Shown one piece after another: positions 1-64,000 of a stretch of DNA of 64,000 nucleotides. The first letter of the stretch is position 1. Each line of letters starts with the position of its first letter. The position numbers and the translations under genes were made by a program. The notes under the pieces are model-generated. The model worked only from the letters and a program-made list of their open reading frames with translations, was not told the origin of the DNA and searched no databases. Source of the stretch: the human T2T-CHM13v2.0 reference genome, Homo sapiens; NCBI GenBank assembly GCA_009914755.4, contig CP086569.2, positions 61,952,001-62,016,000 on the forward strand. Direction: 5' to 3'.

Positions 1-3000
1 AAGAAATTTCACGGAATGGAATCAAACAGAATGGAATCAAATCAATGGAATATAATCAAATGGAATGGATAGGAATTGAATGGAATAGATTGGATTGGAA
101 GGGATTGGAATGCAATGGACTGGGAAGGACTCGAATTTCATGAAACGGAATGGAATGGACTCGAATGGAATGGAATGTCATAGAATGGCATCAAATGGAA
201 TGGCATCAAATGGAATGGAATCGAATGCAATGGAATGTTATGGAATGGAATGGAATGAATTGGAATGAAATGTCCTCTAATGGAATGGATTCGAGTGGAA
301 TGGAATCGAATATAATGGAGTCGAATGAAATGGAATTGAAAGGAATGGGATCGAATAGAATGGAACATACTGGAATGTAATGTAATGAAGTCGAATGTAG
401 TTGACTGGAATGGAATGTACGTGAATGGAATGTAATCGAATGGAAAGTAATCCAATGGAATAGAATCTAATGCAATAAAATCGACTCGAATGGAATAGAA
501 TGGAATGGAATGGAATGCAGTGCCATGGAACGGAATGGAATGGAATGCAATGGAGTGGAGTGGAATGGAATGGAATGGAATGGGATGGAATGGTATGGAA
601 TGGATAGTAATGGACTGGAGTGAAATGGACTGGAAAGGAATGGACTCTAATTTAAAGGGCTCGAAAGGAATGGAGTCAAATGGAATGATCTGGAATGGAA
701 TGAACTCGAATGTAATGCAATCCAATAGAATGGAAACAAATGGAATGGAATTGAATGGAATGGAATTGAATGGAATGGGAACGAATGAAGTGAAATTGTA
801 AGGAATAAAAGAGTATAGAATGGAATGCAAGGGAAAGGAAAGGAATGGATTGGAATGGAATGGAATTCATTGGAATGGAAGGGAATGTAGTGTAATGGAC
901 AGGCCTGGAATAAACTGGAATTCTACGGTCTCGAATGGAATAAAAATGTATGGAATGGAATGCAGTGAAACGAATCGAATGTCATAGAATGTAACGGAAT
1001 GCAAAAAAATGGACTCCAAAATCATTGACTGGAAAGGCTGGGTGTCGGAAGGAATTGACTCCAATGGAATGGAATCGAATGGAATGGAAGTGAATAGAAT
1101 CGAACTAAATCGAATGGAATGGAATTGATAGGAACGGAATGGAAAGGAATGGAATGATTTGGCATGGAATGGAATCGAATGGCATCGAATGGAATGGAAT
1201 GGAATGCAATGGAATGGAATGTATTAGAATGTAATGAACTTTAATGGGATGTACTCGAATGGATTCGACTGGAATGGAATGTTCTGGAAGTGAATGGACT
1301 CCAATGGAATGGATTCGAAAGGAATGGAATCGAACGGAATGGAATCTAATGGAATGGAATTAAATGGAAAGGAATCAAATGGAATAGCACGGAATTGAAT
1401 TGAATGGAATCGAATGCAATGGAATCTAATGAAACGGAAAGGAAAGGAATGGAATGGAATGGAATGGGCTGGAATGGAATGGAATCGAAACGAATGGAAT
1501 GGAATCGAACTGCAGAGACTGCAATGGAATGTACTGGAATGCAAGGGAGTGTAATGGTAGGTTCTCGAAAAAAATGGAATCGAATGGAATGGAATTGAAT
1601 GGAACGGAATAGAGTCGAATGGAATTGAATGGAATGGAATGGACTAGAGTGAAATGGAATCGAGTCACAAGGAATGGACAGGAATAGAATGGTCTCGAAT
1701 TGAATGGAATCGTATGGAATGGCATCAAACGGAATGGAATGGACAGCCACGGAATGGAATGCACTCGAATGCAATGGAGTCGAAACTAATGGACTGGAAT
1801 AGAATGGACTCGACTGGTACGGACTCCAATGGAATGGAATGGAATGGAAGGGAATCGAACGGAATGGACTCGAAGTGAAAAGACTGCAACGGAAAGGTTT
1901 CGAATGGAATGGAAATTAATGGAATGGAATGGAATCGAATGAAATGGAGTCAAAAGGAATGGAATCGAATGGCAAGGAATCGAATGTAATGGAATCACAA
2001 GGAATGGATGTGAACGGAACGGAATGGAATGGAATCAAAAGGAATGGAATAGAATGGAATGGAATCGAATGGAAAGGACTTGAATGGAAATCACTTGAAT
2101 AGAAGGAAATTTAATAAAATAGGATCAAATATAATGGAATGGAATGGAAAGGAATCGAAACGAAAGGAATGGAGACAGATGGAAAGGAATGGAACAGAGA
2201 GCAATGGTATAGAATGGAATGGAATCATCTGGAATGGAATTGAATGGAATGGAATAATATGATATGGAATGGAATGGAATGGAATGCCCTTGAATTAAAT
2301 GGACTGGAATGGAATGGACTCGAACAGAGTGGAATGGAAAGTGTTGAAATAGAATGGAATGGACTCCTTTGGAATGGTCTAGTATGCAATGCAATCGACT
2401 GGCAGGGAATCAAAAGGAATGTAATGGAATGGATTGGACTGGAATGCAATGGAGTCGAATAGATAGGAAACGGAATGCAAAGGAATGGAATGGAATAGTA
2501 TGGAATGGAATGGAAAGGAATGGAGTGGAATAGACTAGAGTGGAATGGAATGGACTCGAAAGCAATGGACTGGAATGGAACTTTCTTGAATGGACTGGAA
2601 TCAAACGGAATGGAATGCAATGCAATCAAATGGCATGGAATAAAATAGAATGAAAGAGAATCAAATGGAATTGAATCGAATGGAATCGAATGGATTGGAA
2701 AGGAATAGAATGGAATGGAATGGAACTGACTCAAATGGAATGGACTAGAATGGAATGGAGTCGAATGGAAGGCAAAGGAATAGAATCTATTGGAATGGAC
2801 TGTAATGGAATGGAATGGAAGGGATTGGAATGGACTCGAATGGAATGGACTGCAATAGAAAGGATTCGAATGGAATGAAAAAGAATTGAATGGAATAGAA
2901 CAGAATGGAATCAAATCGAATGTAACGGAATGGAATTGAAAGGAATGGAATGAAATGGAATGGAAAGGATTCGAATGGAATGCAATCGAAGGGAATGCAA

Positions 3001-3503
3001 TCGAATGGAATGGAATCGAACGGAATGGAATAAAATGGAAGAAAACTGGCAAGAAATGGAATCGAAATGAATGGAGTGTTATGGAACGGACTCAAAAGGA
3101 ATTGAATGTAATAGAATGGAGTGGAGTGGACTCGAATGTAATGGACTGGAATGGAACGGAATCACATGGAATGGGAACGAATGGAATGGAATGGAAAGGA
3201 ATGGAATCGAATGGAAAGGAATCGAATGGAAGGGAATGAAATTGAATCAACAGGAATGGAAGGGAATAGAATAGACTGTAATGGAATGGACTCGAACAGA
3301 ATGGAAACGAATGCTCATATTGAATGGACTCGTATAGAATGGAAACGAAAGGAATGTCATCGAATGGAATTGAATCGATTGGAATGAAATCGCATAGAAT
3401 GGAGTGGAATCAAATGGAATTGAATCGAAAGTAAAGGAAGTGAATGGACTGAAATGAAATGGAATGGAATTGAATGGAAAGTAATGCAATGGAATGGAAT
3501 GGA
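1..3503. repeat. DYZ1-like HOR copy 1 (3503 bp); variant set shared with copy 7
   Basis: Phase defined by the aaatttcac landmark. It carries HFF, FHLIP and DSIFFENL variants (ORFs 1346..1774 and 1426..1764), which are shared with copy 7 and not with copies 2-6. Confidence 0.8.
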
Positions 3504-6500
3504 ACGAAATTTCACTTAATGGAATCAAACAGAATGGAATCAAATCAATGGAATATAATCAAATGGAATGGATAGGAATTGAATGGAATAGATTGGATTG
3601 GAAGGGATTGGAATGCAATGGAATGGGAAGGACTCGAATTTCATGAAACGGAATGGAATGAATTGGAATGGAATGGACTCGAATGGAATGGAATCAAATG
3701 GAATGGCATCAAATGGAATGGAATCGAATGCAATGGAATGTTATGGAATGGAATGGGATGCATTGGAATGAAATGTCCTCTAATGGAATGGATTCGAGTG
3801 GAATGGAATCGAATATAATGGAGTCGAATGAAAAGGAATTGAAAGGAATGGGATCGAATAGAATGGAATATACTGGAATGTAATGTAATGAAGTCGAATG
3901 TAATTGACTGGAATGGAATGTACGTGAATGGAATGAAATCGAATGGAAAGTAATCCAATGGAATAGAATCTAATGCAATAAAATCGACTCGAATGGAATA
4001 GAATGGAATGGAATGGAATGCAGTGCAATGGAACGGAATGGAATGGAATGCAATGGAGTGGAATGGAATGGAATGGAATGGGATGGAATGGTATGGAATG
4101 GATAGTAATGGACTGGAATGAAATGGACTGGAAAGGAATGGACTGAAATTGAAAGGGCTCGAAAGGAATGGAGTCAAATGGAATGATCTGGAATGGAATG
4201 AACTCGAATGTAATGCAATCCAATAGAATGGAAACAAATGGAATGGAATTGAATGGAATGGAATTGAATGGATTGGGAACGAATGGAGTGAAATTGTATG
4301 GAATAGAAGAGAATAGAATGGAATGCAGGGGAAAGGAAAGGAATGGATTGGAATGGAATGGAATTCATTGGAATGGAAGGGAATGTAGTGTAATGGACAG
4401 GCCTGGAATAAACTGGAATGCTACGGTCTCGAATGGAATAAAAATGTATGGAATGCAATGCAGTGAAACGAATCGAATGTCATAGAATGTAATGGAATGC
4501 AAAAAAATGGACTCCAAAATCATTGACTGGAAAGGCTGGGTGTCGAAAGGAATTGACTCCAATGGAATGGAATCGAATGGAATGGAAGTGAATAGAATCG
4601 AACTAAATCGAATGGAATGGAATTGATAGGAACGGAATGGAAAGGAATGGAATGATTTGGCATGGAATGGAATCGAATGGCATCGAATGGAATGGAATGG
4701 AATGTAATGGAATGGAATGTATTAGAATGTAATGAACTTTAATGGGATGTACTCGAATGGATTCGACTGGAATGGAATGTTCTGGAAGTGAATGGACTCC
4801 AATGGAATGGATTCGAAAGGAATGGAATCGAACGGAATGGAATCTAATGGAATGGAATTAAATGGAAAGGAATCAAAAGGAATAGCACGGAATTGAATTG
4901 AATGGAATCGAATGCAATGGAATCTAATGAAACGGAAAGGAAAGGAATGGAATGGAATGGAATGGGCTGGAATGGAATGGAATCGAAACGAATGGAATGG
5001 AATCGAACTGCAGAGACTGCAATGGAATGTACTGGAATGCAAGGGAGTGTAATGGAAGGTTCTCGAAAAGAATGGAATCGAATGGAATGGAATTGAATGG
5101 AACGGAATAGAGTCGAATGGAATTGAATGGAATGGAATGGACTAGAGTGAAATGGAATCGAGTCACAAGGAATAGACAGGAATAGAATGGTCTCGAATTG
5201 AATGGAATCGTATGGAATGGCATCAAACGGAATGGAATGGACAGCCACGGAATGGAATGCACTCGAATGCAATGGAGTCGAAACTAATGGACTGGAATAG
5301 AATGGACTCGACTGGTACGGACTCCAATGGAATGGAATGGAATGGAAGGGAATCGAACGGAATGGACTCGAAGTGAAAAGACTGCAACGGAAAGGTTTCG
5401 AATGGAATGGAAATTAATGGAATGGAATGGAATCGAATGAAATGGAGTCAAAAGGAATGGAATCGAATGGCAAGGAATCGAATGTAATGGAATCACAAGG
5501 AATGGATGTGAACGGAACGGAATGGAATGGAATCAAAAGGAATGGAATAGAATGGAATGGAATCGAATGGAAAGGACTTGAATGGAAATCACTTGAATAG
5601 AAGGAAATTTAATAAAATAGGATCAAATATAATGGAATGGAATGGAAAGGAATCGAAACGAAAGGAATGGAGACAGATGGAAAGGAATGGAACAGAGAGC
5701 AATGGTATAGAATGGAATGGAATCATCTGGAATGGAATTGAATGGAATGGAATAATATGATATGGAATGGAATGGAATGGAATGCCCTTGAATTAAATGG
5801 ACTGGAATGGAATGGACTCGAACAGAGTGGAATGGAAAGTGTTGAAATAGAATGGAATGGACTCCTTTGGAATGGTCTAGTATGCAATGCAATCGACTGG
5901 CAGGGAATCAAAAGGAATGTAATGGAATGGATTGGACTGGAATGCAATGGAGTCGAATAGATAGGAAACGGAATGCAAAGGAATGGAATGGAATAGTATG
6001 GAATGGAATGGAAAGGAATGGAGTGGAATAGACTAGAGTGGAATGGAATGGACTCGAAAGCAATGGACTGGAATGGAACTTTCTTGAATGGACTGGAATC
6101 AAACGGAATGGAATGCAATGCAATCAAATGGCATGGAATAAAATAGAATGAAAGAGAATCAAATGGAATTGAATCGAATGGAATCGAATGGATTGGAAAG
6201 GAATAGAATGGAATGGAATGGAACTGACTCAAATGGAATGGACTAGAATGGAATGGAGTCGAATGGAAGGCAAAGGAATAGAATCTATTGGAATGGACTG
6301 TAATGGAATGGAATGGAAGGGATTGGAATGGACTCGAATGGAATGGACTGCAATAGAAAGGATTCGAATGGAATGAAAAAGAATTGAATGGAATAGAACA
6401 GAATGGAATCAAATCGAATGTAACGGAATGGAATTGAAAGGAATGGAATGAAATGGAATGGAAAGGATTCGAATGGAATGCAATCGAAGGGAATGCAATC

Positions 6501-7001
6501 GAATGGAATGGAATCGAACGGAATGGAATAAAATGGAAGAAAACTGGCAAGAAATGGAATCGAAATGAATGGAGTGTTATGGAACGGACTCAAAAGGAAT
6601 TGAATGTAATAGAATGGAGTGGAGTGGACTCGAATGTAATGGACTGGAATGGAACGGAATCACATGGAATGGGAACGAATGGAATGGAATGGAAAGGAAT
6701 GGAATCGAATGGAAAGGAATCGAATGGAAGGGAATGAAATTGAATCAACAGGAATGGAAGGGAATAGAATAGACTGTAATGGAATGGACTCGAACAGAAT
6801 GGAAACGAATGCTCATATTGAATGGACTCGTATAGAATGGAAACGAAAGGAATGTCATCGAATGGAATTGAATCGATTGGAATGAAATCGCATAGAATGG
6901 AGTGGAATCAAATGGAATTGAATCGAAAGTAAAGGAAGTGAATGGACTGAAATGAAATGGAATGGAATTGAATGGAAAGTAATGCAATGGAATGGAATGG
7001 A
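3504..7001. repeat. DYZ1-like HOR copy 2 (3498 bp)
   Basis: Landmark period 3498. Its ORF-track translations are identical to those of copies 3-5. Confidence 0.85.
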
Positions 7002-10000
7002 ACGAAATTTCACTTAATGGAATCAAACAGAATGGAATCAAATCAATGGAATATAATCAAATGGAATGGATAGGAATTGAATGGAATAGATTGGATTGGA
7101 AGGGATTGGAATGCAATGGAATGGGAAGGACTCGAATTTCATGAAACGGAATGGAATGAATTGGAATGGAATGGACTCGAATGGAATGGAATCAAATGGA
7201 ATGGCATCAAATGGAATGGAATCGAATGCAATGGAATGTTATGGAATGGAATGGGATGCATTGGAATGAAATGTCCTCTAATGGAATGGATTCGAGTGGA
7301 ATGGAATCGAATATAATGGAGTCGAATGAAAAGGAATTGAAAGGAATGGGATCGAATAGAATGGAATATACTGGAATGTAATGTAATGAAGTCGAATGTA
7401 ATTGACTGGAATGGAATGTACGTGAATGGAATGAAATCGAATGGAAAGTAATCCAATGGAATAGAATCTAATGCAATAAAATCGACTCGAATGGAATAGA
7501 ATGGAATGGAATGGAATGCAGTGCAATGGAACGGAATGGAATGGAATGCAATGGAGTGGAATGGAATGGAATGGAATGGGATGGAATGGTATGGAATGGA
7601 TAGTAATGGACTGGAATGAAATGGACTGGAAAGGAATGGACTGAAATTGAAAGGGCTCGAAAGGAATGGAGTCAAATGGAATGATCTGGAATGGAATGAA
7701 CTCGAATGTAATGCAATCCAATAGAATGGAAACAAATGGAATGGAATTGAATGGAATGGAATTGAATGGATTGGGAACGAATGGAGTGAAATTGTATGGA
7801 ATAGAAGAGAATAGAATGGAATGCAGGGGAAAGGAAAGGAATGGATTGGAATGGAATGGAATTCATTGGAATGGAAGGGAATGTAGTGTAATGGACAGGC
7901 CTGGAATAAACTGGAATGCTACGGTCTCGAATGGAATAAAAATGTATGGAATGCAATGCAGTGAAACGAATCGAATGTCATAGAATGTAATGGAATGCAA
8001 AAAAATGGACTCCAAAATCATTGACTGGAAAGGCTGGGTGTCGAAAGGAATTGACTCCAATGGAATGGAATCGAATGGAATGGAAGTGAATAGAATCGAA
8101 CTAAATCGAATGGAATGGAATTGATAGGAACGGAATGGAAAGGAATGGAATGATTTGGCATGGAATGGAATCGAATGGCATCGAATGGAATGGAATGGAA
8201 TGTAATGGAATGGAATGTATTAGAATGTAATGAACTTTAATGGGATGTACTCGAATGGATTCGACTGGAATGGAATGTTCTGGAAGTGAATGGACTCCAA
8301 TGGAATGGATTCGAAAGGAATGGAATCGAACGGAATGGAATCTAATGGAATGGAATTAAATGGAAAGGAATCAAAAGGAATAGCACGGAATTGAATTGAA
8401 TGGAATCGAATGCAATGGAATCTAATGAAACGGAAAGGAAAGGAATGGAATGGAATGGAATGGGCTGGAATGGAATGGAATCGAAACGAATGGAATGGAA
8501 TCGAACTGCAGAGACTGCAATGGAATGTACTGGAATGCAAGGGAGTGTAATGGAAGGTTCTCGAAAAGAATGGAATCGAATGGAATGGAATTGAATGGAA
8601 CGGAATAGAGTCGAATGGAATTGAATGGAATGGAATGGACTAGAGTGAAATGGAATCGAGTCACAAGGAATAGACAGGAATAGAATGGTCTCGAATTGAA
8701 TGGAATCGTATGGAATGGCATCAAACGGAATGGAATGGACAGCCACGGAATGGAATGCACTCGAATGCAATGGAGTCGAAACTAATGGACTGGAATAGAA
8801 TGGACTCGACTGGTACGGACTCCAATGGAATGGAATGGAATGGAAGGGAATCGAACGGAATGGACTCGAAGTGAAAAGACTGCAACGGAAAGGTTTCGAA
8901 TGGAATGGAAATTAATGGAATGGAATGGAATCGAATGAAATGGAGTCAAAAGGAATGGAATCGAATGGCAAGGAATCGAATGTAATGGAATCACAAGGAA
9001 TGGATGTGAACGGAACGGAATGGAATGGAATCAAAAGGAATGGAATAGAATGGAATGGAATCGAATGGAAAGGACTTGAATGGAAATCACTTGAATAGAA
9101 GGAAATTTAATAAAATAGGATCAAATATAATGGAATGGAATGGAAAGGAATCGAAACGAAAGGAATGGAGACAGATGGAAAGGAATGGAACAGAGAGCAA
9201 TGGTATAGAATGGAATGGAATCATCTGGAATGGAATTGAATGGAATGGAATAATATGATATGGAATGGAATGGAATGGAATGCCCTTGAATTAAATGGAC
9301 TGGAATGGAATGGACTCGAACAGAGTGGAATGGAAAGTGTTGAAATAGAATGGAATGGACTCCTTTGGAATGGTCTAGTATGCAATGCAATCGACTGGCA
9401 GGGAATCAAAAGGAATGTAATGGAATGGATTGGACTGGAATGCAATGGAGTCGAATAGATAGGAAACGGAATGCAAAGGAATGGAATGGAATAGTATGGA
9501 ATGGAATGGAAAGGAATGGAGTGGAATAGACTAGAGTGGAATGGAATGGACTCGAAAGCAATGGACTGGAATGGAACTTTCTTGAATGGACTGGAATCAA
9601 ACGGAATGGAATGCAATGCAATCAAATGGCATGGAATAAAATAGAATGAAAGAGAATCAAATGGAATTGAATCGAATGGAATCGAATGGATTGGAAAGGA
9701 ATAGAATGGAATGGAATGGAACTGACTCAAATGGAATGGACTAGAATGGAATGGAGTCGAATGGAAGGCAAAGGAATAGAATCTATTGGAATGGACTGTA
9801 ATGGAATGGAATGGAAGGGATTGGAATGGACTCGAATGGAATGGACTGCAATAGAAAGGATTCGAATGGAATGAAAAAGAATTGAATGGAATAGAACAGA
9901 ATGGAATCAAATCGAATGTAACGGAATGGAATTGAAAGGAATGGAATGAAATGGAATGGAAAGGATTCGAATGGAATGCAATCGAAGGGAATGCAATCGA

Positions 10001-10499
10001 ATGGAATGGAATCGAACGGAATGGAATAAAATGGAAGAAAACTGGCAAGAAATGGAATCGAAATGAATGGAGTGTTATGGAACGGACTCAAAAGGAATTG
10101 AATGTAATAGAATGGAGTGGAGTGGACTCGAATGTAATGGACTGGAATGGAACGGAATCACATGGAATGGGAACGAATGGAATGGAATGGAAAGGAATGG
10201 AATCGAATGGAAAGGAATCGAATGGAAGGGAATGAAATTGAATCAACAGGAATGGAAGGGAATAGAATAGACTGTAATGGAATGGACTCGAACAGAATGG
10301 AAACGAATGCTCATATTGAATGGACTCGTATAGAATGGAAACGAAAGGAATGTCATCGAATGGAATTGAATCGATTGGAATGAAATCGCATAGAATGGAG
10401 TGGAATCAAATGGAATTGAATCGAAAGTAAAGGAAGTGAATGGACTGAAATGAAATGGAATGGAATTGAATGGAAAGTAATGCAATGGAATGGAATGGA
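7002..10499. repeat. DYZ1-like HOR copy 3 (3498 bp)
   Basis: Landmark period 3498. Translations are identical to copy 2. Confidence 0.85.
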
Positions 10500-13400
10500 A
10501 CGAAATTTCACTTAATGGAATCAAACAGAATGGAATCAAATCAATGGAATATAATCAAATGGAATGGATAGGAATTGAATGGAATAGATTGGATTGGAAG
10601 GGATTGGAATGCAATGGAATGGGAAGGACTCGAATTTCATGAAACGGAATGGAATGAATTGGAATGGAATGGACTCGAATGGAATGGAATCAAATGGAAT
10701 GGCATCAAATGGAATGGAATCGAATGCAATGGAATGTTATGGAATGGAATGGGATGCATTGGAATGAAATGTCCTCTAATGGAATGGATTCGAGTGGAAT
10801 GGAATCGAATATAATGGAGTCGAATGAAAAGGAATTGAAAGGAATGGGATCGAATAGAATGGAATATACTGGAATGTAATGTAATGAAGTCGAATGTAAT
10901 TGACTGGAATGGAATGTACGTGAATGGAATGAAATCGAATGGAAAGTAATCCAATGGAATAGAATCTAATGCAATAAAATCGACTCGAATGGAATAGAAT
11001 GGAATGGAATGGAATGCAGTGCAATGGAACGGAATGGAATGGAATGCAATGGAGTGGAATGGAATGGAATGGAATGGGATGGAATGGTATGGAATGGATA
11101 GTAATGGACTGGAATGAAATGGACTGGAAAGGAATGGACTGAAATTGAAAGGGCTCGAAAGGAATGGAGTCAAATGGAATGATCTGGAATGGAATGAACT
11201 CGAATGTAATGCAATCCAATAGAATGGAAACAAATGGAATGGAATTGAATGGAATGGAATTGAATGGATTGGGAACGAATGGAGTGAAATTGTATGGAAT
11301 AGAAGAGAATAGAATGGAATGCAGGGGAAAGGAAAGGAATGGATTGGAATGGAATGGAATTCATTGGAATGGAAGGGAATGTAGTGTAATGGACAGGCCT
11401 GGAATAAACTGGAATGCTACGGTCTCGAATGGAATAAAAATGTATGGAATGCAATGCAGTGAAACGAATCGAATGTCATAGAATGTAATGGAATGCAAAA
11501 AAATGGACTCCAAAATCATTGACTGGAAAGGCTGGGTGTCGAAAGGAATTGACTCCAATGGAATGGAATCGAATGGAATGGAAGTGAATAGAATCGAACT
11601 AAATCGAATGGAATGGAATTGATAGGAACGGAATGGAAAGGAATGGAATGATTTGGCATGGAATGGAATCGAATGGCATCGAATGGAATGGAATGGAATG
11701 TAATGGAATGGAATGTATTAGAATGTAATGAACTTTAATGGGATGTACTCGAATGGATTCGACTGGAATGGAATGTTCTGGAAGTGAATGGACTCCAATG
11801 GAATGGATTCGAAAGGAATGGAATCGAACGGAATGGAATCTAATGGAATGGAATTAAATGGAAAGGAATCAAAAGGAATAGCACGGAATTGAATTGAATG
11901 GAATCGAATGCAATGGAATCTAATGAAACGGAAAGGAAAGGAATGGAATGGAATGGAATGGGCTGGAATGGAATGGAATCGAAACGAATGGAATGGAATC
12001 GAACTGCAGAGACTGCAATGGAATGTACTGGAATGCAAGGGAGTGTAATGGAAGGTTCTCGAAAAGAATGGAATCGAATGGAATGGAATTGAATGGAACG
12101 GAATAGAGTCGAATGGAATTGAATGGAATGGAATGGACTAGAGTGAAATGGAATCGAGTCACAAGGAATAGACAGGAATAGAATGGTCTCGAATTGAATG
12201 GAATCGTATGGAATGGCATCAAACGGAATGGAATGGACAGCCACGGAATGGAATGCACTCGAATGCAATGGAGTCGAAACTAATGGACTGGAATAGAATG
12301 GACTCGACTGGTACGGACTCCAATGGAATGGAATGGAATGGAAGGGAATCGAACGGAATGGACTCGAAGTGAAAAGACTGCAACGGAAAGGTTTCGAATG
12401 GAATGGAAATTAATGGAATGGAATGGAATCGAATGAAATGGAGTCAAAAGGAATGGAATCGAATGGCAAGGAATCGAATGTAATGGAATCACAAGGAATG
12501 GATGTGAACGGAACGGAATGGAATGGAATCGAATGGAAAGGACTTGAATGGAAATCACTTGAATAGAAGGAAATTTAATAAAATAGGATCAAATATAATG
12601 GAATGGAATGGAAAGGAATCGAAACGAAAGGAATGGAGACAGATGGAAAGGAATGGAACAGAGAGCAATGGTATAGAATGGAATGGAATCATCTGGAATG
12701 GAATTGAATGGAATGGAATAATATGATATGGAATGGAATGGAATGGAATGCCCTTGAATTAAATGGACTGGAATGGAATGGACTCGAACAGAGTGGAATG
12801 GAAAGTGTTGAAATAGAATGGAATGGACTCCTTTGGAATGGTCTAGTATGCAATGCAATCGACTGGCAGGGAATCAAAAGGAATGTAATGGAATGGATTG
12901 GACTGGAATGCAATGGAGTCGAATAGATAGGAAACGGAATGCAAAGGAATGGAATGGAATAGTATGGAATGGAATGGAAAGGAATGGAGTGGAATAGACT
13001 AGAGTGGAATGGAATGGACTCGAAAGCAATGGACTGGAATGGAACTTTCTTGAATGGACTGGAATCAAACGGAATGGAATGCAATGCAATCAAATGGCAT
13101 GGAATAAAATAGAATGAAAGAGAATCAAATGGAATTGAATCGAATGGAATCGAATGGATTGGAAAGGAATAGAATGGAATGGAATGGAACTGACTCAAAT
13201 GGAATGGACTAGAATGGAATGGAGTCGAATGGAAGGCAAAGGAATAGAATCTATTGGAATGGACTGTAATGGAATGGAATGGAAGGGATTGGAATGGACT
13301 CGAATGGAATGGACTGCAATAGAAAGGATTCGAATGGAATGAAAAAGAATTGAATGGAATAGAACAGAATGGAATCAAATCGAATGTAACGGAATGGAAT

Positions 13401-13967
13401 TGAAAGGAATGGAATGAAATGGAATGGAAAGGATTCGAATGGAATGCAATCGAAGGGAATGCAATCGAATGGAATGGAATCGAACGGAATGGAATAAAAT
13501 GGAAGAAAACTGGCAAGAAATGGAATCGAAATGAATGGAGTGTTATGGAACGGACTCAAAAGGAATTGAATGTAATAGAATGGAGTGGAGTGGACTCGAA
13601 TGTAATGGACTGGAATGGAACGGAATCACATGGAATGGGAACGAATGGAATGGAATGGAAAGGAATGGAATCGAATGGAAAGGAATCGAATGGAAGGGAA
13701 TGAAATTGAATCAACAGGAATGGAAGGGAATAGAATAGACTGTAATGGAATGGACTCGAACAGAATGGAAACGAATGCTCATATTGAATGGACTCGTATA
13801 GAATGGAAACGAAAGGAATGTCATCGAATGGAATTGAATCGATTGGAATGAAATCGCATAGAATGGAGTGGAATCAAATGGAATTGAATCGAAAGTAAAG
13901 GAAGTGAATGGACTGAAATGAAATGGAATGGAATTGAATGGAAAGTAATGCAATGGAATGGAATGGA
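10500..13967. repeat. DYZ1-like HOR copy 4 (3468 bp; carries a 30-bp, 6-pentamer deletion)
   Basis: Landmark period 3468. Near 12527 the sequence caaaaggaatggaatagaatggaatggaat, present in the other copies, is missing. Confidence 0.85.
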
Positions 13968-16900
13968 ACGAAATTTCACTTAATGGAATCAAACAGAATG
14001 GAATCAAATCAATGGAATATAATCAAATGGAATGGATAGGAATTGAATGGAATAGATTGGATTGGAAGGGATTGGAATGCAATGGAATGGGAAGGACTCG
14101 AATTTCATGAAACGGAATGGAATGAATTGGAATGGAATGGACTCGAATGGAATGGAATCAAATGGAATGGCATCAAATGGAATGGAATCGAATGCAATGG
14201 AATGTTATGGAATGGAATGGGATGCATTGGAATGAAATGTCCTCTAATGGAATGGATTCGAGTGGAATGGAATCGAATATAATGGAGTCGAATGAAAAGG
14301 AATTGAAAGGAATGGGATCGAATAGAATGGAATATACTGGAATGTAATGTAATGAAGTCGAATGTAATTGACTGGAATGGAATGTACGTGAATGGAATGA
14401 AATCGAATGGAAAGTAATCCAATGGAATAGAATCTAATGCAATAAAATCGACTCGAATGGAATAGAATGGAATGGAATGGAATGCAGTGCAATGGAACGG
14501 AATGGAATGGAATGCAATGGAGTGGAATGGAATGGAATGGAATGGGATGGAATGGTATGGAATGGATAGTAATGGACTGGAATGAAATGGACTGGAAAGG
14601 AATGGACTGAAATTGAAAGGGCTCGAAAGGAATGGAGTCAAATGGAATGATCTGGAATGGAATGAACTCGAATGTAATGCAATCCAATAGAATGGAAACA
14701 AATGGAATGGAATTGAATGGAATGGAATTGAATGGATTGGGAACGAATGGAGTGAAATTGTATGGAATAGAAGAGAATAGAATGGAATGCAGGGGAAAGG
14801 AAAGGAATGGATTGGAATGGAATGGAATTCATTGGAATGGAAGGGAATGTAGTGTAATGGACAGGCCTGGAATAAACTGGAATGCTACGGTCTCGAATGG
14901 AATAAAAATGTATGGAATGCAATGCAGTGAAACGAATCGAATGTCATAGAATGTAATGGAATGCAAAAAAATGGACTCCAAAATCATTGACTGGAAAGGC
15001 TGGGTGTCGAAAGGAATTGACTCCAATGGAATGGAATCGAATGGAATGGAAGTGAATAGAATCGAACTAAATCGAATGGAATGGAATTGATAGGAACGGA
15101 ATGGAAAGGAATGGAATGATTTGGCATGGAATGGAATCGAATGGCATCGAATGGAATGGAATGGAATGTAATGGAATGGAATGTATTAGAATGTAATGAA
15201 CTTTAATGGGATGTACTCGAATGGATTCGACTGGAATGGAATGTTCTGGAAGTGAATGGACTCCAATGGAATGGATTCGAAAGGAATGGAATCGAACGGA
15301 ATGGAATCTAATGGAATGGAATTAAATGGAAAGGAATCAAAAGGAATAGCACGGAATTGAATTGAATGGAATCGAATGCAATGGAATCTAATGAAACGGA
15401 AAGGAAAGGAATGGAATGGAATGGAATGGGCTGGAATGGAATGGAATCGAAACGAATGGAATGGAATCGAACTGCAGAGACTGCAATGGAATGTACTGGA
15501 ATGCAAGGGAGTGTAATGGAAGGTTCTCGAAAAGAATGGAATCGAATGGAATGGAATTGAATGGAACGGAATAGAGTCGAATGGAATTGAATGGAATGGA
15601 ATGGACTAGAGTGAAATGGAATCGAGTCACAAGGAATAGACAGGAATAGAATGGTCTCGAATTGAATGGAATCGTATGGAATGGCATCAAACGGAATGGA
15701 ATGGACAGCCACGGAATGGAATGCACTCGAATGCAATGGAGTCGAAACTAATGGACTGGAATAGAATGGACTCGACTGGTACGGACTCCAATGGAATGGA
15801 ATGGAATGGAAGGGAATCGAACGGAATGGACTCGAAGTGAAAAGACTGCAACGGAAAGGTTTCGAATGGAATGGAAATTAATGGAATGGAATGGAATCGA
15901 ATGAAATGGAGTCAAAAGGAATGGAATCGAATGGCAAGGAATCGAATGTAATGGAATCACAAGGAATGGATGTGAACGGAACGGAATGGAATGGAATCAA
16001 AAGGAATGGAATAGAATGGAATGGAATCGAATGGAAAGGACTTGAATGGAAATCACTTGAATAGAAGGAAATTTAATAAAATAGGATCAAATATAATGGA
16101 ATGGAATGGAAAGGAATCGAAACGAAAGGAATGGAGACAGATGGAAAGGAATGGAACAGAGAGCAATGGTATAGAATGGAATGGAATCATCTGGAATGGA
16201 ATTGAATGGAATGGAATAATATGATATGGAATGGAATGGAATGGAATGCCCTTGAATTAAATGGACTGGAATGGAATGGACTCGAACAGAGTGGAATGGA
16301 AAGTGTTGAAATAGAATGGAATGGACTCCTTTGGAATGGTCTAGTATGCAATGCAATCGACTGGCAGGGAATCAAAAGGAATGTAATGGAATGGATTGGA
16401 CTGGAATGCAATGGAGTCGAATAGATAGGAAACGGAATGCAAAGGAATGGAATGGAATAGTATGGAATGGAATGGAAAGGAATGGAGTGGAATAGACTAG
16501 AGTGGAATGGAATGGACTCGAAAGCAATGGACTGGAATGGAACTTTCTTGAATGGACTGGAATCAAACGGAATGGAATGCAATGCAATCAAATGGCATGG
16601 AATAAAATAGAATGAAAGAGAATCAAATGGAATTGAATCGAATGGAATCGAATGGATTGGAAAGGAATAGAATGGAATGGAATGGAACTGACTCAAATGG
16701 AATGGACTAGAATGGAATGGAGTCGAATGGAAGGCAAAGGAATAGAATCTATTGGAATGGACTGTAATGGAATGGAATGGAAGGGATTGGAATGGACTCG
16801 AATGGAATGGACTGCAATAGAAAGGATTCGAATGGAATGAAAAAGAATTGAATGGAATAGAACAGAATGGAATCAAATCGAATGTAACGGAATGGAATTG

Positions 16901-17465
16901 AAAGGAATGGAATGAAATGGAATGGAAAGGATTCGAATGGAATGCAATCGAAGGGAATGCAATCGAATGGAATGGAATCGAACGGAATGGAATAAAATGG
17001 AAGAAAACTGGCAAGAAATGGAATCGAAATGAATGGAGTGTTATGGAACGGACTCAAAAGGAATTGAATGTAATAGAATGGAGTGGAGTGGACTCGAATG
17101 TAATGGACTGGAATGGAACGGAATCACATGGAATGGGAACGAATGGAATGGAATGGAAAGGAATGGAATCGAATGGAAAGGAATCGAATGGAAGGGAATG
17201 AAATTGAATCAACAGGAATGGAAGGGAATAGAATAGACTGTAATGGAATGGACTCGAACAGAATGGAAACGAATGCTCATATTGAATGGACTCGTATAGA
17301 ATGGAAACGAAAGGAATGTCATCGAATGGAATTGAATCGATTGGAATGAAATCGCATAGAATGGAGTGGAATCAAATGGAATTGAATCGAAAGTAAAGGA
17401 AGTGAATGGACTGAAATGAAATGGAATGGAATTGAATGGAAAGTAATGCAATGGAATGGAATGGA
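13968..17465. repeat. DYZ1-like HOR copy 5 (3498 bp)
   Basis: Landmark period 3498. Translations are identical to copies 2-3. Confidence 0.85.
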
Positions 17466-20400
17466 ACGAAATTTCACTTAATGGAATCAAACAGAATGGA
17501 ATCAAATCAATGGAATATAATCAAATGGAATGGATAGGAATTGAATGGAATAGATTGGATTGGAAGGGATTGGAATGCAATGGAATGGGAAGGACTCGAA
17601 TTTCATGAAACGGAATGGAATGAATTGGAATGGAATGGACTCGAATGGAATGGAATCAAATGGAATGGCATCAAATGGAATGGAATCGAATGCAATGGAA
17701 TGTTATGGAATGGAATGGGATGCATTGGAATGAAATGTCCTCTAATGGAATGGATTCGAGTGGAATGGAATCGAATATAATGGAGTCGAATGAAAAGGAA
17801 TTGAAAGGAATGGGATCGAATAGAATGGAATATACTGGAATGTAATGTAATGAAGTCGAATGTAATTGACTGGAATGGAATGTACGTGAATGGAATGAAA
17901 TCGAATGGAAAGTAATCCAATGGAATAGAATCTAATGCAATAAAATCGACTCGAATGGAATAGAATGGAATGGAATGGAATGCAGTGCAATGGAACGGAA
18001 TGGAATGGAATGCAATGGAGTGGAATGGAATGGAATGGAATGGGATGGAATGGTATGGAATGGATAGTAATGGACTGGAATGAAATGGACTGGAAAGGAA
18101 TGGACTGAAATTGAAAGGGCTCGAAAGGAATGGAGTCAAATGGAATGATCTGGAATGGAATGAACTCGAATGTAATGCAATCCAATAGAATGGAAACAAA
18201 TGGAATGGAATTGAATGGAATGGAATTGAATGGATTGGGAACGAATGGAGTGAAATTGTATGGAATAGAAGAGAATAGAATGGAATGCAGGGGAAAGGAA
18301 AGGAATGGATTGGAATGGAATGGAATTCATTGGAATGGAAGGGAATGTAGTGTAATGGACAGGCCTGGAATAAACTGGAATGCTACGGTCTCGAATGGAA
18401 TAAAAATGTATGGAATGCAATGCAGTGAAACGAATCGAATGTCATAGAATGTAATGGAATGCAAAAAAATGGACTCCAAAATCATTGACTGGAAAGGCTG
18501 GGTGTCGAAAGGAATTGACTCCAATGGAATGGAATCGAATGGAATGGAAGTGAATAGAATCGAACTAAATCGAATGGAATGGAATTGATAGGAACGGAAT
18601 GGAAAGGAATGGAATGATTTGGCATGGAATGGAATCGAATGGCATCGAATGGAATGGAATGGAATGTAATGGAATGGAATGTATTAGAATGTAATGAACT
18701 TTAATGGGATGTACTCGAATGGATTCGACTGGAATGGAATGTTCTGGAAGTGAATGGACTCCAATGGAATGGATTCGAAAGGAATGGAATCGAACGGAAT
18801 GGAATCTAATGGAATGGAATTAAATGGAAAGGAATCAAAAGGAATAGCACGGAATTGAATTGAATGGAATCGAATGCAATGGAATCTAATGAAACGGAAA
18901 GGAAAGGAATGGAATGGAATGGAATGGGCTGGAATGGAATGGAATCGAAACGAATGGAATGGAATCGAACTGCAGAGACTGCAATGGAATGTACTGGAAT
19001 GCAAGGGAGTGTAATGGAAGGTTCTCGAAAAGAATGGAATCGAATGGAATGGAATTGAATGGAACGGAATAGAGTCGAATGGAATTGAATGGAATGGAAT
19101 GGACTAGAGTGAAATGGAATCGAGTCACAAGGAATAGACAGGAATAGAATGGTCTCGAATTGAATGGAATCGTATGGAATGGCATCAAACGGAATGGAAT
19201 GGACAGCCACGGAATGGAATGCACTCGAATGCAATGGAGTCGAAACTAATGGACTGGAATAGAATGGACTCGACTGGTACGGACTCCAATGGAATGGAAT
19301 GGAATGGAAGGGAATCGAACGGAATGGACTCGAAGTGAAAAGACTGCAACGGAAAGGTTTCGAATGGAATGGAAATTAATGGAATGGAATGGAATCGAAT
19401 GAAATGGAGTCAAAAGGAATGGAATCGAATGGCAAGGAATCGAATGTAATGGAATCACAAGGAATGGATGTGAACGGAACGGAATGGAATGGAATCAAAA
19501 GGAATGGAATAGAATGGAATGGAATCGAATGGAAAGGACTTGAATGGAAATCACTTGAATAGAAGGAAATTTAATAAAATAGGATCAAATATAATGGAAT
19601 GGAATGGAAAGGAATCGAAACGAAAGGAATGGAGACAGATGGAAAGGAATGGAACAGAGAGCAATGGTATAGAATGGAATGGAATCATCTGGAATGGAAT
19701 TGAATGGAATGGAATAATATGATATGGAATGGAATGGAATGGAATGCCCTTGAATTAAATGGACTGGAATGGAATGGACTCGAACAGAGTGGAATGGAAA
19801 GTGTTGAAATAGAATGGAATGGACTCCTTTGGAATGGTCTAGTATGCAATGCAATCGACTGGCAGGGAATCAAAAGGAATGTAATGGAATGCATTGGACT
19901 GGAATGCAATGGACTCGAATAGATAGGAAACGGAATGCAAAGGAATGGAATGGAATAGTATGGAATGGAATGGAAAGGAATGGAGTGGAATAGACTAGAG
20001 TGGAATGTAATGGACTGGAAAGCAATGGACTGGAATGGAACTTTCTTGAATGGACTGGAATCAAACGGAATGGAATGCAATGCAATCAAATGGCATGGAA
20101 TAAAATAGAATGAAAGAGAATCAAATGGAATTGAATCGAATGGAATCGAATGGATTGGAAAGGAATAGAATGGAATGGAATGGAACTGACTCAAATGGAA
20201 TGGACTAGAATGGAATGGAGTCGAATGGAAGGCAAAGGAATAGAATCTATTGGAATGGACTGTAATGGAATGGAATGGAAGGGATTGGAATGGACTCGAA
20301 TGGAATGGACTGCAATAGAAAGGATTCGAATGGAATGAAAAAGAATTGAATGGAATAGAACAGAATGGAATCAAATCGAATGTAACGGAATGGAATTGAA

Positions 20401-20963
20401 AGGAATGGAATGAAATGGAATGGAAAGGATTCAAATGGAATGCAATCGAAGGGAATGCAATCGAATGGAATGGAATCGAACGGAATGGAATAAAATGGAA
20501 GAAAACTGGCAAGAAATGGAATCGAAATGAATGGAGTGTTATGGAACGGACTCAAAAGGAATTGAATGTAATAGAATGGAGTGGAGTGGACTCGAATGTA
20601 ATGGACTGGAATGGAACGGAATCACATGGAATGGGAACGAATGGAATGGAATGGAAAGGAATGGAATCGAATGGAAAGGAATCGAATGGAAGGGAATGAA
20701 ATTGAATCAACAGGAATGGAAGGGAATAGAATAGACTGTAATGGAATGGACTCGAACAGAATGGAAACGAATGCTCATATTGAATGGACTCGTATAGAAT
20801 GGAAACGAAAGGAATGTCATCGAATGGAATTGAATCGATTGGAATGAAATCGCATAGAATGGAGTGGAATCAAATGGAATTGAATCGAAAGTAAAGGAAG
20901 CGAATGGACTGAAATGAAATGGAATGGAATTGAATGGAAAGTAATGCAATGGAATGGAATGGA
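17466..20963. repeat. DYZ1-like HOR copy 6 (3498 bp)
   Basis: Landmark period 3498. A few substitutions appear in its second half (ORFs 19685..20512 and 19870..20085 differ slightly from copies 2-5). Confidence 0.85.
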
Positions 20964-23900
20964 ACGAAATTTCACTTAATGGAATCAAACAGAATGGAAT
21001 CAAATCAATGGAATATAATCAAATGGAATGGATAGGAATTGAATGGAATAGATTGGATTGGAAGGGATTGGAATGCAATGGAATGGGAAGGACTCGAATT
21101 TCATGAAACGGAATGGAATGAATTGGAATGGAATGGACTCGAATGGAATGGAATCAAATGGAATGGCATCAAATGGAATGGAATCGAATGCAATGGAATG
21201 TTATGGAATGGAATGGGATGCATTGGAATGAAATGTCCTCTAATGGAATGGATTCGAGTGGAAAGGAATCGAATATAATGGAGTCGAATGAAAAGGAATT
21301 GAAAGGAATGGGATCGAATAGAATGGAATATACTGGAATGTAATGTAATGAAGTCGAATGTAATTGACTGGAATGGAATGTACGTGAATGGAATGTAATC
21401 GAATGGAAAGTAATCCAAAGGAAGAGAATCTAATGCAATAAAATCGACTCGAATGGAATAGAATGGAATGGAATGGAATGCAGTGCAATGGAACGGAATG
21501 GAATGGAATGCAATGGAGTGGAATGGAATGGAATGGAATGGAATGGGACGGAATGGTATGGAATGGATAGTAATGGACTGGAGTGAAATGGACAGGAAAG
21601 GAATGGACTGAAATTGAAAGGGCTCGAAAGGAATGGAGTCAAATGGAATGATCTGGAATGGAATGAACTCGAATGTAATGCAATCCAATAGAATGGAAAC
21701 AAATGGAATGGAATTGAATGGAATGGAATTGAATGGAATGGGAACGAATGGAGTGAAATTGTATGGAATAGAAGAGAATAGAATGGAATGCAAGGGAAAG
21801 GAAAGGAATGGATTGGAATGGAATGGAATTCATTGGAATGGAAGGGAATGTAGTGTAATGGACAGGCCTGGAATAAACTGGAATGCTACGGTCTCGAATG
21901 GAATAAAAATGTATGGAATGGAATGCAGTGAAACGAATCGAATGTCATAGAATGTAATGGAATGCAAAAAAATGGACTCCAAAATCATTGACTGGAAAGG
22001 CTGGGTGTCGAAAGGAATTGACTCCAATGGAATGGAATCGAATGGAATGGAAGTGAATAGAATCGAACTAAATCGAATGGAATGGAATTGATAGGAACGG
22101 AATGGAAAGGAATGGAATGATTTGGCATGGAATGGAATCGAATGGCATCGAATGGAATGGAATGGAATGCAATGGAATGGAATGTATTAGAATGTAATGA
22201 ACTTTAATGGGATGTACTCGAATGGATTCGACTGGAATGGAATGTTCTGGAAGTGAATGGACTCCAATGGAATGGATTCGAAAGGAATGGAATCGAACGG
22301 AATGGAATCTAATGGAATGGAATTAAATGGAAAGGAATCAAATGGAATAGCACGGAATTGAATTGAATGGAATCGAATGCAATGGAATCTAATGAAACGG
22401 AAAGGAAAGGAATGGAATGGAATGGAATGGGCTGGAATGGAATGGAATCGAAACGAATGGAATGGAATCGAACTGCAGAGACTGCAATGGAATGTACTGG
22501 AATGCAAGGGAGTGTAATGGAAGGTTCTCGAAAAAAATGGAATCGAATGGAATGGAATTGAATGGAACGGAATAGAGTCGAATGGAATTGAATGGAATGG
22601 AATGGACTAGAGTGAAATGGAATCGAGTCACAAGGAATGGACAGGAATAGAATGGTCTCGAATTGAATGGAATCGTATGGAATGGCATCAAACGGAATGG
22701 AATGGACAGCCACGGAATGGAATGCACTCGAATGCAATGGAGTCGAAACTAATGGACTGGAATAGAATGGACTCGACTGGTACGGACTCCAATGGAATGG
22801 AATGGAATGGAAGGGAATCGAACGGAATGGACTCGAAGTGAAAAGACTGCAACGGAAAGGTTTCGAATGGAATGGAAATTAATGGAATGGAATGGAATCG
22901 AATGAAATGGAGTCAAAAGGAATGGAATCGAATGGCAAGGAATCGAATGTAATGGAATCGCAAGGAATGGATGTGAACGGAACGGAATGGAATGGAATCA
23001 AAAGGAATGGAATAGAATGGAATGGAATCGAATGGAAAGGACTCGAATGGAAATCACTTGAATAGAAGGAAATTTAATAAAATAGGATCAAATATAATGG
23101 AATGGAATGGAAAGGAATCGAAACGAAAGGAATGGAGACAGATGGAAAGGAATGGAACAGAGAGCAATGGTATAGAATGGAATGGAATCATCTGGAATGG
23201 AATTGAATGGAATGGAATAATATGATATGGAATGGAATGGAATGGAATGCCCTTGAATTAAATGGACTGGAATGGAATGGACTCGAACAGAGTGGAATGG
23301 AAAGTGTTGAAATAGAATGGAATGGACTCCTTTGGAATGGTCTAGTATGCAATGCAATCGACTGGCAGGGAATCAAAAGGAATGTAATCGAATGGATTGG
23401 ACTGGAATGCAACGGACTCGAATAGATAGGAAACGGAATGCAAAGGAATGGAATGGAATAGTATGGAATGGAATGGAAAGGAATGGAGTGGAATAGACTA
23501 GAGTGGAATGGAATGGACTCGAAAGCAATGGACTGGCATGGAACTTACTTGAATGGACTGGAATCAAACGGAATGGAATGCAATGCAATCAAATGGCATG
23601 GAATAAAATAGAATGAAAGAGAATCAAATGGAATTGAATCGAATGGAATCGAATGGATTGGAAAGGAATAGAATGGAATGGAATGGAACTGACTCAAATG
23701 GAATGGACTAGAATGGAATGGAGTCGAATGGAAGGCAAAGGAATAGAATCTATTGGAATGGACTGTAATGGAATGGAATGGAAGGGATTGGAATGGACTC
23801 GAATGGAATGGACTGCAATAGAAAGGATTCGAATGGAATGAAAAAGAATTGAATGGAATAGAACAGAATGGAATCAAATCGAATGTAACGGAATGGAATT

Positions 23901-24466
23901 GAAAGGAATGGAATGAAATGGAATGGAAAGGATTCGAATGGAATGCAATCGAAGGGAATGCAATCGAATGGAATGGAATCGAACGGAATGGAATAAAATG
24001 GAAGAAAACTGGCAAGAAATGGAATCGAAATGAATGGAGTGTTATGGAACGGACTCAAAAGGAATTGAATGTAATAGAATGGAGTGGAGTGGACTCGAAT
24101 GTAATGGACTGGAATGGAACGGAATCACATGGAATGGGAACGAATGGAATGGAATGGAAAGGAATGGAATCGAATGGAAATGAATCGAATGGAAGGGAAT
24201 GAAATTGAATCAACAGGAATGGAAGGGAATAGAATAGACTGTAATGGAATGGACTCGAACAGAATGGAAACGAATGCTCATATTGAATGGACTCGTATAG
24301 AATGGAAACGAAAGGAATGTCATCGAATGGAATTGAATCGATTGGAATGAAATCGCATAGAATGGAGTGGAATCAAATGGAATTGAATCGAAAGGAAAGG
24401 AAGCGAATGGACTGAAATGAAATGGAATGGAATTGAATGGAATGTAATGCAATGGAATGGAATGGA
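20964..24466. repeat. DYZ1-like HOR copy 7 (3503 bp); resembles copy 1
   Basis: The 230-aa ORF variant 21101..21793 and ORFs 22309..22737 and 22389..22727 carry the same diagnostic substitutions as copy 1. Confidence 0.8.
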
Positions 24467-27400
24467 ACGAAATTTCACGGAATGGAATCAAACAGAATGG
24501 AATCAAATCAATGGAATATAATCAAATGGAATGGATAGGAATTGAATGGAATAGATTGGATTGGAAGGGATTGGAATGCAATGGAATGGGAAGGACTCGA
24601 ATTTCATGAAACGGAATGGAATGAATTGGAATGGAATGGACTCGAATGGAATGGAATCAAATGGAATGGCATCAAATGGAATGGAATCGAATGCAATGGA
24701 ATGTTATGGAATGGAATGGGATGCATTGGAATGAAATGTCCTCTAATGGAATGGATTCGAGTGGAATGGAATCGAATATAATGGAGTCGAATGAAATGGA
24801 ATTGAAAGGAATGGGATCGAATAGAATGGAATATACTGGAATGTAATGTAATGAAGTCGAATGTAATTGACTGGAATGGAATGTACGTGAATGGAATGTA
24901 ATCGAATGGAAAGTAATCCAATGGAATAGAATCTAATGCAATAAAATCGACTCGAATGGAATAGAATGGAATGGAATGGAATGCAGTGCAGTGGAACGGA
25001 ATGGAATGGAATTCAATGGAGTGGAATGGAATGGAATGGAATGGAATGGAATGGGATGGAATGGTTTGGAATGGATAGTAATGGACTGGAGTGAAATGGA
25101 CTGGAAAGGAATGGACTCAAATTGAAAGGGCTCGAAAGGAATGGAGTCAAATGGAATGATCTGAAATGGAATGAACTCGAATGTAATACAATCCAATAGA
25201 ATGGAAACAAATGAAATGGAATTGAATGGAATGGAATTGAATGGAATGGGAACGAATGGAGTGAAATTGTATGGAATAGAAGAGAATAGAATGGAATGCA
25301 AGGGAAAGGAAAGGAAAGGATTGGAATGGAATGGAATTCATTGGAATGGAAGGGAATGTAGTGTAATGGACAGGCCTGGAATAAACTGTAATGCTACGGT
25401 CTCGAATGGAATAAAAATGTACGGAATGGAATGCAATGAAACGGAATCGAATGTCATAGAATGTAATGGAATGCAAAAAAATGGACTCCAAAATCATTGA
25501 CTGGAAAGGCTGGGTGTCGAAAGGAATTGACTCCAATGGAATGGAATCGAATGGAATGGAAGTGAATAGAATCGAACTAAATCGAATGGAATGGAATTGA
25601 TAGGAACGGAATGGAAAGGAATGGAATGATTTGGCATGGAATGGAATGGAATGGCATCGAATGGAATGGAATGGAATGCAATGGAATGGAATGTATTAGA
25701 ATGTAATGAACTTTAATGGGATGTACTCGAATGGATTCGACTGGAATGGAATGTTCTGGAAGTGAATGGACTCCAATGGAATGGATTCGAAAGGAATGGA
25801 ATCGAACGGAATGGAATCTAATGGAATGGAATTAAATGGAAAGGAATCAAATTGAATAGCACGGAATTGAATTGAATGGAATCGAATGCAATGGAATCTA
25901 ATGAAACGGAAAGGAAAGGAATGAAATGGAATGGAATGGGCTGGAATGGAATGGAATCGAAACGAATGGAATGGAATCGAACTGCAGAGACTGCCATGGA
26001 ATGTACTGGAATGCAAGGGAGAGTAATGGAAGGTTCTCGAAAAGAATGGAATCGAATGGAATGGAATTGAATGGAACGGAATAGAGTTGAATGGAATTGA
26101 ATGGAATGGAATGGACTAGAGTGAAATGGAATCGAGTCACAAGGAATGGACAGGAATAGAATGGCCTCGAATTGAATGGTATCGTATGGAATGGCATCAA
26201 ACGGAATGGAATGGACAGCCACGGAATGGAATGCACTCGAATGCAATGGAGTCGAAACTATTGGACTGGGATAGAATGGACTCGACTGGTACGGACTCCA
26301 ATGGAATGGAATGGAATGGAAGGGAATCGAACGGAATGGACTCGAAGTGAAAAGACTGCAACGGAAAGGTTTCGAATGGAATGGAAATTAATGGAATGGA
26401 ATGGAATCGAATGAAATGGAGTCAAAAGGAATGGAATCGAATGGCAAGGAATCGAATGTAATGGAATCGCAAGGAATGGATGTGAACGGAACGGAATGGA
26501 ATGGAATCAAAAGGAATGGAATAGAATGGAATGGAATCGAATGGAAAGGACTCGAATGGAAATCACTTGAATAGAATGAAATTTAATAAAATAGGATCAA
26601 ATGTAATGGAATGGAATGGAAAGGAATCGAAACGAAAGGAATGGAGACAGATGGAATGGAATGGAACAGAGAGCAATGGTATAGAATGGAATGGAATCAT
26701 CTGGAATGGAATTGAATGGAATGGAATAATATGATATGGAAGGAATGGAACGGAATGCCCTTGAATTAAATGGACTGGAATGGAATGGACTGGAACAGAG
26801 TGGAATGGAAAGTGTTGAAATAGAATGGAATGGACTCCTTTGGAATGGTCTAGTATGCAAGGCAATCGACTGGCAGGGAATCAAAAGGAATGTAATCGAA
26901 TGGATTGGACTGGAATGCAATGGACTCGAATAGATAGGAAACGGAATGCAAAGGAATGGAATGGAATAGTATGGAATGGAATGGAATGGAAGGAATGGAG
27001 TGAAATAGACTAGAGTGGAATGGAATTGACTCGAAAGCAATGGACTGGAATGGAACTTTCTTGAATGGACTGGAATCAAACGGAATGGAATGCAATGCAA
27101 TCAAATGGCATGGAATAAAATAGAATGAAAGAGAATCAAATGGAATTGAATCGAATGGAATCGAATGGATTGGAAAGGAATAGAATGGAATGGAATGGAA
27201 CTGACTCAAATGGAATGGACTGGAATGAAATGGAGTCGAAAGGAAGGCAAAGGAATAGAATCTATTGGAATGGACTGTAATGGAATGGAATGGAAGGAAT
27301 TGGAATGGACTCGAATGGAATGGACTGCAATAGAAAGGATTCGAATGGAATGAAAAAGAATTGAATGGAATAGAACAGAATGGAATCAAATCGAATGTAA

Positions 27401-27978
27401 CGGAATGGAATTGAAAGGAATGGAATGAAATGGAATGGAAAGGATTCGAATGGAATGCAATCGAAGGGAATGCAATCGAATGGAATGGAATCGAACAGAA
27501 TGGAATAAAATGGAAGAAAACTGGCAAGAAATGGAATCGAAATGAATGCAGTGTTATGGAACGGACTCAAAAGGAATTGAATGTAATAGAATGGAGTGGA
27601 GTGGACTCGAATATTATGGACTGGAATGGAATGGAATCACATGGAATGGGAACGAATGGAATGGAATGGAAAGGAAAGGAATCGAATGGAAAGGAATCGA
27701 ATGGAAGGGAAGGAAATTGAATCAACAGGAATGGAAGGGAATAGAATAGACTGTAATGGAATGGACTCGAATAGAATGGACACGAATGCTCAAATTGAAC
27801 GGACTCGTATAGAATGGAAATGAAAGGAATGTCATCGAATGGAATTGAATCGATTGGAATGAAATCGCATAGAATGGAGTGGAATCAAATGGAATTGAAT
27901 CGAAAGCAAAGGAAGCGAATGGACTGAAATGAAATGGAATGGAATTGAATGGAAAGTAATGCAATGGAATGGAATGGA
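24467..27978. repeat. DYZ1-like HOR copy 8 (3512 bp); A-type of a ~7-kb dimer
   Basis: It shares variant ORFs with copy 10: 26172..26414, 26850..27527 and 27596..27823 match 33183..33425, 33862..34539 and 34608..34835. Confidence 0.8.
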
Positions 27979-30900
27979 ACGAAATTTCAGGGAATGGAAT
28001 CAAACAGAATGGAATCAAATCAATGGAATCTAATCAAAAGGAATGGATAGGAATTAAAAGGAATAGATTCGATTGGAAGGGATTGGAATGCAATGGAATG
28101 GGAAGGACACGAATTTCATGAAACGGAATGGAATGGACTCGAATGGAATGGAATGTCATGGAATGGCATCAAATGGAATGGCATCAAATGGAATGGAATC
28201 GAATGCAATGGAATGTTATGGAATGGAATGGGATGCATTGGAATGAAATGTCCTCTAATGGAATGGATTCGAGTGGAATGGAATCGAATATAATGGAGTC
28301 GAATGAAATGGAATTGAAAGGAATGGGATCGAATAGAATGGAATATACTGGAATGTAATGTAATGAAGTCGAATGTAATTGACTGGAATGGAATGTACGT
28401 GAATGGAATGTAATCGAATGGAAAGTAATCCAATGGAATAGAATCTAATGCAATAAAATCGACTCGAATGGAATGGAATGGAATGGAATGGAATGCAGTG
28501 CAGTGGAACGGAATGGAATGGAATTCAATGGAGTGGAATGGAATGGAATGGAATGGAATGGGATGGAATGGTTTGGAATGGATAGTAATGGACTGGAGTG
28601 AAATGGACTGGAAAGGAATGGACTCAAATTGAAAGGGCTCGAAAGGAATGGAGTCAAATGGAATGATCTGAAATGGAATGAACTCGAATGTAATACAATC
28701 CAATAGAATGGAAACAAATGAAATGGAATTGAATGGAATGGAATTGAATGGAATGGGAACGAATGGAGTGAAATTGTATGGAATAGAAGAGAATAGAATG
28801 GAATACAAGGGAAAGGAAAGGAAAGGATTGGAATGGAATGGAATTCATTGGAATGGAAGGGAATGTAGTGTAATGGACAGGCCTGGAATAAACTGGAATG
28901 CTACGGTCTCGAATGGAATAAAAATGTATGGAATGGAATGCAATGAAACGGAATCGAATGTCATAGAATGTAATGGAATGCAAAAAAATGGACTCCAAAA
29001 TCATTGACTGGAAAGGCTGGGTGTCGAAAGGAATTGACTCCAATGGAATGGAATCGAATGGAATGGAAGTGAATAGAATCGAACTAAATCGAATGGAATG
29101 GAATTGATAGGAACGGAATGGAAAGGAATGGAATGATTTGGCATGGAATGGAATCGAATGGCATCGAATGGAATGGAATGGAATGAAATGGAATGGAATG
29201 TATTAGAATGTAATGAACTTTAATGGGATGTACTCGAATGGATTCGACTGGAATGGAATGTTCTGGAAGTGAATGGACTCCAATGGAATGGATTCGAAAG
29301 GAATGGAATCGAACGGAATGGAATCTAATGGAATGGAATTAAATGGAAAGGAATCAAATGGAATAGCACGGAATTGAATTGAATGGAATCAAATGCAATG
29401 GAATCTAATGAAACGGAAAGGAAAGGAATGGAATGGAATGGAATGGGCTGGAATGGAATGGAATCGAAACGAATGGAATGGAATCGAACTGCAGAGACTG
29501 CAATGGAATGTACTGGAATGCAAGGGAGTGTAATGGAAGGTTCTCGAAAAGAATGGAATCGAATGGAATGGAATTGAATGGAACGGAATAGAGTCGAATG
29601 GAATTGAATGGAATGGAATGGACTAGAGTGAAATGGAATCGAGTCACAAGGAATGGACAGGAATAGAATGGTCTCGAATTGAATGGAATCGTATGGAATG
29701 GCATCAAACGGAATGGAATGGACAGCCACGGAATGGAATGCACTCGAATGCAATGGAGTCGAAACTAATGGACTGGAATAGAATGGACTCGACTGGTACG
29801 GACTCCAATGGAATGGAATGGAATGGAAGGGAATCGAACGGAATGGACTCGAAGTGAAAAGACTGCAACGGAAAGGTTTCGAATGGAATGGAAATTAATG
29901 GAATGGAATGGAATCGAATGAAATGGAGTCAAAAGGAATGGAATCGAATGGCAAGGAATCGAATGTAATGGAATCGCAAGGAATGGATGTGAACGGAAAG
30001 GAATGGAATGGAATCAAAAGGAATGGAATAGAATGGAATGGAATAGAATGGAAAGGACTCGAATGGAAATCACTTGAATAGAATGAAATTTAATAAAATA
30101 GGATCAAATGTAATGGAATGGAATGGAAAGGAATCGAAACGAAAGGAATGGAGACAGATGGAATGGAAGGGAACAGAGAGCAATGGTATAGAATGGAATG
30201 GAATCATCTGGAATGGAATTGAATGGAATGGAATAATATGATATGGAATGGAATGGACTGGAATGTCCTTGAATTAAATGGACTGGAATGGAATGGACTC
30301 GAACAGAGTGGAATGGAAAGTGTTGAAATAGAATGGAATGGACTCCTTTGGAATGGTCTAGTATGCAAGGCAATCGACTGGCAGGGAATCAAAAGGAATG
30401 TAATCGAATGCTTTGGACTGGAATGCAATGGACTCGAATAGATAGGAAATGGAATGCAAAGGAATGGAATGGAATAGTATGGAATGGAATGGAATGGAAA
30501 GGAATGGAGTGAAATAGACTAGAGTGGAATGGAATGGACTCGAAAGCAATGGACTGGAATGGAACTTTCTTGAATGGACTGGAATCAAACGGAATGGAAT
30601 GCAATGCAATCAAATGGCATGGAATAAAATAGAATGAAAGAGAATCAAATGGAATTGAATCGAATGGAATCGAATGGATTGGAAAGGAATAGAATGGAAT
30701 GGAATGGAACTGACTCAAATGGAATGGACTAGAATGGAATGGAGTCGAATGGAAGGCAAAGGAATAGAATCTATTGGAATGGACTGTAATGGAATGGAAT
30801 GGAAGGGATTGGAATGGACTCGAATGGAATGGACTGCAATAGAAAGGATTCGAATGGAATGAAAAAGAATTGAATGGAATAGAACAGAATGGAATCAAAT

Positions 30901-31482
30901 CGAATGTAACGGAATGGAATTGAAAGGAATGGAATGAAATGGAATGGAAAGGATTCGAATGGAATGCAATCGAAGGGAATGCAATCGAATGGAATGGAAT
31001 CGAACGGAATGGAATAAAATGGAAGAAAACTGGCAAGAAATGGAATCGAAATGAATGGAGTGTTATGGAACGGACTCAAAAGCAATTGAATGTAATAGAA
31101 TGGAGTGGAGTGGACTCGAATATAATAGACTGGAATGGAATGGAATCACATGGAATGGGAACGAATGGAATGGAATGGAAAGGAATGGAATCGAATGGAA
31201 AGGAATCGAATGGAAGGGAATGAAATTGAATTAACAGGAATGGAAGGGAATAGAATAGACTGTAATGGAATGGACTCGAATAGAATGGACACGAATGCTC
31301 AAATTGAATGGACTCGTATAGAATGGAAACGAAAGGAATGTCATCGAATGGAATTGAATCGATTGGAATGAAATCGCATAGAATGGAGTGGAATCTAATG
31401 GAATTGAATCGAAAGTAAAGGAAGCGAATGGACTGAAATGGAATGGAATTGAATGGAAAGTAATGCAATGGAATGGAATGGA
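27979..31482. repeat. DYZ1-like HOR copy 9 (3504 bp); B-type of a ~7-kb dimer
   Basis: It shares variant ORFs with copy 11: 28116..28808, 28654..29043 and 29325..29753 match 35128..35820, 35666..36055 and 36337..36765. Confidence 0.8.
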
Positions 31483-34400
31483 ACGAAATTTCAGGGAATG
31501 GAATCAAACAGAATGGAATCAAATCAATGGAATATAATAAAATGCAATGGATAGGAATTAAAAGGAATAGATTCGATTGGAAGGGATTGGAATGCAATGG
31601 AATGGGAAGGACTCGAATTTCATGAAACGGAATGGAATGGACTCGAATGGAATGGAATGTCATGGAATGGCATCAAATGGAATGGCATCAAATGGAATGG
31701 AATCGAATGCAATGGAATGTTATGGAATGGAATGGGATGCATTGGACTGAAATGTCCTCTAATGGAATGGATTCGAGTGGAATGGAATCGAATATAATGG
31801 AGTCGAATGAAATGGAATTGAAAGGAATGGGATCGAATAGAATGGAATATACTGGAATGTAATGTAATGAAGTCGAATGTAATTGACTGGAATGGAATGT
31901 ACGTGAATGGAATGTAATCGAAAGGAAAGTAATCCAAAGGAATAGAATCTAATGCAATAAAATCGACTCGAATGGAATAGAATGGAATGGAATGGAATGC
32001 AGTGCAATGGAACGGAATGGAATAGAATGCAATGGAGTGGAATGGAATGGAATGGAATGGAATGGGATGGAATGGTATGGAATGGATAGTAATGGACTGG
32101 AGTGAAATGGACTGGAAAGGAATGGACTCAAATTGAAAGGGCTCGAAAGGAATGGAGTCAAATGGAATGATCTGGAATGGAATGAACTCGAATGTAATGC
32201 AATCCAATAGAATGGAAACAAATGGAATGGAATTGAATGGAATGGAATTGAATGGAATGGGAACGAATGGAGTGAAATTGTATGGAATAGAAGAGAATAG
32301 AATGGAATGCAAGGGAAAGGAAAGGAATGGATTGGAATGGAATGGAATTCATTGGAATGGAAGGGAATGTAGTGTAATGGACAGGCCTGGAATAAACTGG
32401 AATGCTACGGTCCGGAATGGAATAAAAATGTATGGAATGGAATGCAATGAAACGGAATCGAATGTCATAGAATGTAATGGAATGCAAAAAAATGGACTCC
32501 AAAATCATTGACTGGAAAGGCTGGGTGTCGAAAGGAATTGACTCCAATGGAATGGAATCGAATGGAATGGAAGTGAATAGAATCGAACTAAATCGAATGG
32601 AATGGAATTGATAGGAACGGAATGGAAAGGAATGGAATGATTTGGCATGGAATGGAATCGAATGGCATCGAATGGAATGGAATGGAATGCAATGGAATGG
32701 AATGTATTAGAATGTAATGAACTTTAATGGGATGTACTCGAATGGATTCGACTGGAATGGAATGTTCTGGAAGTGAATGGACTCCAATGGAATGGATTCG
32801 AAAGGAATGGAATCGAACGGTATGGAATCTAATGGAATGGAATTAAATGGAAAGGAATGAAATGGAATAGAACGGAATTGAATTGAATGGAATCGAATGC
32901 AATGGAATCTAATGAAACGGAAAGGAAATGAATGGAATGGAATGGAATGGGCTGGAATGGAATGGAATCGAAACGAATGGAATGGAATCGAACTGCAGAG
33001 ACTGCCATGGAATGTACTGGAATGCAAGGGAGAGTAATGGAAGGTTCTCGAAAAGAATGGAAACGAATGGAATGGAATTGAATGGAACGGAATAGAGTCG
33101 AATGGAATTGAATGGAATGGAATGGACTAGAGTGAAATGGAATCGAGTCACAAGGAATGGACAGGAATAGAATGGTCTCGAATTGAATGGAATCGTATGG
33201 AATGGCATCAAACGGAATGGAATGGACAGCCACGGAATGGAATGCACTCGAATGCAATGGAGTCGAAACTATTGGTCTGGAATAGAATGGACTCGACTGG
33301 TACGGACTCCAATGGAATGGAATGGAATGGAAGGGAATCGAACGGAATGGACTCGAAGTGAAAAGACTGCAACGGAAAGGTTTCGAATGGAATGGAAATT
33401 AATGGAATGGAATGGAATCGAATGAAATGGAGTCAAAAGGAATGGAATCCAATGGCAAGGAATCGAATGTAATGGAATCGCAAGGAATGGATGTGAACGG
33501 AACGGAATGGAATGGAATCAAAAGGAATGGAATAGAATGGAATGGAATCGAATGGAAAGGACTCGAATGGAAATCACTTGAATAGAATGAAATTTAATAA
33601 AATAGGATCAAATGTAATGGAATGGAATGGAAAGGAATCGAAACGAAAGGAATGGAGACAGATGGAATGGAATGGAAGAGACCGCAATGGTATAGAATGG
33701 AATGGAATCATCTGCAATGGAATTGAATGGAATGGAATAATATGATATGGAATGGAATGGAACGGAAAGCCCTTGAATTAAATGGACTGGAATGGAATGG
33801 ACTGGAACAGAGTGGAATGGAAAGTGTTGAAATAGAATGGAATGGACTCCTTTGGAATGGTCTAGTATGCAAGGCAATCGACTGGCAGGGAATCAAAAGG
33901 AATGTAATCGAATGGATTGGACTGGAATGCAATGGACTCGAATAGATAGGAAACGGAATGCAAAGGAATGGAATTGAATAGTATGGAATGGAATGGAATG
34001 GAAGGAATGGAGTGAAATAGACTAGAGTGGAATGGAATGGACTCGAAAGCAATGGACTGGAATGGAACTTTCTTGAATGGACTGGAATCAAACGGAATGG
34101 AATGCAATGCAATCAAATGGCATGGAATAAAATAGAATGAAAGAGAATCAAATGGAATTGAATCGAATGGAATCGAATGGATTGGAAAGGAATAGAATGG
34201 AATGGAATGGAACTGACTCAAATGGAATGGACTGGAATGAAATGGAGTCGAAAGGAAGGCAAAGGAATAGAATCTATTGGAATGGACTGTAATGGAATGG
34301 AATGGAAGGGATTGGAATGGACTCGAATGGAATGGACTGCAATAGAAAGGATTCGAATGGAATGAAAAAGAATTGAATGGAATAGAACAGAATGGAATCA

Positions 34401-34990
34401 AATCGAATGTAACGGAATGGAATTGAAAGGAATGGAATGAAATGGAATGGAAAGGATTCGAATGGAATGCAATCGAAGGGAATGCAATCGAATGGAATGG
34501 AATCGAACAGAATGGAATAAAATGGAAGAAAACTGGCAAGAAATGGAATCGAAATGAATGCAGTGTTATGGAACGGACTCAAAAGGAATTGAATGTAATA
34601 GAATGGAGTGGAGTGGACTCGAATATTATGGACTGGAATGGAATGGAATCACATGGAATGGGAACGAATGGAATGGAATGGAAAGGAAAGGAATCGAATG
34701 GAAAGGAATCGAATGGAAGGGAAGGAAATTGAATCAACAGGAATGGAAGGGAATAGAATAGACTGTAATGGAATGGACTCGAATAGAATGGACACGAATG
34801 CTCAAATTGAACGGACTCGTATAGAATGGAAATGAAAGGAATGTCATCGAATGGAATTGAATCGATTGGAATGAAATCGCATAGAATGGAGTGGAATCAA
34901 ATGGAATTGAATCGAAAGCAAAGGAAGCGAATGGACTGAAATGAAATGGAATGGAATTGAATGGAAAGTAATGCAATGGAATGGAATGGA
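31483..34990. repeat. DYZ1-like HOR copy 10 (3508 bp); A-type
   Basis: See copy 8. The offset between matching ORFs is 7011-7012 bp. Confidence 0.8.
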
Positions 34991-37900
34991 ACGAAATTTC
35001 AGGGAATGGAATCAAACAGAATGGAATCAAATCAATGGAATCTAATCAAAAGGAATGGATAGGAATTAAAAGGAATAGATTCGATTGGAAGGGATTGGAA
35101 TGCAATGGAATGGGAAGGACACGAATTTCATGAAACGGAATGGAATGGACTCGAATGGAATGGAATGTCATGGAATGGCATCAAATGGAATGGCATCAAA
35201 TGGAATGGAATCGAATGCAATGGAATGTTATGGAATGGAATGGGATGCAGTGGAATGAAATGTCCTCTAATGGAATGGATTCGAGTGGAATGGAATCGAA
35301 TATAATGGAGTCGAATGAAATGGAATTGAAAGGAATGGGATCGAATAGAATGGAATATACTGGAATGTAATGTAATGAAGTCGAATGTAATTGACTGGAA
35401 TGGAATGTACGTGAATGGAATGTAATCGAATGGAAAGTAATCCAATGGAATAGAATCTAATGCAATAAAATCGACTCGAATGGAATGGAATGGAATGGAA
35501 TGGAATGCAGTGCAGTGGAACGGAATGGAATGGAATTCAATGGAGTGGAATGGAATGGAATGGAATGGAATGGGATGGAATGGTTTGGAATGGATAGTAA
35601 TGGACTGGAGTGAAATGGACTGGAAAGGAATGGACTCAAATTGAAAGGGCTCGAAAGGAATGGAGTCAAATGGAATGATCTGAAATGGAATGAACTCGAA
35701 TGTAATACAATCCAATAGAATGGAAACAAATGAAATGGAATTGAATGGAATGGAATTGAATGGAATGGGAACGAATGGAGTGAAATTGTATGGAATAGAA
35801 GAGAATAGAATGGAATACAAGGGAAAGGAAAGGAAAGGATTGGAATGGAATGGAATTCATTGGAATGGAAGGGAATGTAGTGTAATGGACAGGCCTGGAA
35901 TAAACTGGAATGCTACGGTCTCGAATGGAATAAAAATGTATGGAATGGAATGCAATGAAACGGAATCGAATGTCATAGAATGTAATGGAATGCAAAAAAA
36001 TGGACTCCAAAATCATTGACTGGAAAGGCTGGGTGTCGAAAGGAATTGACTCCAATGGAATGGAATCGAATGGAATGGAAGTGAATAGAATCGAACTAAA
36101 TCGAATGGAATGGAATTGATAGGAACGGAATGGAAAGGAATGGAATGATTTGGCATGGAATGGAATCGAATGGCATCGAATGGAATGGAATGGAATGAAA
36201 TGGAATGGAATGTATTAGAATGTAATGAACTTTAATGGGATGTACTCGAATGGATTCGACTGGAATGGAATGTTCTGGAAGTGAATGGACTCCAATGGAA
36301 TGGATTCGAAAGGAATGGAATCGAACGGAATGGAATCTAATGGAATGGAATTAAATGGAAAGGAATCAAATGGAATAGCACGGAATTGAATTGAATGGAA
36401 TCAAATGCAATGGAATCTAATGAAACGGAAAGGAAAGGAATGGAATGGAATGGAATGGGCTGGAATGGAATGGAATCGAAACGAATGGAATGGAATCGAA
36501 CTGCAGAGACTGCAATGGAATGTACTGGAATGCAAGGGAGTGTAATGGAAGGTTCTCGAAAAGAATGGAATCGAATGGAATGGAATTGAATGGAACGGAA
36601 TAGAGTCGAATGGAATTGAATGGAATGGAATGGACTAGAGTGAAATGGAATCGAGTCACAAGGAATGGACAGGAATAGAATGGTCTCGAATTGAATGGAA
36701 TCGTATGGAATGGCATCAAACGGAATGGAATGGACAGCCACGGAATGGAATGCACTCGAATGCAATGGAGTCGAAACTAATGGACTGGAATAGAATGGAC
36801 TCGACTGGTACTGACTCCAATGGAATGGATTGGAATGGAAGGGAATCGAACGGAATGCACTCGAAGTGAAAAGACTGCAACGGAAAGGTTTCGAATGGAA
36901 TGGAAATTAATGGAATGGAATGGAATCGAATGAAATGGATTCAAAAGGAACGGAATCGAATGGCAAGGAATCGAATGTAATGGAGTCGCAAGAATGGATG
37001 TGAACGGAACGGAATGGAATGTAATCAAAGGAATGGAATAGAATGGAATGGAATCGAATGGAAAGGACTCGAATGGAAATCACTTGAATAGAATGAAATT
37101 TAATAAAATAGGATCAAATGTAATGGAATGGAATGGAAAGGAATCGAAACGAAAGGAATGGAGACAGATGGAATGGAATGGAACAGAGAGCAATGGTATA
37201 GAATGGAATGGAATCATCTGGAATGGAATTGAATGGAATGGAATAATATGATATGGAATGGAATGGACTGGAATGTCCTTGAATTAAATGGACTGGAATG
37301 GAATGGACTCGAACAGAGTGGAATGGAAAGTGTTGAAATAGAATGGAATGGACTCCTTTGGAATGGTCTAGTATGCAAGGCAATCGACTGGCAGGGAATC
37401 AAAAGGAATGTAATCGAATGGATTGGACTGGAATGCAATGGGCTCGAATAGATAGGAAACGGAATGCAAAGGAATGGAATGGTATAGTATGGAATGGAAT
37501 GGAAAGGAATGGAGTGGAATAGACTAGAGTGGAATGAAATGGACTCGAAAGCAATGGACTGGAATGGAACTTTCTTGAATGGACTGGAATCAAACGGAAT
37601 GGAATGCAATGCAATCAAATGGCATGGAATAAAATAGAATGAAAGAGAATCAAATGGAATTGAATCGAATGGAATCGAATGGATTGGAAAGGAATAGAAT
37701 GGAATGGAATGGAACTGACTCAAATGGAATGGACTAGAATGGAATGGAGTCGAATGGAAGGCAAAGGAATAGAATCTATTGGAATGGACTGTAATGGAAT
37801 GGAATGGAAGGGATTGGAATGGACTCGAATGGAATGGACTGCAATAGAAAGGATTCGAATGGAATGAAAAAGGATTGAATGGAATAGAACAGAATGGAAT

Positions 37901-38491
37901 CAAATCGAATGTAACGGAATGGAATTGAAAGGAATGGAATGAAATGGAATGGAAAGGATTCGAATGGAATGCAATCGAAGGGAATGCAATCGAATGGAAT
38001 GGAATCGAACGGAATGGAATAAAATGGAAGAAAACTGGCAAGAAATGGAATCGAAATGAATGGAGTGTTATGGAACGGACTCAAAAGGAATTGAATGTAA
38101 TAGAATGGAGTGGAGTGGACTCGAATATTATGGACTGGAATGGAATGGAATCACATGGAATGGGAACGAATGGAATGGAATGGAAAGGAATGGAATCGAA
38201 TGGAAAGGAATCGAATGGAAGGGAATGAAATTGAATCAACAGGAATGGAAGGGAATAGAATAGACTGTAATGGAATGGACTGAATAGAATGGACACGAAT
38301 GCTCAAATTGAATGGACTCGTATAGAATGGAAACGAAAGGAATGTCATCGAATGGAATTGAATCGATTGGAATGAAATCGCATAGAATGGAGTGGAATCA
38401 AATGGAATTGAATCGAACGCAAAGGAAGCGAATGGACTGAAATGAAATGGAATGGAATTGAATGGAAAGTAATGCAATGGAATGGAATGGA
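34991..38491. repeat. DYZ1-like HOR copy 11 (3501 bp); B-type
   Basis: See copy 9. The offset between matching ORFs is 7012 bp. Confidence 0.8.
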
Positions 38492-41400
38492 TCGAAATTT
38501 CACGGAATGGAATCAAACAGAATGGAATCAAATCAATGGAATATAATCAAATGGAATGGATAGGAATTGAATGGAATAGATTGGATTGGAATGGATTGGA
38601 ATGCAATGGAATGGGAAGGACTCGAATTTCATGAAACGGAATGGAATGAATTGGAATGGAATGGACTCGAATGGAATGGAATCAAATGGAATGGCATCAA
38701 ATGGAATGGAATCGAATGCAATGGAATGTTATGGAATGGAATGGGATGCATTGGAATGAAATGTCCTCTAATGGAATGGATTCGAGTGGAATGGAATCGA
38801 ATATAATGGAGTCGAATGAAAAGGAATTGAAAGGAATGGGATCGAATAGAATGGAATATACAGGAATGTAATGTAATGAAGTCGAATGTAATTGACTGGA
38901 ATGGAATGTACGTGAATGGAATGTAATCGAATGGAAAGTAATCCAATGGAATAGAATCTAATGCAATAAAATCGACTCGAATGGAATAGAATGGAATGGA
39001 ATGGAATGCAGTGCAATGGAACGGAATGGAATGGAATGCAATGGAGTGGAATGGAATGGAATGGAGTGGGATGGAATGGTGTGGAATGGATAGTAATGGA
39101 CTGGTGTGAAATGGACTGGAAAGTAGTGGACTGAAATTGAAAGGGCTCGAAAGGAATGGAGTCAAATGGAATGATCTGGAATGGAATGAACTCGAATGTA
39201 ATACAATCCAATAGAATGGTAACAAATGGAATGGAATTGAATGGAATGGAATTGAATGGAATGGGAACGAATGGAGTGAAATTGTATGGAATAGAAGAGA
39301 ATAGAATGGAATGCAAAGGAAAGGAAAGGAATGGATTGGAATGGAATGGAATTCAGTGGAATGGAAGGGAATGTAGTGTAATGGACAGGCCTGGAATAAA
39401 CTGGAATGCTACGGTCTCGAATGGAATAAAAATGTATGGAATGGAATGCAATGAAACGGAATCGAATGTCATAGAATGTAATGGAATGCAAAGAAACGGA
39501 CTCCAAAATCATTGACTGGAAAGGCTGGGTGTCGAATGGAATTGACTCCAATGGAATGGAATCGAATGGAATGGAAATGAATAGAATCGAACTAAATCGA
39601 ATGGAATGGAATTGATAGGAACGGAATGGAAAGGAATGGAATGATTTGGCATGGAATGGAATCGAATGGCATCGAATGGAATGGAATGGAATGCAATGGA
39701 ATGGAATGTATTAGAATGTAATGAACTTTAATGGGATGTACTCGAATGGATTCGACTGGAATGGAATGTTCTGGAAGTGAATGGACTCCAATGGAATGGA
39801 TTCGAAAGGAATGGAATCGAACGGAATGGAATCTAATGGAATGGAATTAAATGGAAAGGAATCAAATTGAATAGCACGGAATTGAATTGAATGGAATCGA
39901 ATGCAATGGAATCTAATGAAACGGAAAGGAAAGGAATGGAATGGAATGGAATGGGCTGGAATGGAATGGAATCGAAACGAATGGAATGGAATCGAACTGC
40001 AGAGACTGCAATGGAATGTACTGGAATGCAAGGGAGTATAATGGAAGCTTCTCGAAAAGAATGGAATCGAATGGAATGGAATTGAATGGAACGGAATAGA
40101 GTCGAATGGAATTGAATGGAATGGAATGGACTAGAGTGAAATGGAATCGAGTCACAAGGAATGGACAGGAATAGAATGGTCTCGAATTGAATGGAATCGT
40201 ATAGAATGGCATCAAACGGAATGGAATGGACAGCCACGGAATGGAATGCACTCGAATGCAATGGAGTCGAAACTAATGGACTGGAATAGAATGGACTCGA
40301 CTGGTACGGACTCCAATGGAATGGAATGGAATGGAAGGGAATCGAACGGAATGGACTCGAAGTGAAAAGACTGCAACGGAAAGGTTTCGAATGGAATGGA
40401 AATTAATGGAATGGAATGGAATCGAATGAAATGGAGTCAAAAGGAATGGAATCCAATGGCAAGGAATCGAATGTAATGGAATCGCAAGGAATGGATGTGA
40501 ACGGAACGGAATGGAATGGAATCAAAAGGAATGGAATAGAATGGAATGGAATCGAATGGAAAGGACTCGAATGGAAATCACTTGAATAGAATGAAATTTA
40601 ATAAAATAGGATCAAATGTAATGGAATGGAATGGAAAGGAATCGAAACGAAAGGAATGGAGACAGATGGAATGGAATGGAACAGAGAGCAATGGTATAGA
40701 ATGGAATGGAATCATCTGGAATGGAATTGAATGGAATGGAATAATATGATATGGAATGGAATGGAATGGAATGCCCTTGAATTAAATGGACTGGAATGGA
40801 ATGGACTGGAACAGAGTGGAATGGAAAGTGTTGAAATAGAATGGAATGGACTCCTTTGGAATGGTCTAGTATGCAATGCAATCGACTGGCAGGGAATCAA
40901 AAGGAATGTAATCGAATGGATTGGACTGGAATGCAATGGACTCGAATAGATAGGAAACGGAATGCAAAGGAATGGAATGGAATAGTATGGAATGGAATGG
41001 AAAGGAATGGAGTGGAATAGACTAGAGTGGAATGGAATGGACTCGAAAGCAATGGACTGGAATGGAACTTTCTTGAATGGACTGGAATCAAACGGAATGG
41101 AATGCAATGCAATCAAATGGCATGGAATAAAATAGAATGAAAGAGAATCAAATGGAATTGAATCGAATGGAATCGAATGGATTGGAAAGGAATAGAATGG
41201 AATGGAATGGAACTGACTCAAATGGAATGGACTAGAATGGAATGGAGTCGAATGGAAGGCAAAGGAATAGAATCTATTGGAATGGACTGTAATGGAATGG
41301 AATGGAAGGGATTGGAATGGACTCGAATGGAATGGACTGCAATAGAAGGGATTCGAATGGAATGAAAAAGAATTGAATGGAATAGAACAGAATGGAATCA

Positions 41401-41990
41401 AATCGAATGTAACGGAATGGAATTGAAAGGAATGGAATGAAATGGAATGGAAAGGATTCGAATGGAATGCGATCGAAGGGAATGTAATCGAATGGAATGG
41501 AATCGAAAGGAATGGAATAAAATGGAAGAAAACTGGCAAGAAATGGAATCGAAATGAATGGAGTGTTATGGAATGGACTCAAAAGGAATTGAATGTAACA
41601 GAAAGGAGTGGAGTGGACTCGAATATAATGGACTGGAATGGAATGGAATCACATGGAAAGGGAACGAATGGAATGGAATGGAAAGGAATGGAATGGAATG
41701 GAAAGGAAACGAATGGAAGGGAATGAATTTGAATCAACAGGAATGGAAGGTAATAGAATAGACTGTAATGGAATGGACTCGAATAGAATGGACACGAATG
41801 CTCAAATTGAATGGACTCGTATAGAATGGAAACGAAAGGAATGTCATCGAATGGAATTGAATCGATTGGAATGAAATCGCATAGAATGGAGTGGAATCAA
41901 ATGGAATTGAATCGAAAGGAAAGGAAGCGAATGGACTGAAATGAAATGGAATGGAATTGAATGGAAAGTAATGCAATGGAAAAGAATGGA
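38492..41990. repeat. DYZ1-like HOR copy 12 (3499 bp)
   Basis: Defined by landmark period. Confidence 0.8.
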
Positions 41991-44900
41991 ACGAAATTTC
42001 ACGGAATGGAATCAAACAGAATGGAATCAAATCAATGGAATATAATCAAATGGAATGGATAGGAATTGAATGGAATAGATTGGATTGGAAGGGATTGGAA
42101 TGCAATGGAATGGGAAGGACTCGAATTTCATGAAACGGAATGGAATGGACTCGAATGGAATGGAATGTCATGGAATGGCATCAAATGGAATGGCATCAAA
42201 TGGAATGGAATCGAATGCAATGGAATGTTATGGAATGGAGTGGAATGTATTGGAATGAAATGTCCTCTAATGGAATGGATTCGAGTGGAATGGAATCGAA
42301 TATAATGGAGTCGAATGAAATGGAATTGAAAGGAATGGGATCGAATAGAACGGAATATACTGGCATGTAATGTAATGAAGTCGAATGTAATTGACTGGAA
42401 TGGAATGTACGTGAATGGAATGTAATCGAATGGAAAGTAATCCAATGGAATAGAATCTAATGCAATAAAATCGACTCGAATGGAATAGAATGTAATGGAA
42501 TGGAATGCAGTGCAATGGAACGGAATGGAATGGAATGCAATGGAGTGGAATGGAATGGAATGGAATGGGATGGAATGGTATGGAATGGATAGGAATGGAC
42601 TGGAGTGAAATGGACTGGAAAGGAATGGACTCCAATTGAAAGGGCTCGAAAGGAATAGAGTCAAATGGAATGATCTGGAATGGAATGAACTCGTATGTAA
42701 TGCAATCCAATAGAATGGAAACAAATGGAATGGAATTGAATGGAATGGAATTGAATGGAATGGGAACGAATGGTGTGAAATTGTATGGAATAGAAGAGAA
42801 TAGAATGGAATGCAAGGGAAAGGAAAGGAATGGATTGGAATGGAATGGAATTCATTGGAATGGAAGGGAATGTAGTGTAATGGACAGGCCTGGAATAAAC
42901 TGGAATGCTACGGTCTCGAATGGAATAAAAATGTATGGAATGGAATGCAATGAAACGGAATCGAATGTCATAGAATGTAATGGAATGCAAAAAAATGGAC
43001 TCCAAAATCATTGACTGGAAAGGCTGGGTGTCGAAAGGAATTGACTCCAATGGAATTGAATCGAATGGAATGGAAGTGAATAGAATCGAACTAAATCGAA
43101 TGGAATGGAGTTGATAGGAACGGAATGGAAAGGAATGGAATGATTTGGCATAGAATGGAATCGAATGGCTTCGAATGGAATGGAATGAAATGCAATGGAA
43201 TGGAATGTATTAGAATGTAATGAACTTTAATGGGATGTACTCGAATGGATTCGACTGGAATGGAATGTTCTGGAAGTGAATGGACTCCAATGGAATGGAT
43301 TCGAAAGGATATGGAATCGAACGGAATGGAATCTAATGGAATGGAATTAAATGGAAAGGAATCAAATGGAATAGCACGGAATTGAATTGAATGGAATCGA
43401 ATGCAATGGAATCTAATGAAACGGAAAGGAAAGGAATGGAATGGAATGGAATGGGCTGGAATGGAATGGAATCGAAACGAATGGAATGGAATCGAACTGC
43501 AGAGACTGCAATGGAATGTACTGGAATGCAAGGGAGTGTAATGGAAGGTTCTCGAAAAGAATGGAATCGAATGGAAAGGAATTGAATGGAACGGAATAGA
43601 GTCGAATGGAATTGAATGGAATGGAATGGACTACAGTGAAATGGAATCGAGTCACAAGGAATGGACAGGAATAGAATGGTCTCGAATTGAATGGAATCAT
43701 ATGGAATGGCATCAACGGAATGGAATTGACAGCCACGGAATGGAATGCACTCGAATACAATGGAGTCGAAACTAATGGACTGGAACAGAATGGACTCGAC
43801 TGGTACGGACTCCAATGGAATGGAATCGAATGGAAGGGAATCGAACGGAATGGACACGAAGTGAAAACACTGCAACGGAAAGGTTTCGAATGGAATGTAG
43901 ATTAATGGAATGGAATGGAATCGAATGAAATGCAGTCAAAAGGAATGGAATCGAATGGCAAGGAATCGAATGTAATGGAATCGCAAGGAATGGATGTGAA
44001 CGGAACGGAATTGAATGGAATCCAAAGGAATGGAATAGAATGGAATGGAATCGAATGGAAAGGACTCGAATGGAAATCATTTGAATAAAATGAAATTTAA
44101 TAAAATAGGATCAAATGTAATGGAATGGAATGGAAAGGAATCGAAACGAAAGGAATGGAGACAGATGGAATGGAATGGAACAGAGAGCAATGGTATAGAA
44201 TGGAATGGAATCATCTGGAATGGATTTGAATGGAAAGGAATAATATGATATGGAATGGAATGGAATGGAATGCCCTTGAATTAAATGGACTGGAATGGAA
44301 TGGACTCGAACAGAGTGGAATGGAAAGTGTTGAAATAGAGTGGAATGGACTCATTTGGAATGGTCTAATATGCAATGGAATCGACTGGCAGGAAATCAAA
44401 TGGAAAGTAATCAAATGGATTGGACTGGAATGCAATGGACTCGAATAGATAGGAAACGGCATGCAAAGGAATGGAATGGAATAGTATAGAATGGAATGGA
44501 AAGGAATGGAGTGGAATAGACTAGAGTGGAATGGAATGGACTCGAAAGCAATGGACTGGAATGGAACTTTCTTGAATGGACTGGAATCAAACGGAATGGA
44601 ATGCAATGCAATCAAATGGCATGGAATAAAATAGAATGAAAGAGAATCAAATGGAATTGAATCGAATGGAATCGAATGGATTGGAAAGGAATAGAATGGA
44701 ATGGAATGGAACTGACTCAAATGGAATGGACTAGAATGGAATGGAGTCGAATGGAAGGCAAAGTAATAGAATCTATTGGAATGGACTGTAATGGAATGGA
44801 ATGGAAGGGATTGGAATGGACTCGAATGGAATGGACTGCAATAGAAAGGATTCGAATGGAATGAAAAAGAATTGAATGGAATAGAACAGAATGGAATCAA

Positions 44901-45489
44901 ATCGAATGTAACGGAATGGAATTGAAAGGAATGGAATGAAATGGAATGGAAAGGATTCGAATGGAATGCAATCGAAGGGAATGTAATCGAATGGAATGGA
45001 ATCGAACGGAATGGAATAAAATGGAAGAAAACTGGCAAGAAATGGAATCGAAATGAATGGAGTGTTATGGAACGGACTCAAAAGGAATTGAATGTAATAG
45101 AAAGGAGTGGAGTGGACTCGAATATAATGGACTGGAATGGAATGGAATCACATGGAATGGGAACGAATGGAATGGAATGGAAAGGAATGGAATGGAACGG
45201 AAAGGAATCGAATGGAAGGGAATTAAATTGAATCAACAGGAATGGAAGGGAATAGAATAGACTGTAATGGAATGGACTCGAATAGAATGGACACGAATGC
45301 TCAAATTGAATGGACTCGTATAGAATGGAAACGAAAGGAATGTCATCGAATGGAATTGAATCCATTGGAATGAAATCGCATAGAATGGAGTGGAATCAAA
45401 TGGAATTGAATCGAACGTAAAGGAAGCAAATGGACTGAAATGAAATGGAATGGAATTGAATGGAAAGTAATGCAATGGAAAAGAATGGA
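41991..45489. repeat. DYZ1-like HOR copy 13 (3499 bp); more diverged
   Basis: Defined by landmark period. It carries many private substitutions (for example ORFs 43091..43531 and 43333..43875 are altered). Confidence 0.8.
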
Positions 45490-48400
45490 ACGAAATTTCA
45501 CGGAATGGAATCAAACTGAATGGAATCAAATCAATGGAATCAAATCAAATGGAATGGAAAGGAATTGAATGGAGTAGATTGGATTGGATGGGATTGGAAT
45601 GAAATGTACTGGAAAGGACTCGAATTTCATGAAACGGAATGGAATGAATTGGAACGGAATGGACTCGAATGGAATGGAATGTCATGGAATGGCATCAAAT
45701 GGAATGGCATCAAATGGAATGGAATCGAATGCAATGGAATGATATGGAATGGAATGGGATGCATTGGAATGAAATGTCCTCTAATGGAATGGATTCGAGT
45801 GGAATGGAATCGAATATAATGGAGTCGAATGAAATGGAATTGAAAGGAATGGGATCGAATAGAATGGAATATACTGGAATGTAATGTAATGAAGTCGAAG
45901 GTAATTGACTGGAATGGAATGTACGTGAATGGAATGTAATCGAATGGAAAGTAATCCAATGGAATAGAATCTAATGCAATAAAATCGACTCGAATGGAAT
46001 AGAATGTAATGGAATGGAATGCAGTGAAATGGAACGGAATGGAATGGCATGCAATGGAGTGGAATGGAATGGAATGCAATGGGATGGAATGGTATGGAAT
46101 GGACAGGAATGGACTGGAATGAAATGGACTGGAAAAGAATGGACTCAAATTGAAAGGGCTCGAAAGGAATGGAGTCAAATGGAATGGTCTGGAATGCAAT
46201 GAACTCGAATGTAATGCAATCCAATAGAATGGAATCGAATGGCATGGAATATAAAGAAATGCAATCGAAGAGAATGGAAACAAATGGAATGGAATTGAAT
46301 GGAATGGGAACGAATGGAGTGAAATTGTATGGAATAGAAGAGAATAGAATGGAATGCAAGCGAAAGGACAGGAATGGATTGGAATGGAATGGAATTCATT
46401 GGAATGGAAGGGAATGTAGTGTAATGGACAGGCCTGGAATAAACTGGAATGCTACGGTCTCGAATGGAATAAAAATGTATGGAATGGAATTCAATGAAAC
46501 GGAATCGAATGTCATAGAATGTAATGGAATGCAAAAAAATGGACTCCAAAATCATTGACAGGAAAGGCTGGGTGTCGAAAGGAATTGACTCCAATGGAAT
46601 GGAATCGAATGGAATGGAAGTGAATAGAATCGAATTAAATCGAATGGAATGGAATTAATAGGAACAGAATGGAAAGGAATGCAATGATTTGGCATGGAAT
46701 GGAATCGAATGGCATCGAATGGAATGGAATGGAATGCAATGGAATGGAATGTATTATAATGTAATGAACTTTAGTGTAATGTACTCGAATGGATTCTACT
46801 GGAATGGAATGTTCTGGAAGTGAATGGACTCCAATGGAATGGATTCGAAAGGAATGGAATCTAATGGAATGGAATTAAATGGAAAGGAATCAAATTGAAT
46901 AGCACGGAATTGAATTGAATGGAATCGAATGCAATGGAATCTAATGAAACGGAAAGGAAAGGAATGGAATGGAAGTGAATGGGCTGGAATGGAATGGAAT
47001 CGAAACGAATGGAATGCAATCGAACTGAAGAGAATGGAATGTAATGAACTGGAATGGAAAGGAGTGTAATGGAAGGTTCTCGAAAAAAATGGGATCGAAT
47101 GGAATGGAATGGAATGGAACGGAATAGAGTCGATTGGAATTCATTGGAATGGAATGGAGTAGAGTGAAATGGAATCGAATCACAAGGAATGGACAGGAAT
47201 AGAATGGTCTCGAATTGAATGGAATCGTATGGAATGGCATCAAACGGAATGGAATGGACAGCCACGGAATGGAATGCACTCGAATGCAATGGAGTCGAAA
47301 CTAATGGACTGGAATAGAATGGACTCGACTGGTATGGACTCCAATGGAATGGAATCGAATGGAAGGGAATCGTACGGAATGGACTCGAAGTGAAAAGACT
47401 GCAACGGAAAGGTTTCGAATGGAATGGAAATTAATGGAATGGAATGGAATCGACTGAAATGGAGTCAAAAGGAATGGAATCGAATGGCAAGGAATCGAAT
47501 GTAATGGAATCGCAAGGAATGGATGTGAACGGAACGGAATGGAATGGAATCAAAAGGAATGGAATAGAATGGAATGGAATCGAATGGAAAGGACTCGAAT
47601 GGAAATCACTTGAATAGAATGAAATTTAATAAAATAGGATCAAATGTAATGGAATGGAATGGAAAGGAATCGAAACGAAAGGAATGGAGACAGATGGAAT
47701 GGAATGGAACAGAGAGCAATGGTATAGAATGGAATGGAATCATCTGGAATGGAATTGAATGGAATGGAATAATATGATATGGAATGGAATGGAATGGAAT
47801 GCCCTTGAATTATATGGACTGGAATGGAATGGACTCGAACAGAGTGGAATGGAAAGTGTTGAAATAGAATGGAATGGACTCCTTTGGAATGGTCTAGTAT
47901 GCAATGCAATCGACTGGCAGGGAATCAAAAGGAATGTAATCGAATGGATTGGACTGGAATGCAATGGACTCGAATAGATAGGAAACAGAATGCAAAGGAA
48001 TGGAATGGAATAGTATGGAATGTAATGGAAAGGAATGGAGTGGAATAGACTAGAGTGGAATGAAATGGACTCGAAAGCAATGGACTGGAATGGAACTTTC
48101 TTGAATGGACTGGAATCAAACGGAATGGAATGCAATGCAATCAAATGGCATGGAATAAAATAGAATGAAAGAGAATCAAATGGAATTGAATCGAATGGAA
48201 TCGAATGGATTGGAAAGGAATAGAATGGAATGGAATGGAACTGACTCAAATGGAATGGACTAGAATGGAATGGAGTGGAATGGAATGCAAAGGAATAGAA
48301 TCTATTGGAATGGACTGTAATGGAATGGAATGGAAGGGATTGGAATGGACTCGAATGGAATGGACTGCAATAGAAAGGATTCGAATGGAATGAAAAGGAA

Positions 48401-49022
48401 TTGAATGGAATAGAACAGAATGGAATCAAATCGAATGTAACGGAATGGAATTGAAAGGAATGGAATGAAATGGAATGGAATGGAAAGGATTCGAATGGAA
48501 TGCAGTCAAAGGGAATGCAATCGAATGGAATGGAATCGAACGGAATGGAATAAAATGGAAGAAAACTGGCAAGAAATGGAATCGAAATGAATGGCGTGTT
48601 ATGGAACGGACTCAAAAGGAATTGAATGTAATAGAAAGGAGTAGGGTGGACTCGAATATAATGGACTGGAATGGAATGGAATCACATGGAATGGGAACGA
48701 ATGGAATGGAATGGAAAGGAATGGAATCGAATGGAAAGGAATCGAATGGAAGGGAAGGAAATTGAATCAACAGGAATGGAAGGGAATAGAATAGACTGTA
48801 GTGGAATGGAGTCGAATAGAATGGACACGAATGCTCAAATTGAATGGACTCGTATAGAATGGAAACGAAAGAATGTCATCGAATGGAATTGAATCGATTG
48901 GAATGAAATGGCATAGAATGGAGTGGAATCAAATGGAATTGAATCGAAAGTAAAGGAAGCGAATGGACTGAAATGAAATGGAATGGAATTGAATGGAAAG
49001 TAATGCAATGGAATAGAGTGGA
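45490..49022. repeat. DYZ1-like HOR copy 14 (3533 bp); diverged, carries a ~45-bp insertion
   Basis: Landmark period 3533. An insertion, aatcgaatggcatggaatataaagaaatgcaatcgaagagaatgg, lies at about 46233-46277. Confidence 0.8.
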
Positions 49023-50116
49023 ACGAAATTTCACGGAATGGAATCAAACAGAATGGAATCAAATCAATGGAATATAATCAAATGGAATGGATAGGAATTG
49101 AATGGAATAGATTGGATTGGAAGGGATTGGAATGCAATGGAATGGGAAGGACTCGAATTTCATGAAACGGAATGGAATGAATTGGAATGGAATGGAATGT
49201 CATGGAATGGCATCAAATGGAATGGCATCAAATGGAATGGAATCGAATGCAATGGAATGTTATGGAATGGAATGGAATGTATTGGAATGAAATGTCCTCT
49301 AATGGAATGGATTCGAGTGGAATGGAATCGAATATAATGGAGTCGAATGAAATGGAATTGAAAGGAATGGGATCGAATAGAATGGAATATACTGGAATGC
49401 AATGTAATGAAGTCGAATGTAATTGACTGGAATGGAATGTGCATGAATGGAATGTAATCGAATGGAAAGTAATCCAATGGAATAGAATCTAATGGAATAA
49501 AATCGACTCAAATGGAATACTATGTAATGGAATGGAATGCAGTGCAATGGAACGGAATGGAATGGAATGCAATGGAGTGGAATGGAATGGAATGCAATGG
49601 GATGGAATTTTATGGAATGGATAGGAGTGGACTGGAGTGAAATGGACTGGAAAGGAATGGACTCCAATTGAAAGGGATTGAAAGGAATGGAGTCAAATGG
49701 AATGGTCTGGAATGGAATGAACTCGAATGTAATGCATTTCAATAGAATGCAATCGAATGGCATGGAATATAAAGAAATGGATTCAAAGAGAATGGAAACA
49801 AACGGAATGGAATTGAGTGGAATGTAATTGAATGCAATGGGAACGAATGGAGTGAAATTGTATGGAATAGAAGAGAATAGAATGGAATGCAAGCGAAAGG
49901 AAAGGAATGTATCGGAATGGAATGGAATTCATTGGAATGGAAGGGAATGTAGTGTAATGGACAGGCCTGGAATAAACTGGAATGCTACGGTCTCGAATGG
50001 AAAAAAAATTTATGGAATGCAATGCAATGAAACGGAATCGAATGTCATAGAATGTAATGGAATGCAAAAAAATGGACTCCAAAATCATTGATTGGAAAGG
50101 CTGTGTGTCGAAAGGA
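49023..50116. repeat. DYZ1-like HOR copy 15, truncated (1094 bp), ends at the satellite junction
   Basis: It carries the same ~45-bp insertion as copy 14, at about 49749-49793. Pentamer sequence stops at ...gtgtcgaaaggaat (50116). Confidence 0.8.
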
Positions 50117-50827
50117 ATAAATAACTATATAATATATTATATATAACTATATATTATGTTATATATAGTTTTATTACATAATTTACATAAAATATGATAA
50201 TATAATATTTATTATATTATTTTATATATCATAATATATATTATATATCACACAGTGTAAGTTATATACATAATATTAAAATATAGATTATATTATGATA
50301 TATTGAATATCATATATATCATGTATCTTATATTGTATAATATATATTATCCATTATATAATATGTATGTTGTCTGTTATATGAGATATATATAACTATA
50401 TATATAATTATATAATTATACATATAACTACATAAACATGTAATTCTATATATTGTCATTTATAATATATATAATTATATAATCATATATAATTATTTAT
50501 ATTCTATAAAAAATTATATCATTATCTAAATTATAATATATATAAATTATAATATGTACTAAAAATATATATATTATATATCATATATGTTACAGTACAT
50601 ATGATATATATCATATTACATATAACTATGTATTATGTTATCTATAATTATATATTTTCATATATAAGATGTATAGCATGTATTATATATTATATATGTT
50701 ATGTAACCTATATAGTATATATAAGATGACACAGGGTAAATATTATATACTATGACGTATAAAATATATGAGGTTATAGGTTACATATAAAGCATATTAC
50801 ATAACATATAATATATATCATATATAA
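50117..50827. repeat. DYZ2-like partial unit (AT-rich tail only), subfamily A
   Basis: 50117-50230 aligns to about 52548-52660 of the next unit (…aactatatattat(g/a)ttatatatagttttattacataatttacataa…). Confidence 0.75.
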
Positions 50828-51122
<295 letters not shown>

Positions 51123-51695
51123 TACATATTTTTTAAATGAAAAAAAATTTCAAAGGTACTCTGCTTGGTACAATAATCAAATGTATAAACTGAGGAATAA
51201 AACATAACCATGAAACATATTTATAACTGCATATGGAAAATACAGAGGATAATTTTTTAAATAACATATTTTGAAAGCCTTAACTAGTAATTTGAAGAGT
51301 TGGCATTTGAAAGGCCAGTATGAATATAGCTTCCAAGCAGCAACACAGGTTCCCCTGAGAAAAATCAAACTCAGGGAAAATAAAACCACAAAGGTTCAAT
51401 CTCTTCTGACCTTTGAAAGACACAGCACAGACAGTGGTCCTTAGGACCAAGAGCAGGAGACCCCTAATCCCGTCACCATGGCGATAGGGCATAAACATTG
51501 CTGGGTGAGGGCACAATCCACATTGTGAGGTCCAACTGCTGCCAGGAAGACAGGAGTGCTTTTACATAGACCGAAACGTCATTGAAGGCTCAGAGTTTTG
51601 TTTCAAAAACTGAATCCCAAACCCACACGTTATTAGGCTGCGCTTCTTAAAACAAGTTATGAGATGGGAAATAAGGCACCCACAAACATACGTAT
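51123..51695. other. ~575-bp moderate-GC unique segment of the DYZ2 unit (non-Alu, non-AT), origin unrecognised
   Basis: …gaggataattttttaaataacatattttgaaagccttaactagtaatttgaagagttggcatttgaaaggccagtatgaatat…ggcataaacattgctgggtgagggcacaatccacattgtgaggtccaactgctgccaggaagacaggagtgcttttacatagacc…. It recurs once per unit at 53534-54108, 55925-56495, 58309-58875, 60699-61270 and 63096-63668. Confidence 0.7.
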
Positions 51696-53217
51696 ATATT
51701 ATGTATATAATAATATACAGTATCATATATATACTATATATAACCTATGAATAATATTGTTTTACATCCTGCATCTTATATTATATATAGTATAGAATAT
51801 AATAATTGATAATATATAATTTTATATTTATACAATATGACATATAATATATATTATACCTTATGACATATAATATATATATTATATATCATATATATAA
51901 TATATTATATGGTTAATATACGTATTAAATATAAATAAACATTACATATATTATATATAATATATCTGTTATATATAATATATATTATATGTAATATATA
52001 TATTGTCTATGTTATATATAGTATAAAACATCATATAATAATATATAATGGTATATATAAAATATGACATATAATATATATTATATTTTATGACATATAT
52101 AATATATATTTTATATTATATATAATACATTGTATGTATAATACCTGTATTAAAGATATAGTATATGACTATGCTATTAATTACATGTCATATATGTTAT
52201 ATATTATATATTTTACATAGAATATACTGGTTACATATAATATATACTATGTTACCTATAATGTATAGTTTATTACATATAATATAATGAATGTCATATA
52301 TTATATATAATTTATAATATACAATATGTGGAATGTGATATATATAACATAAAATATATGATATATGATATACAATATATGATATATAACATACAATATA
52401 TGATACATAATATATATGGTAAACAATATATATTTTATGATATGTATTATATATGTTTTACATTCTGTTATATATACCTATTTGAAATTATATATAACTG
52501 TATAATATTTTATGTAAATATGTAATATAATATATATAAGTATGTAATATATTATATATAACTATATATTATATTATATATAGTTTTATTACATAATTTA
52601 CATAACATATCATAATATAATATTTATTATATTATTTTATATTACATAATATATATTCTATATCACACAATAAAAGTTACATACATAATATTAAAATATA
52701 GAGTATATTATGATATATTAAATATCATATATATCATGTATCATATATTGTATAGTATATACTATACATTATATAATAAGTATGTTGTCTGTTATGTGAT
52801 ATATATAACTATATATATAATTATATTATTATACATATAACTACATGAACATGTAATTCCATATATTTCCATTTATAATATATATAATTATATAATCATA
52901 TATAACTATTTATATTCTATAAAAAATTATATCATTATATAAATTATAATATATATAAATTATAATATGTACTAAAAATATATATATTATATATCATATA
53001 GGATACAGTACATATGTTATATATCATATTACATATAACTATGTATTATGTTATCTATAATTATATATTTTCCTATATAAGATGTATAGTATGTATTATA
53101 TATTATGTATGTTATGTAACCTATATAGTATATATAAGATGATACAGGGTAAATATTATATCCTATGACGTATAAAATATATGAGGTTATATGTTACATA
53201 TAAATCATATTACATAA

Positions 53218-55628
<2,411 letters not shown>

Positions 55629-55924
55629 TTTTTATTTAGACAGAGTCTTGTCCTGTTCCACTGGGTGGAGTAAAATGGCGCCATCTTTGCTCATTGCAAC
55701 ATCTGCCTCACGGCTTGAAGCGATTGTGCCCCCTCAGCCTCCCAGGTAGCTGGGAGTACACCACACTGGGGCTACACCAGCTGCCACCATGCCTAGATAA
55801 TGTTTTGGATTTTTAGTAGTGACAGCGTTTCACTGTATTGGCCAGGATGGTCTTGATCTCTTCACCTTGTGATCCCCTTGCCTTGCCCTCCAAATTTGCT
55901 GGGATTACAGGCCTGAGCCAAGAT
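55629..55924 (-). mobile_element. Alu SINE copy (B-type)
   Basis: tttatttagacagagtcttgtcctgtt…gctgggattacaggcctgagccaagat. Confidence 0.85.
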
Positions 55925-58013
55925 CCATATTTTTTAAATGAAAAAAAATTTCAAAGGTACTCTGCTCGGTACAAAAATCAAATATATAAACTGAGGGATA
56001 AAACATAACCATGGAACATATTTACAACTGCATATGGAAAATACAGAGGAGAATTTTTTAAGTAACATATTTTCAAAGCATTAACTAGTAATTTGAAGAG
56101 TTGGCATTTGAAAGGCCAGTATGAATATACCTTCAAAGCAGCAACACAGTTTCCCCATGAGAAAAATCAAACTCAGGGAAAATGAAACCACAAAGTTTCA
56201 CTCTGTTCTGACTATTGAAAAACACAGCACAGACAGTGGCCCTTAGGACCAAGAGGAGGAGGTCCCTAATCCCGTCACCATGGCGATAGGGCATAAACAT
56301 TGCAGGGTGACGACACAATCCACATTGTGAGGTCCAACTGCTGCCAGGAAGACAGGAGTGCTTTTACATAGACCCAAAGGTCATTGAAGGCTCAGTGTTT
56401 TCTTTCAAAAACTGAATCCCAAGCCCACACATTATTATGCTGCGCTTCTTAAAACAAGTTATGAGATGGGAAATAGGGCACCCACAAATATATCTATACA
56501 TTATGTATATAATAATATATAGAATCATATATATAATATATGTAACATATATATATAATACTGTTTTACACCCTGCATCTTATATTATCTATCTTATGTG
56601 TATTATAATAACTGATAAAGTATAAGTATTATATTTATAAACTATGAAATTTAATAATTATATTTTATGACATATATAATATATATTATATATCATATAT
56701 AGAATATATTATATGGTTAATATACGTATTAAATATATAATATTCATTATATACATTATATATATCTACGTTATATATAACATTCATTATAGATAATACA
56801 TATCTTATATCTAGCTTATAAATAATATAAAATAACCCATAATAATATGTAATTGTATATATAAAATATAACATATAATATATATTATATTTTGACACAT
56901 ATATGATATATATTATATATTATATATAATACGTTGTATGTATAATACATATATTAAATATACATTATATGTCTCTGTTATTAATTCTATGTAATATATG
57001 TTATATATTACATATTTTACATAGAATACACATGTTACATAGAATATATACTATGTTACATATAACGTAGAATTTATTATATGTAATAAAATGTATGTCA
57101 TATATTTTATATTCTTTATAATGTACAATATGTGGAATGTGATATATATAACATGTAATATATGATATATGATATACAATATATGATATATAACATAACA
57201 TATGATACCTACTACATATGGTATGCAATATATATTTTATGATATATATTATATATGTTTTATATTATATTATATATAACTGTTTAAAATTATATATAAC
57301 TATAACATTATAAGTAAATATATAATACAACATATATCACCATATATTATGTTACATATAATTTTATTACATACTTTCCATAATATATCATAATATAATA
57401 TATATTATATTATATTATTTTATATTACATAATATATATTATATATCACATAGTATAAGTTACATACATAATATTGAAATATATATTATTTTATCATATA
57501 TACAATATCATATATATTATGTATCCTATATTATATAATATATGTTATATAATATGTAGGGTGTCTATTATATGCTATATATAATTATATATATAATTGT
57601 AGTATACACATAACGATATAAATATGTAATTATATTTATCATTATTTATATTACATATAATTATATAATCATATATAATAATTTATATTATATAAATAAT
57701 TATATCATTATATAAATTATAGTATATATAAATTATAATATGTGATAAATAATATATATTATATATCATATATGATATAGTATATATGTTATGTATCATA
57801 TTATATATCAATATATGTTATGTTATCTATAATTATATATTTTCATAAATAAGATGTATAATATGAATTATATATTATATATGTTATGAAATATATATAA
57901 TATATACAATACGACAGAGGATAAACGTTATATATTATGACATATGATATATATGCGGTTATATATTACGTATAAAGCATATTACATAACATATGATATA
58001 TATCATACATACT
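55629..58013. repeat. DYZ2-like unit 3 (2385 bp), subfamily B, dimer phase 1
   Basis: Its Alu has cacggcttgaag and tattttttaaatg, shared with unit 5. Confidence 0.75.
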
Positions 58014-58308
58014 TTTTATTTAGACAGAGTCTTGTCCTGTTGCACAGGGTGGAGTACAATGGCGCCATCTTTGCTCACTGCAACATCTGCCTCACGGGTT
58101 CAAGTGATTGGGCCCCCTCAGCCTCCCAGGTAGCTGGGAGTACACCACACTGGGGCTTCACCAGCTGCCACCATGCCTAGATAATGTTTTGGATTTTTAG
58201 TAGTGACAGCGTTTCACTGTATTGGCCAGGATGGTCTTGATCTCTTCACCTTGTGATCCCCTTGCCTTGCCCCCAAATTTGCTGGGATTACAGGCCTGAG
58301 CCAAGATA
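58014..58308 (-). mobile_element. Alu SINE copy (B-type)
   Basis: Same as above. Confidence 0.85.
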
Positions 58309-60403
58309 CATATTTTATAAATGAAAAAAAATTTCAAAGGTACTCTGCTTGGTAAAAAAATCAAATATATAAACTGAGGGATAAAACATAACCATGGAAC
58401 ATATTTATAACTGCATATGGAAAACACAGAGGAAAATTTTTTAAATTACATATCTTCAAAGCATTAACTAGTAATTTGAAGAGTTGGCATTTGAAATGCC
58501 AGTATGAATATACCTTCAAAGCAGCAACACAGTTTCCCCATGAGAAAAATCCAACTCAGGGAAAATAAAACCACAAAGGTTCACTCTGTTCTGACCATTG
58601 AAAAACACAGCACAGACAGTGGCCCTTAGGACCAAGAGGAGGAGATCCCTAATCCCGTCACCATGGCGATAGGGCATAAACATTGCAGGGTGAGGGCACA
58701 ATCCACATTGTGAGGTCCAACTGCTGCCAGGAAGACAGGAGTGCTTTTACATAGACCCAAAGGTCATTGAAGGCTCAGTGTTTTCTTTCAAAAACTGAAT
58801 CCCAAGCCCACACATTATTATGCTGCGCTTCTTAAAACAAATTATGAGATGGGAAATAGGGCACCCACAAATATATCTATACATTATATATAGAATAATA
58901 TATAGAATCATATATATAATATACGTAACATATATATAATACTGTTTTACACCCTGCATCTTATATTATATATCTTATGTGTATTATAATAACTGATAAA
59001 GTATAAGTATTATATTTATAAACTATGAAATATAATAATTATATTTTATGACATATATGATATATATTATATATCATATATAGAATATATTATATGGTTA
59101 ATATACGTATTAAATATATAATATTCATTATATATATTATATATATCTACGTTATATATAACATTCATTATAGATAATATATATCTTATATCTAGCTTAT
59201 AAATAATATAAAATAACACATAATAATATGTAATTGTATATATAAAATATGACATATAATATATATTATATTTTATGACACATATATGATATATATTATA
59301 TATTATATATAATACGTTGCATGTATAATACATATATTAAATATATATTATATGTCTCTGTTATTAATTCTATGTAATATATGTTACATATTACATATTT
59401 TACATGGAATACACATGTTACATACAATATATACTATGTTACATATAAGGTAGAATTTATGATATGTAATAAAATGTATGTTATATATTTTCTATAATTT
59501 ATAATGTACAATATGTGGGATGAGATATATATAACATGTAATATATGATATATGATATGCAATATATGATATATAACATACAATATATGATACATAATAT
59601 ATATGGTATGCAATATATATTTTATCATATATATTATATATGTTTTATATTATATTATATATAACTGTTATAATTATATATAACTGTATAATATTATACG
59701 TAAATATATAATATAATATATATAACCATATGTTATGTTATATATAATTTTATTACATACTTTCCATAATATATCATAATATAATATATATTATATTATA
59801 TTATTTTATATTACATAATATATATTATATATCACATAATATATGTTACATACATAATACTGAAATATATATTATATTATGATATATTAAATATCATATA
59901 TATTATGTATCCTATATTCTATAATATATATTATATATTATATAATATATAGGGTGTCTATTATATGATATATATAAATATATATATAATTATAGAATAC
60001 ATATAATGATATAAATATGTAATTATATTTGTCATTAATTATATTACATATAATTATATAATCATATATAATAATTTATATTATATAAATAATTATATCA
60101 TTATATATATTATAGTATCTATAAATTATAATATGTGATAAATAATATATATTATATATCATATATGATATAGTATATATGTTATATATCATATTATATA
60201 TCAATTTATGTTATGTTATCTATAATTATATATTTTCATATATAAGATGTATAATGAATTATATATTATATATGTTATGAAATATATATTATATATACAA
60301 TATGACATAGGATAAATATTATATATTATGATATATGTTATATATGCGGTTATATATTACGTATAAAGCATATTACATAACATATGATATATATCATATA
60401 TAC
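58014..60403. repeat. DYZ2-like unit 4 (2390 bp), subfamily B, dimer phase 2
   Basis: Its Alu has cacgggttcaag and tattttataaatg, shared with unit 6. Confidence 0.75.
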
Positions 60404-60698
60404 TTTTTATTTAGACAGAGTCTTGTCCTGTTGCACTGGGTGGAGTACAATGGCGCCATCTTTGCTCACTGCAACATCTGCCTCACGGCTTGAAGCGATT
60501 GTGCCCCCTCAGCCTCCCAGGTAGCTGGGAGTACACCACACTGGGGCTACACCAGCTGCCACCATGCCTAGATAATGTTTTCGATTTTTAGTAGTGACAG
60601 CGTTTCACTGTATTGGCCAGGATGGTCTTGATCTCTTCACCTTGTGATCCCCTTACCTTGCCCTCCAAATTTGCTGGGATTACAGCCTGAGCCAAGAT
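60404..60698 (-). mobile_element. Alu SINE copy (B-type)
   Basis: Same as above. Confidence 0.85.
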
Positions 60699-62799
60699 AC
60701 ATATTTTTTAAATGAAAAAAAATTTCAAAGGTACTCTGCTTGGTACAAAAATCAAATATATAAACTGAGGGATAAAACATAACCATGGAATATATTTATA
60801 ACTGCATATGGAAAATACAGAGGAGAATTTTTTAAATAACATATTTTCAAAGCATTAACTAGTAATTTGAAGAGTTGGCATTTGAAAGGGCAGTATGAAT
60901 ATACCTTCAAAGCAGCAACACAGTTTCCCCATGAGAAAAATCAAACTCAGGGAAAATGAAACCACAAAGTTTCACTCTGTTCTGACTATTGAAAAACACA
61001 GCACAGACAGTGGCCCTTAGGACCAAGAGGAGGAGGTCCCTAATCCCGTCACCATGGCGATAGGGCATAAACATTGCAGGGTGAGGACACAATCCACATT
61101 GTGAGGTCCAACTGCTGCCAGGAAGACAGGAGTGCTTTTACATAGACCCAAAGGTCATTGAAGGCTCAGTGTTTTCTTTCAAAAACTGAATCCCAAGCCC
61201 GCACATTATTATGCTGCGTTTCTTAAAACAAGTTATGAGATGGGAAATAGGGCACCCACAAATATATCTATACATTATGTATATAATAATATATAGAATC
61301 ATATATGTAATATATGTAACATATATATATAATACTGTTTTACACCCTGCATTTTACATTATATATATTATATATATTATAATAACTGATAATGTATAAG
61401 TATTATATTTATACACTAAGACATATAATAATTATATTTTATGAAATATATAATATATATTATATATCATATATAAAATATATTATATGGTTATTATATG
61501 TATTAAATATGTAATATTCATTATATATATTATATATATCTACATTATATATAACATTCATTATAGATAATATATATCTTATATCTAGATTATAAATAAT
61601 ATAAAATAACATATACTAATATGTAATTGTATATAAAAAATATGACATATAATATATATTATATTTTATGACACATTTATGATATATATTATATATTATA
61701 TATAATACGTTGTATGGATAATACATATGTTAAATATGTATTATTTGTCTATGTTATTAATTATATGTAATATATGTTATATATTACATATTTTACATAA
61801 AATACACATGTTACATAGAATATATACTATGTTACATAAAACGTTGAATTTATTATATGTAATATAATGTATGTCATATATTATATATACTTTATAATAT
61901 ACAATATGTGGAATGTGATATATATAACATGTAATATATGATATATGATATACAATATATGATATATAACATACAAGATATGATAGATAATATATATGGT
62001 ATGTAATATATATTTTATGATATATATTATATATGTTTTATATTATATTATATATAACTGTTTAAAATTATATATAACTGTATAATATTATACATAAATA
62101 TATAATATAATATATATAACCATATATTATGTTATATATAATTTTATTACATACTTTCCATAATATATCATAATATAATATATATTATATTATATTATTT
62201 TATATTACATAATATATATTATATATCACATAATATATGTTACATACATAATTTTGAAATATATATTATATTATGATATATTAAATATCATATATATTAT
62301 GTATCCTATATTCTATAATATATATTATATATTATATAATATGAAGGGTGTCTATTATAGGATATATATAATTATATACATAATTATAGTATACATATAG
62401 CGATATAAATATGTAATTATATTTATCATTATTTATATTACATATAATTATATAATCATATATAATAATTTGTATTATTAAAATAATTATATCATTACAT
62501 AAATTATAGTATATATAAATTATAATATGTGATAAATAATATATATCATATATCATATTTGATATAGTATATATGTTATATATCATATTATATATCAATT
62601 TATGTTATGTTATCTATAATTATATATTTTCATATATAAGATGTATAATATGAATTATATATTATATATGTTATGAAATATATATAATATATATAATATG
62701 ACACAGGATAAATGTTCTATATTATGACATATGATATATATGCGGTTATAGATTACGTATAAAGCATATTACATAACATATGATATATATCATATATAC
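60404..62799. repeat. DYZ2-like unit 5 (2396 bp), subfamily B, dimer phase 1
   Basis: See unit 3. Confidence 0.75.
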
Positions 62800-63095
62800 T
62801 TTTTATTTAGACAGAGTCTTGTCCTGTTGCACAGGGTGGAGTACAATGGCGCCATCTTTGCTCACTGCAACATCTGCCTCACGGGTTCAAGCGATTGTGC
62901 CCCCTCAGCCTCCCAGGTAGCTGGGAGTACACCACACTGGGGCTACACCAGCTGCCACCATGCCTAGATAATGTTTTGGATTTTTGGTAGTGACAGCGTT
63001 TCACTGTATTGGCCAGGATGGTCTTGATCTCTTCACCTTGTGATCCCCTTGCCTTGCCCTCCAAATTTGCTGGGATTACAGGCCTGAGCCAAGAT
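62800..63095 (-). mobile_element. Alu SINE copy (B-type)
   Basis: Same as above. Confidence 0.85.
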
Positions 63096-64000
63096 ACATA
63101 TTTTATAAATGAAAAAATATTTCAAAGGTACTCTGCTTGGTACAAAAATTAAATATATAAACTGAGGGATAAAACATAACCATGGAACATATTTATAACT
63201 GTATATGGAAAATACAGAGGATAATGTTTTAAATAACATATTTTCAAAGCATTAACTAGTAATTTGAAGAGTTGGCATTTGAAAGGGCAGTATGAATATA
63301 CCTTCAAAGCAGCAACACAGTTTCCCCATGAGAAAAATCAAACTCAGGGAAAATGAAACCACAAAGTTTCACTCTGTTCTGACTATTGAAAAACACAGCA
63401 CAGACAGTGGCCCTTAGGACCAAGAGGAGGAGGTCCCTAATCCCGTCACCATGGCGATAGGGCATAAACATTGCAGGGTGAGGACACAATCCACATTGTG
63501 AGGTCCAACTGCTGCCAGGAAGACAGGAGTGCTTTTACATAGACCCAAAGGTCATTGAAGGCTCAGTGTTTTCTTTCAAAAACTGAATCCCAAGCCCGCA
63601 CATTATTATGCTGCGTTTCTTAAAACAAGTTATGAGATGGGAAATAGGGCACCCACAAATACATCTATACATTATGTATATAATAATACGTAGAATCCTA
63701 TATGTAATATATGTAACATGTATATAATACTGTTTTACACCCTGCATCTTATATTATATAGATTATATGTATTATAATAACTGATAATGTTTAAGTATTG
63801 TATTTATACACTGTGACATATAATAATTATATTTTATGAGATATATAATATATATTATATATCATATATAGAATATATTATATGGTTAATATACGTATTA
63901 AATATATATTATTCATTATATATATTATATATATCTACGTTATATATAACATTCATTATAGATAATATATATCTTATATCTGGCTTATATATAATATAAA
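62800..64000. repeat. DYZ2-like unit 6 (partial, runs off the window), subfamily B, dimer phase 2
   Basis: See unit 4. Confidence 0.75.

What the first reader, a model, noticed from the sequence alone, without database searches (positions are those of the whole stretch)
3504..20963. Five consecutive ~3498-bp HOR copies that are virtually identical, flanked by two copies (1 and 7) that share a different variant set
Copies 2-5 give identical six-frame translations over their whole length, and copy 6 differs at only a handful of sites. Copies 1 and 7 lie immediately on either side, 20,963 bp apart. They share diagnostic substitutions that are absent from copies 2-6: HFF versus HSF, FHLIP versus FLLIP, SCPFLV versus SCLFLV, DSIFF versus DSILF, and an open 74-aa frame at 1654 and 22617 that is closed by TAG in copies 2-6. 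This pattern suggests a very recent local expansion of a single unit into a 5-copy block by unequal exchange or replication slippage. Alternatively it could be an over-polished or collapsed assembly region.
Basis: seen in the sequence. Interest (0 to 1): 0.5.

Follow-up and report, generated by a model that had tools for sequence, protein, structure and literature searches.

The report
Young identical-copy block in DYZ1 satellite
In a human Y-chromosome-type DYZ1 satellite array, one 3.5-kb repeat unit carrying its own rare mutations has very recently been multiplied into about five letter-perfect tandem copies; this is real, but it is the ordinary outcome of the unequal exchange already known to reshape these arrays.

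Summary
The core observation holds. Units 2, 3 and 5 (3498 bp) are identical base for base. Unit 6 differs at 6 sites. The background difference between neighbouring units is about 2.5%.

Three corrections apply:
- Unit 4 is 3468 bp.
It runs 1677-19891 (18,215 bp, 5.2 periods) and includes the last 1827 bp of unit 1.
- Copies 1 and 7 are not a related pair; they differ at 47 sites. At all 10 sites where they agree against units 2-6, they carry the family-wide majority state, also seen in 22-33 independent DYZ1 copies (12 for the indel). Units 2-6 carry the rare states there. Unit 7 is the block's nearest relative (25 substitutions). The head of unit 1 is at background divergence.

The window is a DYZ1 (HSat3) array that meets DYZ2 (HSat1B) at about 50,115, as in Yq12.

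The best explanation is a recent in-register tandem amplification of one variant unit by unequal sister-chromatid exchange, followed by a slippage deletion. At the published Yq12 mutation rate, zero substitutions implies under about 430 generations. An assembly artefact cannot be excluded without reads. This is a known phenomenon of low interest.

The parts
1..50115 (+). DYZ1-type (HSat3) satellite array. It holds 14 full units of 3468-3533 bp plus a truncated 15th, shown on the GGAAT-rich strand.
   Evidence: TRF finds a pentamer-based consensus. GC is 0.38-0.40 with strong GC skew. The period is 3498. There is one HaeIII site per unit. A primer pair I recalled as DYZ1 primers hits once per unit, 154 bp apart.
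1..1676 (+). Head of unit 1, which is not part of the block. It has 39 substitutions and a 5-bp indel against unit 2 (2.3%, the background level). The last difference, at 1676, marks the left edge of the tract.
1677..19891 (+). The perfectly periodic tract of 18,215 bp, equal to 5.2 periods of 3498 bp. It can be rebuilt exactly from unit 2 alone, apart from one 30-bp deletion.
3504..10499 (+). Units 2 and 3, identical 3498-bp copies.
10500..13967 (+). Unit 4, 3468 bp, identical to unit 2 except for the 30-bp deletion.
12516..12530 (+). Deletion junction in unit 4. This is the single remaining copy of the 15-bp direct repeat GAATGGAATGGAATC, which flanks the deleted 30 bp in the other units. 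The deletion can be placed at 16 equivalent positions.
13968..17465 (+). Unit 5, identical to units 2 and 3.
17466..20963 (+). Unit 6. Its first 2426 bp are identical to the block. Its tail (19892-20963) has 6 substitutions; at two of them (19914 and 20901) unit 6 keeps the family-majority base where the block has a derived one.
20964..24466 (+). Unit 7 (3503 bp), the block's nearest relative with 25 substitutions (0.7%). It shares the derived TT at unit positions 13-14 with units 2-6. It keeps the ancestral state at the block-specific sites 433-1671.
50116..64000 (.). DYZ2-type (HSat1B) array, included as context only. Its units are about 2.41 kb and consist of an AT-rich part, a minus-strand Alu fragment (for example 50,827-51,115) and a more GC-rich part.

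Best explanation
The window is the edge of a DYZ1 (HSat3A6) array next to a DYZ2 (HSat1B) array, the arrangement that makes up human Yq12.

Within this array one unit lineage acquired a set of private point mutations. These are 433A, 770T, 825G, 953C, 1202T, 1375A, 1671A, 1992A, 2076T, 2421G, 2449G and 3436T in unit coordinates.

That lineage was then copied in register, head to tail, into about five tandem copies. The likely mechanism is a few rounds of unequal sister-chromatid exchange, meaning misalignment by one or two whole 3.5-kb units followed by crossover. Because the breakpoints of such exchanges fall at arbitrary phases, the homogeneous tract (1677-19891) is 5.2 periods long and is out of phase with any chosen unit boundary.

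The hierarchy of similarity is units 2-5 (identical), then the unit 6 tail, then unit 7, then all the rest. This suggests successive rounds, with the youngest copies in the middle.

Afterwards, or during one of these events, one copy lost 30 bp by slippage or microhomology between two 15-bp direct repeats.

What is shown: the identity, the boundaries, the deletion anatomy, the polarity of the variants, and the satellite identity. What is inferred: the exchange mechanism, the number of steps and the age.

No function is implied.
For: - Exact identity: units 2, 3 and 5 are identical strings, and the tract 1677-19891 can be rebuilt from unit 2 alone.
- Contrast with background: neighbouring units 7-14 differ at 2.45% of alignment columns, the longest other difference-free stretch is under 400 bp, and ln P is about -416.
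- Variant polarity: in 33 independent DYZ1-bearing contigs from other samples, the block-specific alleles at 433, 770, 825, 953, 1202, 1375 and 1671 occur 0-1 times among 22-33 covered copies. The unit 1/unit 7 states are the majority. The block is therefore a derived variant that exists here in 5-6 copies.
- Hierarchy: unit 7 is nearest at 25 substitutions, against 58-130 for the others.
- Deletion anatomy: the deletion is flanked by 15-bp direct repeats.
- Satellite identity. The descriptions match Hallast et al. (10.1101/2022.12.01.518658) and Rhie et al. (10.1101/2022.12.01.518724).
- Published mechanism context: Yq12 rearrangement patterns are described as consistent with unequal exchange, and sister-chromatid exchanges were seen in about 15% of Strand-seq libraries. 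Units in array interiors are homogenised by expansion and contraction. About one de novo deletion or insertion of whole DYZ2 units occurs per Y transmission (PMC12240836).
- Age: at the pedigree Yq12 rate of 3.86e-7 per bp per generation, zero substitutions in 18.2 kb gives a 95% upper bound of about 426 generations.
Against: - No reads are available, so neither the copy number nor the absence of singleton variants can be verified independently.
- The source assembly is unknown.
- Sequence alone cannot separate duplication from complete homogenisation by repeated gene conversion, or iterated exchange from a single multi-copy step.
- The external contigs are mostly short-read collapsed consensus sequences. 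They establish which allele is the majority but say little about how rare the block alleles are across a whole Yq12.
- The published de novo whole-unit events were all in DYZ2, not DYZ1.
- The age bound assumes a star-like origin, and that the clock has not been reset by conversion among the copies.
Confidence: 0.7

Rival explanations
1. Assembly artefact. Under this reading the copies are not truly identical, or not truly five. One route is a tandem loop in the assembly graph traversed an estimated number of times. Another is polishing with multi-mapped reads that erased singleton differences.
For: An 18-kb perfectly periodic tract is the kind of structure assemblers resolve with least certainty. 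Rhie et al. report two unresolved possible issues in HSat arrays of T2T-Y.
Against: - Singletons survive in and beside the block: the 30-bp deletion in unit 4 only, and 6 private or ancestral bases in the unit 6 tail.
- The block carries rare private alleles rather than the family consensus that mis-mapped polishing would impose.
- The deletion splits the tract into perfectly periodic stretches of about 10.8 kb and 7.4 kb. My inference is that each can be spanned by ordinary HiFi reads and easily by ultra-long ONT reads.
- A collapse would lower the copy number, not create identical copies.
Confidence: 0.1
2. Homogenisation without amplification. Five pre-existing, ordinarily diverged units were overwritten by repeated gene conversion from one donor unit.
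For: Gene-conversion-like events are frequent in Yq12. In pedigrees, 29% of de novo single-nucleotide changes match non-orthologous sites, and a later study gives 17%. The window also contains a short patch that could be conversion-like: 27,299-29,799 against the sequence 7012 bp downstream.
Against: - It would take many overlapping conversion tracts to remove about 60-130 differences per unit across 18 kb without leaving one mosaic patch or one unit-length difference. The tract is seamless, and all full copies are exactly 3498 bp.
- One sharp edge on the left and a graded edge on the right fit nested duplications more simply.
Confidence: 0.1
3. A single-step multi-copy event gave all copies at once. 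Candidates are rolling-circle amplification of an excised 3.5-kb circle followed by reintegration, break-induced replication with repeated template switching, or large-scale replication slippage.
For: Zero substitutions among all copies, and a non-integer tract length of 5.2 periods, are both compatible with one event. On rough published whole-unit event rates, three or more separate exchanges at one locus within a few hundred generations would be uncommon. This is my inference.
Against: - The graded similarity (identical units, then the unit 6 tail at 6 differences per 1.07 kb, then unit 7 at 0.7%) shows that the lineage expanded more than once over time.
- Nothing in the sequence marks a circle junction or a template switch.
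- Unequal exchange is the mechanism with direct cytological and pedigree support in Yq12.
Confidence: 0.1

Closest known systems
Local homogenisation and expansion inside Yq12 DYZ1/DYZ2 arrays (Hallast et al. 2023; Rhie et al. 2023)
   Same: Same satellite, same unit size and same array context. In both, interior units are more alike than edge units, and the pattern is attributed to expansion and contraction by unequal exchange. In this window too, divergence is highest in the two units nearest the DYZ2 edge.
   Different: Those studies describe the pattern in 5-kb identity heat maps and per-unit divergence from a consensus. Here a single block is resolved base by base, with its boundaries, its private alleles and a post-expansion deletion.
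De novo whole-unit insertions and deletions in Yq12 seen in a four-generation pedigree (Porubsky et al. 2025, PMC12240836)
   Same: Gains or losses of entire satellite units (2,416-4,839 bp) occur about once per Y transmission. This is the elementary step proposed here.
   Different: The observed events were in DYZ2, not DYZ1, and involved one or two units. The block here needs several such steps or one larger one.
Layered recent expansions in centromeric alpha-satellite higher-order repeat arrays and in DYZ19
   Same: A young, highly identical core is flanked by progressively older, more diverged copies. [quoted passage not shown]
   Different: The repeat family and scale differ: here five copies and 18 kb, against tens to hundreds of kb. 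No kinetochore or other functional association applies here.

Membership tests
DYZ1 / HSat3A6 satellite of human Yq12 | Built from diverged copies of the pentamer GGAAT (CATTC) | tested here: met
   TRF consensus GAATGGAATGGAATC over 14-49,948. The sequence was also read directly.
DYZ1 / HSat3A6 satellite of human Yq12 | Nested long-period unit of about 3.5-3.6 kb | tested here: met
   The best offset is 3498 and units are 3468-3533 bp. That is about 60-70 bp shorter than the modal 3,569-bp HaeIII fragment of Hallast et al. and than an external 3,559-bp unit.
DYZ1 / HSat3A6 satellite of human Yq12 | One HaeIII (GGCC) site per unit | tested here: met
   GGCC occurs once per unit at regular spacing, with one extra site in unit 8.
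DYZ1 / HSat3A6 satellite of human Yq12 | Alternates with DYZ2/HSat1B arrays: a ~2.4-kb unit made of an AT-rich part, a truncated Alu and a more GC-rich part | tested here: met
   The junction lies at about 50,115. Beyond it are 2413-bp units with a minus-strand Alu fragment and GC of 0.20-0.27.
DYZ1 / HSat3A6 satellite of human Yq12 | GC content about 38% (against 24% for DYZ2) | tested here: met
   GC is 0.375-0.400 across 1-50,000.
DYZ1 / HSat3A6 satellite of human Yq12 | Sequence match to a published DYZ1 consensus, and location on the Y chromosome | not testable with these tools
   No human reference or DYZ1 consensus is available in the tools. Two pieces of indirect support exist. A primer pair I recalled as DYZ1 primers hits every unit 154 bp apart, but I found no paper to cite for it. 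The same sequence also turns up as short contaminant contigs in bacterial assemblies and metagenomes, including a human gut metagenome, as Rhie et al. describe for HSat3.
Tandem amplification by unequal (sister-chromatid) exchange | Copies are head to tail, in register, and separated by an exact whole period | tested here: met
   Exact periodicity of 3498 bp over 1677-19891.
Tandem amplification by unequal (sister-chromatid) exchange | Copies share derived variants that are absent from flanking units and from the family at large | tested here: met
   Seven substitutions are private to units 2-6, and five more are private to the tract. They are seen 0-1 times in 15-33 external copies and not in units 8-14.
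Tandem amplification by unequal (sister-chromatid) exchange | Direct evidence of the exchange: a reciprocal product, intermediate copy numbers in relatives, or a de novo event | not testable with these tools
   This needs other Y assemblies or pedigree data for this locus.
Assembly artefact (over-polished or mis-counted tandem copies) | Reads disagree with the assembled copy number or bases | not testable with these tools
   No read data are available, and the source assembly is unknown.
Assembly artefact (over-polished or mis-counted tandem copies) | Copies are driven toward the family consensus, with singleton variants erased | tested here: not met
   The block alleles are rare rather than consensus alleles. 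Singletons persist: the 30-bp deletion in unit 4 and 6 sites in unit 6.

The most novel reading that the evidence does not exclude
The block could be a lineage-private expansion less than about 1,000 generations old, or even one that arose in the donor or the cell line. It could have been produced in a single multi-copy step (rolling circle or break-induced replication) rather than by iterated unequal exchange. If so, it would be a datable snapshot of how fast, and by what route, DYZ1 units turn over.
Probability: 0.1. Interest if true: 0.35.

Novelty: already known. Interest (0 to 1): 0.15.

Why it matters
This is a clean, base-resolved example of satellite turnover. A variant unit is caught just after amplification, with a sharp left edge, a graded right edge and one later slippage deletion.

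It could serve as a haplogroup-specific structural marker. It could also be a small calibration point for the tempo of DYZ1 expansion relative to point mutation.

It does not change the current understanding. Unequal exchange and local homogenisation in Yq12 are already documented at the array, population and pedigree levels.

Tried and rejected
- The repeat finder on 1-25,000 was swamped by pentamer-level families and gave no long-period information. I used my own offset and run-length scripts instead.
- Two 77-base scans with ambiguity codes, designed to genotype sites 770 and 825 together in public collections, found nothing. A 33-base pattern then found 33 loci.
- The only long external contig (L011/L012, from a 55-kb record) has too many indels to measure neighbour-unit identity. 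L026 is a collapsed short-read unit. The frequency of perfect neighbouring copies in other men therefore could not be estimated.
- The first MAFFT --addfragments run timed out and was rerun with --6merpair.
- A full-text search for the DYZ1 primer sequence found no paper, so the primer identity rests on my memory.
- An Rfam scan of the DYZ2 side found nothing. The Alu fragment was identified by a consensus-string match and by reading the sequence.
- I rejected any coding interpretation of the open frames. Stop-free stretches of 60-300 codons occur in most frames of every unit because the pentamer repeat is stop-poor.
- I rejected the idea that units 1 and 7 are sister copies.
Full report
**What the window is**

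Positions 1 to about 50,115 are a satellite built from diverged GGAAT pentamers (TRF consensus GAATGGAATGGAATC). GC is 0.38-0.40 with a strong G-over-C skew, and the long period is close to 3.5 kb (best offset 3498).

Each long unit has one HaeIII site. Each also has one copy of a primer pair that I recall as the classic DYZ1 amplicon primers, 154 bp apart. I could not find a paper to cite for those primers.

At about 50,115 the array abuts an AT-rich repeat with 2413-bp units. These units contain a minus-strand Alu fragment and a more GC-rich segment.

This matches the published description of human Yq12. Hallast et al. describe DYZ1/HSat3A6 units of about 3.5 kb and 38% GC, alternating with DYZ2/HSat1B units of about 2.4 kb and 24% GC made of an AT-rich repeat plus a truncated Alu (10.1101/2022.12.01.518658). 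Rhie et al. give a similar account (10.1101/2022.12.01.518724). Chromosomal location and the source assembly cannot be verified with these tools.

**Checking the observation**

I used the motif AAATTTCA as an anchor. This places the units at 1, 3504, 7002, 10500, 13968, 17466, 20964, 24467, 27979, 31483, 34991, 38492, 41991, 45490 and 49023.

- Units 2, 3 and 5 are identical 3498-bp strings.
- Unit 4 is 3468 bp. It equals unit 2 minus 30 bp at unit positions 2017-2046.
- Unit 6 differs at six substitutions, all in its last 1072 bp: 19892, 19914, 20008, 20017, 20433 and 20901.
- Elsewhere, neighbouring units differ by 58-130 substitutions.
- Over units 7-14 the neighbour difference rate is 2.45% of alignment columns. 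The longest difference-free stretch between neighbours outside the block is under 400 bp. The log-probability of the observed identity at the background rate is about -416.

The core observation is therefore real and far beyond chance.

**The true extent of the tract**

The differences between units 1 and 2 (39 substitutions and a 5-bp indel) all lie in 1-1676. Unit 1 from 1677 to 3503 is identical to the corresponding part of units 2-5.

The perfectly periodic tract is therefore 1677-19891. That is 18,215 bp, or 5.2 periods. It can be rebuilt exactly from unit 2 alone, apart from the deletion.

**The flanking copies**

They do agree against units 2-6 at ten places: unit positions 433, the 5-bp indel at 555, 615, 770, 825, 953, 1202, 1375, 1567 and 1671.

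However, at nine of these ten places units 8-14 mostly or entirely carry the same state as units 1 and 7.

To establish polarity independently, I retrieved 33 DYZ1-bearing contigs from other samples. These are human contamination in bacterial assemblies and metagenomes. I aligned them to the units.

- At all ten places, the state in units 1 and 7 is the external majority (22-33 copies for the substitutions, 12 for the indel).
- The block alleles 433A, 770T, 825G, 953C, 1202T, 1375A and 1671A occur 0-1 times.

So units 1 and 7 share only ancestral states, and the block is the derived lineage.

FHLIP, SCPFLV and the open frame at 1654 recur in several or all of units 8-14.

Units 1 and 7 differ from each other at 47 sites, more than either differs from unit 2. 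The two flanks are unlike:

- The head of unit 1 is at background divergence from everything (2.1-2.3%).
- Unit 7 is the block's nearest relative, with 25 substitutions (0.7%). It shares the derived TT at positions 13-14 with units 2-6.

Similarity is thus nested: units 2-5, then the unit 6 tail, then unit 7, then the rest. The left edge is sharp and the right edge is graded.

**The deletion**

In the intact units, the missing 30 bp begin with GAATGGAATGGAATC, and the same 15 bases follow the deleted segment. The deletion can be placed at 16 equivalent positions. This is the signature of slippage or microhomology-mediated loss between short direct repeats. It is the only change inside the tract.

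**Mechanism**

The simplest account runs as follows.

1. One unit lineage accumulated private point mutations.
2. It was then copied in register by unequal sister-chromatid exchange, through misalignment by one or two whole units. This happened over a few rounds. Breakpoints at arbitrary phases explain the non-integer tract length.
3. The 30-bp loss followed, or accompanied one of these events.

The mechanism is inferred rather than shown here, but it is the documented mode of change for this region:

- Rhie et al. report rearrangement patterns consistent with unequal exchange, and sister-chromatid exchanges in Yq12 in about 15% of Strand-seq libraries.
- Hallast et al. report that array interiors are homogenised by expansion and contraction while edges diverge.
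- Porubsky et al. observed about one de novo gain or loss of whole DYZ2 units per Y transmission (PMC12240836).

The window itself shows the edge effect: units 13 and 14, next to DYZ2, are the most diverged.

**Age**

Porubsky et al. give a Yq12 point-mutation rate of 3.86e-7 per bp per generation. At that rate the tract expects 0.007 substitutions per generation.

For a star-like origin, observing zero substitutions gives a median of about 100 generations and a 95% upper bound of about 426 generations. At the autosomal euchromatic rate the bound is about 14,000 generations. If the copies arose stepwise, the first duplication could be roughly two to three times older than the star-like bound (my inference).

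These figures assume that conversion among the copies has not reset the clock.

**Rivals**

- **Assembly artefact.** This cannot be excluded without reads. It is disfavoured because singletons survive in and beside the block, and because the block carries rare alleles rather than consensus alleles. The deletion also divides the tract into periodic stretches of about 10.8 and 7.4 kb, which ordinary long reads can span (inference).
- **Pure gene conversion of pre-existing units.** This would need many overlapping tracts that leave no mosaic and no length difference, which is less economical. Conversion is nevertheless common in Yq12.
- **A single-step multi-copy event.** This is compatible with zero substitutions. 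The graded similarity of the unit 6 tail and unit 7 shows the lineage expanded more than once.

**Verdict**

The feature is real, with corrected boundaries and a corrected reading of the flanks. It is an ordinary instance of a well-described process in a well-studied satellite, so its novelty and interest are low. It could have some value as a datable structural marker if it were compared across Y lineages.

Noticed in passing
window 27,299-29,799 vs 34,311-36,811: A second, older patch of near-identity lies at a two-unit offset of 7012 bp, with 1 mismatch in 2,501 bp. It spans the tail of unit 8 and the head of unit 9, matched against the tail of unit 10 and the head of unit 11. Overall, units 9 and 11 differ by only 26 substitutions. 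This suggests a two-unit duplication or a conversion event in the same array.
   Followed up: partly
window 41,991-50,115: Divergence rises toward the DYZ2 edge. Units 13 and 14 differ from all other units by 84-130 substitutions, and unit 14 is 3533 bp. This fits the published pattern of homogenised array interiors and diverged edges.
   Followed up: partly
window ~50,100-50,120: The DYZ1-to-DYZ2 junction. The last DYZ1 unit is truncated after about 1,093 bp, just past ...GGAAAGGCTGTGTGTCGAAAGGAATA, and runs directly into AT-rich DYZ2 sequence with no intervening unique DNA.
   Followed up: partly
window 50,116-64,000: The first two DYZ2 units next to the junction (50,116-52,528 and 52,532-54,939) are 94.9% identical to each other. 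The next four units are only about 88% identical to the first. A 27-base Alu consensus string matches only the first two units at 3 or fewer mismatches.
   Followed up: partly
all DYZ1 units of the window; external unit L026:3013-6571: The units here are 3468-3533 bp. That is about 60-70 bp shorter than an external collapsed DYZ1 unit (3,559 bp) and than the published modal HaeIII fragment (3,569 bp). Relative to L026 they lack 15 bp near unit position 189 and 45 bp near position 726, along with other indels. All the indels are multiples of 5 bp, so this is an array-wide length variant.
   Followed up: partly
window 4273, 7771, 11269, 14737, 18235 (unit position 770): The block-specific A->T change falls inside the forward primer site of the DYZ1 154-bp amplicon (primer sequence recalled from memory). 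The five block copies therefore each carry one mismatch to that primer. All 35 external matches carry A.
   Followed up: no
window 26,163: Unit 8 has an extra HaeIII (GGCC) site. A restriction digest would split that unit into fragments of 790 and 2,717 bp.
   Followed up: no
L001-L005 (genome contigs) and L006-L033 (metagenome contigs): Contigs of the DYZ1 satellite type sit in records labelled as bacterial genomes, for example Actinomadura cremea JCM 3308, Streptosporangium violaceochromogenes JCM 3281 and Streptomyces sp. NPDC050549. They also occur in many metagenome assemblies. Many are about 3.6 kb, the size expected when a tandem unit collapses in a short-read assembly. This is the human-contamination problem that Rhie et al. 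describe.
   Followed up: partly
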